Part shown: positions 1 through 43,722 of the stretch, piece by piece
Position numbering within the stretch: the stretch's first letter is position 1
Layout: each line of letters opens with the position of its first letter
Source: an uncultured Gammaproteobacteria bacterium
GTDB taxonomy: Bacteria > Patescibacteriota > Patescibacteriia > UBA9934 > GWF2-40-263
NCBI GenBank assembly: GCA_964588505.1
Contig: CAZPPQ010000002.1
Span: 1-43,722, forward strand
Length of the DNA: 43,722 nt
Direction of reading: 5' to 3'
The notes under the pieces: generated by a model
Told to the model about the DNA's origin: nothing
What the model saw: the letters and a program-made list of their open reading frames with translations, nothing else
The model's database searches: none
Position numbers and translations under genes: made by a program

Positions 1-58
1 CCTTTCATATGATTTCAAGGGTCTGGGTGTATCATATGTCATGAACCAGCGCATTTGA

Positions 59-87
59 TTGACAAAAACCGCTTTTCGCGGTAGATT
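59..87 (+). promoter_or_regulatory. sigma70-like promoter (TTGACA-17 nt-TAGATT)
   Basis: TTGACA lies at 59-64, followed by an exact 17-nt spacer and TAGATT at 82-87. No ORF follows; two hairpin/T-run terminators lie 40-100 nt downstream. Confidence 0.4.
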
Positions 88-123
88 TATTTCCGACGGG
101 GCCAGTCAATCGTCTCAACACAC

Positions 124-156
124 AAAAATCCATCCGCAAAAACGGATGAGTTTTTG
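124..156. terminator. bidirectional intrinsic terminator hairpin
   Basis: The stem is catccg/cggatg (131-136/143-148), flanked by an A-run on the left and TTTTT on the right. Confidence 0.55.
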
Positions 157-162
157 TATACC

Positions 163-194
163 AAAATCCCACCCCCGAAAGGGTGGGATTTTTG
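163..194. terminator. bidirectional intrinsic terminator hairpin
   Basis: A 9-bp stem atcccaccc/gggtgggat (166-174/181-189) has loop ccgaaa, AAAA upstream and TTTT downstream. Confidence 0.6.
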
Positions 195-385
195 GCTCCT
201 CATAATCCCCATACCGTTGCGGCCAAGGCCATTGGCATCCGCCGCAGGCCGTATCCCACACAGGCTGTAAAAATTCTACAGCCGAGCAGGTTGCCGCGTT
301 GGTATTTGTGGATGGATGAAGAAATGTCCGGTCATCCAAACCATCTGCAGATGGTTGGAGACGAGACGCATCAGCTAAGCCGTGC

Positions 386-3300
386 TTAGTAGATGATCGT
401 GCCACCGGTAACCGGGAGATTCTTGAGATAGTCAGCGTCGATATTCAACGCGTCGCTATTCGTCAAGTTGGAATCATCCCACTGAATTGCGGCATCATCG
501 TCGAGACCTATTCCAGAGCCGACACTCAAACTGTTGATTTCGTTCTGGTCTGGAATCTCAATGCGAATTGTGTCGTCATTTGCAGAAGAAGCGCCAGTCG
601 AGTCAAAGCGCAAGACATATGTCTTGGTTTCACCGGCTGCAATTTCTTCCGCTGCGATCGAGCCCCCTGAAGCGCCGAAGTCTACGACCATGAATGACAT
701 ATCCCCAGTCGTGGTTGAACAAGCTGCTCCAGTATCGATGAAGAACGTCCACGGGGTCGTTCCATCTGCATCAAGCTTAATGGTGGAATCATTTGCATTA
801 TAGATTTCCCACTCTGTCGCGTCCCCGATATGAAGCGCGTCAGCGGCATCCGTGTCACACTCTTCCCAACTGGAAGATGCGTTATCCGAAGCCGTGAGCT
901 TGAACGTCATCTTGTCAAGCGTGACAGTGCCACGAGAATCCGCCGAGACATTAAAGCGGAACACTTCGTTCAGACCAGGCACAGAGGCGCCGGATGGAGA
1001 GCCTGAGGCGAGGGAGAAAGTCGGCTTTGTCTTGCGGACTTCGTGTGTGGCTGCGTCGACATCATCAACACCAGAAGAGGCGCCGGTGAGAGTCGAACCT
1101 GAAGAGAGGCCGACGGCTTCGAACTCTGCGGCGCCATCAGCATCGAGATCGAGGCTGATTGTATCGCCGGAAACCGTATTCGCCGTCGTCGCCTCACCCA
1201 TATTCACCTTAACAGTAAGGTAAGCGACATCATTGGCTGGGACATAAAGATCCAAATTTTCGAATGTTACGGCCGAACTGCTCAAGAACGAGGTTGAGGT
1301 CTTCGTCTCGCCAGCCTGGTTCTTGTATTCGAGGGCAACGGAAGTAACACTGCTGTCTAAACTCGATCCATTTGCGAGCAAGACCTTCGTAATCTTTATT
1401 GCCTCGTTTGTCGCGCCGAACTTAAACTTGGAAACAGTCACGCCTGTGCTATTTGCAAGGACAATCGTCCCGGTCGGTGAGTCAGCGGCTAAATCTGTTG
1501 TAAGACTACCGGCAGAAGTCACAGTAATCGCGACACCTTGCGCGCTATTTATCGTATCAGAACCAGACTCCGAAATGGTATTCCCTTCGGCGTCCGTCGC
1601 TGTGACGTCATCGGTTGAATCCACTTCAATAGTATAGATGTCGTCGCTTGCGGAGATCGTTGTTTCTGGAGTCAAATTTGCCAAATTACAGCGAACAAGC
1701 ATCTTGTATGTTTGTCCGGCTGGAATCGTCCAACTGAAACCAGAGAAGATAACGTCTTTTGCTCCGCTAGAACCGCTTGCAAAAGACTCCGGGCCGTCAA
1801 TCAACACACCGGTAATTCCATCATAGATGGAACACGAGGAAACACGCTCCGCCATGGACATATCAACTTCTGCAACCGTACCATCAGCATCACCTTTTCC
1901 TTCGAGCGTAATCGCGGAAATCTTGGCGTAAGAGGCAGAACCAGCCGCAAAACTCATTCCAAGGAAGTCCACATCGGATGAACCCTGAACCACTGTCTTA
2001 GAAGATGGGGGTGAGATCAAAGCGACTGTCAAGGCTGATGCATCAACTTCCATCGCATTCCCTGTGATATCGGCACTTGGCACGATATCAGTTCCCGCGG
2101 TCAGGTCATTGTTATTGACATCACGAGCCGTCACCTGATCCATTTCAATCATGGCTGTGAGCGTATCGGCATCCACGATATCGTAGGTCGAGGAGTTAGC
2201 ATCCGTATCCTTGACATCAACCAATATGGCGAGGTCAAGCACTTGACCAGCAGACATCGAGAAGTCATCGGAGAAAGAAACGGCCTCTTTGTTTGCGACA
2301 CCACTTCCATCACCATCAGCAATCGTATCATCAAACTCTTCCGGACCCATCACTGTACTGCCAGTTGCCAAATTGATAACGCGGAAATTCTGATAGTTAG
2401 CAGTACCGGCTGTGTCACTACCAAGAAGACCGGTTCCAGAAGCGAAGATGCTGAAATCAATATCACGGATATCCGCAGTCGTCTGTGAAGTAATCGTAAA
2501 CTTCATCAACGTAACGCCAGTGGTGTTCGGAGAGATCTTTGTTGTGGAAGGACCGTTAAAAGCAAAGGTGACCTTCCCTCCTTGAATATCAGACCACGAA
2601 CACTCGTCGGTTGCGTCATTACAAGCAGAGCTTGTAATTCCGTCATAAGCCGTCTTTGTGACGGTAACCCCGAAGCCATATTTCGCACCGACAGCATAAA
2701 CATCAGAGTTCTCATCAAATGCGAAACGAATATCATCCCCTGACTTTCCGCCAACATCCACCTTTACCTGGAACAGACGGTTATTACCTTGGGCAAGAGC
2801 ATAAGGCGTCGAGAATGTGAAGATGACATAATCAGATCCGACAACACCATCAGCAACCTTCGTTGTATTCTGCCAGAGAGTGTAATTCTTATGATCTGTC
2901 GCTGTCGCACCGACCGCCAACTTCAAGCGTTGAATGGAAACATCTTCCGATGAACCAGCCGTGATCTTGAATTCGGCAGCCTGGTGTTGTTTTGTACCGA
3001 GATTTGGGTTCGAAATTGTCCCACCTTTTGTCACAGTGACTGATCCGACTTCTGTTGCCGAAGTGGTCATCGTGGCACCCTTCACAGGAAAGCTCCCGCC
3101 GACAGAGGCGGCCGACTTCACGGAAGAAGCGGCGGAAATTTCAAAGGCGAACGTCTCGCCGGACGTGCTGTAATCAGCCATGTCTGCAACGAGGGTCAAG
3201 GTCTTTACTGCGCCTGCCGCCACTGCAACGGAAAGCCCACCAAACGAGGTGGTTCGAGATGTAGAGTTCAGAGAACGGCCAACGGTCAGACGCGTATCCC

Positions 3301-4243
3301 CATCATAGAGATACAACGAACTGATTGCGCTTGTCGAACCAAGACCGGACATCTTGACAGTAACTTCAGAAACCGACGTTGCGGAAGCAGACGACAAGCT
3401 GAACTTTAACAGCTTGACGCTGGTAGCCTTGTCGGCAATCGTTACGGCAGCCGGGCTGTCCGAAGCCAAGGAGACCGTGAGGGCTCCGGTGGTCGGAGTT
3501 ACTGCCGTGGCTGTCTGGGCCGTGTTGACAAGAGAAGCCTCGACGGCTGACACATCAGAACCTGCTGTCAAGCCGGAGACGCTGACCCCTGTCCCGTCGA
3601 GCAAAAAGCGGCTCTGGTAGCGGTTGGCTGTAAAGCCAGCGCTTGAAACCAAACGCTTCGTGCTGCCGGAAACGAGATAATTACTGCCGCCGCTTGAGAC
3701 CACAGCGCCATCATAGGCGCTCGCGGCGCTCGTAAGGGAGGCACCGACCGTGTAATCAACAAAGAACACATCCGGGACATCTTCCACGAACTTGTTCCAG
3801 TCACTACCGGCCAAGCCCTGCGCAACGGCTTCTGTTTCGATCCATCGTAGGGATCCACTGGAAGAAACAGCGTACACTTTTGGATCACTCTGGATCTTTA
3901 CCCAGAACGCGCCTGGGCGATAAACGACATTGCCACCAAGCGGGATAGCCGCAAGGTCGCTGTCAGAGAGAGTCTGGACACCCGAGAAGTCCGAATACCA
4001 TGTGAGGTACGTCTTCTCGTTCGGGAAAGCATAACGCTTGCTGTCGGCACCGTAGTAATACACGGTGTTCAGCGTCGTTCCTTTGACAAGGTCGCCCGGC
4101 GAAGCCGCGCGTGCCGTCAAAGGAGCCACGAACGCGGAAAAACCCACAGACCACAAAATCGTGGCTGCGGCGACCGCGATCGACAGCGTCCGCTTTCCCA
4201 TGCGAAGTGAATCGTTCATAAGGAAATTTTGGAACCTTTTCAA
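386..4243 (-). CDS. large secreted/cell-surface protein (1285 aa) with an N-terminal hydrophobic anchor/signal
   Basis: It is one uninterrupted 3.86-kb ORF. The N-terminus reads RTLSIAVAAATILWSVGFSAFVAPLTARA (signal-like). The body is S/T/A/G/D-rich and beta-repeat-like, with no catalytic motif seen. The ORF-track start is TTG; ATGs at 4219 and 4201 are alternatives. Confidence 0.8.
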   Translation of the reverse strand: MKRFQNFLMNDSLRMGKRTLSIAVAAATILWSVGFSAFVAPLTARAASPGDLVKGTTLNTVYYYGADSKRYAFPNEKTYLTWYSDFSGVQTLSDSDLAAIPLGGNVVYRPGAFWVKIQSDPKVYAVSSSGSLRWIETEAVAQGLAGSDWNKFVEDVPDVFFVDYTVGASLTSAASAYDGAVVSSGGSNYLVSGSTKRLVSSAGFTANRYQSRFLLDGTGVSVSGLTAGSDVSAVEASLVNTAQTATAVTPTTGALTVSLASDSPAAVTIADKATSVKLLKFSLSSASATSVSEVTVKMSGLGSTSAISSLYLYDGDTRLTVGRSLNSTSRTTSFGGLSVAVAAGAVKTLTLVADMADYSTSGETFAFEISAASSVKSAASVGGSFPVKGATMTTSATEVGSVTVTKGGTISNPNLGTKQHQAAEFKITAGSSEDVSIQRLKLAVGATATDHKNYTLWQNTTKVADGVVGSDYVIFTFSTPYALAQGNNRLFQVKVDVGGKSGDDIRFAFDENSDVYAVGAKYGFGVTVTKTAYDGITSSACNDATDECSWSDIQGGKVTFAFNGPSTTKISPNTTGVTLMKFTITSQTTADIRDIDFSIFASGTGLLGSDTAGTANYQNFRVINLATGSTVMGPEEFDDTIADGDGSGVANKEAVSFSDDFSMSAGQVLDLAILVDVKDTDANSSTYDIVDADTLTAMIEMDQVTARDVNNNDLTAGTDIVPSADITGNAMEVDASALTVALISPPSSKTVVQGSSDVDFLGMSFAAGSASYAKISAITLEGKGDADGTVAEVDMSMAERVSSCSIYDGITGVLIDGPESFASGSSGAKDVIFSGFSWTIPAGQTYKMLVRCNLANLTPETTISASDDIYTIEVDSTDDVTATDAEGNTISESGSDTINSAQGVAITVTSAGSLTTDLAADSPTGTIVLANSTGVTVSKFKFGATNEAIKITKVLLANGSSLDSSVTSVALEYKNQAGETKTSTSFLSSSAVTFENLDLYVPANDVAYLTVKVNMGEATTANTVSGDTISLDLDADGAAEFEAVGLSSGSTLTGASSGVDDVDAATHEVRKTKPTFSLASGSPSGASVPGLNEVFRFNVSADSRGTVTLDKMTFKLTASDNASSSWEECDTDAADALHIGDATEWEIYNANDSTIKLDADGTTPWTFFIDTGAACSTTTGDMSFMVVDFGASGGSIAAEEIAAGETKTYVLRFDSTGASSANDDTIRIEIPDQNEINSLSVGSGIGLDDDAAIQWDDSNLTNSDALNIDADYLKNLPVTGGTIIY

Positions 4244-4326
4244 TTAATTCTAACGGCGATAAACGGCCTTGCGGCCTCGACCTTTCAGTTTACCGCGCAT
4301 TAATAAGGTATTGGGGACTTAGAATC

Positions 4327-4366
4327 CCCGAGCCGAAATCCTTTTTGCAAAGGATTTCGGCTCGGG
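4327..4366 (-). promoter_or_regulatory. perfect 18-bp stem-loop in the spacer between the anti-sigma-like gene and the surface-protein gene
   Basis: The stem is cccgagccgaaatccttt / aaaggatttcggctcggg with loop ttgc. Smaller hairpins flank it at 4368-4383 (cgggag/ctcccg) and 4311-4327 (gggga/tcccc). No T-run follows on the sense (minus) strand. Confidence 0.5.
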
Positions 4367-4388
4367 ACGGGAGTTACCTCCCGGCCTG

Positions 4389-5447
4389 TTAGTTGCTGGT
4401 GGTGATGTCAATTTCCAATCCGACAAGAATATCTTCCGCTGACTTTACCGTATCATTCACCCGATTCAAGTTTGCAAACGCCCCTTGAAACCCGCCGGCG
4501 GCGAACATATTCATAGCTTCTGAAAGCGTTTTGTTTTGCGCTTGAAGGGCAAGCATAATCGAGCCAAGTTTCTTTTGAAGTTCCTTGCGTGCGGCCGGCG
4601 CGAGAGCCTTTTCCGCCGCGCCTTGCAAAACGGATGTGCGACCGATGCTGGTCATAAGGCGCGTGGTCAAATCCCGATACCGTTTTTGAAATGTCTGCTC
4701 AAGCTCTTGCGAAGTGATGTCGCTGTCATCGGAATCATTCATCTTGACAAGCGTGGACACAATCTTGATGTTGACCGTATCTATAACCGCCTCGGCGTTT
4801 TTTACCTCATCTTTCAAATCGCCGGACGCAACTGGAGCTGTTTGGTTCAAAAGCGTTTTGAATTCATCTGTTTTTTGATCAAGCGAAACAGCAAGCGAAG
4901 ATGTCTCCGGCGCTTTGTCAGAAGCGAGTTGCGCAAGTTCCGCTTGCGCTGAAAAAATTTGATCCGTAAAATCTTCAACCGTGATTTTTACCATTCCTTC
5001 TTTTCCATCCAGTTCTGAAGACATAATGGCAGAGGCTTCTTGAAGTCGGCGGCCAGCGAACTCCGCGTGAAGAAGCGCGCGCTGATTGCCAGAGCCGGCA
5101 AACCGCAGCTGCATACGCTCGGTCGCAAGCTTTACAGGATACAGAACATCGCCAGGCACGGAATTGAAAGAGGCGTTAACGCTCGCGATCCATCCTCCGA
5201 ACACAATAGCAAAAATCGAAGCAACCGCGGCCAACGGCTGAAGCGCGGTTGTTTGAAAACGGAATAAGAAAAATTCAACGTAAGATTTCGCGCCGTATGC
5301 CTTTTGAATCCTTGTCTCTCCGATACCGATATCTTTCGAAATGCGCATCCAAAGCGCTCCTTTCTTTTCTGGAGAAAAAACACCGCCGAACGCTTCGGCT
5401 TGTTTTGCTTTTTCGAATAATTGTCGCACATCATTTTCTGTTGTCAT
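4389..5447 (-). CDS. DUF5667-like membrane protein, putative anti-sigma factor
   Basis: It has one central TM segment (LAAVASIFAIVFGGWIASV) followed by PGDVLYPVKLATERMQL and a long helical region. It overlaps the upstream sigma gene by 4 nt (ATGA). Confidence 0.6.
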   Translation of the reverse strand: MTTENDVRQLFEKAKQAEAFGGVFSPEKKGALWMRISKDIGIGETRIQKAYGAKSYVEFFLFRFQTTALQPLAAVASIFAIVFGGWIASVNASFNSVPGDVLYPVKLATERMQLRFAGSGNQRALLHAEFAGRRLQEASAIMSSELDGKEGMVKITVEDFTDQIFSAQAELAQLASDKAPETSSLAVSLDQKTDEFKTLLNQTAPVASGDLKDEVKNAEAVIDTVNIKIVSTLVKMNDSDDSDITSQELEQTFQKRYRDLTTRLMTSIGRTSVLQGAAEKALAPAARKELQKKLGSIMLALQAQNKTLSEAMNMFAAGGFQGAFANLNRVNDTVKSAEDILVGLEIDITTSN

Positions 5448-6001
5448 ACGGATTGGCGTTCGACATCAATGATCTCCCGAAGTTTTTTTATCGCTCGACT
5501 GATGGTCATACTCGTCGCGGTCTGTGTCTTGAAAATACGCGCGGCGATTTCCTTCACGGATACATCCTCAATGTAGCGCCAGACAAGGACCTGCTGATCT
5601 GTTTCCTCTAACTTTTCCAACGCGCGCTTCAAGAGAGCAACATCGGCGCGGAAAAGAATCTTCTCCGGACTCTCCCGCGACTTCAATTCTTGGCCTGACT
5701 CTTCTTCCATCATCTCAAGAGACACCGTTTGCTTCCGAAACTTGTAAAACTCGGCAATCGTCGTCCGCGCAATCGTGAAAATGAGTCCGGACAAACTCTC
5801 GACTTCCGCAGTCTGTAGATAGGCCCACAAACGCACGAAAGTCGTTGCCGAGGCATCTTCTGCATCTTGAACGGTTGGAAGTTTTCTTATAAAGAACCGC
5901 CTGATACCTTCTGTGTATTCGAGATAAATTTCCTCAAACGCTTTCGGATCTTTGTGAACGCGGACGCGGAAAAGCAAGAATTGTTGTTTTTTCGCGTTCA
6001 T
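5444..6001 (-). CDS. ECF-type RNA polymerase sigma-70 family factor
   Basis: Region 2-like sequence: FEEIYLEYTEGIRRFFIRKL...TFVRLWAYL. Region 4 HTH: VLVWRYIEDVSVKEIAARIFKTQTATSMTISRAIKKLREI. The start is taken at the ATG at 6001 (MNAKKQQ); the ORF track extends to a TTG at 6088. Confidence 0.8.
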   Translation of the reverse strand: MNAKKQQFLLFRVRVHKDPKAFEEIYLEYTEGIRRFFIRKLPTVQDAEDASATTFVRLWAYLQTAEVESLSGLIFTIARTTIAEFYKFRKQTVSLEMMEEESGQELKSRESPEKILFRADVALLKRALEKLEETDQQVLVWRYIEDVSVKEIAARIFKTQTATSMTISRAIKKLREIIDVERQSV

Positions 6002-6134
6002 ATTGGAAGATGATGCGCTGGAAAGAATATCACAATTCAACTTCTTTTTAATCCTAGAATATGCAAAATAATGCCACAAACTGGCCAAAAAATCAAGGTC
6101 TGTCCGGATCTGAAGACCTTGACATCAAAAATAC

Positions 6135-6163
6135 TTGACAGTGGATAACTTTTTGGGTACTCT
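6135..6163 (+). promoter_or_regulatory. sigma70-like promoter for the HTH gene (TTGACA-17-TACTCT)
   Basis: TTGACA lies at 6135-6140, with a 17-nt spacer and TACTCT at 6158-6163. A second TTGACA lies at 6119-6124. The ATG is at 6179. Confidence 0.4.
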
Positions 6164-6178
6164 GGTGTAGACAAATGT

Positions 6179-6475
6179 ATGTCTTTACCTTCAATTATCC
6201 GTCTTTCCGTATCCGAGGCCGCCAGACTTTTCGGTGTGAGTCAAAAAACCATCCGACGAGCAATCGCCGAACAGCAGGTTGTTTATATCGTAGTTCAAGG
6301 ACGCTATAAAATCACCTTTGAATCCCTGCTTCGGTGGTCGCAAAACACCACGACGGCCAGACACAAACGCGATCTCCAGGGCATCGGTCAGTTCGTGAAC
6401 CAATGGCGTATCAGAAACAAAATGTTCTCTCCGAATCCGAAAAGTCTGGAGGAAACGGATAACACAGGAATTTAG
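6179..6475 (+). CDS. helix-turn-helix (excisionase/MerR-like) DNA-binding protein
   Basis: LSVSEAARLFGVSQKTIRRAIAEQQVVYIVVQGRYKITFESLLRW matches the HTH_17/excisionase-type pattern. Confidence 0.6.
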   Translation: MSLPSIIRLSVSEAARLFGVSQKTIRRAIAEQQVVYIVVQGRYKITFESLLRWSQNTTTARHKRDLQGIGQFVNQWRIRNKMFSPNPKSLEETDNTGI

Positions 6476-6500
6476 GGCGTTAGGAATTTAGGGCGTTATC
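6469..6500. repeat. tandem 16-mer (AATTTAGGGCGTTAGG x2) of the TTAGG-type boundary repeat family
   Basis: aatttagggcgttagg (6469-6484) is followed by aatttagggcgttatc (6485-6500). The stop codon of the HTH gene (TAG, 6473-6475) lies inside the first unit. Confidence 0.85.
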
Positions 6501-6529
6501 AAAAATTTCTGCCGATGGCAGAAATTTTT
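6501..6529. terminator. bidirectional intrinsic terminator between convergent genes
   Basis: An 11-bp stem aaatttctgcc/ggcagaaattt with loop gat carries A/T runs on both sides. Confidence 0.7.
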
Positions 6530-6531
6530 GC

Positions 6532-7692
6532 TTACACCTTAAATTTCGCTTCCTTCAAGTCCGGAATAAAATGCAATGCTTCGTACAAATACGATGTCTG
6601 TTCCCCGATGTCGCGCCAATCAAAGTGGCGCGCGACAAACGTGCGAGCCTCGCGTCCGACCGCCTCAACCTGCTCCGGATGCTCGATCAACATCGCCATC
6701 TTTTCTTTCATATCTGTTATATCACCTGCCTTGAATTGAATACCCTGCTCGCCGGAAAGTTCGCCGTTTTCAGGAATATCCGAAGCAAGCACGCACTTGC
6801 CGTAACTCATGGCCTCGAGCATAGAAATTGGAAGCCCCTCGGATTCGGAAGGATGGACCACGGCGTATGATCCGGCATACAGCGCGTGAAGCGGATCGCC
6901 GACCTGAAGCCCGGTCATCACAATGGTCGAATCCGTCTTGGCAATCTCCTGTAATTCACGGACATACGCATCCGTAAACGCGCTCCCGCCAACAATCGCG
7001 AGCTTTAAATTCTTCATCAATTCCGGGCGTTCGACACGAAGCTCTTTCCACGCTTGCATCAGCTTGTGAGCGCCTTTGTGCTTCACGAGCCGCGCGCACA
7101 TCATCAGATATTTTCCTTCCGCAAGGCCGAGCGCTTCGATATGTTTCAGATCAACCGGCTCAAGCGGAATGTGTGTTCCGTTCGGAATGTACACAGCTTC
7201 GGCACCATAAGACAAATGACAGTACGCGCCCAGAGTTTTAGAAACAGCAATAGTCGTATCCGGAATATGACACGCTAATCGCTCGCCGAGGTGCAACATA
7301 AACCGCGCGAACATATTCCATTTCTGATGATGACGGTCAATGCAGTGAAATGTGACAACCACTTTCGCGGACGGACGCAAAAGACGCGGCAACCAGCACA
7401 AGAGCGCAGGGCCAACGCCATGGAAATGAAATACGTCCACCTTTTCCCGCGTAGCGCGCAAAATGGATGTGAATGTGTGCGTAATCGTGTCCAAATGCTT
7501 GGTGCGGATGCTTGGTGTCGCGAGGCAACGCACGCCGCGATAATCGCGAACAGGCCACGCATACCACGAACGACAAAACACCAGGACCTCGTGGCCCCAT
7601 TTGACAAGTTCGGCTGAAAGCTCCTCCACATGGCGTTCTATGCCGCCGGCGCGAGCCGGGATTCCTTTTTGTCCGATCATGGCAATCTTCAT
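6532..7692 (-). CDS. glycosyltransferase, GT4 family (Glycos_transf_1)
   Basis: The N-terminus is MKIAMIGQKGIPARAGGIERHVEELS. The EX7E region reads SESEGLPISMLEAMSYGKCVLASDIPEN. Confidence 0.85.
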   Translation of the reverse strand: MKIAMIGQKGIPARAGGIERHVEELSAELVKWGHEVLVFCRSWYAWPVRDYRGVRCLATPSIRTKHLDTITHTFTSILRATREKVDVFHFHGVGPALLCWLPRLLRPSAKVVVTFHCIDRHHQKWNMFARFMLHLGERLACHIPDTTIAVSKTLGAYCHLSYGAEAVYIPNGTHIPLEPVDLKHIEALGLAEGKYLMMCARLVKHKGAHKLMQAWKELRVERPELMKNLKLAIVGGSAFTDAYVRELQEIAKTDSTIVMTGLQVGDPLHALYAGSYAVVHPSESEGLPISMLEAMSYGKCVLASDIPENGELSGEQGIQFKAGDITDMKEKMAMLIEHPEQVEAVGREARTFVARHFDWRDIGEQTSYLYEALHFIPDLKEAKFKV

Positions 7693-7724
7693 AGGTGTGT
7701 CCTTGGTATTTTGAGGAACCGCAT

Positions 7725-7753
7725 ATCTTAGTGAAAAAAGTCTTTTTTGTCAA
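7725..7753 (-). promoter_or_regulatory. sigma70-like promoter (TTGACA-17-TAAGAT) for the GT4 gene
   Basis: On the minus strand the sequence reads TTGACA aaaaagacttttttcac TAAGAT, about 30 nt upstream of the ATG at 7692. Confidence 0.5.
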
Positions 7754-7824
7754 GTAAAAAACCCCGAGTTTTCCACAGGGTTTTTTTGGCTCAATAAACA
7801 CAAAAAACTCCACTTTGAACATTC

Positions 7825-9048
7825 CTAAACTTCTCCCTCGCCTACAAGCTCTTCATAAATATCTTTTAACCGATTCCAATGACGATTGGAATGAAAACGC
7901 GTTTCCGCGGCCAATCGCGCGTTTTCCGCCAAAAACAAACGCTCGTCTTCGTCTTCGAAAAGACGGGCAACGGCCTCCCGCCATCCACGCTCATCAAGCG
8001 GCTTCACAAGCAATCCCGTGTGACGATCTTCGAGAACTTCGGAAACCCCGCCGACATTGCTCGCGATAACCGGCTTTCCATACGCCATCGCCTCCAAAAT
8101 TACAAGCGGAAAAACTTCCTGCACGCGGGAAGGTAAAAGGAGCGCTGTTGCGCCGCGATACCATTTCTGTAAATCTTCTCCGGACTGAAACCCGAGAAAC
8201 TCCACATTCGGAAGCCCGTGGGCAAAGGCGTGAAGGCGGTCTTCCTCGGGCCCGGTTCCGACAATCTTGAATGCGATATCCGGAAGCGCGCGCGCGGTTT
8301 CTAAAATGGTTTCGATTCCCTTTTCTTCCGAAAGGCGGCCGACGAAAAGAAAGTATTTTTGATGATCAAAAGACGGCGCGATTTTTTCCGTGGCGATTCC
8401 GTACGGATTTACGCGAATCTTGCGCGGAGAAAATCCGGCCTGAACCAGCTGACGCTTCATGAATTCCGACGGGGCGATGAAAAGCGAGATCGCGCGATCG
8501 TAAATCCGAAGCCAACGATGAAAACGAAACGCGGACGCTTGCGCAAAACTGGCCGCGAACGAATCTTTGTGAAACCGAGACCGCGCGGCAGAGACAATCC
8601 CGAGGCGGCGAACATCCGGCCCGCATCCATCGGCCCAGATATTATAAGAGGGAGAAATAAGATGATGGTCGTGCACGGTCATCATGACCGGAATCTTTCG
8701 CGCGCGCAACGCATCCAAAATCGAAGGCGAAAGTTGCGTGTAAATATTATGAATATGACAAAGGTCCGGACGAACATCATCAATCAAACTCCCCATACGC
8801 TTCCGCGCCTCGAAGGAATACAGCATCCGACCCAATGTTTTGAGCCCGGATATTCCAAAGCGAACATGCTCGGTTTCGACAAACGAAGGAAAATAAGGGG
8901 CGTACACGCACGAACGATTTTTCGAATGCCGCATAGCGAACGGGACGACCGTGTGGCCATGAGACTCAAGCCAATCCGAAACCTGAAACAGATACCGCTC
9001 TGCCCCTCCGCGGAGGAAATAAAATTTGTTGGCTTGGATGATTTTCAC
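7825..9048 (-). CDS. glycosyltransferase, GT4 family
   Basis: The N-terminus is MKIIQANKFYFLRGGAERY. The EX7E region reads RVQEVFPLVILEAMAYGKPVIASNVGGVSEVLED. Confidence 0.85.
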   Translation of the reverse strand: MKIIQANKFYFLRGGAERYLFQVSDWLESHGHTVVPFAMRHSKNRSCVYAPYFPSFVETEHVRFGISGLKTLGRMLYSFEARKRMGSLIDDVRPDLCHIHNIYTQLSPSILDALRARKIPVMMTVHDHHLISPSYNIWADGCGPDVRRLGIVSAARSRFHKDSFAASFAQASAFRFHRWLRIYDRAISLFIAPSEFMKRQLVQAGFSPRKIRVNPYGIATEKIAPSFDHQKYFLFVGRLSEEKGIETILETARALPDIAFKIVGTGPEEDRLHAFAHGLPNVEFLGFQSGEDLQKWYRGATALLLPSRVQEVFPLVILEAMAYGKPVIASNVGGVSEVLEDRHTGLLVKPLDERGWREAVARLFEDEDERLFLAENARLAAETRFHSNRHWNRLKDIYEELVGEGEV

Positions 9049-9063
9049 AAAATCGTGGATGAT

Positions 9064-10632
9064 TTATTTTCCAATTCGCTCGCCTTCGGCTCGCTCCACT
9101 CGGGGAATAACATCCGCACTCCGCGAATCCAACCCTGCCACGAATCCTCCGTACAGCCACAAATAAAACGCGAGCGTGCGGATTTCGAAAGAGGTCGCGA
9201 GAAACGCGTTGAACGCAACCCCGATCATCGCGGCCGCATAACCAATGGCAAGCGCGCGCGCGAACGGATCCTTTGCCGAGCGAAACACACGGATCGAGCG
9301 ACGAAACAGCGCGAGATACATCCATAAAAATAGAATCAAACCGATCGTGCCAGTTTCTCCCCAAAGCGCGAACCAGTTATTGTCAATGGATCCCTCGGTG
9401 CCAAACACGCCGAATGGCAATCCGAGCTGTTCGTACACGCGCGTGTTCCCAAGCGCGGCAACCGCTCCGCCGCCGAATTGCCCGGGTCCGAATCCAAACA
9501 TTGGGGACGCGGGAACAACCGTAAGCGGCGTCTGCGCCATCCAAAATAAACGACCAAGACCGTAATATTCCCCGCGCCACCGCGCGTAACTGAATGTTTC
9601 ATAAAATCGTTCGGCTAATGTCTGCCCTCTCGCCTCGGTGATGTTGCGAACGTTCAATCCGCTCACGCTGACATACAGCGTGAATGCGATAACGGCCGCG
9701 CCGAAGGCCCATGCGACTCGCCGATCCCGGAATGCCCACAAAGACACGAACAAAAATCCGATTAAAAACGCGAACCACGAAGATCTGGAATAGGTAAAAA
9801 TCAATGCAGCGATGCCGATCAAAAAAAGCGCAAATAAGGCGCGTCTGTGTTTGCGAAAAAAAGATGGATACAAAAATCCGGTGACAAGCAGAAGGAAAAA
9901 ATACAAAAATCCGCCGAGACGATCGTAACGCCCGAGGGTGCCGAACACGCGCGACCCGGGCTCCCAAAATTGTTCCACGGCCGCGGAAACAGTGATGTCT
10001 CTGACAGTGTATGTTTCAGAAGGAAGCAAAAAACGATCAAGCGGTTCGCCTACCGCGCGTTGTGCGATTCCGAGCAGTGATTGAAAAATTACAACGCAAA
10101 ATAACATAATCGTGAGCGACTGTATGTACGCGCGCGGCGGACGAAGATAATACGCGACAAAGAAAATAAGAATGAACCGCAAAATTTGTCTCGCACCGAG
10201 AATTGCGATTGCTGGAGGGACGGTATTTATGATGGCCGAGGCAACAAGCGCGATCAAAAATAAAATGAACGGGAGGTCAATCAGAGAGTGACGTGGCTTG
10301 ATGGATCCGGCGGCCATCTTAATCAGAACAACCGCGGCAAGCAGATAAATTAGGCCTTCGGAAGCGTAGCGCAGAAAAACAAACAACTCTGACGGACTGT
10401 ATTTCAAGATGACTGTTTCAAACGGCAGATAAACCGCGAGAAACATCAAAACCCAAAATGGACGACGGATGGCAAGCACGACAAACGCGAGTGTCCCAAG
10501 AGCCGCCGCGAGAAAAAGAGGAGAAAAAAAGGTCTGAAAGACAATAAGGAAACCGGCAAACACAAATAGACCGGCGGTTACGGCTGTGATGTGCACTTCA
10601 GCTCTTGTGTACACCGCGCGGAAATCAAGCAT
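9064..10632 (-). CDS. O-antigen ligase/polymerase-like (Wzy_C) polytopic membrane protein
   Basis: It has more than 10 hydrophobic segments and an FTYSRSSWFAFLIGFLF motif. The start is taken at the ATG at 10632; the ORF-track start at 10650 is a GTG that overlaps a TGnTACAAT box. Confidence 0.7.
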   Translation of the reverse strand: MLDFRAVYTRAEVHITAVTAGLFVFAGFLIVFQTFFSPLFLAAALGTLAFVVLAIRRPFWVLMFLAVYLPFETVILKYSPSELFVFLRYASEGLIYLLAAVVLIKMAAGSIKPRHSLIDLPFILFLIALVASAIINTVPPAIAILGARQILRFILIFFVAYYLRPPRAYIQSLTIMLFCVVIFQSLLGIAQRAVGEPLDRFLLPSETYTVRDITVSAAVEQFWEPGSRVFGTLGRYDRLGGFLYFFLLLVTGFLYPSFFRKHRRALFALFLIGIAALIFTYSRSSWFAFLIGFLFVSLWAFRDRRVAWAFGAAVIAFTLYVSVSGLNVRNITEARGQTLAERFYETFSYARWRGEYYGLGRLFWMAQTPLTVVPASPMFGFGPGQFGGGAVAALGNTRVYEQLGLPFGVFGTEGSIDNNWFALWGETGTIGLILFLWMYLALFRRSIRVFRSAKDPFARALAIGYAAAMIGVAFNAFLATSFEIRTLAFYLWLYGGFVAGLDSRSADVIPRVERAEGERIGK

Positions 10633-10640
10633 ATGAGGAT

Positions 10641-10649
10641 ATTGTAACA
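10641..10649 (-). promoter_or_regulatory. extended -10 box TGTTACAAT 8 nt upstream of the ATG (near-leaderless)
   Basis: The minus strand reads TGTTACAAT atcctcat ATG. No SD sequence lies between them. Confidence 0.4.
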
Positions 10650-10655
10650 CGGAGG

Positions 10656-10726
10656 GAGTTAGGGTGTTAGGGAGTTAAAGAAAATACGAAAGCCTAAATC
10701 CCTAAAGCCTAGAGCCTAAAGCCTAA
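10656..10726. repeat. inverted blocks of TTAGG-type 7-8-mer boundary repeats
   Basis: The left block is gagttagg gtgttagg gagttaaag. The right block is gcctaaa tccctaaa gcctaga gcctaaa gcctaa, the opposite orientation. Confidence 0.85.
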
Positions 10727-10727
10727 T

Positions 10728-10787
10728 AAAAAACTACCCCGAGAGAAGCGACCCGTTCCCGAAGGATTGGATCGCTCACTCTCGAGG
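10728..10787 (-). terminator. intrinsic terminator after the lipoprotein gene
   Basis: The minus strand reads cctcgagagtgagcgatcc...gggtcgcttctctcgggg tag TTTTTT, a long imperfect stem followed by a T-run. Confidence 0.5.
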
Positions 10788-10799
10788 CGAAGAAAAGAG

Positions 10800-12245
10800 C
10801 TACAGTGTGCCGGCTCCGACCACTCCGGTCTGAGTCACCTGCACGCGGAGCAAATAGTTGTCCCATGTTTGACCTGTGGGACGCGGCTGTCTGGCGCAGA
10901 ACGTACGCGCCGTGGCAGTACCGGAACGACACAGGTCGTCGTTTTCCCACCACCGAACGACTGCCGAAATGTCCGGAATGGTCTGGCTCGCGCCGTTCAC
11001 CGAGCTCACGAGCGTGAACTCGTAGAACCCGGGCGGCCACTTCACGAGGTCTGTGAAGTCGAGCGTGAACGCGCCGCTCGCGGGCGTGACAGAGTTCCTC
11101 GCGCGGAACGTCCAGTCAATTGTTCCATTGTCCGTGCCGACAATGAACGCCAGAGCAGACATGAACGGTTCGGAGATCATGCCGGTCGCGGAAAGAACGA
11201 TCGAACGACCCTGGATGTATACGTACGAGCTCCATGCGTCCGGAGGCGTTCCTGCATCCGCAGGCGAACCAGCATCGGTAATCGAGCCTGCACCTGCATC
11301 GGCGAGAACTCCGGCATCTACGATTGTACCCGCGTCGGAAACCGTACCTGCATCCACGAGATCCCCTGCGTCCGCGAGCGAAGAGCCCGCATCCACCGAG
11401 AACCCCGCATCCTCCAAAACGCCAGCGTCCACCGGACCAGCGTCTGTCAGAGTCCCTGCGTCCACGACCGGAGGAGATCCTGCATCGCCGACTGGCGCTC
11501 CGGCATCTGCGGACGAACCGGCATCTTCCGAAACACCGGCATCGCTCTGCGAAGAACCTGCGTCGGCAACGACACATCCGGTATGAATGGACGTGTTCGT
11601 GTCGTCGCAATCGCCGCTGACTTTCGAATAGCCGATGACGACAGAGGCGCATGCCTCGACGAACTGGTCGTCGCGGCCATATCCGTCCGCATCCGCATCG
11701 CGATACCATCGCGTGCGGTTTGCGACCGGACAAGGATCACCTGCATCTGGCGAACTCGCGCCGGCATCCTCCGGACCAGCATCCACGACAGAAATTGGTC
11801 CGGCATCGCTCGCGCTTCCGGCATCCGCAGGCGTGAATCCCACATCCGCCAGACCCGCGTCCGCACAAACTCCGCACACGCCGGCATCGCTCGAATCGAG
11901 CGGACCGGCATCCGGCGCCTGGGACTGCTCGCACGCGAGATCCTCGATGCGGTTGCAGTCTTCACGACGACCGTTTCCGCAGATTTCTGTCGCACCTGGG
12001 TATACCGATGCGAGTCCGTCATCGCAGTCGTCGCAAACCAGTGTGTAGCCAGCCGGAACGCCGCAGATCGTGGCGACCGTATTCGGGTCGCCGCGGCCGT
12101 CCCGATCGTGGTCATAGCACCACGATCGACAGGCCTCGGGCGGCTGACCATCGTCCGGCGCGTCGAACACGGCAGGACCTCCAATGTTGTCGCCGCAAGA
12201 AACGAAGAAAAGTGTGAAGGCCGACATTGCGAACTTGCGCGTCAT
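10800..12245 (-). CDS. GC-rich secreted lipoprotein with two MopE-like Cys/Asp motifs and about 26 DAG repeats
   Basis: The start is at the ATG at 12245, preceded by GGGAGGAG. The signal plus lipobox-like sequence is MTRKFAMSAFTLFFVSC. Motifs: CYDHDRDGRGD...CDDCDD...PGATEICGNG and WYRDADADGYGRD...GDCDD. A long DAGxxxxDAG array follows. Confidence 0.75.
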   Translation of the reverse strand: MTRKFAMSAFTLFFVSCGDNIGGPAVFDAPDDGQPPEACRSWCYDHDRDGRGDPNTVATICGVPAGYTLVCDDCDDGLASVYPGATEICGNGRREDCNRIEDLACEQSQAPDAGPLDSSDAGVCGVCADAGLADVGFTPADAGSASDAGPISVVDAGPEDAGASSPDAGDPCPVANRTRWYRDADADGYGRDDQFVEACASVVIGYSKVSGDCDDTNTSIHTGCVVADAGSSQSDAGVSEDAGSSADAGAPVGDAGSPPVVDAGTLTDAGPVDAGVLEDAGFSVDAGSSLADAGDLVDAGTVSDAGTIVDAGVLADAGAGSITDAGSPADAGTPPDAWSSYVYIQGRSIVLSATGMISEPFMSALAFIVGTDNGTIDWTFRARNSVTPASGAFTLDFTDLVKWPPGFYEFTLVSSVNGASQTIPDISAVVRWWENDDLCRSGTATARTFCARQPRPTGQTWDNYLLRVQVTQTGVVGAGTL

Positions 12246-12348
12246 TTTCGTTCTCCTCCCGCTTTTTAGCGGAAAATGGGGTGATTTCGTTTGTTTGTTT
12301 TGTTCCGAATTGTGAAAGGATTGTTCCAAGTTTCGAAAGGAACGGTTC

Positions 12349-12376
12349 AGTATAGCAAAATGGTGAAAAAAGTCAA
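12349..12376 (-). promoter_or_regulatory. sigma70-like promoter (TTGACT-16-TATACT) for the lipoprotein gene
   Basis: The minus strand reads TTGACT tttttcaccattttgc TATACT. The leader to the ATG at 12245 is about 95 nt. Confidence 0.55.
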
Positions 12377-12413
12377 TATCAGCCTATTCGAATGGCTAAA
12401 ATTAGGCAAATCT

Positions 12414-12459
12414 GTCATTGCGATCCGCCACAGGCGGAGAAGCAATCTCAATCTAGGTG
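12414..12459. repeat. partial copy of the GTCATTGCGA...GAAGCAATCTC palindromic element family
   Basis: gtcattgcga-tccgcc acag gcgga-gaagcaatctc-aatctaggtg shares its blocks with the full element at 34203-34323. The ftsW/rodA stop codon lies inside it. Confidence 0.7.
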
Positions 12460-13574
12460 TTTATTCCGGATGAGATCGGTGTTTGACGGGCAATACCGTT
12501 CACGACCCCAAGCATCCCGAGAAAAAGCATAAGCGAGCTCCCACCATAACTCACGAGCGGCAAACCGATGCCGGTAACCGGCAACAAACCCATATTCATC
12601 CCGACATTCACAAAAACTTGCAAAAAAAACGCCGCGCCGCATCCGATCACCAAAAAGGTCGCGAACTCATCTTGCGTGCGACGAGCCAGTCCTAGCAGAC
12701 GAATAAAAAGAAAAAGGAATGCTCCGAGCACGCACAAGACTCCGACCAATCCAAGCTCCTCGGCAATCACGGCAAAAATAAAATCCGTCTGACTTTCCGG
12801 AAGAAATTTAAGCTGACTTTGAGATCCAAATCCCAATCCGCGTCCGAACCATCCTCCGGAACCGACGGCAATGACCGCCTGTGTGACATTATACCCGCGG
12901 CCAAGCGGATCGAGCGAGGGTTGGAGAAACGTAAGGATGCGATCACGCTGATAGGCCACGAACAAAAAAGACCAAGCAACCCACACCAACAGCGCCAAGC
13001 CGGATAGCATTAAAAAAAGATGACGCTTCGGAATGCCGACAAACAAAATAAAAACTCCCCAGGTGCCACAAAATAACAACACGGATCCGAGATCAGGCTG
13101 AAGCAAGGTGAGCCCGACAGGAACCGAAAGGATCAATCCGCTTTCCGCTAACTCGCGCCATCCGAACAAACGCCGCGCGCGCCGGCTGAAATACGATGCC
13201 AAAGCGACAATAAGGATGAATTTCATCAACTCCACCGGCTGAAAGTTCACAAGCCAGACCGAGAACCAGCCGGTCGTTCCGCGAATCGTCTCTCCAAAAA
13301 ACAGTACGAACAAAAGCAAGAAATTTCCGATCGTATACAAAACCAACGCGTAATTCCGGAACAGACGATAATTAAAAACAGAAGCGCTAATGAATAAAAC
13401 TGTTCCGACAAGGAGCGCGGACGCCTGTTTTTTGACATTCAAAAAATCGGACGCTGGCTGTGAAAGTGCGACCGAATAAATGGCAGAGAGTCCGAACAAG
13501 ACCAACACAAACACGGCCGCTATCAGCAGTCCATCCCCCTGCTTCATCCGTAAAAACATCCGCCGCAGAAACAT
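12453..13574 (-). CDS. FtsW/RodA/SpoVE family peptidoglycan polymerase
   Basis: The FLPESQTDFIFAVIAEELGLVG motif is present, with about 9-10 TM segments. The start is taken at the ATG at 13574 (MFLRRMF), 8 nt after the upstream stop. Confidence 0.85.
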   Translation of the reverse strand: MFLRRMFLRMKQGDGLLIAAVFVLVLFGLSAIYSVALSQPASDFLNVKKQASALLVGTVLFISASVFNYRLFRNYALVLYTIGNFLLLFVLFFGETIRGTTGWFSVWLVNFQPVELMKFILIVALASYFSRRARRLFGWRELAESGLILSVPVGLTLLQPDLGSVLLFCGTWGVFILFVGIPKRHLFLMLSGLALLVWVAWSFLFVAYQRDRILTFLQPSLDPLGRGYNVTQAVIAVGSGGWFGRGLGFGSQSQLKFLPESQTDFIFAVIAEELGLVGVLCVLGAFLFLFIRLLGLARRTQDEFATFLVIGCGAAFFLQVFVNVGMNMGLLPVTGIGLPLVSYGGSSLMLFLGMLGVVNGIARQTPISSGINT

Positions 13575-13581
13575 ATTCCTT

Positions 13582-16606
<3,025 letters not shown>

Positions 16607-16608
16607 AA

Positions 16609-16640
16609 AAAAACTCCGGGCCGCGCGCTCGGAGTTTTAC
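16609..16640. terminator. bidirectional terminator hairpin after gyrB
   Basis: The sequence aaaaaaactccg ggccgcgcgct cggagtttt has the stem aaactccg/cggagttt. Confidence 0.55.
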
Positions 16641-17133
16641 GTAAGGAGAGCGAGCAAATCTGTTGCTCGTTTTTTCATAGTCTTGAGATCTGTATTTGTA
16701 TCGAGCAGGTGAATCTCGGTGCCGCAATGCTCGAACAGTGTACGAAACCAGTTGCTCAAAAACCGTTCCTGCACGCGCATGAGGTATGCGAGATCTCCGA
16801 ACACGCCACGCGATTCGTCGCCGCGACCTTTCAACCGTGCGACAGCTATCTCCGGAGGGAGATTCGTTATGATGAATCGTACGCCTTGCTGTCATCGCGA
16901 GAAAGCTCGTTCCGGATGGCCGCGCCGATCCACCGGCGCGTCGGTTCGTAAGTGACGTAGACATCGAAATCACGAACCTCCTCAAAACGGGGAGGGTGCG
17001 TTTCTGTCAATTCCCATCTTGACAGTTCGAACACGCGCTTTCCTTCTGTACGCATGGCTTCGGCTTTTGCGCGGATAATCGTTGACTTTCCGCTTCCGGC
17101 GATCCCGTCAAAGACGATCAGTTTTCCGTTCAT
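16637..17133 (-). pseudogene. internally deleted, frameshifted paralog of the Tmk-like kinase at 23374-24093
   Basis: The N-fragment MNGKLIVFDGIAGSGKSTI...YVTYEPTRRWIGAAIRNELSRDDSKAYD matches residues about 1-87 of the intact paralog. It then jumps in the +1 frame directly to FIITNLPPEIAVARLKGRGDESRGVFGDLAYLMRVQERF..., which corresponds to paralog residues about 160-239. The central part, about 70-75 aa, is missing. Confidence 0.8.
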
Positions 17134-17223
17134 GGGTTTCTCCTTTTTGCCCAAAAACAAGTGCAGAGGTCTCTGTAATTTATCCGCGTGTATCCTTTAC
17201 GTCAATCGGTTTATCAACAGCCC

Positions 17224-17252
17224 TTGCATTTTTTTAGAGGCCCTACTATACT
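17224..17252 (+). promoter_or_regulatory. sigma70-like promoter (TTGCAT-17-TATACT) for secE-nusG-rplK
   Basis: The spacer is exactly 17 nt. A small hairpin cccc tcgaa gggg plus TTTT (17265-17281) lies in the short leader before the secE ATG at 17292. Confidence 0.55.
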
Positions 17253-17291
17253 AAGCAACATAAGCCCCTCGAAGGGGTTTTAAAATAGCTT

Positions 17292-17513
17292 ATGACCGAA
17301 GGAACAACACAACAGAATCCACTCGCCCGTGCCATCCGATACTTTCAAGAAGCGAAAGAAGAGCTGAAAAAAGTAACCTGGCCTTCAAAGGAAACCGCGA
17401 TCCGCTATTCCGCTTACGTCATCGGAATCAGCGTCGCGGTCGCGGCGCTCATCGGTGTGCTTGATTGGATTTTCACGCTCGGGCTTGAAAAATTCATCGC
17501 CTGGCTTCAATAA
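17292..17513 (+). CDS. secE: preprotein translocase subunit SecE
   Basis: It is 73 aa with ELKKVTWPSKETAIRYSAYVIGISVAVAALIGVLDWIF and a single C-terminal TM. It occupies the conserved position before nusG. Confidence 0.9.
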   Translation: MTEGTTQQNPLARAIRYFQEAKEELKKVTWPSKETAIRYSAYVIGISVAVAALIGVLDWIFTLGLEKFIAWLQ

Positions 17514-17528
17514 TTTTTAGGAGGACGT

Positions 17529-18074
17529 ATGCCAAAACAAATAGCCAAACATGGCCGGCGCTGGTACGCGATTCACACCTACTCCGGATACGAGGAGAAT
17601 GTCGCGTCCAACCTACGCCAGCGCATCGAAACAATGGACATGGAGGAAAAAATCTTCAATGTCCTTGTTCCGAAAGAGAAAAAAATCAAAATTAAAAACG
17701 GCAAGCGCAAAGTCTCCGAAGAAAAAATCTTCCCCGGGTATGTGCTGGTCGAGATGGTCGTGACGGACGACTCGTGGTATGTGGTGCGCAATACACCGAA
17801 TGTAACCGGATTCATCGGCACCGGAACAACACCGACTCCGATTTCTCAAGAGGAGATTGATGTGCTTCTCAAGCGCATGAATGTCGAGGAACCTGAATTC
17901 ATGGTTGACATCGAACCAGGCACGCCGGTTACGATTTCGGACGGCCCGTTCAAAAACTTCGAGGGGAAGGTGTCGGAAATCGACCGCGAACGCGGAAAAG
18001 TCAAAGTGTTCGTATCCATGTTCGGACGCGAGACGCCGGTCGAGCTCGATTTCCTGCAGGTGAAAAAAATATAA
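17529..18074 (+). CDS. nusG: transcription termination/antitermination factor NusG
   Basis: The NGN motif is RWYAIHTYSGYEENV. The KOW region is PVTISDGPFKNFEGKVSEID. A GGAGG SD lies upstream of the ATG. Confidence 0.95.
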   Translation: MPKQIAKHGRRWYAIHTYSGYEENVASNLRQRIETMDMEEKIFNVLVPKEKKIKIKNGKRKVSEEKIFPGYVLVEMVVTDDSWYVVRNTPNVTGFIGTGTTPTPISQEEIDVLLKRMNVEEPEFMVDIEPGTPVTISDGPFKNFEGKVSEIDRERGKVKVFVSMFGRETPVELDFLQVKKI

Positions 18075-18080
18075 TTCCTG

Positions 18081-18232
18081 CGCTTCCCGTCTCGTTTTTT
18101 GGAAGAACTCCTCGGAGGCATTGGCAGCTTGGTCTCCGCCGAAGGCGGAGTGCCAATGCCGAGAGAAGGGGCGGGCTCCGGCCGCAGGAGCCGGAGAACC
18201 GCCGGTTCTGACAAAAAACTAGACGGGAAGCG
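18081..18232 (+). other. 152-nt element bounded by a 21-bp inverted repeat with three internal hairpins (MITE-like element, ncRNA or r-protein leader)
   Basis: Arms cgcttcccgtctcgttttttg (18081-18101) and caaaaaactagacgggaagcg (18212-18232) match at 20 of 21 positions. Internal stems are ggcattggca/tgccaatgcc enclosing ctccgcc/ggcggag, ctccggc/gccggag, and gaacc/ggttc. Confidence 0.7.
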
Positions 18233-18300
18233 CAAAACAATAATTCACATAGTCCTGGTCGCCTCGGCCAATGGTGGAAGAATCCAGTCAAAAAAATGCT

Positions 18301-18726
18301 ATGGCAAAGAAACTCGTCACACAAATCAAGCTCCAAATTCCGGGAGGCGCAGCCACACCGGCTCCGCCGGTCGGCCCGGCGCTCGGTCAGCACGGCTTAA
18401 ACATCGCGGAATTCGTCAAAAAATTCAACGATGCGACCAAAGACCGCCGCGGCGAGATCGTGCCGATCATCATCAGTGTGTTCGACGATCGAAGTTACAC
18501 GTTCATTACAAAAGTCGCTCCGGCCTCCGAGCTTATCAAAAAGGCGATCGGGATCGAGAAAGGATCCGGCAAGCCACTCACAGAAAAAGTCGGAACAATC
18601 ACAAAAGCCCAGCTCCGCGAAGTGGCGGAAAAAAAGATGCCGGACTTAAACACAACCGACATTGAACAAGCCATGAAAATTATGGCTGGCACGGCCCGCC
18701 AGATGGGAGTGGATGTCAAGGAATAA
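18301..18726 (+). CDS. rplK: 50S ribosomal protein L11
   Basis: The N-terminus is [43 protein letters not shown]. The ATG is at 18301; the ORF track starts 10 codons earlier. Confidence 0.95.
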
Positions 18727-18743
18727 TCACTCATCACAATCCT

Positions 18744-19133
18744 ATGACCAAAGGAGGTTCAATCATTCTCCGCATTTACTTCGCTCTCGTGACGTTCGTG
18801 ACCCTCATGATGCTCATCTTCTCGGTTTCGGACTTGCTTAACATCGGGCTCCGAACGTACGTCTTCAAGGGAGCCGACGCGCCGGAGTATGCGACCTATT
18901 GCGCAGATCCTGCAGAGCCGCGCGCAAAACCGATTCCAGACGGAGACGTGTCGGTGAATTGCAAGATTCAAGAAGAGCGCGATCGTAAAGCGGCTGATAC
19001 GCGGAAACAACAGAATGCGGTCCGTGATATCGCGATGATCATCGTGAGCGCTCCGCTGTTCTGGCTCCACTGGCGCGTCGTGTACCGCGACTGGACCGAA
19101 GCCAAAGACGACAAAGAAAAAACAAAAGTTTAA
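18744..19133 (+). CDS. hypothetical two-TM membrane protein inserted between rplK and rplA
   Basis: It is a 129-aa ORF with TM segments ILRIYFALVTFVTLMMLIFSV and IAMIIVSAPLFWLHW and a charged loop. No family was recognised. Confidence 0.55.
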   Translation: MTKGGSIILRIYFALVTFVTLMMLIFSVSDLLNIGLRTYVFKGADAPEYATYCADPAEPRAKPIPDGDVSVNCKIQEERDRKAADTRKQQNAVRDIAMIIVSAPLFWLHWRVVYRDWTEAKDDKEKTKV

Positions 19134-19205
19134 TTTCATTATTCATTTCTTTCGTGGGAGCCCGGCCGTTCGAGAAAGGCGGGGCGCCATCACCACAAAA
19201 AATTT

Positions 19206-19892
19206 ATGTTAGGCAAACGCTTTCAGGAGGCAAAAAAACTCGTTGACAATAAAAAGCTTTATCCGGTCGAAGAGGCGGCGGCGCTCATCAAGAAAACGGC
19301 CACGGCCAAATTCGACGAAGCGATTGAGATTCATCTGCGCCTTGGGATTGATACAGCAAAGAGCGATCAACAAGTGCGCGGCACCATTTCCCTTCCGCAT
19401 GGAACCGGAAAATCAAAACGCGTCGCCGCGTTTGTCGAAGCTGCAAAAGAAGCCGAGGCAAAAGCCGCCGGAGCCGATATGGTCGGCGGTGAAGAACTGA
19501 TCAATGAGATCGGCCAGAAAAACGTGATTGATTTTGACGTCGCGGTCGCGACTCCGGCCATGATGCCGAAACTGGCGAAACTCGCGAAATTCCTCGGTCC
19601 GAAAGGCCTTATGCCTAATCCAAAAACCGACACGGTTGGCCCGAATGTAACTAAGATGGTTACCGAGCAGAAGGCCGGCAAATTGAGCTTCAAAAACGAC
19701 GTGACCTGCAACATCCACCAAACCGTCGGCCGCGCCTCATTCTCGGAAATACAAATCAAAGAGAACGCAAACGCATTCATTGAAGCCGTTAAAAAACTGA
19801 AACCGTCTTCATCCAAAGGGATTTATATCCTCTCCGCGACGCTCGTTTCCACCATGGGCCCGGCCATCCATCTTGAAGTCGCACAGCAGTAA
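19206..19892 (+). CDS. rplA: 50S ribosomal protein L1
   Basis: Matching segments: KRFQEAKKLVD..YPVEEA, FDEAIEIHLRLGIDTAKSDQQVRGTISLPHGTGK, and DFDVAVATPAMMP. Confidence 0.95.
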   Translation: MLGKRFQEAKKLVDNKKLYPVEEAAALIKKTATAKFDEAIEIHLRLGIDTAKSDQQVRGTISLPHGTGKSKRVAAFVEAAKEAEAKAAGADMVGGEELINEIGQKNVIDFDVAVATPAMMPKLAKLAKFLGPKGLMPNPKTDTVGPNVTKMVTEQKAGKLSFKNDVTCNIHQTVGRASFSEIQIKENANAFIEAVKKLKPSSSKGIYILSATLVSTMGPAIHLEVAQQ

Positions 19893-19900
19893 AGAAAAAA

Positions 19901-19924
19901 CACCCTCGGCGCGAGGGTGTTTTG
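19901..19924 (+). terminator. intrinsic terminator after rplA
   Basis: The stem is caccctcg gcg cgagggtg, followed by TTTT. Confidence 0.75.
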
Positions 19925-19927
19925 GTT

Positions 19928-19954
19928 AAAAAAACCGCACCTGTTTAGGTGCGG
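19928..19954 (-). terminator. intrinsic terminator of the PRTase-like gene
   Basis: The minus strand reads ccgcacc taaaca ggtgcgg followed by TTTTTTT. The stop codon lies in the loop. Confidence 0.65.
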
Positions 19955-20577
19955 GAAGGCGCTAAGTCACGCGCCTGAATCAAGAAGTCGACAAGTTCAG
20001 AGTCGTGTGGAAACAACTGTTTCCTCATCTCCTCTTCTGTCAGCCCCTCGAGCTCGTGGCTCAAGTAGTGCAACCACGGGTCATCTTCAGGTTTCCGAAG
20101 CTCATAACACTGGTGCCAGAAGTCCGGCACAACGAGCGGCGGCGGGTTGAGATAGATCCGTCTTTTGTAGTCATGAACCGCAACCTTGATGTCATTTCTT
20201 GGAATTCCCTTGTTCATAATGATGCCTACAAGGTGGCTGATCGTGAGACCGCGATCGTACACATCGTCTAGGAAAAGAACTCTGTCTCCACAGCGCAAGT
20301 GATCGGGATGATAGGTCCAGCCCTCGACACGAACCTCTTCTCGTTCCCCAATGCCTGTGTAGGAACGGGCTGTCACGGCCGCGAAGAGAATACGGCGAAG
20401 TTCCGGGTGCTCCGCCCGCACCCACTTGAAAAATTCGCTGATCGGATTTCCTGTATTGGCCCCTCCGCGAAGGACGATGTAAATCACATCAGGATAGAAT
20501 CCGCTGGCATAAATTTGAGCGCCCAATCGAAAAGAATTGTTACGCATCGTCTCGGGACTGATGAACACTTTGTGCAT
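19945..20577 (-). CDS. type I phosphoribosyltransferase-fold protein (Gpt/Hpt-like)
   Basis: FYPDVIYIVLRGGANTGNPISEFF and the PRPP-loop-like sequence RVLFLDDVYDRGLTISH are present. The start is taken at the ATG at 20577 (MHKVFISPE), with GGAGG 6 nt upstream. The ORF-track TTG at 20589 lies within that SD. Confidence 0.6.
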   Translation of the reverse strand: MHKVFISPETMRNNSFRLGAQIYASGFYPDVIYIVLRGGANTGNPISEFFKWVRAEHPELRRILFAAVTARSYTGIGEREEVRVEGWTYHPDHLRCGDRVLFLDDVYDRGLTISHLVGIIMNKGIPRNDIKVAVHDYKRRIYLNPPPLVVPDFWHQCYELRKPEDDPWLHYLSHELEGLTEEEMRKQLFPHDSELVDFLIQARDLAPSRT

Positions 20578-20670
20578 TTGGTCCTCCAAACCACGCGAGG
20601 TGGTTTCGACACTTTAGACGATCTTCATAAGGTGTACAAGTCCGGCCTTATGCCTTAGGATAATCGGCAT

Positions 20671-21327
20671 ATGTCTGTCCTTACGCGCTTTGCGATTCAA
20701 AAAATCATCAAAGATGGTGGGATTGTTTTTGATCCGCCGCTCGATGCCTTTCAACTCCAGCCGCATGCCGTGGATTTGCGCCTTGGTTATAAATTTCTCA
20801 TCCCGCGCAACTGGACCATTGATGATCGAGGCCGCCGCGCAATCAGCATTTCGATTGATCATCCGGAAGCTTATCAAGGCCAATTCGATGAAGTTGTGTT
20901 AAAGCATGGCCAATACTTCGAGCTCCTCCCGAACGAATTCGTGATTGGCACATCGCTTGAATATGTCGAGATGAACGCGCCAAACTTGATGGCCCTGCTC
21001 TTTCCGAGAACATCCACAAACCGGCGCGGTATTGATCTCTCTCTTTCCGGCATCATAGACGCCGGATACAAGGGGCGGCTTATCTTTCCGATGAAAAATG
21101 AGGCTGGCAATCAGGTGCTGCGCATCTACCCGGGCGAACGCGTCTGCCAGATCATTTTCGAAGAACTCTCTTCTCCGCTCACGAAAGAAGAAACAACTCA
21201 ACATGGAGTCGCCCCGGCAAAATACAGCGGCCTTGAAACGAATGGGTTTAAGCTCGATAAAGACGAAGAAAGACAAATTCTGATCAAGGGACAAATTGAA
21301 GAACTGAAAAAACGGTTCGGGATCTAA
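20671..21327 (+). CDS. Dcd/dUTPase-superfamily protein; predicted dNTP pyrophosphatase rather than dCTP deaminase
   Basis: The N- and C-termini are Dcd-like (QPHAVDLRLGYKF; PAKYSGLETNGFKLDK). The core reads GIIDAGYKGRLIFPMKN and PGERVCQIIF. Pro sits where E. coli Dcd has the catalytic Glu138 (VLEFYN), and the PGERxxQxIF motif is dUTPase-like. Confidence 0.7.
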   Translation: MSVLTRFAIQKIIKDGGIVFDPPLDAFQLQPHAVDLRLGYKFLIPRNWTIDDRGRRAISISIDHPEAYQGQFDEVVLKHGQYFELLPNEFVIGTSLEYVEMNAPNLMALLFPRTSTNRRGIDLSLSGIIDAGYKGRLIFPMKNEAGNQVLRIYPGERVCQIIFEELSSPLTKEETTQHGVAPAKYSGLETNGFKLDKDEERQILIKGQIEELKKRFGI

Positions 21328-21839
21328 AAAAGGCCGAGGCGTTTGCGGACTTCGTCAGGATAATCCGCCAGTGTTTCGCGATACACGTTTTCACGGCTGA
21401 AAAGCTCGTGAGCGTTTTCGACGAGATACGCGTCGCTGATTCCGGCATCTATCAACACATTCCAGCACGGCTCACACATCCACCAGTGGCCATACATATA
21501 CACATCCGCGCCTTCGGTCGGAATATTTGCTTCGCGCGCGACTTTCATCAACATGGGTTCCGAATGTCCTTCCGCATCGTGCAAATGACAAAGATCATAA
21601 CCTTCGCCGGTTTTGCATCCGGCCAAAATACGCGGGCACAGATGTTTTTGCGGTTTCTGATTAAACCCGTTCCCTGCGCGCGCGATCACTTCGCCGCCGC
21701 GCGCTAAAACAATTCCAACCGGAAACAGCGAATCGCCTGCGCATTCCGCGCGCGCTTTCGCGGCCGCCTGCATACACGGATGGTCTGCCGGAACAAATTT
21801 GAACGCGTAACCATGAGGGAGATAGGGATATCGCACCAT
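21324..21839 (-). CDS. CDA-fold (dCMP deaminase-like) zinc deaminase
   Basis: Segments: VGIVLARGGEVIARAGNG, HSE (the H[AS]E zinc/catalytic motif), and MCEPCWNVLIDAGI (CxxC). It has a 4-nt convergent overlap with the Dcd-family gene. Confidence 0.7.
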   Translation of the reverse strand: MVRYPYLPHGYAFKFVPADHPCMQAAAKARAECAGDSLFPVGIVLARGGEVIARAGNGFNQKPQKHLCPRILAGCKTGEGYDLCHLHDAEGHSEPMLMKVAREANIPTEGADVYMYGHWWMCEPCWNVLIDAGISDAYLVENAHELFSRENVYRETLADYPDEVRKRLGLF

Positions 21840-21853
21840 AGGTTCAATAGGAC

Positions 21854-22360
21854 CTATTTTTTTACTCGATAATGCAGTAAAACTGCCTGCATTCCGAGTT
21901 GGGACATTTCGACAAACTCCAAATTCACGCGCCCAAAATCTTTTGTGAGGGGGAGACCATTTCCGAACAGATACGGCTCGATGGTCACAAAAATCTCATC
22001 AACGAGTCCGCCTGCCAAAAATTGGCTGTACACTGATGCACCACCGCACACGGCTAAACTAACAACACCTTCTCGGTTCAGCCGATCCACAAGTTGGGCC
22101 GGCGACTCGGTCGTGAATTCGACCCCTTCAAGAGTCGGATTCTCTTCGCCGGGAAACGACAGCACAAATATCTTACGATCCTTGAGCGGCTTACCGATGG
22201 TCTGAAATGTCTTTCGCCCCATCACGATGATACCGATCTCTTTTGTCTTTTTCACGAAAAATTGCAGATCCTCTTTTGAAGTCCACACCAAAGAACTCTG
22301 TGCGGCAGATTCGGCGATCTTTCCATCAAGAGAAGTGGCGACGATCAGGAAAACAATCAT
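21854..22360 (-). CDS. RibD C-terminal domain / dihydrofolate reductase-family protein
   Basis: Segments: MIVFLIVATSLDGKIA, WTSKEDLQFF, IIVMGRKTFQTIG, and CGGASVYSQFL. It lies immediately downstream of the TS homolog. Confidence 0.7.
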   Translation of the reverse strand: MIVFLIVATSLDGKIAESAAQSSLVWTSKEDLQFFVKKTKEIGIIVMGRKTFQTIGKPLKDRKIFVLSFPGEENPTLEGVEFTTESPAQLVDRLNREGVVSLAVCGGASVYSQFLAGGLVDEIFVTIEPYLFGNGLPLTKDFGRVNLEFVEMSQLGMQAVLLHYRVKK

Positions 22361-22364
22361 AGAC

Positions 22365-22446
22365 GCGGTCTATAGCTTATAGGTTATTGGAAAAATTGGC
22401 GGTCTTTAACTCCTATAAGCTATCACCTATAACCTATAAGCTATCG
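22365..22446. repeat. CCTATAA-type heptamer repeats with a perfect 16-bp inverted repeat
   Basis: atagcttataggttat (22372-22387) pairs with ataacctataagctat (22429-22444). Also present are cctataa gctatca cctataa cctataa gctatcg and a gcggtct direct repeat (22365-22371, 22399-22405). Confidence 0.85.
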
Positions 22447-23286
22447 TTAATACACATTCACCGTAATCGGAATATCTTTGATTGAATCCATTGGTTGATA
22501 CTGCGATTTAAGCTGATCAAACAGCTCTTGCACAAGAGCCGCGTCCCCATTCACGGCCCTGTCATAACTCCCGGGCGGCACGACGAGCTTGATTGGAAGA
22601 TGCTCGTTCGCGCGCGCGATAATTTCGCGCGCCGCGTTAAAATGATTATCGTAAATGTGCGCATTGCTGATGGAGTGCGTGTAAATGCCGGGCCGGACTC
22701 CAAGCCGTTCGGCAAGGATGCTTTGCAGGAGCGCGAATCCGGCCGCATCGTGCGGACATCCGAGCACCATATCATTGCTCCGAATGATATTGTGCAGGTG
22801 CAGTCTTCCTCCCGCGATATTCACGGTAAACGAATACGGACACGGTAAATTTTTCTTCGCATCCGCGCGCAATCCGTCGTCAGCCGGATCCCACGTAATG
22901 ATCACACCGTGACGCGAAGACGGATTTTGCGCGAGATGATCCATGAGCATTTCGATCTGGTTGCGCCCGAAATGTTTGCGCCAACGATACCCATACGCGG
23001 CCTTGATCATCCCATCCTCCTCTCGAAACGAATCCCACACCGGAGTGAACTGCCGGAGCCATGTCGGATCATTCGACCCCTGCAAAAACCAAAGCTGTTC
23101 CGCGATAAAAAGTTTGAGTGGAATTTTTCGCAGGGTAAGAAGCGGAAAACTTTCTTCCGTATCCACGCGCAATGTTACGCCCGGCAACATGCGCGGCGTG
23201 CGCCCGGACCACGGATTCGGCTGATCAATACCGTGTTCGAGGATGTCGCGAATTGCTGTTTGGTATTGCGCATCAAAGGGAGTCAT
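22447..23286 (-). CDS. thymidylate synthase (ThyA) family enzyme with Asp at the Asn177-equivalent position; substrate uncertain (dCMP/dUMP)
   Basis: ThyA-like segments: FPLLTLRKIPLKLFIAEQLWFLQG, YGYRWR, NPSSRHGVIITWD, the catalytic Cys in LPCPYSF, IRSNDMVLGCPHDAAGFALL, SNAHIYDNH, and a ThyA-like C-terminal tail. Confidence 0.85.
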   Translation of the reverse strand: MTPFDAQYQTAIRDILEHGIDQPNPWSGRTPRMLPGVTLRVDTEESFPLLTLRKIPLKLFIAEQLWFLQGSNDPTWLRQFTPVWDSFREEDGMIKAAYGYRWRKHFGRNQIEMLMDHLAQNPSSRHGVIITWDPADDGLRADAKKNLPCPYSFTVNIAGGRLHLHNIIRSNDMVLGCPHDAAGFALLQSILAERLGVRPGIYTHSISNAHIYDNHFNAAREIIARANEHLPIKLVVPPGSYDRAVNGDAALVQELFDQLKSQYQPMDSIKDIPITVNVY

Positions 23287-23358
23287 ACGGAAGTCATCTT
23301 AACCGAACCACGAGTCTGTTCCTAGTGGATAACTTTCTCTACAAAATTTCTCCATTTT

Positions 23359-23367
23359 TGCTATACT
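23359..23367 (+). promoter_or_regulatory. extended -10 (TGCTATACT) 6 nt upstream of the tmk-like ATG (leaderless)
   Basis: The sequence reads tttTGcTATACT attgtt ATG. No SD sequence is present. Confidence 0.45.
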
Positions 23368-23373
23368 ATTGTT

Positions 23374-24093
23374 ATGTCCTCTGGACGTTTTATTGTCGTG
23401 GATGGCATTGCCGGAAGCGGCAAGACTTCCATTCTTGATGCGGCCTCGGTGTGGGCAAAAACTTGCAACCACCGAATTTTCGATTTACGGACTTGGGAGG
23501 AGGAGCGTGGAACAGCTCCGCGCTTCGAGGATGTGCCGAATCACGACGTGTATTTTACGTATGAACCGACGCGTGTTTGGATCGGCGCGGCCATCCGGCA
23601 CGAACTTTCCCGCAAAGACACGCCGTACGATGGGAAGACGCTTGCACACGTTTTTGCCGCTGATCGTCTCATTGCCTATCGGCGCCTCGTCATTCCGGCG
23701 CTCGAAGCCGGAAAAATCGTGATTCAAGATCGAAGCGTCTCCACATCAATTGTCTATCAGCCGATCATGCCGGACGGATATTCGCTTGAGGAACTCCTCG
23801 CGCTTCCGGGCAACGCGCTCGCCATGCAATATCCGCCGAACCATTTGATTCTCACGCGTCTGCCGCCGGAAATGGCCGTTGATAGACTCGGGGGGCGACA
23901 AGAGGAATCACGAGGAGTGTTCGCCGAGCTCGAGTATCTAAAACGCGTTCAAGCAAGATTTGAAAGCGATTGGTTCCGCAAATTGTACGAGTCGCGTGGC
24001 ACACGAATTCACTTTCTCGACACGAGCGTTGAAAAGGAACGGATGATCATGAACGCAAAAACCATCATTGATCACATTTTAACGACTTGTTAG
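23374..24093 (+). CDS. tmk: thymidylate kinase-family (d)NMP kinase
   Basis: The P-loop is VVDGIAGSGKTS. Also present are FTYEPT, AADRLIAYRRLVIPALEAGKIVIQDRSVSTSIVYQ (the DR/YQ motifs of Tmk), and a lid-like GGRQEESRGVFAE. Confidence 0.75.
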   Translation: MSSGRFIVVDGIAGSGKTSILDAASVWAKTCNHRIFDLRTWEEERGTAPRFEDVPNHDVYFTYEPTRVWIGAAIRHELSRKDTPYDGKTLAHVFAADRLIAYRRLVIPALEAGKIVIQDRSVSTSIVYQPIMPDGYSLEELLALPGNALAMQYPPNHLILTRLPPEMAVDRLGGRQEESRGVFAELEYLKRVQARFESDWFRKLYESRGTRIHFLDTSVEKERMIMNAKTIIDHILTTC

Positions 24094-24099
24094 CAACCT

Positions 24100-24966
24100 A
24101 TGTCAAAACTCATCTCAATCGGTTCCTTAATTGATCTCACTTGGGATCGGTTCCGCGCGTCATTGCCGGATTATGTCAGTCTCGCGAGCGTGATACTCAT
24201 TGCCGCTCTCATTCAATTAGTCGGTTTGATTTTGTTTCCGCTCGCAAGCGAACTTCTGTCGGCAAATCCGATAAGCGGATCAGAGACTGCCGGCGTTGTC
24301 ATATATGCTTTCGGCAGTCTCGTCGCCGCTTTTCTCGGATTCGCGGTCTATGTCGGCGTCGTGCGCCTGACGAACCGCCCGACGATACAATCGTTTTCTC
24401 TCGCGGAAGCCTTGGAAGAAAACAAAAAATATTTTGTCCGGTCTTTTGTCGCCGCGGTCCTGTTTGGACTTCTGATTGTCGCCGCATTCGCCATCGGTCT
24501 TGTGCCGTCATCGCTTTTCGTCCTTCTCTCTCCTTTCATTTCATCTCCGATCATTCTCGCGATTTTGGATCTTTTGTTGATCGTTTTCATCCTGGGAAGT
24601 TATCTCATGGTTCTCATCTGGTCCGTAGAATACTACTTTGCTCCTTACAGCGCGCTCCTCGACAAAAAAATCGGCAAAGACGCCCTCAAACACAGCCGAT
24701 CTTTAGTCCGCGGACGCTTCTGGTCCGTATTCTTACGTCTCACGATCCCAAAATTGGTCTTTGCTCTGTTTGCCGTCCTTATCCTCACAGTTTTATATTA
24801 TGTCGCTCTGCTCTTTATCAATATCTTTGCGGGATTAAGCGTGGATCTCCGCATCCGTCTCTTCTCGATTGTAAAAACCATTTTTCCGATGATTGTCGCG
24901 GTGTTTATAAGTCCGCTTCTCATCATCGCGGATACCATGCTTTACAAGAGCTTGACCGAGCGCTAA
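24100..24966 (+). CDS. polytopic membrane protein (paralog 1)
   Basis: It is 288 aa with about 6 TM segments and the motif ALKHSRSLVRGRFWSVF, which is shared with the next gene. Confidence 0.65.
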   Translation: MSKLISIGSLIDLTWDRFRASLPDYVSLASVILIAALIQLVGLILFPLASELLSANPISGSETAGVVIYAFGSLVAAFLGFAVYVGVVRLTNRPTIQSFSLAEALEENKKYFVRSFVAAVLFGLLIVAAFAIGLVPSSLFVLLSPFISSPIILAILDLLLIVFILGSYLMVLIWSVEYYFAPYSALLDKKIGKDALKHSRSLVRGRFWSVFLRLTIPKLVFALFAVLILTVLYYVALLFINIFAGLSVDLRIRLFSIVKTIFPMIVAVFISPLLIIADTMLYKSLTER

Positions 24967-24993
24967 CCCTGACGAGAGACCTCTGATATCTCT

Positions 24994-25704
24994 ATGCCGC
25001 CACTATCTGATCTCTTCCGTGCCACTTTCAGATTCTACCGCGCGTATGCGCCGATTCTCGGCGGCTATCTCGCTTGGCTTCTCATTCCATATACCTGTTT
25101 AACTCTTTTTCAATTTGTTCCGGATGGAATTGTAAAAAACATCGGCAAGGCTGTTTTTGAGTTCGCGGCAGGAATAATGGGAATCTGGATTTTTATTTTT
25201 CTCTCGCAACTCATCCATGAGTTGATCCATAATCGAGAAACCGATCCGGTCATCTTGCGCAAACAGACGCGCAACCTTTTTGTGCCAGTCATTGCCGTCG
25301 GATTTTTGTATGCGCTCATTGTCTTTGGGGGCATCGCGCTTCTTATCATTCCGGGCATTCTTTTTTTTGTGTGGTTCGCTCTTGCCCAGCTTGCTGTTAT
25401 TTTGGAACGCAAGCGCGGATGGGAAGCGTTTACATTCAGCAAGTCTCTCGTCCGCGGACATTTTTTCCGCGCTGCGGCCATCATCTATACCGGACCGTTT
25501 GTCTTTTCCGCAGGATTGATGATCGCTGTTCTTGGAATCGGAGCCGTCATCTCCTCGATTGTTGGGCTTCAATTGTTTGCCGCCTCAAACGAAGCGCCGC
25601 TCTGGCTTGAGATTATTGATATTTTGATTCAATTGTTCGTTATGATTCCGCTTACGCTCATCTATTCCATTTTCGCGTACGACGTGTTAAATAGTAGGCG
25701 TTAG
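24994..25704 (+). CDS. polytopic membrane protein (paralog 2)
   Basis: It is 236 aa with about 6 TM segments and the motif AFTFSKSLVRGHFFRAA. The stop codon TAG lies inside a gcgttaggg repeat unit. Confidence 0.65.
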   Translation: MPPLSDLFRATFRFYRAYAPILGGYLAWLLIPYTCLTLFQFVPDGIVKNIGKAVFEFAAGIMGIWIFIFLSQLIHELIHNRETDPVILRKQTRNLFVPVIAVGFLYALIVFGGIALLIIPGILFFVWFALAQLAVILERKRGWEAFTFSKSLVRGHFFRAAAIIYTGPFVFSAGLMIAVLGIGAVISSIVGLQLFAASNEAPLWLEIIDILIQLFVMIPLTLIYSIFAYDVLNSRR

Positions 25705-25753
25705 GGCTTTAGGCGTTAGCTCGAGCTAAAGGCTAACGGCTAAAGGCTAAAGG
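25697..25753. repeat. TTAGG-type 7-8-mer boundary repeats, inverted blocks
   Basis: The sequence is ggcgttag ggctttag gcgttagc tcga gctaaag gctaacg gctaaag gctaaagg. The last unit provides AAGG 6 nt before the gatB ATG. Confidence 0.85.
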
Positions 25754-25759
25754 TTCACT

Positions 25760-27292
25760 ATGACTCTCGAACCCATCATAGGCCTGGAGATTCACATCCA
25801 GCTCAAAACAAAAAGCAAAATGTTCTGTGCCTGCCAGGCTCATGAGGTCGCAACACCGAACACAAATATCTGCCCTGTTTGCATGGGTCATCCCGGCACG
25901 CTTCCGGTCGTGAACGCCGAGGCTGTGCGTTTTGGAATTCGCATGGGGCTTGCGCTTGAATGCAAAATCGCTGATCGGTCAAAATTCGACCGCAAGAATT
26001 ATTTTTATCCGGACCTGCCGAAAGCGTATCAGATTTCCCAATACGATATGCCGATCGCGGAAAAAGGATCGATGAAAATTGAAGTTCCGAATAATCCACG
26101 CTCCCCAATTACGATCGGCATCACACGAGCTCATCTGGAAGAAGACGCGGCAAAAAATATCCATGACAAGGATGGGAAGACTTACGTGGATTTCAACCGC
26201 GGTGGTACGCCACTCATTGAAATTGTCACGGAACCGGATTTCCGCAGTCCGGAAGAGGCCAAGACATTCTTGCAAGAACTGCGTCTCATCGCGCGTTATC
26301 TCGGCATTTCTGATGCGGACATGGAAAAAGGACATTTGAGATGCGACGCCAACATTTCACTTCGTCCGATTGACGAGGACAACAATGTCATCAGCCCAAA
26401 ACTCCATCCAAAAACGGAAATCAAAAATATCAACTCATTTCGACACGTGGAACGTGCGCTCTCGTACGAAATACAGCGACAAACGAAACTCTGGAACGCC
26501 GGAACCCCTCCGGCTGTTTCGACGACGCGCGGGTGGAATGATGTCAAACAAGTGACCGAGGAACAACGCACAAAAGAGGCAGCCGAGGATTATCGCTACT
26601 TTCCGGAGCCGGATTTACCGGCTTTGGATTTGCGCGAGCTGACAGAACAAAGCAAAAACGAACTTCCGGAGCTTCCTGCGCAAAAACGTCTCCGTTTTGT
26701 AAAAGAATATGCGCTGAAGTCTGGAGACGCCCGACAGATCTGCGATGATCTTGCACTTGCAAATTTTACTGAACATGTTTTTTCCGAGCTTCATGCGTGG
26801 CTCGATTCCCTCCCAGAGCTTGATCGCGCGCAAGAAGAAATTTGGACAAAAGAATGCGGGCGCGTGGGCAAGCTTGTGGCCGGATGGCTCCTATCAAAGC
26901 TCGGCGGCATCTTGGCCGAACACAAAAGTGACATCCGTATCATGCATATCAGTCCGGAAAACTTCGCGGAATTTATCACCTTACTCGCCACGAACCGGCT
27001 CTCGACCACGAACGGAATGAAAGTACTCGAAGAAATGTTTTTGACCGGAGCGGACCCATCGCATATTATGGAAGAAAAACAGCTTGGCAAGATGGATGAC
27101 ACATCCACGCTCGCGGACGCGATTGATCAAGTGATTGCACAGAATCCCATTGAAGCCGAACGCTATCGCGCCGGCGACAAAAAGCTCATCGCCTTTTTCA
27201 TCGGCCAAGTGATGAAAACGACCGAGGGCGCGGCTGATGCGAAGGAGACAAAAAATTTGCTCGCAGTGAAGCTCGAAAATATTGGGCGTTAG
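25760..27292 (+). CDS. gatB: Asp-tRNA(Asn)/Glu-tRNA(Gln) amidotransferase subunit B
   Basis: Segments: EPIIGLEIHIQLKTKSKMFC, NTNICPVCMGHPGTLPV, DRKNYFYPDLPKAYQISQ, and the C-terminal GatB/YqeY region LIAFFIGQVMKTTEGAADAK. Confidence 0.95.
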   Translation: MTLEPIIGLEIHIQLKTKSKMFCACQAHEVATPNTNICPVCMGHPGTLPVVNAEAVRFGIRMGLALECKIADRSKFDRKNYFYPDLPKAYQISQYDMPIAEKGSMKIEVPNNPRSPITIGITRAHLEEDAAKNIHDKDGKTYVDFNRGGTPLIEIVTEPDFRSPEEAKTFLQELRLIARYLGISDADMEKGHLRCDANISLRPIDEDNNVISPKLHPKTEIKNINSFRHVERALSYEIQRQTKLWNAGTPPAVSTTRGWNDVKQVTEEQRTKEAAEDYRYFPEPDLPALDLRELTEQSKNELPELPAQKRLRFVKEYALKSGDARQICDDLALANFTEHVFSELHAWLDSLPELDRAQEEIWTKECGRVGKLVAGWLLSKLGGILAEHKSDIRIMHISPENFAEFITLLATNRLSTTNGMKVLEEMFLTGADPSHIMEEKQLGKMDDTSTLADAIDQVIAQNPIEAERYRAGDKKLIAFFIGQVMKTTEGAADAKETKNLLAVKLENIGR

Positions 27293-28368
27293 GCTTTAGA
27301 TGACGGGTCTATGGCGATTTTGTTTTTCAAAAACTCTTCAACGAACTTCCATACTTGCTCTGACTTTTCAATCCACTGAATCCGCTTATCGCGCTTGAAC
27401 CATGTCATTTGTCGCTTGGCGTAGGCGCGTGTGTCGCGCTTCACATCCTCGATCGCGGAAGCGAGCGAGATTTTCCCTTGCAAAAAATTCGCGATCTGAC
27501 GGTACCCGATACCGGTCATCGCTGTAGAAGACCCCACCTCACCTCCCCTTGGCAGGGGAGGAATCGCGACAGTTGGGATGCGCTTCGAAAACGAGCGAAC
27601 TTCATCTACAAGCCCGCGCGCGATCATTTCATCCACACGATGATCAATCCGCCTGTTCAGAATTTCTTTTGAAACACTGATCCCGATTTTTAACACATCA
27701 TATTTCGGCTTCCCTTTCACTTGCTGGACCGAGAATGGCTCGCTGGTCGCGCGACAAACTTCAAGCGCGCGCACGAGACGACGCTTATTGTTGCGATCAA
27801 TAACCTCCGCTCCAAACGGATCAAGCTGTTTGTATTCAGCAAACAAATCGTCAAGCGGACGAGCCTCGAGTTCGGTACGAATCTCCGGATTCGGCGGAAC
27901 CTTCGGAATAGAAAGATTGTCCACGACCGCATCCACCCACAAGCCAGTGCCGCCGACAAGAATCGGCACATGTCCGCGCGCGACAATCTCCTTGATGCGC
28001 GCCTCGGCATAAGTTTTGAATTGCGACACATTGTAATCCTCGTTCGGACTTACGAGATCAATTCCCCAATGCGGGATCCCTTCGACCATGTACGGTTTTT
28101 CGCGGAATAAAACAACGCGTCCTCCCCTTACTAAGGGGAGGTTGAGGTGGGGTTCGCCTGCGCCGGCAACCCCCTCTTCCTCCCCCATGGTAAGGGGGGA
28201 ATCGCGCAAAGGCTTAGCCGTGCCGATATCCATCCCTCGAAAAACCAAACGCGAATCTGCGGAAATAATCTCCCCATTGACTCGTTTCGCAATTTCAATT
28301 CCGAGCGCTGTCTTTCCGGACGCTGTCGGCCCAACAATCACGATTAATTTAGGTAATGCGCTCTCCAT
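27289..28368 (-). CDS. miaA: tRNA dimethylallyltransferase with two in-frame repeat-derived insertions
   Basis: Segments: IVIVGPTASGKTALGIEIAK, ISADSRLVFRGMDIGTAKP, GIPHWGIDL, ILVGGTGLW, RLVRALEV, and GIGYRQI. The start is taken at the ATG at 28368 (MESALPK), which overlaps the miaB end by 20 nt. The ORF track extends to 28428. Confidence 0.9.
   Translation of the reverse strand: MESALPKLIVIVGPTASGKTALGIEIAKRVNGEIISADSRLVFRGMDIGTAKPLRDSPLTMGEEEGVAGAGEPHLNLPLVRGGRVVLFREKPYMVEGIPHWGIDLVSPNEDYNVSQFKTYAEARIKEIVARGHVPILVGGTGLWVDAVVDNLSIPKVPPNPEIRTELEARPLDDLFAEYKQLDPFGAEVIDRNNKRRLVRALEVCRATSEPFSVQQVKGKPKYDVLKIGISVSKEILNRRIDHRVDEMIARGLVDEVRSFSKRIPTVAIPPLPRGGEVGSSTAMTGIGYRQIANFLQGKISLASAIEDVKRDTRAYAKRQMTWFKRDKRIQWIEKSEQVWKFVEEFLKNKIAIDPSSKA
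27531..27568 (+). repeat. 38-nt palindromic element, copy A, inside the miaA CDS
   Basis: The sequence is accccacctcacctccccttggcaggggaggaatcgcg, with stem cctcccc/ggggagg. It is translated as IPPLPRGGEVGS. Confidence 0.85.
28116..28153 (-). repeat. 38-nt palindromic element, copy B (inverted orientation), inside the miaA CDS
   Basis: Its reverse complement is accccacctcaacctccccttagtaaggggaggacgcg, nearly identical to copy A over the first 22 nt. It is translated as EPHLNLPLVRGGR. Confidence 0.85.
28169..28206 (+). repeat. 38-nt palindromic element, copy C, inside the miaA CDS
   Basis: The sequence is accccctcttcctcccccatggtaaggggggaatcgcg, with the same architecture and gaatcgcg tail as copy A. 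It is translated as RDSPLTMGEEEGV. Confidence 0.8.
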
Positions 28369-29698
28369 ACAAAATCCACATTTCTGGTTTAATGATTTTA
28401 ACCGGAACGATCTGCCCGACCAGTTCATTCCGGCCAGGAAATGTTACGAGCTTCATCTCGCGCGAATTTCCAAAACACATGGACGGCAAATTCGGCCCGT
28501 GTGGCGGCTCGCAGCGCTCCACGAGCACACTCGCTTCTTTTCCAAGATACGCCTGATTCTTTTTGCGCACCACGCGCTCCATAACTTCCTGCAAACGATC
28601 CCAACGACGGCGTTTTTCCTCGCGCGGCACGTCATCCTTAAACGCGCGGCTCGCGGCCGTGCCGGACCGCGGCGAATAAATCGCGTTATACGAAATATCG
28701 AACCCGATCTCCTCGTACAACGAAATCGTCCGCTCAAACTGCTCTTCTGTTTCCCCGGAAAATCCGACGATCATATCTGTCCCGATCGCCATCTCCGGCC
28801 GCTTGGCGCGCACGCGATGGATGATGTCCGTGTATTCCTCGCGCGTGTATCGGCGGTTCATCCGCCGCAAGACTTCATCGTCTCCGGATTGCACGGCCAA
28901 ATGCAAAAAGTTCATCTGGGCCGGAAGCGCGAGCGCGTCTATCACCTCGTCAGTCATATGCGTCGGGTACGCGGCCGTAAAATGCAAACGCTTTAATCCA
29001 GAAATCTGATTCATCTCCCAAAGCAAGGCCGCAAAATGATCTTTGTATGGATTCACCACGGAGCATGTTTCCGAATCCGGAGCTCGATAGCTGTTCACGG
29101 ATTGCCCGAGCAAGGTGATCTCCACGGCTCCTTTGGCGACAAGCCCGCACGCTTCATTCAAAATTTCCTTTGCCGGACGGTTCTTCTCAAACCCGCGGGC
29201 GAACGGAACCACGCAATACGAACAAAACTTGTTGCATCCAGTCTGCACAACCACAAACGCCTGCCGCACATTCGTTCGTAAAGGATCAATCTGGAGATAT
29301 GATGCCGGAGCCGCGATCTCCTGCGGAACCAAATCCGGACGAAGCTCGCGGATCCAACGCGGGAGCTGTGGCAAATCCGCAATCGGAAAGCACAAATCAA
29401 CGATCGGAAGTTTTTTGCGAATCTTCCCATCATAATCGCGTCCGGCCATACATCCTGTTATCCCAATCACAATGTCAGGCTTTGCGGCCTTAAGCTTCTC
29501 AAATGCGCGGACGTGTCCATACACACGATCCTCCGCGCTCTGCCGAACCGAGCATGTATTCAAAAGAATAAAATCAGCCTCTGCCTCGTTTTCGGTCTCT
29601 GCAAATCCCAATGATTGCAAAAGCGCGGCGATGCGCTCGGAATCGCTTTTGTTCATCTGACAGCCATAGGTGACAAGACAATACATCGGAACTCTCAT
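28349..29698 (-). CDS. miaB: tRNA-i6A37 methylthiotransferase (radical SAM, MiaB family)
   Basis: The N-terminal cluster is VTYGCQMNKSDSE. The radical-SAM motif is GCNKFCSYCVVPFARG. A C-terminal TRAM-like region is present, and the gene lies directly upstream of miaA. Confidence 0.85.
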   Translation of the reverse strand: MRVPMYCLVTYGCQMNKSDSERIAALLQSLGFAETENEAEADFILLNTCSVRQSAEDRVYGHVRAFEKLKAAKPDIVIGITGCMAGRDYDGKIRKKLPIVDLCFPIADLPQLPRWIRELRPDLVPQEIAAPASYLQIDPLRTNVRQAFVVVQTGCNKFCSYCVVPFARGFEKNRPAKEILNEACGLVAKGAVEITLLGQSVNSYRAPDSETCSVVNPYKDHFAALLWEMNQISGLKRLHFTAAYPTHMTDEVIDALALPAQMNFLHLAVQSGDDEVLRRMNRRYTREEYTDIIHRVRAKRPEMAIGTDMIVGFSGETEEQFERTISLYEEIGFDISYNAIYSPRSGTAASRAFKDDVPREEKRRRWDRLQEVMERVVRKKNQAYLGKEASVLVERCEPPHGPNLPSMCFGNSREMKLVTFPGRNELVGQIVPVKIIKPEMWILYGERIT

Positions 29699-29730
29699 AG
29701 CTGGAAAAGTTTAACAGAAAAAAGGAAGAT

Positions 29731-29772
29731 CGCCAACGCCCAAAGCCTAGAGCCTAGAGCCTAACGCCCTAA
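29731..29772. repeat. TTAGG-type boundary repeats (CCTAA orientation)
   Basis: The sequence is cgccaacgcccaaa gcctaga gcctaga gcctaac gccctaac. It lies between the stop of the upstream gene and the miaB start. Confidence 0.85.
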
Positions 29773-29793
29773 CAAAAAACCGGCCAACAGATG

Positions 29794-30312
29794 TTAGACC
29801 GGCAGAGAATCGCGGAGAGGCTGTGAAGGAAAGGCTGGCTCTTTCGTTTTGAGAGCATTGACGACATAAACATAAAGCCGGAGGAGCGCTTGGATTTGGG
29901 ACGCACTCACGTCGTCCCGCTCTACGGTATCGAGAACGCCCGGTGTGTCTGTTGCGACAAACTTCTGCCGCAGACGAAGCGCGAGGATGACGACATGGGT
30001 AATCAACAAATTTCTTACGCCCGCCTTTCGGAGCAACGCCCTCATGAGCGCGTAATACCCTGCTTTCGCAATCTCCTGTTCGAGCTTGACCGACGCGACC
30101 AAATCCAAATCGCACAGTGTTTCGAGCTCGGCCTGTTCAACCAACGTTTTGAGAAATCGCTCGGCTGTCATTGGCGAGACGTTCAACGCGGCGAAACGCC
30201 CGCTCAACACGCCAGCGAGACGCGGATGTCTTGGAAGAAAATTTTCACAGACAGTAGAAAGAACTCCGGCACAACGAGAAAAAAGTGGGGTAACTTCCGG
30301 TTCCGTACTCAT
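29794..30312 (-). CDS. hypothetical all-alpha protein with an RNxxxxH (HEPN-like) motif
   Basis: It is 172 aa from the ATG at 30312, which has GGAGG 6 nt upstream. The sequence looks predominantly helical and contains GVRNLLITH (Rx5H). No other recognised motif. Confidence 0.55.
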   Translation of the reverse strand: MSTEPEVTPLFSRCAGVLSTVCENFLPRHPRLAGVLSGRFAALNVSPMTAERFLKTLVEQAELETLCDLDLVASVKLEQEIAKAGYYALMRALLRKAGVRNLLITHVVILALRLRQKFVATDTPGVLDTVERDDVSASQIQALLRLYVYVVNALKTKEPAFPSQPLRDSLPV

Positions 30313-30418
30313 GAATTCCTCCTTCCGCGTTCTGCGGCCAAGAACCATACCAGACCATTGACAGCCAGTCAAGAACCGTCGCGAACTTCTAAGACCTCTA
30401 TGTCCTATGGAACCTATC

Positions 30419-30427
30419 TGCTATAAT
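30419..30427 (+). promoter_or_regulatory. extended -10 box TGCTATAAT upstream of the K/E-rich protein gene
   Basis: A perfect TATAAT lies at 30422-30427 with TG at 30419-30420. The ATG is at 30457. Confidence 0.45.
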
Positions 30428-30456
30428 TAAAGACAAATCATTTCACTCATATTTTT

Positions 30457-32340
30457 ATGCCTTCAGCCAACCCAGAACGCCGCCAGTCTCCAGAAGGAGA
30501 AAAATGGAAGCCGGAAGCGGCCAAAACTCCGGAACACGCCGAGCGCGAAGAACTGCACATTCCAGAAGTCGGAGAAACATTAAAAATTTATGATGCCTCG
30601 GGCAATGAACAGAGCGAGGTTGTTGTTGGGGCAGATAAAAAAGAAGGCATTGTCATTGTCGGCCACGAGACAAGCGGCGCGCCGCGAGTGCGCGAGATTA
30701 TGCCGGGCGAATCCAATTCGCGCGAACGGGCCGAAGAAATGAATGAAAAATTGAATAAGGCTTTTGAAGCGGCCGTTGATGCGACAATCAAAGCGTTTGG
30801 ATTGAAAGGAAAAGAGGCGAAAAATACCCGCGCCAAACTTGGAGAACACCGCGCGCTCATTGTCGCAAAAGCCGCGTCTATGGACGCGCCGGAAGCCGCG
30901 CTGATGGGTTCTGTTGAAGCGCTCACGCACGAAAAGAAGGAAACAAAAGAGGCTGAAAAAAAAGCGAGAATGGAACGTGGGGTGCAAGAAACTCGTCTCG
31001 AAGTTTTGTCGAAACGCGAGGAGGTCGTGCGACTGCGAGCGGAAATCCAGCAAGCGGAAAAAACGGAAAATGAAGCGGTATATAAAAAAGCGAGAAGGGC
31101 TTTTGACAAAGCGTCGAAAAGTCTCCATCTGCAGGAACGCGCGCTTGTCCAACTTGAAAGCTATCTGCGACCCGAGGAACCGAAAGAAGAAATCGTTGAT
31201 GAAGTTGAGGGCACCGTCGAACTCAAACCAAAACCTGTCTATTCCGAAGGGGTCACGGATGTGGAAAATGCCATCGATTTTTCCGAAACTCGCATGCGGG
31301 ATCTGGATAAGGTTCTCCAAAAAGACCCGAAAAATGTCACGGCGCTCAACGAGTGGAATTTATTGAATCATGAGCGCACAGCCGACCGTGTTGTTCTGGA
31401 ATCCCTAAAACGGAAAGAGGACAAGGAACGAAAAGAAAAAAAAATCGAAGCGCTCCGAGCCGAAACAGAAGCTATGGATAAGAAAGAGTTGGCAGAAGCG
31501 AAAAAAGAGATGAAGACGGCCGAGAAAGCGAAAGACGACAAAAAGGCCGAACAATTGCTTGCCAAAATCCATGAACTGGAAAATCCTGCGGAGGACACGA
31601 AAGAAATCAAAGCGCTTAAAGCGGAAATCGCCGAGATTGATGCCAAAGAAGCGAGGCTCGCCGAAGCGGATTGGGAAGGATTCAACGTCATTTCCAAAAG
31701 CGGCGAAGCGCCGGCTCCGGAAGCGCCGTATCTTGATGAAGAGGTGTTGAGCCAACCGCCGCCAGTTCCGGAGGAGATAAAAGCGGATTCGCTAGCGGAA
31801 GATGAAGCACGACAAAAAGAAAAAACGCTCCGTGGAATTTTGGAAAATATTCAAGGGAACAGACGCGGCCCACAACTAAAACCTGCAGAACCCATCAAGG
31901 AAGAAGAGCTGGAGATAGACACAAGCGAATTTGAGAAAAAACCGGAAGCCAGAAAAAAAGAGGGGCCTATTCCGGAAGAGGAGCCGGCGCCAGGTTCAAG
32001 AGCTGAAAAAAACGATGTAAGAAAAGTGGTCGCGAATGTCGCGGAACAACGATTAAAAAAGGAAGAAGAAGCGCACCAAAAAATGTTGCTGGAAGCGTCG
32101 AAAGGGCTCGATATCCCGGCTTCCAAAATTGAAATAGCTATGGCCGCTTTCAAAAACGCAAGACTGTGGGAGAGATTCCGCACAGCAGAAGACAAAATTC
32201 CGGAAAAAAAGTGGCCCGCAAAACTAAATCCATTCAAAAAAGAAAAATCCGAGCGGCAAAAAATATGGGGAGAGATTCAAGCCGCGGCAAAAGAAGCAGG
32301 TATTGACCTCACGAAAGCCGGCAAAAAACGCGCGCGATAA
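30457..32340 (+). CDS. K/E-rich coiled-coil-like hypothetical protein (627 aa)
   Basis: It is a long ORF with a highly charged low-complexity (K, E, A) composition. The antisense ORFs within it are composition artefacts. No TM segment or catalytic motif was seen. Confidence 0.6.
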   Translation: MPSANPERRQSPEGEKWKPEAAKTPEHAEREELHIPEVGETLKIYDASGNEQSEVVVGADKKEGIVIVGHETSGAPRVREIMPGESNSRERAEEMNEKLNKAFEAAVDATIKAFGLKGKEAKNTRAKLGEHRALIVAKAASMDAPEAALMGSVEALTHEKKETKEAEKKARMERGVQETRLEVLSKREEVVRLRAEIQQAEKTENEAVYKKARRAFDKASKSLHLQERALVQLESYLRPEEPKEEIVDEVEGTVELKPKPVYSEGVTDVENAIDFSETRMRDLDKVLQKDPKNVTALNEWNLLNHERTADRVVLESLKRKEDKERKEKKIEALRAETEAMDKKELAEAKKEMKTAEKAKDDKKAEQLLAKIHELENPAEDTKEIKALKAEIAEIDAKEARLAEADWEGFNVISKSGEAPAPEAPYLDEEVLSQPPPVPEEIKADSLAEDEARQKEKTLRGILENIQGNRRGPQLKPAEPIKEEELEIDTSEFEKKPEARKKEGPIPEEEPAPGSRAEKNDVRKVVANVAEQRLKKEEEAHQKMLLEASKGLDIPASKIEIAMAAFKNARLWERFRTAEDKIPEKKWPAKLNPFKKEKSERQKIWGEIQAAAKEAGIDLTKAGKKRAR

Positions 32341-32342
32341 AC

Positions 32343-32377
32343 AAAAACCGCCTTCGCAATTTACGAAGGCGGTTTTG
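32343..32377. terminator. bidirectional intrinsic terminator between convergent genes
   Basis: A 9-bp stem ccgccttcg/cgaaggcgg has loop caattta, AAAAA upstream and TTTT downstream. Confidence 0.75.
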
Positions 32378-32384
32378 ATTTTCC

Positions 32385-34169
32385 TTATGGCCGCTTGGCG
32401 GCTTCGAGCGCGTAGGAAACCAACTCGGCGGCAGGGATCAAGACATCCTCCTCTTGCCCAAACACATTCACAGTAAAATCTCCGCCTTCGGCTTCTTTCG
32501 CGCCAATCACGATTGTCCACGGAATCTTCATCATTGCCGCGTTGCGGATTTTCTTCCCGACTTTCTCGTCAGCGTCGTCAATTTCCGCGCGCACGCCGGC
32601 CTCGACTAGCTCGGCCAGTAATTTTTTGGCAAACGCGACATGATCTTTCCCAACGGTCGCGAGACGAATCTGCGCTGGGGCGAGCCACATCGGAAAGATG
32701 CCTGCCGTGTGTTCAAGAAGCGTTGAAACAAACCGCTCGATAGATCCCATAATCGCGCAATGGATCATCACGATCGGCTCGGCAACCCCGCTTTCGTTCA
32801 TGCAGGTCAAATCGAAATTCTTCGGTTGATTGAAATCAAGCTGGATGGTCGCGACCTGCAACACGCGCCCAAGCGAGTCCTTTGTCATAAAATCAATCTT
32901 CGGGCCGTACATCGCGGCCTCTCCTTTCCCGTCAATGTAAGAGGTTACTCCGCGCTTCGCGAGCAAGCTAGAAATCTGCGCTTCGGCCTTTTGCCATACC
33001 TCGGGCGTGCCAAGATACTTTTCGAAATGACCAGGATCATAGCGCGAGAAACGAACGGACAGCTCAAACCCGAACGCGCGATAAAACTTGTCAATCACAT
33101 CCCAAATCGCAAACATCTCAACTTCGATCTGGTTCTCACGACAAAATACATGAGCATCATCCTGTGTTATGGAAAGCACACGGGAAAGACCGGAAAGTTC
33201 ACCGGACTGCTCATCCCGATATACCATCGTTGTTTCGCAATAACGCTGTGGCATCTCGCGATAGCTCCGCAATTCGCTCGCAAAAATCTGCGTGTGGTGC
33301 GGGCAGTTCATTGGTTTCATCGCGTATTCGTGTCCTTCGCGCGTCGTAATCTTAAAAAGCTCGTTTGAAAATTTCGCCCAATGACCGGACTTTTCGTATA
33401 AATCTTTTTTTGTGATGTGCGGAATCGTCACTTTTTGATAGCCGTACGGTCTTCGCAAACTCCACACAAATTCATCCAACACATTTCTCACAATGGTCCC
33501 CTTCGGTGTCCATAATGGGAGCCCAGGGCCGACCAAATCGGAAAACACGAACAATCCGAGCTCTTTACCCAGCTTGCGATGATCGCGCTTTTTCGCCTCT
33601 TCCAGCATCGCGACATAGGCATCCAACTCTGGTTGAGTTTGAAACGCTAACCCGTAAATGCGCTGAAGTTGCGGCTTCTTTTCATCCCCGCGCCAATACA
33701 CGCCAGCCAATCGGGTGAGCTTAAAGGCTCCGATTTCACCAGATTTTGCGACATGGGGGCCTCGACAGAGATCCACGAACGCTCCGGTCTCGTACACGGA
33801 CGCAACATCCGATTTCTCGCCGACATCATGAATTTCTTCCGGACGAATTTTTGTCGTCCCTTTTTCTCTCAAGTCATTCAACAGCTCGACTTTCAAATCC
33901 TGCCCCATGGACGCAAAAAGTTTGATGGCCTCATCAATCGGCATTTCTTTGCGCACAAACGGATCGTCACGCTTCATGACCTCGCGCATTTTAGCCTCAA
34001 TCGTTGCAAGATCGGATTCCGTAATCGGCTTCAACGGAAGCACATCGTAAAAAAAACCATCGTCAATCACCGGGCCAACGCCGAACTTGGTGCCATGGTA
34101 CAGCTCGCTGATCGCCGCGGCGAGCACGTGGGCAGTCGAGTGCCGCATGGTGTGGAGTGTGTCGTTCAT
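32385..34169 (-). CDS. thrS: threonine--tRNA ligase (lacks the N-terminal TGS domain)
   Basis: Segments: MRHSTAHVLAAAISELY (editing-domain HxxxH), class II motifs RDEQSGELSGLSRV and QDDAHVFC, and a C-terminal anticodon-binding domain. The start is taken at the ATG at 34169 (MNDTLHT). The upstream 33 codons of the ORF track read into the palindromic repeat. Confidence 0.9.
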   Translation of the reverse strand: MNDTLHTMRHSTAHVLAAAISELYHGTKFGVGPVIDDGFFYDVLPLKPITESDLATIEAKMREVMKRDDPFVRKEMPIDEAIKLFASMGQDLKVELLNDLREKGTTKIRPEEIHDVGEKSDVASVYETGAFVDLCRGPHVAKSGEIGAFKLTRLAGVYWRGDEKKPQLQRIYGLAFQTQPELDAYVAMLEEAKKRDHRKLGKELGLFVFSDLVGPGLPLWTPKGTIVRNVLDEFVWSLRRPYGYQKVTIPHITKKDLYEKSGHWAKFSNELFKITTREGHEYAMKPMNCPHHTQIFASELRSYREMPQRYCETTMVYRDEQSGELSGLSRVLSITQDDAHVFCRENQIEVEMFAIWDVIDKFYRAFGFELSVRFSRYDPGHFEKYLGTPEVWQKAEAQISSLLAKRGVTSYIDGKGEAAMYGPKIDFMTKDSLGRVLQVATIQLDFNQPKNFDLTCMNESGVAEPIVMIHCAIMGSIERFVSTLLEHTAGIFPMWLAPAQIRLATVGKDHVAFAKKLLAELVEAGVRAEIDDADEKVGKKIRNAAMMKIPWTIVIGAKEAEGGDFTVNVFGQEEDVLIPAAELVSYALEAAKRP

Positions 34170-34202
34170 AATTTTTGAGACTTTGAGCTCTAAAAGATTC
34201 AC

Positions 34203-34323
34203 GTCATTGCGAGCGAAGCCCGCCCGACCGAACGAATGGATACTCGGCCGTTCGGGCAGGCGAAGCAATCTCTAGGTGAGATTGCTTCGTCGCCCCGCCT
34301 ACGGCGGGGCTCCTCGCAATGAC
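34203..34323 (-). repeat. 121-nt cloverleaf-like palindromic element (GTCATTGCGAG...CTCGCAATGAC family) in the thrS 5' region
   Basis: An 11-bp closing stem gtcattgcgag/ctcgcaatgac encloses three hairpins: ccgaacg/cgttcgg, cgaagcaatctc/gagattgcttcg (12 bp), and ccccgcc/ggcgggg. Confidence 0.8.
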
Positions 34324-34360
34324 ATATCAAAAATAAAAATCGAGAAGCTGAAGCTCTCCC

Positions 34361-34389
34361 AGCATAATCCGTGTTCAAAATGAGGTCAA
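34361..34389 (-). promoter_or_regulatory. sigma70-like promoter (TTGACC-17-TATGCT) upstream of thrS
   Basis: The minus strand reads TTGACC tcattttgaacacggat TATGCT. This places the palindromic element inside a thrS leader of about 185 nt. Confidence 0.5.
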
Positions 34390-34419
34390 GCAAACAAAAT
34401 GCAACTTGAATGATTTACT

Positions 34420-34545
34420 GAGACCTCTAAAAAATCGATGGATTTTCGGTGAATGGGGTAGCCAGCCTCCGAGACGTACTAGAACGTACGTTGAGGAGGT
34501 AGCGGGGCCCCATGAGCCGAAAAGACGCGATTTTGCAGAGGTCTC
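34420..34545. other. 126-nt rod-like extended hairpin
   Basis: Nested pairings: gagacctct/agaggtctc, aaaatcg/cgatttt, ttttcgg/ccgaaaa, tgggg/cccca, cctcc/ggagg, and acgtac/gtacgt around the apical loop tagaac. The right arm abuts the stop codon of the upstream gene. Confidence 0.7.
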
Positions 34546-35678
34546 TACTCAATTTCCACAAAAATATGATCCGTGAGGCGAGGGACGCGCTTCACCCAAA
34601 ACGGAAAAAACTCGACGATGACATCCGAAGCTACGCCATCATCCAAGACAAGCGCCTTTTTGACATCCTCGGCCGTCATGCCGGCAAACCGTGACGGATT
34701 CAATTTTGCGCTGGTGGTCGAGGCAACGGTGCGGCCATCCAAATACACGCGTAGACTCGCGGTTTCGTTCATCACATCCACTTTGTCCGCGACTAATTGT
34801 AATCCTTCCATATTCATTTCGACGAACCTCCTCCCACTTCCCAATTCATTATACAAACGCGTGGCCGCGACTTCCTCGGCCGTATTGCGATCAAAAAATA
34901 CGCCGGTTACACGAGCCTTCATCCGGACGGTAAATTCGTCCGCAGAAGCGCCGACTTTTACACTCGACTCCTGATCGGACACCTGTACCTGAAACGTTTC
35001 GCCGGTGTACATGGTTCCGACTGATTCACGAAGCATGACCTTTGCATCTGTTTCCAAGTCCGCTTTCAATTTCGCAAAAGCTGAATCAATATCGGATTGA
35101 CCGATCGCTTTGGTCGCCACCACTCCGCCAGTGAACGACTCGACGCTATCCGCATACACAAATTCCTGCCGCGCCACTGCAAGGCCAGGAATCGTAAACT
35201 TTATCGGGCCGATATTTCCGGAATCGCCAGGCTTGTCCGCGTGCGCGTCAACAGTCTTTTCTCCGCGAGCCGGAATAAGAATCGTCTCATCAATGCGGAA
35301 TAACACGCCTTCCGGAGAAAGCAGGCGTGTGCGTACGACAAGCTCCTGTTCGCTACCAGACGTATTGTGAATCGTCACTTTTCCATGCGCGATCGCGTCC
35401 ACCATTGTTGTTCCATCTCCGCCCGGCTTTGCGGTTTCAGTCTTTTCCAGAACACGAGAAGCGACACGGCCGCGCACCTCGGTCGGACGCGTCGGAATTT
35501 TTACGACATCAAGCAAAAAATCTGTCTTGATAGTTTCGGCCGTTGTTTTCACGCGGATCGTGGCGCGCATGATTGAAAGATAAACAACGGCAAACAGGAC
35601 AAACAAAACAATAACAAGAAAACTCACGGCAATCCGGCGATAGAGACGCAAAGACGGCCCCCTTGCTTTTGGTGTCAT
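34545..35678 (-). CDS. hypothetical membrane-anchored protein
   Basis: One N-terminal TM (IAVSFLVIVLFVLFAVVYLSI) is followed by a beta-rich domain of about 330 aa. The start is taken at the ATG at 35678 (MTPKARG); the ORF track extends to a TTG at 35747. Confidence 0.65.
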   Translation of the reverse strand: MTPKARGPSLRLYRRIAVSFLVIVLFVLFAVVYLSIMRATIRVKTTAETIKTDFLLDVVKIPTRPTEVRGRVASRVLEKTETAKPGGDGTTMVDAIAHGKVTIHNTSGSEQELVVRTRLLSPEGVLFRIDETILIPARGEKTVDAHADKPGDSGNIGPIKFTIPGLAVARQEFVYADSVESFTGGVVATKAIGQSDIDSAFAKLKADLETDAKVMLRESVGTMYTGETFQVQVSDQESSVKVGASADEFTVRMKARVTGVFFDRNTAEEVAATRLYNELGSGRRFVEMNMEGLQLVADKVDVMNETASLRVYLDGRTVASTTSAKLNPSRFAGMTAEDVKKALVLDDGVASDVIVEFFPFWVKRVPRLTDHIFVEIE

Positions 35679-35746
35679 GTCTATTCGTCGTGTTCTGGCT
35701 GATTTCGGAGTCACAGGAATGTGAAATGATGTGCGTTGATTAAACA

Positions 35747-35771
35747 ACGCCCTAAACCCCTAACGCCCTAC
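35747..35771. repeat. TTAGG-type boundary repeats (CCTAA orientation)
   Basis: The sequence acgccctaa acccctaa cgccctac lies immediately after the dnaE stop codon. Confidence 0.8.
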
Positions 35772-35778
35772 AAGTATA

Positions 35779-38700
35779 TCACTGAACATTCTGTCTTCCA
35801 ACTAATGCCGCGAGCGCATCGAAAAGTTCTGGTGAACGTGCAACATAATACTCCGTATCAACGCGCCGCAGTCTCCCTCCGGATTCAACTAAAAATGAAA
35901 CACGATCCATTCCCGGATGTCCCTGAAAAACAGACCGGATCCCTTCCACAACCTCCGGAACCGGCCGGCCATGCAGGATGACGGAAACGCCGACGCTGTG
36001 CGGCATCGGTTTTACAATCTCTTCTTCCACTTGAGCTTTTAACGTCTCGGGAACCCACGAATCTCCGGCAAGCATATTTTTGAGCGCCGGAATCTCCTTC
36101 TCGGACACAACGATAAAACTGTTCGCAATAAGCTTCGCCTCTTCCCCTCCGCGTTTCGACACTTTTGCAGAAACCAACACAACTAAATCTTCACGCAGGA
36201 TATCCTTATACTCCGCGAATGTGCGCGGAAAAACAATCACTTCGATCTTGCCTTCCGAATCATCCAGCCCGACAAACGCCATTGTCTCGCCTTTTTTCGT
36301 CGCAATCGACTTTAAGGATGTGATGACACCGCCGCAACGGACGAACGCATTGTCTACAGAATTCGCGACAGAGCCGCATGGCGTGAGCCACGCGCAAAGC
36401 GCCTCGCGAATTTTCATAAACGGATGAGAAGAAACATAGAGTCCAAGCAACTCCTTTTCCCACATCAGCAATTCGGCAGTCTCGGCCGGCGCGACCGGTT
36501 TCAATACAAGAGAGACCGCTGAAGAAGCCGTGTCCGACCCGAACAGCGAATGTTGATTCTGCTGCTTTTCTTGCTCGGCTATTTTATTGAACATCAACAG
36601 ACGATCCGTGTTTTGCAAAAGCTGATTCCGCTCCCCGAACCGATCAAGCGCCCCGGATTTTGCCAAGGACTCAAGCGATTTCTTGTTGAAAGATTTACGG
36701 GGCGCGCGACGAGCCAAATCCATCAAATCTTTAAACGCGCCGCCGGCTTTGCGTTCGGTAATAATATCTTTTACAACTTCCTCGCCTAGATTCTTAATCG
36801 CCACCAGTCCGAAACGGATCGTCCTGTCGCTCACGCACGTAAAATTCGCGTACGACTCGTTAACATCCGGCGGCAACACATCAATGTTCATGCGTTTGCA
36901 CTCGCGCACGGCTTCCGCAATCTTCTCCAAATCCGCGCATTCGGCGGTCATAAGCGCGGTCATATATTCGGACGGAAAATTCGCTTTCATGTACGCGGTA
37001 AAATACGCGATCATTCCATAGCTCGCGGCGTGCGCCTTGTTGAATCCGTACGCGGCAAACGGCTCGATCAGCTTCCATAATTCGTCCGCCTTGGCCTTCG
37101 ACATCCCGTTTTTTATCAAACCCTCGGACAACTTCTCCTTTTGCTTGGCCATCTCCTCCGGAATCTTTTTGCCCATGGCCTTGCGAAGTTTGTCCGCCTC
37201 GAGCCACGAATAGCCGCCGAGATGGATCGCGATCAGCATCACATCGTCTTGATAAACGATAACGCCGTAAGACTGATCCAAAATCGTCTTCAAGCGCGGA
37301 TCCAAATACCGAACGAGCGACGGGTTGTGTTTGCGAGCGATGTATTCCGGAATGGATTCAATCGGACCCGGACGATATAGCGCCACCATAGCCATAATGT
37401 CCTCTACGCGCTCCGGGCGAAGTTCCATCAAATACTTCGTCATCCCGTCGCCGTTCAATTGAAATGTGCCCATCGTATATCCGTTCGCGAGCAACTCGAA
37501 TGTTTTAGGATCATCCACGGGAATTTTCTGCAATTCAATCTGAATGCCTTTTGTTTTTTTAACGAGGGCGATCGCGTCTCCAAGAATGGACAAGTTGCGT
37601 ATTCCGAGAAAATCCATCTTGACAAGCCCGGCCGCTTCCACGGTTTTCATTTCATATTGGGTGATCGTCTTGCCTTCGCGTGTATCAATCTGAAGCGGAA
37701 CAAAATCCGTGAGCGGCGTCGGGGAAATCACCACGCCGGCCGCGTGGATCGAAACATGGCGCGCGCATCCTTCGATCTGCTTTGCAAGATCAATCACGCG
37801 CTTTACCTGTGCATCGGTCGTGTACGCTTGCTTCAGCTCCGGCGTTTCATCCAGCGCGCGGGAAAGCGTCATGGGAAACCCCTGGCTGCCCATAGGCACG
37901 AGCTTCGCAATCTTGTCCGCGAACGCGTATGGGAGCCCGAGCGACCGAGCAACGTCGCGCACACTGCCGCGCGCCATCATCGTACCGAACGTGCAAATTT
38001 GTGCGACTTTGTCCGCACCGTATTTTTCCGTCACGTACGCCAAAATTTCGTCACGGCGGTTGTCCGCGAAATCCGCGTCAATATCCGGCGCGGACGGACG
38101 CTCCGGATTCAAAAAACGCTCGAACGGAAGCCGGTAGCGAAGTGGGTGAATTTGCGAAATGCCAATCGCGTAGCTCACGAGCGAACCGGCGGCCGATCCG
38201 CGCGTGGTCGTCACAATCCCGTTCTTGTTCGCCCACGCGATGTAATCCGAAACGATCAAAAGATACGGACAGAATCCCTTTTTATCAATAATGTCCAGTT
38301 CGTACTCAAGACGCTTTTTCATCTCCTCGGTCACTTCAGGAACCTTTTCCGCAAGCTCTGCATATGCGCGCTTTGTGAGAACCGACCGGAACCTCTCTCC
38401 TTCCGAAATTTTATAATCCGCAAAATTCCATTTGCCGAGATCAAGCGCGAGGTTACATCGGTCCGCGATCTTGCGTGTGTTTTCAATCGCCTCCGAAATA
38501 TCCTTGAACCGCTCCTCCATATATTCGCCACTTACCATCGAGGCGTCGTAATCGTACGGCTGAAGACGCTCAAAATCCTCCAATGTTTTTCCACCTTTGA
38601 TACAATTCAAAATTTTCCATGCCTCGGCATCTCCGGGATTGAGGTACAAGATATTTTTTGTTGCGACAACCGGAATATTCAACCTATTCGACATCTCGAT

Positions 38701-39273
38701 AAGTTGCGCGTTGATCGTCTCCTGCTCGGCGATCTCCGGACGATCAACCAATTCCAAAAAGAAATTTCCCTGCCCAAAAATTTCCACGTATTCTTTCGCA
38801 AGCGCGTCAGCCTCTGTTTGATTGCCGTGGCTCAAAGCCGTTTCAATCTCGCCCATATATCCGCCTGAAAGCGCGATCAACCCTTTAGCAAGAGGCCGAA
38901 GAACTTCTTTGTCAATGCGCGGCTTGTAATAAAAGCCTTCCAAAAATCCGATGGAAGAAAGTTTGATCAAGTTGTGATAGCCCACGATGTTTTCCGCAAT
39001 CAGCACAAGCCGATTCGGTTTGATATCAATGTGAGCGCGTTTGTTCAAGCGGCCGAGCGAGGTGATGTACGCGTCCATGCCGATGATCGGCTTAAGACCG
39101 GCATCCAGCGCCTTTTGATAAAATTCAATGACTCCGTACATCGCGCCGTTGTCCGTAAGCGCAAACGCGTCCATACCGAGTTTCTTGGCATGCGCAATCA
39201 AGGCTTTGACCTTTGGCAAAGCCTCCAAAAGCGAAAAATGACTATGCACATGCAAGTGGACAAACTTCCCCAT
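35779..39273 (-). CDS. dnaE: DNA polymerase III alpha subunit
   Basis: The PHP domain starts FVHLHVHSHFSLLEA. Also present are the polymerase core DIDADFADNRRDEI and NKAHAASYGMIAYFTAYMK, and a C-terminal OB region. The ORF is 1164 aa. Confidence 0.95.
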   Translation of the reverse strand: MGKFVHLHVHSHFSLLEALPKVKALIAHAKKLGMDAFALTDNGAMYGVIEFYQKALDAGLKPIIGMDAYITSLGRLNKRAHIDIKPNRLVLIAENIVGYHNLIKLSSIGFLEGFYYKPRIDKEVLRPLAKGLIALSGGYMGEIETALSHGNQTEADALAKEYVEIFGQGNFFLELVDRPEIAEQETINAQLIEMSNRLNIPVVATKNILYLNPGDAEAWKILNCIKGGKTLEDFERLQPYDYDASMVSGEYMEERFKDISEAIENTRKIADRCNLALDLGKWNFADYKISEGERFRSVLTKRAYAELAEKVPEVTEEMKKRLEYELDIIDKKGFCPYLLIVSDYIAWANKNGIVTTTRGSAAGSLVSYAIGISQIHPLRYRLPFERFLNPERPSAPDIDADFADNRRDEILAYVTEKYGADKVAQICTFGTMMARGSVRDVARSLGLPYAFADKIAKLVPMGSQGFPMTLSRALDETPELKQAYTTDAQVKRVIDLAKQIEGCARHVSIHAAGVVISPTPLTDFVPLQIDTREGKTITQYEMKTVEAAGLVKMDFLGIRNLSILGDAIALVKKTKGIQIELQKIPVDDPKTFELLANGYTMGTFQLNGDGMTKYLMELRPERVEDIMAMVALYRPGPIESIPEYIARKHNPSLVRYLDPRLKTILDQSYGVIVYQDDVMLIAIHLGGYSWLEADKLRKAMGKKIPEEMAKQKEKLSEGLIKNGMSKAKADELWKLIEPFAAYGFNKAHAASYGMIAYFTAYMKANFPSEYMTALMTAECADLEKIAEAVRECKRMNIDVLPPDVNESYANFTCVSDRTIRFGLVAIKNLGEEVVKDIITERKAGGAFKDLMDLARRAPRKSFNKKSLESLAKSGALDRFGERNQLLQNTDRLLMFNKIAEQEKQQNQHSLFGSDTASSAVSLVLKPVAPAETAELLMWEKELLGLYVSSHPFMKIREALCAWLTPCGSVANSVDNAFVRCGGVITSLKSIATKKGETMAFVGLDDSEGKIEVIVFPRTFAEYKDILREDLVVLVSAKVSKRGGEEAKLIANSFIVVSEKEIPALKNMLAGDSWVPETLKAQVEEEIVKPMPHSVGVSVILHGRPVPEVVEGIRSVFQGHPGMDRVSFLVESGGRLRRVDTEYYVARSPELFDALAALVGRQNVQ

Positions 39274-39361
39274 ACCATCGAGAAATGTAAGAAAAGAGTA
39301 TCATCAAGCTATCAAAAAACCAAACCGCGTTTCTCTTGATTGAGAACGAGTCAGTAAAAAA

Positions 39362-40069
39362 TCAATCTTGATCGGCCGCGGAAACTTCAAACGGTCTCTC
39401 GTCGAACGACTGTCGCTCCGGCAAGCCGAGCCTTTTCATTTGGAACGCAAACGTTTCTTCAGAGATTTGACCGCTTCGGAATTGCTGATACGAACGAGAC
39501 AAAGCCAGTTTATCTTCCAATCTTCCAACCAAGTCGCCGGCTTCAACAACAACATCATTGTCCAAATCCCCGATGCTTTTCAACAAGAACGAGCCATCCT
39601 GAAAAATTCTAACATTCACGCTTTCCTCTTCATTTTTCAGATGAAACCAAGTCACTTTTCCTTCCTGCGCGTGATCCGGATCAACTGTCTTGATGATAGG
39701 CAAATTCCTGTCGTGAAATCTCTCCAAAGCAACTTTAGCCAACTGTCTATAAGCAACCGCCTCTTCCTGTGTTTGCGGCAACCAAACTTCCGGATTCGGA
39801 AAATCAAAATCCGGTGGTGGAGGCGCTTGGACTTTCGGACGATCTTCACTTTTTATTTCTTCAGCGCGGGGAGGAAACGAAACCGCATCCGGCTGCTTTG
39901 TAAGACCGGACGCTGGCCTGTCCGAATCTGGATCTCGATCTATCACTTCTCGCGCTTTTTCCGCACCGACCAGAACGCCTGTTGCGGCCACGAATCCTGC
40001 TGTCCATTCAGCAATCTTTTTGCCAACACTCTTTCGAGACCATCCTGGTCCGCGCGAAATTTCTAGCAT
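39362..40069 (-). CDS. hypothetical protein (N-terminal TM, Pro/Asp-rich linker, C-terminal globular part)
   Basis: It is a 235-aa ORF on the same strand as its neighbours. The fully overlapping plus-strand ORF has an R/F/S-rich composition that does not look like a real protein. Confidence 0.55.
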   Translation of the reverse strand: MLEISRGPGWSRKSVGKKIAEWTAGFVAATGVLVGAEKAREVIDRDPDSDRPASGLTKQPDAVSFPPRAEEIKSEDRPKVQAPPPPDFDFPNPEVWLPQTQEEAVAYRQLAKVALERFHDRNLPIIKTVDPDHAQEGKVTWFHLKNEEESVNVRIFQDGSFLLKSIGDLDNDVVVEAGDLVGRLEDKLALSRSYQQFRSGQISEETFAFQMKRLGLPERQSFDERPFEVSAADQD

Positions 40070-40080
40070 ATCTTTCCGGA

Positions 40081-40362
40081 TTACTCCACATCCTTCCTTT
40101 TTTTCTTTTCGATCGCGTATTCCACAACTTTTTTAACCCCTTCGACGAGCAATGTGACCGATGAAGTCGCATGCTCAAACTTTTGCTTGATGCCCGAGAG
40201 CGCCGATTCGATCTTGACGATTTTTTCCCGCGCCACATCCATGGTCTCATTCACATTCCGAAGAATCGTGGCCATCTGCCACATCAACCAAAAAATGGCG
40301 GCTGTGAGCCAGAGGACGCAAAACGCGAGCACAATGTAGAGGATGTCGAGGGGGGAAAACAT
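40081..40362 (-). CDS. small membrane protein, DUF948-like (N-terminal TM plus coiled coil)
   Basis: It is 93 aa, with ILYIVLAFCVLWLTAAIFWLMW followed by a helical charged tail. Confidence 0.55.
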   Translation of the reverse strand: MFSPLDILYIVLAFCVLWLTAAIFWLMWQMATILRNVNETMDVAREKIVKIESALSGIKQKFEHATSSVTLLVEGVKKVVEYAIEKKKRKDVE

Positions 40363-40366
40363 AAGA

Positions 40367-40400
40367 GGTTATAGGTTAGCTCATCCCCATAAGTTATAAA
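40367..40400. repeat. TATAGG/TATAA-type heptamer boundary repeats
   Basis: The sequence ggttata ggttagc tcatccc cataagt tataaac lies between the pheT stop and the start of the small membrane protein gene. Confidence 0.6.
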
Positions 40401-40405
40401 CTTTT

Positions 40406-42820
40406 TTATGTCCGTAGTATACCACCAAACTCTTGCTCAAGCACGCGGCGGACGACGGCAAGCTCGCAATCAACCTCTTCGGACGAGAGCGTCCGGTCAT
40501 CCGCGCGAAATGTCATGTGCATGGCGACCGACTTCTTGCCTGCCGGAATATTTTGACCGCGGTACAGATCGAACAATTCCACCTCGCGCAACAACGGCGA
40601 CGCTTCCTTTATTTTTTTTACGATGTCGGCGTAGACCGCGCGCTCGCCGAGAACCACGGCTAAATCGCGCTTAACTTCAGGATAGGACGGAACGGCCGTA
40701 TACCTCTGTTTGTACGAAGCAAACTCTGCGAGTCTTTCAAAAGCGATGTCCGCGCAAACCACGTCGCTTTCAACACCGAACGCGCGGGAAGTTATAGGAC
40801 CTATCTGACCAATAAGACCTATAGGAACTGAATTAATGACAATTTGCGCTGTGCGCGTCTGATGCCATTGCGCAGAAACACTCGCAGGACGATCCCATTT
40901 CCATTCGCGGATGCCCATTTCACGGAACAGCCGTTCGAGCATCCCTTTCACGGCTTTAAACCCTTTGTCTCCGGAAACTCCGTACTTCACGACAGCAAGC
41001 CGGAGCTCTTGATCTGGAATATCGTCCGCGTGCGCAAGATGCACTGTGCCGATTTCAAACAGCGCCGCGTTCCGAATTCGTCGTTCGTTCACCTCCACGG
41101 CTGAAAGAATTGATGGAAGAAGCGAAGGACGAATGAGCGCCTGATCGCTCGCAAGCGGATTTTGGATGCGAACCGCGAATTCCGGATCCATGCCGTATTT
41201 CGACAATTCCGCGTCGGACGTAAAGTTCATGCCGTACAATTCCAAAAGTCCGGCGCCGCGCAAAAGCTCTTTTGCACGCCGTTCCCACACAATGACCGGA
41301 TCAGCCGCGCCAGGCGCTACCTCGCCGACCGGCAGAACTGACGGAATGTTCGAGTAGCCATACAGCCGCGCAATCTCCTCTACAAAATCCCGCGAGCCTT
41401 CGATATCTCGGTCGCGCCAATACGGGACTGCCACTTGATAGGTCTTATGGGATCTATCGGACATATTGGACCTATCTTTTTCCAGTAAAAACCCAAGTCG
41501 CTTCAACATGCCAACCATTTCTTTTGCCGGCAATTCCACGCCCATCAACGCCTGCGCCTTCGCTGGATCAAACGTAACATGCGGCGCCGTGTATGGCTTC
41601 GCCTCGAACGAAGAAACAGTGGAAGCGACGCGGCCGCCCGCGACTTTCAAAATCAATTCAACGGCGCGAGCCAATGCCGCGCGTGTGGCTTGCGGCGACA
41701 ATCCTTTTTCAAACAGCTGGGACGAATCCGAGGCGAGATTCAACGTGCGTGCGGTCTTGCGGACCGAAACTGGATGGAACGTCGCGGATTCCAAAATGAT
41801 GCGCGTTGTTTTTTCCGTGGTGCCGGTTGCTTCACCTCCCATCACGCCAGCGATTGCGACCGGGCGATCCGCGTCGGCAATCACAAGCATCGCGTCAGTA
41901 AGCGCGTATTCCTTTCCATTAAGCGCGAGAATTTTTTCTCCGGTTCGTGCGCGCCGCGCAACGATTTTCCCGCCATGCAGAGTATCAGCGTCAAACGCGT
42001 GCATCGGCTGGCCGAGCTCGTGCAAAACATAATTCGTCACATCCACGATATTGTTGATCGGCCGATGGCCAGCGAGCAATAATTTCTTTTGAAACCACCA
42101 CGGCGACGGCCCGACCTTTACTCCATCAATCGCCACTGCCTCATATTTCAAACACAGATCCGGCGCGTCGACGGAAACCGAAACCGCGCCATCAGCGGCC
42201 GGAATCTCTTTTGTCTTCCACGCAAACCGGTCGCCGGTCGCCGCGCTTCCCTCGCGCGCCTGACCGACAATACTCATACAATCCGGCCGGTTTGATGTAA
42301 CTTCGACATCAAACACAACCTCATCCGCCAAATCCAACGCTTCGGCAAGCGGTGTGCCTGGCTTTGCGCGCGTAACTTTCGATAAATCCCAAATCTCATG
42401 ATTACCCTGGATCAATTTATCAAACCCCAATTCACTAGCCGCGCAAATCATACCAGCGCTTTTGACGCCGCGGATTTCCGCCGGCTGCAATTCCACCCAA
42501 TCGCCCTCGCCGTGCCATTTCACTTTTGCGCCCGGCAATGCGACCGCGACTTTCTGCTTTTTTTTCAAATTCGTTCCGCCGCACACGACCTCGACGATTT
42601 CCGAACCGAGATCCACTTCGACCAGCCGAAGTTTGTCCGCGTTCGGATGCGGCTTCAAACTTTTCACCCGTCCGAGCACCATACGCGCCATGGCCGGAGC
42701 GAACGCGCGCATGTGTTCCACACTGTTCCCTGCAGCCGTCATTTTTTCCGCAAAAACATCATACGGCAGATTCGTCTTTAAAAATTCTTTAATCCAGTCG
42801 TAGGAGGTAAGAATGTTCAT
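40406..42820 (-). CDS. pheT: phenylalanine--tRNA ligase beta subunit
   Basis: Segments: MNILTSYDWIKEFL, the tRNA-binding domain GRVKSLKPHPNADKLRLVEVDLG, B3/4 and B5 domains, and a C-terminal FDX-ACB-like region DLYRGQNIPAGKKSVAMHMTF. Confidence 0.95.
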   Translation of the reverse strand: MNILTSYDWIKEFLKTNLPYDVFAEKMTAAGNSVEHMRAFAPAMARMVLGRVKSLKPHPNADKLRLVEVDLGSEIVEVVCGGTNLKKKQKVAVALPGAKVKWHGEGDWVELQPAEIRGVKSAGMICAASELGFDKLIQGNHEIWDLSKVTRAKPGTPLAEALDLADEVVFDVEVTSNRPDCMSIVGQAREGSAATGDRFAWKTKEIPAADGAVSVSVDAPDLCLKYEAVAIDGVKVGPSPWWFQKKLLLAGHRPINNIVDVTNYVLHELGQPMHAFDADTLHGGKIVARRARTGEKILALNGKEYALTDAMLVIADADRPVAIAGVMGGEATGTTEKTTRIILESATFHPVSVRKTARTLNLASDSSQLFEKGLSPQATRAALARAVELILKVAGGRVASTVSSFEAKPYTAPHVTFDPAKAQALMGVELPAKEMVGMLKRLGFLLEKDRSNMSDRSHKTYQVAVPYWRDRDIEGSRDFVEEIARLYGYSNIPSVLPVGEVAPGAADPVIVWERRAKELLRGAGLLELYGMNFTSDAELSKYGMDPEFAVRIQNPLASDQALIRPSLLPSILSAVEVNERRIRNAALFEIGTVHLAHADDIPDQELRLAVVKYGVSGDKGFKAVKGMLERLFREMGIREWKWDRPASVSAQWHQTRTAQIVINSVPIGLIGQIGPITSRAFGVESDVVCADIAFERLAEFASYKQRYTAVPSYPEVKRDLAVVLGERAVYADIVKKIKEASPLLREVELFDLYRGQNIPAGKKSVAMHMTFRADDRTLSSEEVDCELAVVRRVLEQEFGGILRT

Positions 42821-43617
42821 AAAATAACTGACACTTTTTCATAAAACATAGGCAAGCAATCTTGCCTCATGCGAAATTTTGTGCCGTGATTGTGTCCGGT
42901 GCGAGCGTCAAAATCCACAAGGATTTTTCCTTCTTCCAATGCTTTCAAAAATCCCTCAAAATTAAATTTCTGCAACATCATCACCTTTGTGTAATGATAA
43001 AATTCTTTTTTTCGGACAATTTTCACTTCGGCCTGAACATAAAAGGCATTGAGTAGTTTTGTTCCGGCCTTGTGTTCCAAATCGTCAAAGCCCCAGTATG
43101 GTTGCGGATCAAGTTCGCCAAGACCAACACGCTTTTTTACCGATTCAACCCATGCTTTATGGCGCAAGTCAGCACTTTTTGCGTCAAACGAAATTAAAAT
43201 CTTTCGCTCCTTTCGGTCAATCACAACTTTGAATCCGCGATCGCTTCGCGATTGCCCGTGTATGGTTTGATGGAAGCTCATCTCTCCTTTTGGATATTTC
43301 TTGCCGTCCTCTTGATGCGCCCAGCCGTATTTTGGCAGAAGCACTTGAGGCACAAAGCGAATTGCGCGCGGCGAAGGTTCAATATGGAAGAGTGTCGTTA
43401 GTGAAGTTGAATTGAGGCGTTGGGCTTTCAATTCCCACTCGGCGGCGTTCGGAATCGGCAGATTGTTTTCTTTGATACCGAGTAAATCCTCAAGAGTATT
43501 GCCGATACCGCCAGCATTTCCTCGCCGCGCGTTAGGAATAAAGCCCATAGCCGATATTTCTTTCAGCTTGGCTATCAGTTCCGGTTTTGTATAAGTTTTA
43601 GGTTTATTCTTTGCCAT
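42817..43617 (-). CDS. MvaI/BcnI-like (MutH-fold) type II restriction endonuclease
   Basis: The sequence GGIGNTLEDLLGIKENNLPIPNAAEWELKAQR...LTTLFH fits the pattern recalled for the BcnI/MvaI family (G..LE...G..ENN....D....ELK). Its stop overlaps the pheT start (ATGA), and it lies 4 nt downstream of a methyltransferase gene. Confidence 0.55.
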   Translation of the reverse strand: MAKNKPKTYTKPELIAKLKEISAMGFIPNARRGNAGGIGNTLEDLLGIKENNLPIPNAAEWELKAQRLNSTSLTTLFHIEPSPRAIRFVPQVLLPKYGWAHQEDGKKYPKGEMSFHQTIHGQSRSDRGFKVVIDRKERKILISFDAKSADLRHKAWVESVKKRVGLGELDPQPYWGFDDLEHKAGTKLLNAFYVQAEVKIVRKKEFYHYTKVMMLQKFNFEGFLKALEEGKILVDFDARTGHNHGTKFRMRQDCLPMFYEKVSVIL

Positions 43618-43621
43618 AGTA

Positions 43622-43722
43622 TTACCAAAGTTTAGATTGGGCTTGATGTTGTTTTATTCTTTTTCGCGCCATTTCGCAATACTCCGGCGAAATATCAATC
43701 CCAATATAATCTCGCTTGAAGT
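43622..43722 (-). CDS. DNA methyltransferase (N6_N4_Mtase-type), C-terminal fragment running off the window
   Basis: The minus-strand translation FKRDYIGIDISPEYCEMARKRIKQHQAQSKLW* matches the typical C-terminal (G)R.(Y/F)IGIE....Y...A..RI end of amino-methyltransferases. Confidence 0.6.
   Translation of the reverse strand, partial: FKRDYIGIDISPEYCEMARKRIKQHQAQSKLW

Follow-up and report, generated by a model that had tools for sequence, protein, structure and literature searches.

A gene cluster in the cellular chromosome of an uncultured ultra-small bacterium of the Uhrbacteria (Patescibacteria) appears, on balance, to encode a route from dCTP through dCMP and 5-methyl-dCMP to dTMP, in which thymidylate would be the main output and dUMP would not be the methyl acceptor. 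As part of this best explanation, the cluster is rather likely to be a chromosomal, vertically inherited patescibacterial form of the dCMP-methylation module of phage Xp12. No report of such a route in cellular organisms was found in a literature search; thymine (or even methylated cytosine) would here be made, in a conserved housekeeping cluster, in a way that until now only a few phages were known to use.

All six ORFs that the original prediction had grouped as one cluster are present in the window (the whole stretch of 43,722 nucleotides analysed here) at exactly the bounds it had named. The flanks are chromosomal (rplA, gatB, gyrB, dnaE, thrS, pheT, miaA, miaB and secE-nusG-rplK-rplA), and the GC content of the cluster is that of the flanks. 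The clustering of these genes goes beyond chance, but one of the six, the PRTase-like gene (19945-20589, minus strand), is not a conserved member. Its similarity to type-I PRTases is weak: it has no Pfam match, and it matches the NCBIfam HGPRT model (E = 1e-3) and the purine PRTase 4z1o of the PDB (E = 1e-3, covering the PRPP-loop 'VLFLDDVYDRGLT'). None of the 61 loci compared holds a relative of this gene, which recurs in one close relative only (L065; same position, intact, 68.6% identity). It is a lineage-specific neighbour outside the conserved module, which thus consists of five genes, or six with Dut.

Judged by its residues, the TS homolog (22447-23286, minus strand; PF00303, 8e-52) is a cytosine-type enzyme, as had been claimed. 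Asn177 (E. coli numbering) is replaced by Asp, 'GCPHDAAGF' being aligned with 'G(V/L)PFNIASY' of solved TSs. Pro stands at the position of His147 and Asn at that of Leu143, and Glu58, Tyr94, Arg126, Cys146, Ser167, Asp169, His207 and Tyr209 are kept. Asp in place of Asn177 confers cytosine specificity (Liu & Santi 1992 and Hardy & Nalivaika 1992, as cited in later work). It is Asn177 that keeps dCMP out; Asp at 177 switches the E. coli and L. casei enzymes to dCMP and marks every cytosine-using member of the family. Positions 147 and 177 best separate the TSs of contigs with modified and unmodified cytosine (eLife 2021), and Ser167 with Arg126 is the deoxyribose type (MilA paper). Asp169 argues that the protein is not a 5-hydroxylase, and the non-acidic residue at 143 that it is not a hydroxymethylase. 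Of the 12 residues that surround C5 (window, WYKNCPISNDGD; Xp12 TS, WYKNCPLSSDGD; E. coli, WYALCHQSCDGN), ten are the same as in Xp12, including Asp177, Pro147 and Asn143, and the active site matches the Xp12 dCMP methyltransferase and not ThyA, T4 gp42, MilA or the 5-hydroxy-dCMP synthases. BLASTP gave 36% and 161 bits for the Xp12 TS, 28% and 108 bits for E. coli ThyA, and 24% and 47 bits for T4 gp42; the closest characterised homologs are phage genes. The Xp12 TS and five of seven deaminase-linked Asp-type TSs have been shown to make 5mdCMP (bioRxiv 10.1101/2024.12.05.627091). The TS homolog is predicted to be an Xp12-like dCMP C5-methyltransferase (5-methyl-dCMP synthase), the identity of its product being suggested by 34-39% identity to phage TS enzymes, and 36-39% to those of the Xp12/PaMx74 type.

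The second unusual protein, of the Dcd/dUTPase fold (20671-21327, plus strand; PF22769, 5.8e-26), lacks the deaminase Glu, again in agreement with the original prediction: in a HMMER alignment, the catalytic Glu138 of E. coli Dcd ('VLEFYN') falls on the Pro of 'LIFPMKN'. All 18 Dcd-like sequences encoded beside an Asp-type TS have this Pro, within the motif GIIDxGYxGxLIFPMKN, and so do 120 of the best 120 homologs; L061, the only locus with an Asn-type TS, carries a Dcd of the Glu type. We infer, purely by reasoning, that the Glu-less protein may act as a dCTP pyrophosphatase, an activity for which we know of no precedent in such a protein; 5-methyl-dCTP or dUTP could possibly be hydrolysed too. 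It matches NF002598 and, since archaeal Dcd-fold dUTPases exist, may simply be a dUTPase. Its gene is convergent with that of the CDA-fold protein (4 bp overlap), and loci of the Paceibacteria type have an operon TS-DHFR-Dcd-like. In databases, these proteins are named thymidylate synthase (thyA) and dCTP deaminase (dcd).

The CDA-fold, dCMP-deaminase-like protein (21324-21839, minus strand) scores 26 bits with PF00383 (cut-off 25), and the best Foldseek matches of its AF2 model (pLDDT 92) were phage dCMP deaminases and the dCMP deaminases of T4, S-TIM5, S. mutans, PBCV-1 and human. Residues H92, E94, C122 and C125 are invariant, as are C68-P69-R70, C84 and H118-W119-W120. Its similarity to characterised deaminases is at the level of the fold only, hhalign with a deaminase of the Xp12 clade gave a weak match, and the patterns scanned in IMG/VR returned no relative of the family. 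The protein is not closely related to the phage 5mC-selective deaminases. It is predicted to be a divergent zinc deaminase that forms a thymine nucleotide from one with 5-methylcytosine. Fourteen bp upstream of its gene, and 86 bp downstream of the TS homolog on the same strand, lies a gene of the DHFR/RibD_C superfamily (21854-22360, minus strand; PF00186, 1e-17; PF01872, 2.5e-19), whose product matches the DHFR 1cz3 of the PDB over its full length (residues 4-168, E = 7.5e-29). We infer that it recycles the dihydrofolate of a methyl-transferring, not a hydroxymethylating, TS reaction.

The Tmk-like protein (23374-24093, plus strand) scores 97.8 bits with TIGR00041 (cut-off 83). F66, R70, S97, Y100 and Q101 are conserved in its alignment with S. 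aureus TMK, by which it keeps the complete thymine-binding pocket, the O4-binding Arg included; the 'dedicated' kinase of the original prediction thus looks like an ordinary Tmk. The gene is divergent from that of the TS homolog, with a promoter-like site at 23338-23367 in the 87-bp intergenic region. A degraded paralog beside secE (16637-17160, minus strand) consists of a 97-aa N-terminal and a 65-aa C-terminal ORF, both similar to this Tmk, with the middle missing; L065 has an intact Tmk at that site. With the other copy in the window reduced to a pseudogene, the cluster Tmk appears to be the single one of the cell, and each of the two relatives compared has one intact Tmk within the stretches read.

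Conservation was analysed in 60 Asp-type TS loci of GTDB species representatives. Of 60 related patescibacterial sequences, 59 have Asp177, as do about 120 of the nearest 150 representatives of 50%-identity clusters, the Asn type appearing only from E ~1e-36; Asp177 co-varies with Pro for His147 and with the loss of the Dcd catalytic Glu. The CDA-like gene was found in 54 of the 60 loci (37 within 300 bp) and DHFR in 45 (39 within 300 bp), followed by Tmk (23), Dcd-like (19) and Dut (17). The CDA-TS-DHFR core is kept in Uhrbacteria, Kerfeldbacteria, Paceibacteria, Nomurabacteria and Vogelbacteria, many lineages also have Tmk and Dut in the cluster, the module is syntenic with rplA and gatB in Uhrbacteria, and TS identity follows taxonomy. 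A search of about 0.99 Mb of these loci, with approximate probe sequences for ThyX, Dut, Tmk and M.HhaI, detected neither a second TS nor ThyX nor a C5-DNA-methyltransferase.

Taken together, the Glu-less Dcd-fold protein would convert dCTP to dCMP and PPi, perhaps with a sanitising role against 5-methyl-dCTP or dUTP, and the Asp-type TS homolog, which shares the active site of enzymes whose product is verified, would convert dCMP and methylene-THF to 5-methyl-dCMP and dihydrofolate. DHFR would regenerate THF, the dCMP-deaminase-fold enzyme would convert 5-methyl-dCMP to dTMP, and Tmk would phosphorylate the latter; the net reaction would be dCTP to dTTP, methylation first and deamination after. 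We lean to dTMP via 5-methyl-dCMP, the second of the two hypotheses of the original prediction, because the only kinase of the cluster, apparently the single Tmk, has a thymine pocket, because the module often lies together with Tmk and Dut, and because a natural dCMP-deaminase/TS(Asp) fusion protein (P0212) argues for consecutive steps at the monophosphate level. Deamination could alternatively take place at the triphosphate level, as in the phage enzyme mSCD-B5: this characterised linked deaminase accepts 5mdCTP and not 5mdCMP (bioRxiv 10.1101/2024.12.05.627091), and the same chemistry here would require 5mdCTP in the cell. As a counterpoint to dTMP via 5-methyl-dCMP, a canonical Dut in many loci makes dUMP, for which there would be no obvious consumer.

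In the other hypothesis of the original prediction, cytosine substitution at the nucleotide level after the example of Xp12 and PaMx74, 5-methyl-dCMP would be phosphorylated to 5-methyl-dCTP, dCTP would be removed by the Dcd-like protein, most or all chromosomal cytosine would be 5mC and the deaminase would divert part of the 5-methyl-dCTP to dTTP. Such a substitution requires a dCTP-hydrolysing enzyme; it is consistent with the triphosphates needed by mSCD-B5, with the lack of a C5 DNA methyltransferase in the roughly 1 Mb of loci searched, and with the four functions shared with Xp12, whose DNA is fully 5mC-substituted (bioRxiv 10.1101/2024.12.05.627091); the phages with this module replace all cytosine. 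However, the cluster lacks a dedicated dNMP kinase for 5-methyl-dCMP, and its only kinase has an intact thymine pocket; the cluster is tied through Tmk and Dut to thymidylate housekeeping; GC contents of 0.51 in the window and 0.41-0.58 in relatives (read from the isolate names) give no sign of strong C-to-T decay; and the restriction enzyme of the MvaI/BcnI family in the window, which follows a fragment of an amino-(N4/N6)-methyltransferase, represents ordinary site-specific protection. To our knowledge, wholesale 5mC substitution occurs in no cellular organism, and we consider this explanation doubtful. Somewhat less probable still is an ordinary dTMP cluster of divergent enzymes, in which the deaminase makes dUMP from dCMP and the TS methylates it. 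The gene set is exactly canonical (Dcd, dCMP deaminase, ThyA, FolA and Tmk), with Dut in sister genomes to supply dUMP, and both the database names and a TIGR03284 (thymidylate synthase) score over the cut-off favour it; yet the TS homolog is far under the cut-offs of five other NCBIfam TS equivalogs, the very residue that excludes dCMP is replaced in nearly all relatives together with His147 and the Dcd Glu, and 5mdCMP is what the nearest enzymes with a known product form. An ordinary dUMP-dependent TS is therefore unlikely, although the end product of the pathway may still be ordinary dTMP.

Other chemistries, namely those of a T4-type dCMP hydroxymethylase, a 5-hydroxy-dCMP synthase or a CMP hydroxymethylase of the MilA/BcmA type, serving a hypermodified base or a secondary metabolite, are very improbable. 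Asp177 is common to all of these enzymes, the motif 'RSND' of the TS homolog resembles T4 gp42, and some relatives' deaminases carry a PF05014 domain, which we take to be the family of MilB/DNPH1-type N-glycosidases. However, residue 143 is Asn and not Asp or Glu, 169 is Asp and not Asn, and 167 and 126 are Ser and Arg and not Ala and Lys; the conserved module contains no glycosyltransferase or other tailoring genes; and hydroxymethylation leaves THF unoxidised, so that a conserved DHFR would be pointless. It is even harder to credit that these genes form a prophage or viral island, or that viral DNA was misassigned as this contig: the phage affinity of the TS homolog is outweighed by the housekeeping flanks, the rplA/gatB synteny across Uhrbacteria, the taxonomic pattern of TS identity, the uniform GC content and the pattern scans of IMG/VR, which yielded no relative of the CDA-like family.

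The likeness to phage dCMP modification that had been noted thus holds for the Xp12/PaMx74 type (5-methyl-dCMP, with DHFR) and not for T-even hydroxymethylation. Sources on the 5-methylcytosine module of the Xp12 type are Feng, Tu & Kuo (1978), Wang & Ehrlich (1982) and bioRxiv 10.1101/2024.12.05.627091. Xp12 carries PRA-PH/MazG, TS(Asp), a PF00383 deaminase and DHFR, and both modules have four adjacent functions (pyrophosphatase, Asp-type TS, deaminase and DHFR) and would obtain thymine nucleotides from deaminated 5-methylcytosine nucleotides. The patescibacterial module differs in belonging to a cellular chromosome and being vertically conserved throughout a bacterial superphylum, in its link to Tmk and Dut, in a Dcd/dUTPase fold instead of MazG for the pyrophosphatase, and in a separate, very divergent deaminase subfamily (HSE...HWWxCEPCW). 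In the phages, 5mC substitution is complete. mSCD-B5 and related deaminases likewise have the PF00383/dCMP-deaminase fold and are encoded beside an Asp-type TS, but are not detectably close in sequence, and mSCD-B5 needs triphosphate or ssDNA substrates. The T-even pathway also goes from dCTP to dCMP and then to C5 modification by an Asp-type TS-family enzyme; however, gp56 (dCTPase) is MazG-like, gp42 (dCMP hydroxymethylase, 24% identity) has Asp at 143 and makes hydroxymethyl without consuming THF reducing equivalents, and gp1 is a dedicated broad dNMP kinase. The CMP hydroxymethylases MilA and BcmA (mildiomycin, bacimethrin) are Asp-type TS-family members of cellular organisms, but act on ribonucleotides (Ala167, Lys126), have an acidic residue 143 and belong to secondary metabolism with N-glycosidases. 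With the canonical dTMP route (Dcd or ComEB-type dCMP deaminase, Dut, ThyA, FolA and Tmk) the cluster has in common the protein families, the operon-like clustering and a probable end product, dTTP from dCTP; it differs in the Asp177 and Pro147 of the TS and the Glu-less Dcd homolog, from which the order of deamination and methylation is predicted to be reversed.

The six open reading frames of the deoxypyrimidine cluster (19945-24093) were all found at exactly the positions first proposed for them, and Pfam and NCBIfam confirmed the families of five of the six proteins. The TS homolog (22447-23286; PF00303, 8e-52), the DHFR gene (21854-22360; matching the solved DHFR 1cz3) and the CDA-like gene (21324-21839; PF00383) share the minus strand; 86 bp separate TS from DHFR, and 14 bp separate DHFR from the CDA-like gene. 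The Dcd-like gene (20671-21327, plus strand; PF22769) is convergent with the CDA-like gene, overlapping it by 4 bp, and the PRT-like gene (19945-20589, minus strand; weak PRTase similarity) is divergent from the Dcd-like gene. Tmk (23374-24093, plus strand; TIGR00041) is divergent from TS, with 87 bp containing a promoter-like site between them. The neighbors of the cluster are secE-nusG-rplK-rplA to one side and gatB to the other, and gyrB, ftsW, glycosyltransferases, miaA, miaB, thrS, dnaE and pheT lie farther out; the window comes from a cellular chromosome. The GC content (about 0.50-0.52) is even over the cluster and its flanks, and the near homologs of the cluster proteins are labeled Candidatus Uhrbacteria or Patescibacteria in their source records. 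A prophage origin of the cluster was ruled out by the ribosomal-protein and gatB context.

The cytosine-type Asp that had been read in the TS homolog is indeed present. In a HMMER alignment with solved thymidylate synthases, 'GCPHDAAGF' of the window protein aligns onto 'G(V/L)PFNIASY', so that Asn177 (E. coli ThyA numbering) is replaced by Asp. In ThyA, Asn177 hydrogen-bonds O4 and N3-H of uracil and keeps dCMP out. Asp177 is shared by 59 of 60 TS sequences, together with Pro147, Phe83, His/Gln127, Asn168 and Ile165; the one sequence without it (27% identity) shows all the canonical residues instead. Cys146, Glu58, Tyr94, Arg166, Asp169, His207 and Tyr209 are kept in all 60. The deoxyribose-type pocket is likewise conserved (Ser167 in 60/60, Arg126 in 59/60), and Asn143 occurs in 59 of 59 sequences, the same residue as in the Xp12 enzyme ('KN[VL]PCP'). 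The signature of the window protein is Asp177, Pro147, Ser167, Arg126, Asp169 and Asn143, and it lacks both the Asn177 and the His147 of ThyA. It passes TIGR03284 (score 122.5, cut-off 108.35) and falls far below the cut-offs (325-576) of NF002497, NF002495, NF002496, NF002499 and others. Within 6 Å of C5 lie 12 residues, WYKNCPISNDGD in the window protein; the corresponding strings are WYKNCPLSSDGD (Xp12 enzyme), WYALCHQSCDGN (E. coli ThyA) and WYSDCTMSNDGD (T4 gp42).

Replacement of Asn177 by Asp turns a TS from dUMP to dCMP, and positions 177 and 147 best divide the TSs of C-modified from those of unmodified phage contigs (PMC8670742). Ser167/Arg126 versus Ala/Lys separates deoxyribonucleotide from ribonucleotide users, the Ala/Lys pair being that of MilA and BcmA (PMC5175136). 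An acidic residue at 143 accompanies hydroxymethyl products, and Asn at 169 accompanies 5-hydroxy-dCMP synthases (PMC13326640). Since the Asn at 143 also differs from the Leu of ThyA, the rule that a non-acidic residue means methyl transfer was applied here by analogy with Xp12. By BLASTP, the Xp12 clade is closest to the window protein (36-37.5% identity, 161-171 bits), followed by E. coli ThyA (28%, 108 bits) and gp42 (24%, 47 bits). 5-Methyl-dCMP has been proven by experiment to be the product of the Xp12 enzyme and of five of seven other deaminase-linked Asp-type TSs (bioRxiv 10.1101/2024.12.05.627091). Because the residue rules, the closeness to the Xp12 clade and the product shown for the Xp12 enzyme and five of the seven others agree, the window TS homolog is very probably a dCMP C5-methyltransferase. 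A T4-type dCMP hydroxymethylase was ruled out by Asn at 143, where gp42 has Asp; a 5-hydroxy-dCMP synthase by Asp, not Asn, at 169 in all 60 sequences; and MilA-type CMP chemistry on residue (Ser167/Arg126) and context grounds. Tetrahydrofolate is oxidized in TS-family methyl transfer and not in hydroxymethyl transfer, and the conserved DHFR right downstream of TS suits the oxidizing reaction, i.e. methyl transfer.

The original prediction likened the enzyme set to the dCMP-modification pathways of both T-even and XP12-type phages; the TS residues (Asn143) and the context fit the Xp12 type, but not the T-even type. In Xp12, genes for a PRA-PH/MazG-type pyrophosphohydrolase, a PF00383 deaminase and a DHFR surround that of the TS homolog, and the Xp12 relatives DoCa10 and AMA2 have a like gene arrangement around TS. 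All four functions recur in the patescibacterial cluster, with the PF00383 deaminase and DHFR adjoining TS. It differs from Xp12 in that a Dcd/dUTPase-fold protein stands where Xp12 has MazG and in that its deaminase, which shows marginal sequence similarity to that of the Xp12 clade, represents a separate subfamily. Phage TS-linked deaminases are selective for 5-methylcytosine, and it has been proposed, after Wang & Ehrlich 1982, that in fully 5mC-substituted phages they supply dTTP from 5-methyl-dCTP (bioRxiv 10.1101/2024.12.05.627091). Genomic linkage to an Asp-type TS is the only point that the CDA-like protein has in common with these 5mC-selective deaminases (mSCD).

The Dcd-like protein is without the deaminase Glu, as anticipated: 'VLEFYN' of E. 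coli Dcd aligns with its 'LIFPMKN' (HMMER), and the catalytic Glu138 is therefore replaced by Pro. This Pro is found in all 18 Dcd-like sequences of the Asp-type TS loci and in 120 of the top 120 homologs. The protein matches PF22769, passes TIGR02274 narrowly (93.5, cut-off 92.8) and keeps the Dcd nucleotide-binding motifs (Arg110, Ser111/112, Arg115, Asp128 and the C-terminal AKY arm). Dcd enzymes have Trp or Phe at the position of the Tyr in dUTPase motif 3 (G-x-x-D-x-x-Y-x-G); here the motif is 'GIIDAGYKG', with the sugar-gating Tyr. An alignment with E. coli Dut revealed no counterpart of dUTPase motif 5 (the RGxxGFGSTG-like arm), and the C-terminus is Dcd-like, lengthened by a conserved helix. 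No phage relative annotated as dCTPase was found, the matches, in archaeal and other viruses, being genes for Dcd and dUTPase, and the paper on Dictyostelium Dcd2, which concerns a CPR-related Dcd clade, contains nothing on Glu-less variants. We infer a dCTPase role for this protein. The Dcd-like gene and a canonical Dut occur together in about 10 loci, and the protein is therefore probably not simply the dUTPase; it could still be a dUTPase, or a 5-methyl-dCTP sanitizer.

The PF00383 score of the CDA-like protein exceeds the cut-off by a narrow margin (26 against 25 bits), and a PDB sequence search gave no significant match. An AF2 model built from 32 homologs (pLDDT 92) gave as its top structural matches (Foldseek, PDB) the dCMP deaminases of T4, S-TIM5, S. 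mutans, PBCV-1 and human, and dCMP deaminases were again the best matches in a viral structure library. The family invariants are the zinc site (H92, E94, C122 and C125; H-x-E...C-x-x-C) and C68-P69-R70, with an unusual H-W-W motif. The protein has the zinc site and, as modeled, the fold of a dCMP deaminase (PF00383, ComEB/T4 cd type). No relative of this subfamily was found in IMG/VR viral contigs under the patterns scanned with its alignment. The window protein is a short form of 171 aa; in many Uhrbacteria (L006:11393-12307; P0153, P0175 and P0190 among the relatives) the deaminase bears a C-terminal extension, which in several of them matches PF05014 (nucleoside 2-deoxyribosyltransferase/DNPH1-like) and might confer dNMP binding or N-glycosidase activity. 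The DHFR matches 1cz3 over its full length (residues 4-168, E 7.5e-29) and the phrog_316 DHFR at 4.9e-23, and shows the family motifs, including G-R-x-T-[WF]-x-[ST]-I-G and the Asp27-region motif.

Scanning GTDB at one genome per species gave 61 related loci, and an exhaustive search covered 1.84 billion cluster representatives. Among the best 150 TS matches in the latter, about 120 are Asp-type, and Asn-type TSs begin only at E ~1e-36. The 60 Asp-type TS loci contain the CDA-like gene in 54 cases (within 300 bp of TS in 37), DHFR in 45 (within 300 bp in 39), Tmk in 23, the Dcd-like gene in 19 and a canonical Dut in 17. A frequent order in Paceibacteria-type loci is Dut-Tmk-CDA / TS-DHFR-Dcd-like, the genes lying a few bases apart, and in Uhrbacteria the module lies invariably between rplA and gatB. 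TS identity drops with taxonomic distance, from 70-86% in Uhrbacteria through 66% in Kerfeldbacteria to 52-59% in Paceibacteria and Nomurabacteria, which argues that the module is old and vertically inherited, and no island. Probes for ThyX, a second ThyA and a C5 DNA methyltransferase found none in about 0.99 Mb of related loci (±10 kb per genome). The expected co-variation of the Asp-type TS with the Glu-less Dcd-like protein was observed, with Pro in 18 of 18 sequences and an Asn-type TS beside a Glu-type Dcd in L061 (MAG 'bacterium isolate BP6.bin75'), the sole one of the 61 loci with a canonical Asn-type TS, so that the Asn side consists of one locus. Upstream of that TS are two Dcd-family genes, one with the catalytic Glu and the other with Gly in its place, and the locus also has a DHFR. 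In sister Uhrbacteria (L002, L004-L006, L010 and L053), a canonical Dut, located about 100-500 bp upstream of TS, separates Tmk from the Asp-type TS; the window is without it, and Tmk directly adjoins TS. Domain fusions of Asp-type TSs (P0212, P0257, P0296 and P0246) involve dCMP-deaminase, MazG/PRA-PH pyrophosphatase, LOG/SLOG (nucleotide N-glycosidase-like) and HNH nuclease domains.

The PRT-like gene, originally counted as a cluster member, falls outside this conserved module: it has no relatives in the 61 loci, is intact at the same position in the close relative L065 only, and is a lineage-specific neighbor. Its product has no Pfam match, matches purine phosphoribosyltransferases only at E ~1e-3 with a plausible PRPP loop, and gave a single-sequence AF2 model of pLDDT 41.7. 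The idea that it stands in for the PF05014 domain of the longer CDA-like proteins was rejected, since the two have no sequence similarity.

Two outcomes had been proposed for the pathway, 5-methyl-dCTP entering DNA and a thymidylate route through 5-methyl-dCMP; the prediction is borne out in part, and the route in which dCMP is methylated first and then deaminated to thymidylate is favored. The first reason is the kinase, the only one in the module. Tmk scores above the TIGR00041 cut-off and matches S. aureus TMK at F66, R70, D91-R92, S97, Y100 and Q101; Phe66, Arg70, Ser97, Tyr100 and Gln101 stack on thymine and bind its O4 and N3 in TMK structures, with Arg reaching O4. With its P-loop, DR motif and thymine pocket, the protein belongs to the thymidylate kinases, and an Arg that donates to O4 would accommodate the 4-amino group of 5-methylcytosine poorly. 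Moreover, the cluster Tmk looks like the single Tmk of the cell. A degraded paralog, recognized by ORF similarity beside secE (16637-17160, minus strand), consists of a 97-aa N-terminal ORF (16867-17160) and a 65-aa C-terminal ORF (16637-16834), with about 75 residues missing between them. L065 has an intact 236-aa Tmk at the secE-adjacent site and none beside TS; the gene must have been copied or relocated, with decay of one copy. This route is also favored by two genes of thymidylate housekeeping, Tmk and Dut, that cluster with the module in many lineages, and by a natural fusion of a dCMP-deaminase domain with an Asp-type TS (P0212), which suggests that the two reactions are consecutive and hence both at the monophosphate level. 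A further reason is that cellular CMP kinases discriminate against 5-substituted dCMP; T4 gp1 is co-expressed in the published in vivo LC-MS assay on that account. A weak point is the dUMP that Dut would make, which nothing obvious would consume.

The other outcome, in which 5mC replaces cytosine in DNA at the nucleotide level, is unlikely. It would involve dCTP hydrolysis, dCMP methylation, phosphorylation and incorporation, with dTTP drawn from part of the 5-methyl-dCTP pool, and that most or all genomic C is 5mC in the module-bearing Uhrbacteria, Paceibacteria and other Patescibacteria seems to us improbable. In its favor, and against the thymidylate route, the phages with this module substitute all of their C, such substitution needs a dCTP-destroying enzyme, and mSCD-B5 is inactive on monophosphates (bioRxiv 10.1101/2024.12.05.627091). 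An MvaI/BcnI-family restriction endonuclease gene (42817-43617, minus strand; PF15515, 4e-66) is immediately preceded by a 32-aa amino-methyltransferase C-terminus (43622-43720, minus strand; ending 'FKRDYIGIDISPEYCEMARKRI...'), which shows weak similarity to the end of N6/N4 DNA methylases (PF01555, E 0.01). The pair is apparently a CCWGG/CCSGG-type restriction-modification system truncated at the window end, and it points to ordinary site-specific protection, with no discrimination between the thymidylate route and 5mC-substituted DNA.

To our knowledge, cells have two de novo routes to thymidylate, ThyA and ThyX, both of which methylate dUMP, and methylation before deamination has been seen previously in Xp12-like phages only. 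In the literature searched, neither dCMP methylation nor a cellular 5-methyl-dCMP route was found reported for Patescibacteria or CPR, and there, as in the databases, patescibacterial thyA is treated as ordinary. The module type is known from phages; new here are its conserved, chromosomal and apparently housekeeping form in a bacterial superphylum, its putative Dcd-fold pyrophosphatase and its own deaminase subfamily. If correct, the thymidylate route would be a third arrangement, with methylation preceding deamination, in a large part of the Patescibacteria/CPR radiation, and would change metabolic reconstructions that involve genes now annotated thyA, dcd and dCMP deaminase. It would also matter for the exclusion of uracil and 5mC from DNA, or the admission of 5mC, and raise the question of whether the phage or the cellular modules came first. 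The new enzymes would be a cellular dCMP methylase, possibly a 5-methyl-dCMP-specific deaminase, and a Dcd-fold (d)CTP pyrophosphatase, which are of a kind already exploited in methylation sequencing. Were cytosine instead replaced by 5mC, a wholesale non-canonical base would for the first time be known from the chromosome of cellular organisms.

Elsewhere in the window, large ORFs at 386-4243 (minus strand, 1285 aa), 13582-14505 (minus strand, 307 aa), 30457-32340 (plus strand, 627 aa) and 34545-35747 (minus strand, 400 aa) had no Pfam match. Two ORFs of about 500 aa overlap antisense on both strands at 10767-12329, where the GC content of the window peaks (0.57), and the minus-strand product contains a MopE-like metal-binding motif. 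A sigma-70 region-4 protein (5444-6088, minus strand) is followed by a DUF5667 protein (4389-5447, minus strand), and the two are possibly a sigma/anti-sigma pair.

Follow-up and report, generated by a model that had tools for sequence, protein, structure and literature searches.

A thymidylate synthase (TS) family gene in the Patescibacteria encodes aspartate at the residue that discriminates uracil from cytosine, and this substitution belongs to a signature shared with phage enzymes that methylate dCMP. The window, meaning the whole 43,722-nucleotide stretch of DNA analysed (GenBank assembly GCA_964588505.1, contig CAZPPQ010000002.1), is chromosomal Patescibacteria DNA, Uhrbacteria-like, and scans of it returned no tRNA or Rfam match. 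On balance we favour the view, while allowing considerable doubt, that such 'D-type' TS proteins methylate dCMP and so carry out the methylation step of a housekeeping thymidylate pathway that would run in the reverse of the textbook order. Synthesis of thymidine nucleotides via 5-methyl-dC nucleotides has so far been described in phages only; the conserved gene cluster suggests that it occurs in Patescibacteria also. The features concerned are as follows.

20671..21327 (+): dCTP-deaminase-like (DCD-like) protein of 218 aa with Pro140 (codon 21088-21090) in place of the catalytic Glu, a proposed dCTP (or dUTP) pyrophosphatase; PF22769 91.9 bits, TIGR02274 93.5 against a cutoff of 92.8
21324..21839 (-): divergent zinc deaminase with the CDA fold, 171 aa (H92-S-E94 ... 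C122-E-P-C125), proposed to convert a 5-methyl-dC nucleotide to a thymine nucleotide; PF00383 26 bits
21854..22360 (-): DHFR-like protein of 168 aa that would recycle DHF from a reductive methylase; DHFR_1 64.7 bits, RibD_C 70.3 bits
22447..23286 (-): D-type TS-family protein of 279 aa with an ATG start, predicted to be a CH2-THF-dependent dCMP C5-methyltransferase (5-methyl-dCMP synthase)
22747..22749 (-): Asp180 codon, in computed alignments the counterpart of E. coli Asn177, which discriminates uracil from cytosine
22783..22785 (-): Ile168 codon, aligned with E. coli Gln165, which orients Asn177 in ThyA
22837..22851 (-): codons N146-L147-P148-C149-P150, in which C149 is the nucleophile (E. 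coli C146) and N146 and P150 align with L143 and H147
23374..24093 (+): dTMP kinase of 239 aa, divergently transcribed from the TS gene; TIGR00041 97.8 against a cutoff of 83.25

The product of 22447-23286 has the ThyA fold over its full length, together with the C-terminal tail. Homology to ThyA from end to end, claimed in a preliminary description of this DNA, is borne out by PF00303 (176.5 bits over residues 7-231 in a profile search), by TIGR03284 (122.5 against a cutoff of 108.35), by alignment with PDB structures and by an AlphaFold2 model (pLDDT 91.5), which superposes on full-length ThyA structures with a TM of ~0.8. The motifs listed in that description are all present, namely RS.D, AHIYDNH and the nucleophile Cys in LPCPYSF (Cys149, 22840-22842), and the catalytic and folate residues E58, W80, Y94, C146, R166, S167, D169, H207 and Y209 (E. 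coli numbering) are kept. Databases annotate the gene and its homologues throughout as thymidylate synthase, and PHROGs offers only the generic labels 'thymidylate synthase' and 'dCTP deaminase'.

When phmmer was run against solved ThyA structures, the query segment RSNDMVLGCPHDAAGFALL was paired with its ThyA counterpart such that Asp180 corresponds to E. coli Asn177. The replacement of Asn177 by Asp, proposed from the sequence beforehand, is therefore upheld by a computed alignment, which places Asp and not Asn in this column. The T4 gp42 sequence previously quoted for comparison (..MRSNDVVFGFRNDYA..) matches PDB 1B49 exactly, and gp42 Asp179 occupies the same column. Three further replacements that had been reported, His147 by Pro150, Phe176 by His179 and Gln165 by Ile168, were all found; the set Asn177/Gln165/His147, with which ThyA recognizes uracil, is absent and is represented by Asp180, Ile168 and Pro150. 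Five changes co-vary (L143N, H147P, Q165I, W83F and N177D), giving a D-type signature of N143/P147/hydrophobic 165/F83/D177 against the L/H/Q/W/N of ordinary ThyA. The Asn at position 143 was read by anchoring on the catalytic Cys and from a HMMER pairwise alignment; a MAFFT alignment placed Leu here, a register error that we rejected since both other methods give Asn.

Asp180 is neither a chance nor a private substitution but a clade-wide one: position 177 is Asp in all of the 120 closest homologues (55–100% identity) and, among the 140 best representatives of 50%-identity clusters with a readable motif, in 117. Three residues before the catalytic Cys, at position 143, Asn occurs in 29/29 sequences of the Patescibacteria clade and 80/94 other D-type sequences, as well as in phage Xp12, whereas 19/22 N-type sequences have Leu and T4 gp42 has Asp. 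Position 165 is Gln in 17/22 N-type sequences and mostly hydrophobic in D-type sequences. Because Asp co-varies with the loss of His147, Gln165 and Leu143, the whole set of residues recognizing O4/N3 of uracil is gone, and the pyrimidine pocket of the enzyme is most likely built for cytosine. In published work, N177D turns TS toward dCMP, and Asp177 together with position 147 marks cytosine-modified viral contigs (PMC8670742).

A published code also relates residues to the product formed, whether methyl, hydroxymethyl or hydroxyl (PMC13326640). These rules predict that dCMP is the substrate here and that the product is methylated, rather than hydroxymethylated or hydroxylated. Asn146, at the 143 position, is Asn as in Xp12 and not the Asp/Glu of T4 and MilA hydroxymethylases (Asp145 in gp42), while Asp172 (equivalent to Asp169) is kept, being invariant in the family, and is not Asn as in 5-hydroxy-dCMP synthases of the RB69 gp48 type. 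Asp at 177 is common to all of these enzymes, so that a different C5 adduct might be formed, by a dCMP/CMP hydroxymethylase of the T4 gp42 or MilA type or by a 5-hydroxy-dCMP synthase; we think this very improbable in view of the residues at 143 and 169, a full-length ThyA architecture unlike the 246-aa gp42 type, the position of T4 gp42 as the most distant sequence in our neighbour-joining (NJ) tree, and a DHFR gene that is nearly always adjacent, although hydroxymethylases need none. A methylase that forms DHF would be expected to have a DHFR gene nearby, and one adjoins the TS gene in 40/41 fully flanked loci. In the window, the adjacent DHFR-like gene of the preliminary description is real (21854-22360, minus strand, matching both DHFR_1 and RibD_C), and its preference for reductive methylation over hydroxymethylation finds support in Asn143, Asp169 and this adjacency, from which methylation would be the predicted reaction.

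The TS-family protein is 36% identical to the TS homologue of phage Xp12 (E 2e-52), which is the single annotated TS-family gene of that phage, and D-type sequences rank above N-type sequences in an exhaustive homologue search. An NJ tree places Patescibacteria and phage D-type sequences, including Xp12, in one group (bootstrap 65/100 with column 177 removed), within which those from Patescibacteria branch as a subclade of their own. The Xp12 homologue makes 5-methyl-dCMP experimentally and, like 5/7 metagenomic Asp177 homologues, makes 5-methyl-dC nucleotides in E. coli (bioRxiv 10.1101/2024.12.05.627091). The clade-wide Asp, the co-varying residues and the moderately supported grouping with Xp12 all favour the earlier suggestion that this TS has switched to dCMP, its predicted substrate. 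We hold this with moderate confidence, identity to the validated phage enzymes being ~36% and support for D-clade monophyly being moderate (65%).

Around the TS gene, the DCD-like protein has Pro at the position of the DCD catalytic Glu138 (E. coli numbering); PDB alignments pair 'ifPmkn' with 'vlEfyn', 'tlElsn' and 'tlElfn', and the same Pro is found in 63/64 neighbours of D-type TS and 118/120 close homologues. Pro in place of Glu138 in the 63/64 neighbours excludes canonical deamination by this protein, which may, as a point against our reading, be a dUTPase of the archaeal type and not a dCTPase. The deaminase at 21324-21839 has no significant PDB match as a single sequence; with a family profile, its best PDB matches are dCMP deaminases (2HVV, 3e-11; 4P9C, 7e-10; also 1VQ2 and 2W4L). 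Its placement in the Xp12-type lineage was rejected at a score of 12 bits only. In an alignment with S. aureus TMK, the base-binding motifs F..R and DR...S..YQ of the dTMP kinase are intact. An MvaI/BcnI-family restriction enzyme is also among the neighbours, the window ending 105 bp upstream of it.

Gene context was counted over 41 fully flanked Patescibacteria loci, among which a D-type TS is accompanied by DHFR in 40, a deaminase in 40, a DCD-like gene in 35 and TMK in 34; SHMT and FolD genes also occur in the clusters. The deaminase slot is filled by a CDA, a CDA+NDT fusion or an amidohydrolase+NDT fusion, representing three unrelated solutions; in one complete locus (L081) the TS gene lacks an adjacent deaminase, which counts against the proposed pathway. 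A scan of the window and of 84 loci found neither thyX nor a second or N-type thyA. The D-type TS is probably the housekeeping 'ThyA' of a cellular lineage, and its neighbours, a deaminase, a DCD homologue without its deaminase function and a dTMP kinase, point to dTMP as the probable end product.

The analysis shows which residues are present and how far they are conserved, that the protein groups with its Xp12 homologue, and which genes make up the cluster. The pathway is most likely dCTP → dCMP → 5-methyl-dCMP → dTMP → dTDP, where the substrate, the activities of the three neighbours and the order of steps are our predictions. The DCD-like protein, without its deaminase Glu, would act as a pyrophosphatase, converting dCTP to dCMP. 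The D-type TS would then produce 5-methyl-dCMP and DHF from dCMP and 5,10-methylene-THF, with DHF recycled by the adjacent DHFR. Next, the divergent dCMP-type deaminase would convert a 5-methyl-dC nucleotide to a thymine nucleotide, and the neighbouring kinase would phosphorylate dTMP to dTDP. This arrangement parallels a module known from phages that combines a PRA-PH pyrophosphatase, an Asp-type TS, a 5mC-selective deaminase and DHFR, of which the pyrophosphatase and deaminase are analogues and not orthologues of those in the cluster. Production of 5-methyl-dC and 5mC-selective deamination have been shown for the phage homologues only; the linked phage deaminases are 5mC-selective and were proposed as the source of dT, and the one characterised acts on the triphosphate, not the monophosphate (bioRxiv 10.1101/2024.12.05.627091), so that analogy does not fix the phosphorylation level at which deamination would occur in Patescibacteria.

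The same cluster also fits the textbook order, in which the deaminase converts dCMP to dUMP and dUMP becomes dTMP, because a deaminase beside thyA is useful either way. The enzyme would then be an ordinary thymidylate synthase whose pocket tolerates Asp, for example in protonated form, and whose dUMP is supplied from dCMP by the deaminase. This we regard as unlikely, although it accords with universal annotation as thymidylate synthase, with a score above the TIGR03284 cutoff, with a classic thymidylate cluster of DHFR, TMK, dUTPase, SHMT and FolD, and with papers on Patescibacteria that take thyA as canonical. The dUTPase of the cluster implies dUMP production, and an ordinary dUTPase is present in 13/41 clusters; if the D-type TS rejects dUMP, this product is left without a consumer, which counts against the dCMP reading. 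Yet N177D/N229D mutants lose activity on dUMP and gain activity on dCMP (literature cited by PMC8670742 and PMC13326640), His147, Gln165 and Leu143 have been lost along with Asn177, and the same signature yields 5mdC experimentally in the enzymes of Xp12 and metagenomic phages. Furthermore, a viral N-type TS is almost never adjacent to a deaminase and a D-type TS almost always is: on viral contigs a deaminase lies within 4 kb of the TS in 48/57 D-type and 2/56 N-type loci, and PRA-PH/MazG is nearby in 49/57 and 2/56 respectively, these being raw counts in which the N-type set comprises only E. coli-like TS, a single cluster at 50% identity, making the contrast phylogenetically non-independent and leaving a Fisher test on TS clustered at 50% identity (p = 0.33) without power. 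The Pfam table of the MetaGPA supplement held nothing decisive on Patescibacteria contigs in its modified and unmodified sets.

If dCMP is methylated as we propose, 5-methyl-dCMP might be mainly phosphorylated and incorporated, 5mC replacing much or all of the cytosine in DNA as in Xp12 and PaMx74. We judge this reading improbable; in it the DCD-like protein would deplete dCTP and the deaminase would draw dT from the 5mdC pool. In its favour, the cluster functionally reproduces the phage module that accompanies complete C-to-5mC replacement, virome TS genes with Asp177 lie mostly on cytosine-modified contigs (PMC8670742), and the requirement of the characterised phage deaminase for 5mdCTP would point to a pool of that nucleotide. 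Against these points, the adjacent kinase keeps the canonical thymine-binding residues and scores above the dTMP-kinase equivalog cutoff, and no promiscuous dNMP kinase is seen in the cluster, and incorporation of 5mdC into E. coli DNA needed T4 gp1 (bioRxiv 10.1101/2024.12.05.627091). A cell, unlike a phage, must replicate stably with a mutagenic base; the G+C content of the window (~51%) gives no sign of C-to-T decay, which is a weak indication, and the literature searched contained no report of globally 5mC-substituted cellular DNA. That Patescibacteria with the cluster maintain a pool of 5-methyl-dCTP and have much or all of their genomic cytosine replaced by 5mC at the nucleotide level is a shade less probable again; were it so, they would have no known precedent among cellular organisms in doing as Xp12 and PaMx74 do.

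In a narrow literature check, we found no paper describing a dCMP-methylation route to thymidylate in cellular organisms. If the proposed pathway is correct, an entire bacterial radiation obtains thymidylate by dCMP methylation followed by deamination, not by the dUMP route, and in those genomes thyA is mis-assigned in databases and metabolic reconstructions, as is the neighbouring 'dCTP deaminase'. A supposed phage anti-restriction pathway would move into core cellular metabolism, raising the question of whether the phage or the cellular version came first. Tools for methylome sequencing would gain a natural dCMP methylase and new deaminases directed at 5mC, and the presence of nucleotide-level 5mC in the DNA of these cells becomes a directly testable question.

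Among known systems, the Xp12-type 5-methyl-dCMP synthase (GenBank MT664984, 45326-46195) has the same fold and the same signature (N143, P147, non-Gln 165, F83 and D177), with Asp169 and the catalytic Cys kept in both. Its module resembles the Patescibacteria cluster in that DHFR and a deaminase adjoin the TS and a dNTP-pyrophosphatase-like gene is included, and the logic proposed for it is the same, dT nucleotides arising by deamination of 5-methyl-dC nucleotides. However, identity is only ~36%, and the Patescibacteria sequences form a separate subclade confined to Patescibacteria chromosomes, where, unlike the Xp12 type, they adjoin ribosomal-protein, gyrB and gatB genes. The candidate pyrophosphatase has a DCD/dUTPase fold instead of PRA-PH/MazG, the deaminase is of another CDA lineage (12 bits against the phage type) or an amidohydrolase, and a canonical dTMP kinase is a further difference. 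The DNA of phage Xp12 is 5mC-substituted, a state that is hypothetical for Patescibacteria DNA.

ThyA of E. coli and L. casei shares the fold, length, C-terminal tail, nucleophile Cys and pairing with a DHFR gene, as well as the folate and hydride-transfer residues E58, W80, Y94, D169, H207 and Y209, at 25–35% identity. Its Asn177, His147, Gln165, Leu143 and Trp83 are all replaced, its phosphate-binding Arg127 is His here and its Arg21 is Trp in the subgroup of the query; the protein is closer to the engineered N177D/N229D dCMP methylases than to wild-type ThyA. With T4 gp42 (PDB 1B49/1B5E) it has in common the Asp discriminator, the lack of His147 and Gln165 and, by prediction, a dCMP substrate; gp42 differs in having Asp at 143, which admits water, in its 246 aa, in forming THF and not DHF, and in a far more distant sequence. 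Finally, the DCD-like neighbour shares with Dcd and bifunctional DCD-DUT the fold and the nucleotide-binding residues R110, S111/S112, R115 and D128, but the catalytic Glu138 of Dcd is Pro, and in that respect it is dUTPase-like.

The gene under study lies in a chromosomal setting (gyrB, nusG, L11, L1, gatB, miaA, thrS, dnaE and pheT are all present), and no thyX or second thyA was found within the 43,722-nt window. It and its neighbours are as follows:

20671-21327, plus strand, dCTP-deaminase-like (DCD-like) gene; barely passes TIGR02274 (93.5 against a cutoff of 92.8)
21324-21839, minus strand, CDA-fold deaminase
21854-22360, minus strand, DHFR
22447-23286, minus strand, thymidylate synthase (TS) family protein of 279 aa; Pfam Thymidylat_synt
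22747-22749, minus strand, Asp180 codon of the TS, from phmmer alignment to solved ThyA structures
23374-24093, plus strand, dTMP kinase (TMK); passes the dTMP-kinase equivalog cutoff

The window TS matches Thymidylat_synt with 176.5 bits over residues 7-231 and scores 122.5 with NCBIfam thym_sym, above the model's cutoff of 108.35; its AlphaFold2 model (pLDDT 91.5, pTM 0.91) matches full-length ThyA structures with a TM of about 0.8, in agreement with the alignment to ThyA claimed in a preliminary description. The segment RSNDMVLGCPHDAAGFALL was aligned by phmmer onto the corresponding segment of E. coli ThyA, placing Asp180 at Asn177, the site which that description had named as discriminating uracil from cytosine. 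Its observation was confirmed in all details: the protein has the nucleophile (Cys149) as well as R169-S170-x-D172 and H210-x-Y212, the other pocket changes (His147 to Pro150, Phe176 to His179 and Gln165 to Ile168) were recovered by alignment, the T4 gp42 segment it quoted is identical with PDB 1B49, and a DHFR gene does adjoin the TS.

Asp at position 177 (Asp-type, as opposed to Asn-type) is widespread among relatives of this protein. The motif RSNDxxLGxPxD occurs in all 120 of the closest database homologues (55-100% identity), whose named members belong to Uhrbacteria, Kerfeldbacteria, Paceibacterota and other Patescibacteria. An exhaustive search over 1.84 billion cluster representatives, with the best 150 scored for position 177, gave Asp in 117, Asn in 23 and an unreadable motif in 10; among these 150, Asn-type representatives begin only at about 142 bits and lower. 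Other pocket positions change with it.

Covarying positions, E. coli numbering (Asn-type ThyA; Patescibacteria Asp-type; other Asp-type; T4 gp42)
83: Trp 20/22; Phe 22/23; Phe 92/100; Val
143: Leu 19/22; Asn 29/29; Asn 80/94; Asp
147: His 21/22; mostly Pro; mostly Pro; Thr
165: Gln 17/22; hydrophobic; mostly hydrophobic; Met

Position 143, which is Asn146 of the window TS, was read by anchoring on the catalytic Cys and by HMMER alignment (MAFFT was out of register there). Judged from these alignments, Asp is a family-wide trait that covaries with the other pocket substitutions. The catalytic and folate residues E58, W80, Y94, C146, R166, S167, D169, H207 and Y209 are retained while positions 143, 147, 165 and 177 are changed, such that the chemistry core is intact and the readers of uracil O4/N3-H have all been replaced.

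Enzymes of this type are already known from phages and engineered ThyA mutants. The top phage matches of the window TS are homologues from Bosavirus, Pamexvirus and related siphoviruses, and all three that were inspected carry LPYD. Phage Xp12 (MT664984), a Bosavirus, has one annotated TS-family gene, which contains RSSDLFVGLPYD, is 36% identical to the window TS and is flanked by a dCMP deaminase, DHFR and a PRA-PH-type pyrophosphatase. The last, upstream of the TS homologue (46207-46980, minus strand, of the Xp12 locus L010), is annotated 'hydrolase (HAD superfamily)' and is really a PRA-PH/MazG-type pyrophosphohydrolase (PF01503, 55.7 bits). In a neighbour-joining tree, the Asp-type sequences of Patescibacteria and of phages cluster together, separate from E. 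coli-type ThyA; when column 177 is left out, this cluster has moderate support (bootstrap 65/100).

TS proteins of cytosine-modified viral contigs mostly have Asp177, and positions 177 and 147 discriminate best (PMC8670742). In E. coli, the Xp12 homologue made 5mdC, as did five out of seven Asp177 homologues from metagenomes, and in Xp12 and PaMx74 C is wholly replaced by 5mC; deaminase genes lay together with TS in 70% of modified versus 6.1% of unmodified contigs, and one of these deaminases turns 5mdCTP into dTTP, a reaction proposed to bypass dUMP-dependent TS (bioRxiv 10.1101/2024.12.05.627091). Under the published residue code, N177D denotes dCMP, an acidic residue at 143 hydroxymethylation and D169N 5-hydroxylation (PMC13326640); the residues of the window TS, Asp177, Asn143 (as in Xp12) and Asp169, thereby predict methylation of dCMP. 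In IMG/VR loci where TS has 4 kb or more of flanking sequence on each side, Asp-type and E. coli-like Asn-type loci had, within 4 kb, a deaminase in 48/57 (42 adjacent) and 2/56, PRA-PH/MazG in 49/57 and 2/56, and DHFR in 41/57 and 17/56 respectively, a contrast that is phylogenetically non-independent since the Asn-type sample is a single cluster at 50% identity. These counts independently reproduce the published deaminase-TS association.

A scan that took a single genome from each species gave 80 loci, which belong to Uhr-, Kerfeld-, Magasanik-, Woese-, Colwell-, Doudna-, Dojka-, Harrison- and Paceibacteria and Saccharimonadales. Where TS had 5 kb or more of sequence to either side (41 loci), deaminase was present in 40, DHFR in 40, DCD-like in 35, TMK in 34 and dUTPase in 13, with SHMT and FolD occasionally included. 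The deaminase slot holds a stand-alone CDA protein, a CDA fusion with a nucleoside-deoxyribosyltransferase-like domain, or an amidohydrolase with the same domain; that the function is kept while the protein is swapped argues that deaminase is an obligatory partner. The CDA fusion with PF05014 is found in many Uhrbacteria, and the CDA protein gives way in Kerfeldbacteria to an amidohydrolase (PF01979) that carries PF05014; such fusions lie in loci L004 and L005 (9381-10295) and L008 (9569-11314), all on the plus strand. The extra domain could serve regulatory nucleotide binding or dNMP hydrolysis. The sole fully flanked locus lacking a deaminase beside TS (L081; JBAZBY010000001.1, a 1.03 Mb Patescibacteria contig) has in that slot (11409-12431, plus strand) a very divergent second TS-family protein of 340 aa (PF00303, 29.5 bits), apparently without the nucleophile Cys (..SVPPYQFF..).

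The window deaminase had no significant PDB match in a single-sequence search, and its family profile best matched the dCMP deaminases 2HVV (3e-11), 4P9C, 1VQ2 and 2W4L; descent from the Xp12 deaminase lineage was tested, and the Patescibacteria family falls outside it. The DCD-like protein, annotated in databases as dCTP deaminase, aligns with solved dCTP deaminases (E. coli, M. tuberculosis and one other), and Pro140 (codon 21088-21090) occupies the position of catalytic Glu138, as Pro does in 63 of 64 DCD-like neighbours in other Patescibacteria and 118 of 120 close homologues; R110, S111/112, R115 and D128 are kept. A canonical dCTP deaminase is ruled out for the known mechanism, because the catalytic Glu is replaced; the protein is probably a dNTP hydrolase (pyrophosphatase), or alternatively a second dUTPase. 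Aligned to S. aureus TMK, the window TMK keeps F..R and DR...S..YQ, which we take to be thymine-binding motifs from known TMK structures; together with the equivalog match, this points to dTMP as the cluster product.

Elsewhere in the window, a 214-aa ORF between L1 and the DCD-like gene (19945-20589, minus) has faint HGPRT similarity (NCBIfam E ~1e-3) and a counterpart in one other locus only (L011). A 97-aa ORF (16867-17160, minus) is matched by the iterated TMK profile (116 bits), probably through profile drift via fusion proteins. An MvaI/BcnI-family restriction endonuclease (42817-43617, minus; PF15515, 223.7 bits) overlaps the pheT start by 4 bp; 105 bp upstream of this gene the window ends, so that a partner methyltransferase there would lie beyond it. 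Two ORFs of about 500 aa overlap almost completely on opposite strands (10767-12269, plus; 10800-12329, minus) in the stretch of highest G+C (0.565, 10001-12000 bin), only the minus-strand one having a Pfam match (MopE-type metal-binding motif). ORFs of 1285 aa (386-4243, minus), 627 aa (30457-32340, plus) and 400 aa (34545-35747, minus) lack Pfam matches.

What was observed directly is which residues are present and how far they are conserved, how the sequences are related and how the genes are ordered; the enzyme activities are inferred from these, most economically with a window TS that methylates dCMP. The DCD-like protein would convert dCTP to dCMP, TS would form 5-methyl-dCMP, with DHF recycled by the adjoining DHFR, the deaminase would yield dTMP and the kinase dTDP. 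The residue signature, 5mdC production by Xp12-type relatives and DHFR in the cluster support the dCMP-methylase interpretation first put forward in the preliminary description. The main rival, an ordinary dUMP-dependent ThyA supplied with dUMP by the deaminase, fits the cluster equally well; it explains neither the replaced uracil-recognition residues nor how enzymes sharing that signature behave in experiments. Against the dCMP scheme stand dUTPase in a third of clusters, the one locus that lacks a deaminase, and the fact that the single characterised phage deaminase acts on the triphosphate. Wholesale entry of 5mC into DNA, as in Xp12, is a bolder and less likely reading: the canonical dTMP kinase speaks against it, as does the lack of any such report in the literature searched.

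Papers on Patescibacteria regard thyA as ordinary. PMC8670742, bioRxiv 10.1101/2024.12.05.627091 and PMC13326640 make no mention of Patescibacteria or cellular genomes, and no paper among the top-ranked literature matches combined dCMP and Patescibacteria terms; a conserved Patescibacteria 'ThyA' of Asp type, accompanied by a deaminase-dead homologue of DCD and by a deaminase family particular to this group, seems not to have been described before. Hydrolysis of dCTP to dCMP by the DCD-like protein would mirror the phage PRA-PH enzyme, and the Patescibacteria cluster would do in cells, as a housekeeping pathway, what the phage module does, though assembled partly from non-homologous proteins.

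Follow-up and report, generated by a model that had tools for sequence, protein, structure and literature searches.

The miaA gene of a Candidatus Uhrbacteria bacterium (Patescibacteria/CPR) from groundwater contains three short, related palindromes within its open reading frame. This raises the question of whether they were inserted as copies of a mobile repeat and, if so, what kind of repeat it was. The locus was analysed in a 43.7-kb window, which is the whole stretch of DNA examined. The sequence-only reading had described the palindromes as three in-frame copies comparable to the Rickettsia palindromic elements (RPEs), with no other copy in the window.

Hairpin units within the miaA reading frame

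The miaA product, an enzyme of tRNA modification whose gene is essential, matched the IPPT family of Pfam (PF01715) with an E value of 3e-71 and contained the IPP transferase domain and the P-loop GPTASGKT. The phmmer search matched it to the solved structures 2QGN, 3D3Q, and 2ZM5. The AlphaFold model, with a mean pLDDT of 86.9, adopted the MiaA fold, and its best Foldseek matches were E. coli MiaA (2ZM5/3FOZ) with TM scores of 0.77–0.79. The protein is therefore a member of the MiaA/IPPT family. The reading frame ran uninterrupted through all three palindromes on the minus strand, as had been proposed, and was open upstream as far as position 28428. The inserts are presumably translated, as the intact frame suggests; no metatranscriptome run that was searched for words of miaA contained any.

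The call of 359 residues was repeated in independent assemblies. In seven other assemblies, obtained from different samples, miaA and its elements were identical as far as each contig extended. Three of the seven covered the entire gene, the one single-base difference lay outside the elements, and four of the contigs ended exactly at an element end. Because the gene was identical in assemblies from separate samples, the elements are not an assembly artefact. In a relative with an 88% identical GatB, the contig stopped about 40 codons into miaA, short of the site of copy A.

Table 1. Location of miaA, the palindromic units, and the spacer in the window.
Feature	Position	Strand	Description
miaA (tRNA dimethylallyltransferase), 359 aa from MESALPK	27289..28368	-	ORF list, Pfam, and fold
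Copy A, solo half-element	27531..27568	-	Encodes about residues 267–280 (AIPPLPRGGEVG)
Composite doublet B+C, 91 nt	28116..28206	.	Encodes residues 55–85 (RDSPLTMGEEEGVAGAGEPHLNLPLVRGGRV)
Copy B, left half of the doublet	28116..28153	+	CGCGT, hairpin CCTCCCC-TTACTAA-GGGGAGG, tail TTGAGGTGGGGT
Doublet spacer TCGCCTGCGCCGGCA	28154..28168	.	GCCGGC at 28162–28167
Copy C, right half of the doublet	28169..28206	-	Plus strand: C-rich tail ACCCCCTCTTCC, hairpin TCCCCC-ATGGTAA-GGGGGGA, ATCGCG

The positions and orientations given earlier for the three copies were recovered exactly (Table 1). Each copy was a GC-rich hairpin unit of about 38 nt, and the encoded peptides were AIPPLPRGGEVG, EPHLNLPLVRGG, and RDSPLTMGEEEG. 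On the minus (mRNA) strand, copy A was composed of CGCGATT, the hairpin CCTCCCC-TGCCAA-GGGGAGG, and the G-rich tail TGAGGTGGGGT. Copy C was 74% identical to copy A in an ungapped alignment. Copy B was oriented oppositely to A and C, so that the mRNA carried its C-rich complement. Copies B and C formed two inverted half-elements with their tails pointing inward to a 15-nt spacer. The earlier count of three thus holds for the units but not for independent copies, since B and C are the halves of one doublet and the gene records two insertion events.

The units were confined to miaA within the window, with no match expected by chance. The pattern CCCC-N4-9-GGGGAGG-N1-3-GAGGKGG matched only A, B, and C, and gave no match in 100 dinucleotide-preserving shuffles of the window. 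A search with an nhmmer profile of 14 half-elements recovered the same three copies alone, with E values of 7e-7 or below, and the next match, which was unrelated, had an E value above 0.8. Each copy had been expected to fold as a hairpin. On the mRNA strand, the doublet folded into one long hairpin with an energy of -61.4 kcal/mol (z = -5.9; none of 200 shuffles was as stable), but the hairpin of copy A alone was no more stable than shuffled sequence (z = -0.96).

The outer ends of the units in the window were CGCGATT or CGCGT, and the corresponding ends in relatives were (C)GCGTCC. This boundary of copy B was common to the left end of locus L376 and to the second site of locus L002. The same groundwater samples contained a far more abundant organism (depth 79), in which a 35-nt copy of B, with a likeness of at least 85%, was located in different flanks. 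The flanks of the doublet contained at most a possible TTG repeat, with no clear target-site duplication. The sense strands of A and C carried strong Shine-Dalgarno-like runs (GGAGGUGAGGUGG). The tails fitted the rules for a two-tetrad G-quadruplex, and the cross-phylum consensus described below fitted those for a three-tetrad one.

Insertion sites among MiaA orthologues

When the window protein was compared with the solved MiaA structures 2QGN and 3D3Q, residues 54–94 and about 13 residues before the GIGYRQ motif had no counterpart, in agreement with the roughly 12 extra residues first noted at the latter site. In the AlphaFold model, residues 60–88 in the doublet region had pLDDT values below 50, and residues from about 264 to 283 in the copy A region had values of 53–69 without secondary structure. 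Both insertions are thus modelled as disordered loops of MiaA.

The usual Uhrbacteria MiaA contains about 317–319 residues, compared with 359 here. The loop following the TAKP motif was length-variable in all Uhrbacteria and was typically about 30 residues long already. The net gain of the doublet over the nearest orthologues was therefore only about 16 residues, not the 35 first described. Most of the 120 Uhrbacteria orthologues were devoid of these inserts. Of 121 proteins (the window protein and the 120 orthologues), 26 had internal inserts of 6 or more residues, at about five sites adjoining the highly conserved motifs TAKP, GIGYRQ, and GYRQIxxFL. Several of these inserts were encoded by the same DNA unit at other positions of the gene (L002 and L004), and L004 carried further copies in its DHFR gene and in intergenic DNA. 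No orthologue showed the same extra residues encoded by unrelated DNA, as would be expected of an ancestral loop.

The site of copy A was occupied in four Uhrbacteria lineages, namely that of the window and those of L001, L246, and L247. The hairpin was kept in all of them while its stems varied on both arms (CCTCCCC/GGGGAGG and CTCCCCC/GGGGGAG). Copy A is therefore an old insertion common to four lineages and is not recent. Per residue, inserts were about 5.6 times as frequent in MiaA orthologues as in the GatB orthologues of comparable genomes, and GatB also carries such insertions in CPR genomes. Logan contigs from eight runs, in which the organism was present at 3–6x depth, contained no empty-site variant and nothing that skipped an element; contigs that appeared to skip one were orthologues from other organisms.

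A cross-phylum repeat family linked to DUF559 genes

The units belong to a repeat family that is not private to this genome, is distributed across phyla, and is physically tied to DUF559 genes. The family unit was composed of a CCTCCCC/GGGGAGG hairpin followed by a (GA)GGTGGGG tail. Pattern scans, in which 21–23 fixed bases account by construction for part of the apparent cross-phylum conservation, found at least 120 stretches in species genomes, at least 120 in metagenomes, and at least 118 in viral contigs, giving at least 358 loci. Inner pairing beyond the bases fixed by the pattern amounted to 1.17 extra pairs, compared with 0.36 in shuffles. The 266 copies that were classified comprised tails-in doublets (29%), tails-out doublets (14%), full palindromes (12%), and copies that were solo or fell into no class (44%).

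Family copies were located in intergenic DNA and also within many unrelated genes, where either orientation and each of the three frames occurred. Copy A was 97% identical over 34 nt (blastn-short) to intergenic doublets of a different organism (L132). Judged from their translations, the long open frames holding copies read as MetH, a glycyl-radical enzyme, GspE, an FtsX-like permease, DapF, RNase R, RluD, and TlyA. A genic location was counted only where the translation was recognisable as a known protein. A long open frame alone was rejected as proof, being unreliable in high-GC loci, where 44 of 142 copies spanned one. Together with the absence of inserts from most MiaA orthologues, the occurrence of near-identical DNA between genes and in unrelated genes supports the RPE-like, in-frame insertion first proposed for this gene.

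The cross-phylum copies had no fixed end tag. A restriction-site-like palindrome at the centre was considered as a general feature and discarded, as palindromes were no commoner in 108 doublet spacers than in shuffles; the GCCGGC centre was seen in the Uhrbacteria subfamily and is not general. In Rfam, nine loci matched no family at gathering score, and the window doublet gave only sub-threshold, microRNA-like chance matches. A proteobacterial doublet used as a BLAST query matched six plasmid records, all unannotated at the match, and one of 5426 E. coli genomes, with no match among deposited phage genomes. Literature searches by consensus sequence yielded nothing but unrelated sequences of human or primer origin, and those combining CPR, Patescibacteria, or DUF559 with repeats returned nothing on this family.

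When 1249 ORFs from 240 element-bearing loci were clustered all against all, one cluster of small ORFs adjoined an element wherever it was checked. Six representatives of this cluster matched Pfam DUF559 (PF04480) with E values of 1e-27 to 1e-43. In 10 of the 11 loci, 3–131 nt separated the DUF559 gene from the anchor element, an adjacency with a chance probability roughly estimated at 1e-9. In viral loci, which were unselected for adjacency, three of four DUF559 genes had their own flanking hairpin pairs. Furthermore, element-type C-terminal peptides were present in 37 of 120 DUF559 proteins selected by homology, compared with 9 on average, and never more than 16, in shuffles. The DUF559 profile matched the PDB entries 3HRL (1.8e-32) and 3R3P, the homing endonuclease I-Bth0305I (7.7e-4), and the columns E24, D53, E64, D66, H70, and D79 were invariant in 120 homologues. 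The ORF-bearing units of relatives thus show the features of the Vsr/DUF559/EDxHD group of PD-(D/E)XK nucleases. In the window itself, neither a DUF559 gene nor a transposase was found by Pfam searches of 20 of its 37 long ORFs, and tblastn with DUF559 queries returned nothing.

The arrangement was most explicit in two Uhrbacteria loci, L375 (between miaB and miaA) and L376. In both, a hairpin with a G-tail preceded the ATG of the DUF559 gene, and a C-tail with a hairpin followed the gene; the same layout was found in L186, L241, and L086. The L375 unit was located directly upstream of miaA in a related Uhrbacterium, and its ends matched the window doublet. The end motifs (C)GCGTCC, GGGGAGGTTG, and CCGGCAACCCCCTC(T/C)TCC were common to the doublet and to L375/L376, and the last of these coincided in the spacer region of the doublet and at the right end of the L375 unit. 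In addition, a contig from sample X9 joined an L375-type left end, without an ORF, to a window-type right half at TTGCCGGCAA. A DUF559 ORF was present in only about 4% of element copies, and it may have invaded, secondarily, a repeat that already existed and not be its mobiliser.

Origin of the units and relation to known systems

Since DUF559 genes are flanked by these units as inverted ends, the window copies would be the ORF-less counterparts of such an element, and they are probably its ORF-less derivatives or empty forms. According to this explanation, a short, non-autonomous palindromic mobile element was inserted twice into variable surface loops of MiaA. Its unit would be a C-rich/G-rich hairpin of 7–9 bp followed by a G-rich tail, with the doublet representing two inverted units around a short spacer and copy A a solo end. 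The autonomous form would be an element of about 0.5 kb, in which hairpin ends enclose a DUF559 gene for a Vsr-like PD-(D/E)XK nuclease. The window copies could then be MITE-like derivatives produced by internal deletion, or landing sites that are still empty. The DUF559 nuclease, or repair after its cut, might move or copy the units, a step that is put forward tentatively; to our knowledge, no PD-(D/E)XK nuclease acting alone is established as a transposase. The G-rich tail may also provide the endonuclease gene with its ribosome-binding site. With one homopyrimidine and one homopurine arm, the unit has no stop codon in most reading frames. Insertions that are of suitable length and lie in tolerant loops would survive and be translated as Pro/Gly-rich disordered loops, and the added peptides would be neutral.

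In the Uhrbacteria subfamily, the ORF is located inside the TTGCCGGCAA palindrome, which contains the motif YGCCGGCR and may be the recognition site of the nuclease. If so, the ORF-less doublets would be homing targets. In Caulobacter, this motif has been connected with a Vsr-like protein of the DUF559 family.

The units could alternatively be strict REP/REPIN elements, active as inverted doublets and copied by a single-copy REP-associated tyrosine transposase (RAYT, HUH Y1) encoded elsewhere in the genome, with DUF559 only a frequent neighbour. The doublet-plus-singlet layout and the long B+C hairpin fit the REPIN definition (PMC3116915), and intragenic REPs that encode 20–30 residues, both single and dimeric, are known in several species (PMC3733652). 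However, the GTAG tag was absent, and CGTC occurred only accidentally, inside CGCGTCC of copy B, and was missing from A and C. Pfam scans of 20 window ORFs detected no Y1 transposase, and none of the first five recurrent neighbour clusters of the 240 loci, judged by reading, was transposase-like. REP–RAYT systems are passed on vertically and are specific to a lineage; this unit, by contrast, was nearly unchanged across phyla and in viral contigs, and the DUF559 genes lay precisely between both inverted ends, unlike random neighbours. REP–RAYT membership is therefore not supported, and this explanation is unlikely. Four diverged lineages have retained the copy A hairpin although both of its arms have changed, which would also agree with host cis-regulation. 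In that case, slowing or pausing of ribosomes by the GGAGG-rich mRNA stretch and its hairpin, control of mRNA stability, or a G-quadruplex formed by the G-rich tail would maintain the elements, and their insertion history would be secondary. The Shine-Dalgarno-like runs, the G4-compatible tails, and the excess of inserts in MiaA over GatB point the same way. These four sequences could equally have kept the hairpin by gene conversion from other copies, and a regulatory role is difficult to reconcile with units that lie in many unrelated genes and between genes, in either orientation and any frame, with the reversal of B relative to A and C on one mRNA, and with the lack of any insert in most MiaA orthologues. 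Such a role is accordingly doubtful.

A further alternative is that the extra residues arose in place, by slippage or quasi-palindrome template switching in G/P-rich low-complexity sequence, or that they are assembly chimeras. The variable length of the post-TAKP loop in all Uhrbacteria and the unexceptional stability of hairpin A would be compatible with an origin in place, which is contradicted by the near-identity of copy A to intergenic doublets of another organism, by the likeness of B found in other flanks from the same samples, and by the failure of any window shuffle to match the pattern. Chimeras are contradicted by the agreement of the seven independent assemblies over miaA. This alternative is already contradicted and is very improbable.

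The reading as ORF-less forms of a DUF559-associated element can be extended, again tentatively, to a general proposal. The DUF559 proteins, one of the large families of unknown function, may be the nucleases of bacteria-wide miniature selfish elements, in which a Vsr-like ORF of about 120 residues is located between inverted hairpin-plus-tail ends and from which ORF-less remnants are widespread. If this is true, ORF-less doublets and solo ends are scattered in CPR bacteria, cyanobacteria, and proteobacteria, are carried on viral contigs, and have repeatedly been fixed as translated loops beside conserved motifs of essential enzymes. In-frame palindromic insertions have hitherto been an oddity of Rickettsia and of a handful of genomes rich in REPs. 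In the CPR, a second and unrelated group with small genomes, such insertions are common; they recur at roughly five sites of a single essential enzyme and occur in GatB as well. A sequence family that crosses phyla is unusual for REP-like elements. The DUF559-flanking arrangement suggests how such repeats spread, and the coupling to a specific small nuclease gene offers a candidate mobilising enzyme and a function for DUF559 proteins, both of which can be tested. In practice, the units break metagenome assemblies and lengthen or fuse gene calls, and the disordered Pro/Gly loops could be mistaken for lineage-specific protein features. A DUF559–MiaA "fusion" gene call, P0066, is an example of a call extended or fused in this way.

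Among known systems, RPEs are similar in being short palindromic repeats placed in frame in coding genes of a host-dependent lineage with small genomes, and here too a palindrome was in frame with the ORF intact. RPEs form a Rickettsia/Wolbachia family, whereas the present unit has its own CCTCCCC/GGGGAGG and (GA)GGTGGGG sequence, occurs in many phyla, and flanks DUF559; we know of no nuclease partner for RPEs. The resemblance is therefore an analogy of behaviour. RPE copies are found within and between genes, their inserts are translated as extra surface peptides, and RPE-4 and RPE-6 are assigned to the CGTC-tagged REP group (PMC3733652).

REP/REPIN sequences are GC-rich imperfect palindromes of 20–40 nt, of which the inverted doublet, folding as a long hairpin, is the active form and singlets are decayed remnants (PMC3116915, PMC3733652). 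Inverted doublets folding as one hairpin were found here as B+C and in the tails-in fraction of the family, and GTAG or CGTC at the palindrome end was not. Both systems break assemblies at the repeats and have single and dimeric intragenic copies. The REP/REPIN gene encodes an HUH Y1 transposase and the repeat sequence is lineage-specific, whereas here a PD-(D/E)XK nuclease gene lies between the ends and the sequence is cross-phylum.

MITEs are likewise non-autonomous and have terminal inverted repeats in common with a longer ORF-bearing element, as observed for the window doublet, which has end motifs in common with L375 and L376, two of the five loci with the hairpin–DUF559–hairpin layout. 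Enterobacterial RU elements and Coxiella QMITE1/2 are such MITEs, some of them in frame inside genes or at their ends (PMC5896051, PMC2759123). Classical MITEs originate from insertion sequences that encode DDE-type transposases, and they show target-site duplications, whereas the parent ORF here encodes only a Vsr-like nuclease of about 120 residues, no clear duplication was seen, and the doublet is shorter than 100 nt.

Vsr, DUF559, and an intron endonuclease have been grouped together (PMC3424549). For free-standing Vsr-like (EDxHD) endonucleases, a conserved hairpin upstream of the ORF can hide the ribosome-binding site and stays after ORF loss (PMC2677866). The Vsr-like EDxHD homing endonucleases of "fractured genes" and I-Bth0305I belong to the same PD-(D/E)XK group and likewise invade conserved housekeeping genes. 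These endonucleases are longer, are encoded in phage-type loci that contain split inteins or group I introns, and have not been reported with paired inverted hairpin ends or large ORF-less families. In the present system, by comparison, neither intein nor intron is involved, and the remnants would simply be translated as part of the host protein.

Hairpin units within miaA

The positions of the three hairpin units, copies A, B and C, had been given correctly by the sequence-only reading. A pattern fitting all three matched the window (G+C of 51%) only at these places and never in 100 window shuffles, and a profile of 14 half-elements (hairpin plus G-rich tail) found nothing further in the 43.7 kb, as had been claimed. 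Seven more assemblies, made from other samples, had an identical miaA with its elements over the length that each contig covered; three of these covered the whole gene, with one base outside the elements as the sole difference. In four of the seven, the contig stopped precisely where A or B ends. Multi-copy repeats break assemblies in this way. The closest relatives of MiaA and GatB were from Candidatus Uhrbacteria and other Patescibacteria, which places the window in a CPR genome from groundwater.

B and C opposed each other, tails inward, across a 15-nt spacer and folded as a single extended hairpin (−61.4 kcal/mol, z = −5.9), a stability that no shuffle reached. They therefore constituted one doublet, not two insertions, so that the three copies first counted are present as units but comprise a doublet and a solo half, A. 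The 8-bp hairpin of A was real, but given the high G+C content its stability was nothing exceptional (z = −0.96). Since each half pairs a pure pyrimidine arm with a pure purine arm, four or five of its six frames had no stop codon; the loop or a TGA in the tail was the only source of stops.

Features of the window and of related loci (L-numbers, fetched loci; P-numbers, protein homologues; copies A–C are written hairpin first, then G-rich tail)
Feature	Position	Strand	Detail
gatB	25760–27292	plus	
miaA	between gatB and miaB	minus	
Copy A	27531–27568		CGCGATT-CCTCCCC-TGCCAA-GGGGAGG-TGAGGTGGGGT; MiaA residues ~267–280
Copy B	28116–28153		CGCGT-CCTCCCC-TTACTAA-GGGGAGG-TTGAGGTGGGGT; with C, residues 55–85
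Doublet centre	28162–28167		GCCGGC
Copy C	28169–28206		CGCGATT-CCCCCC-TTACCAT-GGGGGAGG-AAGAGGGGGT
miaB	28349–29698	minus	
Second, unrelated palindromic repeat family	34262–34326		GAAGCAATCTC-TAGG-TGAGATTGCTTC then GTCGCCCCGCCTACGGCGGGGCTCCTCGCAATGAC; just upstream of thrS (ORF start 34268, minus)
MvaI/BcnI-family restriction endonuclease gene	42817–43617	minus	Pfam E 4e-66; adjoins pheT
ORF, no Pfam match at E ≤ 1e-5	386–4243	minus	1285 residues
ORF, no Pfam match at E ≤ 1e-5	30457–32340	plus	627 residues
ORF, no Pfam match at E ≤ 1e-5	34545–35747	minus	400 residues
Copies related to thrS-side repeat	L248 ~11540–11700		two to three; CATTGCGAGG...CGAAGCAATC
P0066	L375 2083–3435		450 residues
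DUF559 unit, left end	L375		CCCCTCC-TTTCCAA-GGAGGGG-TTAGGGGAGGTTGCCGG-TGGT-ATG, then DUF559 ORF
DUF559 unit, right end	L375		DUF559...GTGCTA-CCGGCAACCCCCTCCTCC-CACCCCACCCAA-CCTCCCC-TCGGGCA-GGGGAGG, continuing into miaA
Second Uhrbacteria unit, left end	L376		GCGTCCCCTCC...GGGGAGGTTAAT-ATG
Second Uhrbacteria unit, right end	L376		CAACCCCCTG...TCCCCC-TTGGGAA-GGGGGA
Different GC-rich hairpin in miaA (P0001, residue ~28)	L001 10118–10139		CCCGCCG-TGATCCAT-GGGCGGG
Assembly gap (run of N) in miaA TAKP loop (P0010)	L246 ~560–810		
Head-to-tail array, 37-nt unit	L025 ~2560–2710		CCCTCCCCTTGGAAAGGGGGAAATTGAATCTCCTGTT

The L248 copies of the thrS-side repeat filled the gatB–miaA spacer of a relative with 88% identical GatB.

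Position in the MiaA protein and origin of the inserts

MiaA was indeed longer at two places: residues 54–94 and ~13 residues before GIGYRQ were unmatched in solved MiaA structures. An AlphaFold model built with an alignment of 121 sequences (the window's own and 120 orthologues) showed a confident MiaA fold (mean pLDDT 86.9; top matches E. coli MiaA 2ZM5 and 3FOZ), in which residues 60–88 (pLDDT < 50) and ~264–283 (pLDDT 53–69) were without secondary structure. The ~35 extra residues proposed after TAKP were confirmed as a lengthening, but a loop of ~30 residues is already typical there of Uhrbacteria MiaA, so the doublet adds a net ~16 residues over the nearest orthologues.

Inserts of 6 or more residues within the protein were present in 26 of the 121 sequences (32 events). 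They fell at about five sites: after residues ~26–28, within the TAKP loop, ahead of GIGYRQ, following GYRQIxxFL and, in one case, near 294. Those whose DNA was fetched were the hairpin-plus-tail unit at other positions in the gene; L002 contained two units within miaA, and so did L004, which had a third in a DHFR gene and a fourth in an intergenic stretch. The inserts arose by insertion, not ancestry. Copy A is old; its site was occupied in the window, L001, L246 and L247, whose MiaA proteins are ~63–72% identical. The loop start TGCC was common to these four lineages and the stems differed on both arms (CCTCCCC/GGGGAGG, CCCTCC/GGGGGG, CTCCCCC/GGGGGAG), a pattern expected both if the hairpin is under selection and if other copies have overwritten it. 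In the two close relatives L246 and L247, the assembly gap of the former and the contig start of the latter, which encodes PSDPSPRLRAGG there, both lay exactly in the TAKP loop, so the doublet site is probably occupied in this subclade too. In the closest MiaA orthologue, the L001 hairpin encoded a 16-residue insert, GSARDPWRDPAVIHGR, immediately following the P-loop helix.

GatB orthologues from genomes of the same kind served as a control: they had 9 insert events in 120 sequences, 5.6 times fewer per residue than MiaA, and did contain G-rich inserts, mostly at one site. Small in-frame inserts are thus a general trait of these genomes, with miaA as a moderately hot gene. A recurrent in-frame insert with (P)GKAGSGYAG- or SGGAGSGSAG-like peptides was located at one GatB site in several Uhrbacteria (P0148, P0169, P0187, P0203, P0209 and P0225; core position ~396, ~365 in P0148) and also in MiaA orthologues P0043 and P0092; judged by their peptides, these inserts probably form a separate small element family.

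A cross-phylum repeat family and adjoining DUF559 genes

The pattern CCTCCCC-N-GGGGAGG-N-(GA)GGTGGGG was found in all three sets scanned, in at least 120 stretches of GTDB species genomes, at least 120 of JGI metagenomes and at least 118 of IMG/VR viral contigs. Only a handful of chance matches was expected for 21–23 fixed bases (our own estimate), and pairing continued past them (1.17 extra inner pairs vs 0.36 in shuffled loops). Hosts among the matches listed were cyanobacteria, alpha-, beta-, gamma- and deltaproteobacteria, Bacteroidota, Chloroflexi, Nitrospirae, Planctomycetota, Brocadia and Gastranaerophilales, and among 266 family copies, doublets had their tails facing in (29%) or out (14%); a further 12% were full palindromes, and 44% were single units or unclassified. 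BLAST with a proteobacterial doublet matched 1 of 5426 genomes for E. coli, which is without the family, and no deposited phage genome; an Rfam scan of the loci found no model for the family. The viral or proviral contigs (L257–L374, at least 118) may carry the unit either as phage DNA or in the host flanks of prophages. The array of L025 (Scytonema sp. NUACC26) ended in a full hairpin-plus-tail unit, and arrays in L067 (Variovorax) and L041 repeated every 154 and ~340 nt.

Some copies also lay inside long open frames, given putative names from their recognisable translations: Prevotella MetH, a Bacteroidales glycyl-radical enzyme, a Nitrospirae GspE-type ATPase, an FtsX-like permease, RNase R, RluD, TlyA, and DapF, whose PHLNLPRQGGG is almost the window's PHLNLPLVRGG. 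Genic copies used both orientations and all three frames. Two intergenic doublets of L132 matched copy A at 97% identity over 34 nt, and a copy in L148 matched copy B at 94%; the source samples contained a 35-nt copy of B (at least 85% likeness) with AT-rich flanks, from a far more abundant organism.

Clustering of 1249 ORFs from 240 element-bearing loci gave, besides the usual large families, one cluster of small ORFs (9 loci), which adjoined the element where flanks were inspected. Matches to DUF559 (PF04480, E 1e-27 to 1e-43) were obtained with six representatives, of which five belong to the cluster and one is the N-terminal part of the MiaA homologue P0066. The DUF559 profile matched PDB 3HRL and gave a weak match to the homing endonuclease I-Bth0305I; Vsr, DUF559 and I-Bth0305I are grouped together in one classification (PMC3424549). 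The gene lay 3–131 nt from the anchor element in 10 of 11 DUF559-bearing loci (chance ~1e-9, a rough own estimate). The order was hairpin and G-tail, ORF, C-tail and hairpin in L186, L241 and L086, and L060 had tails-out units. Two checks were free of selection for this adjacency: DUF559 genes far from the anchor in viral loci had their own flanking hairpin pairs in 3 of 4 cases, and element-type C-terminal peptides (PSLAGGE, PPLVKGG, PPLPRGD) ended 37 of 120 DUF559 proteins that had been chosen by homology (many of them patescibacterial, and many encoded on very short contigs), vs 9 (maximum 16) with shuffled tails.

In L375, a DUF559 unit was located between miaB and miaA. Because the element has no stop codon in that frame, P0066 was a gene-call fusion of the endonuclease, the element-encoded linker HPTQPPLGQGR and MiaA; such loci are an annotation hazard, yielding false fused proteins. 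The window's doublet and the ends of L375 and L376 shared the outer boundary (C)GCGTCC, the left-tail GGGGAGGTTG and the right-end CCGGCAACCCCCTC(T/C)TCC. A contig of sample X9 joined both L375 ends at TTGCCGGCAA without the ORF (GGTTAGGGGAGGTT followed by GCCGGCAACCCCC). The common motifs and this junction argue that B+C is the ORF-less form of an L375/L376-type unit. The tail GGAGG lay 5–12 nt upstream of ATG in L375, L376 and L182; by its placement it is probably the ribosome-binding site of the endonuclease gene, maskable by the C-rich arm.

Possible mobility and relation to known systems

The finding is real and its first interpretation essentially right; its interest lies in the extension to a cross-phylum family tied to DUF559. 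The miaA copies are likely to be non-autonomous derivatives or empty forms of a DUF559 mini-element, which would have landed in tolerant MiaA loops and be translated. That the nuclease itself drives the spread is a tentative proposal, held much more weakly: it might cut target or empty sites, with repair copying the unit, or perform some transposition-like reaction. Several points speak against this model. Only ~4% of copies carry the ORF, which might instead have invaded a repeat that was already there. No DUF559 gene was found in the window (Pfam scan of 20 of 37 long ORFs; tblastn with DUF559 queries), no empty-site variant in Logan contigs of 8 runs, and no clear target duplication in the doublet flanks (at most TTG). 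The doublet centre fits YGCCGGCR, a motif linked in Caulobacter to a Vsr-like protein with DUF559 (PMC12907096), a lead only, since GCCGGC is not general among doublet spacers.

The proposed resemblance to Rickettsia palindromic elements holds in behaviour, and intragenic REPs and in-frame MITEs are already on record (PMC3733652, PMC5896051). The doublet is alike in architecture to a REPIN (PMC3116915), but the defining REP/REPIN tag (GTAG or CGTC) was looked for and not found, CGTC in copy B being incidental; no RAYT was found among the 20 Pfam-scanned window ORFs, and none of the first five neighbour clusters resembled one. The literature searched contained no link of DUF559 to paired hairpin ends or ORF-less derivatives; its coverage was incomplete, so novelty is not proven. 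In mechanism, the closest parallel on record comes from 'fractured genes', whose free-standing Vsr-like homing endonuclease genes bring an upstream hairpin that is left behind after their loss (PMC2677866).
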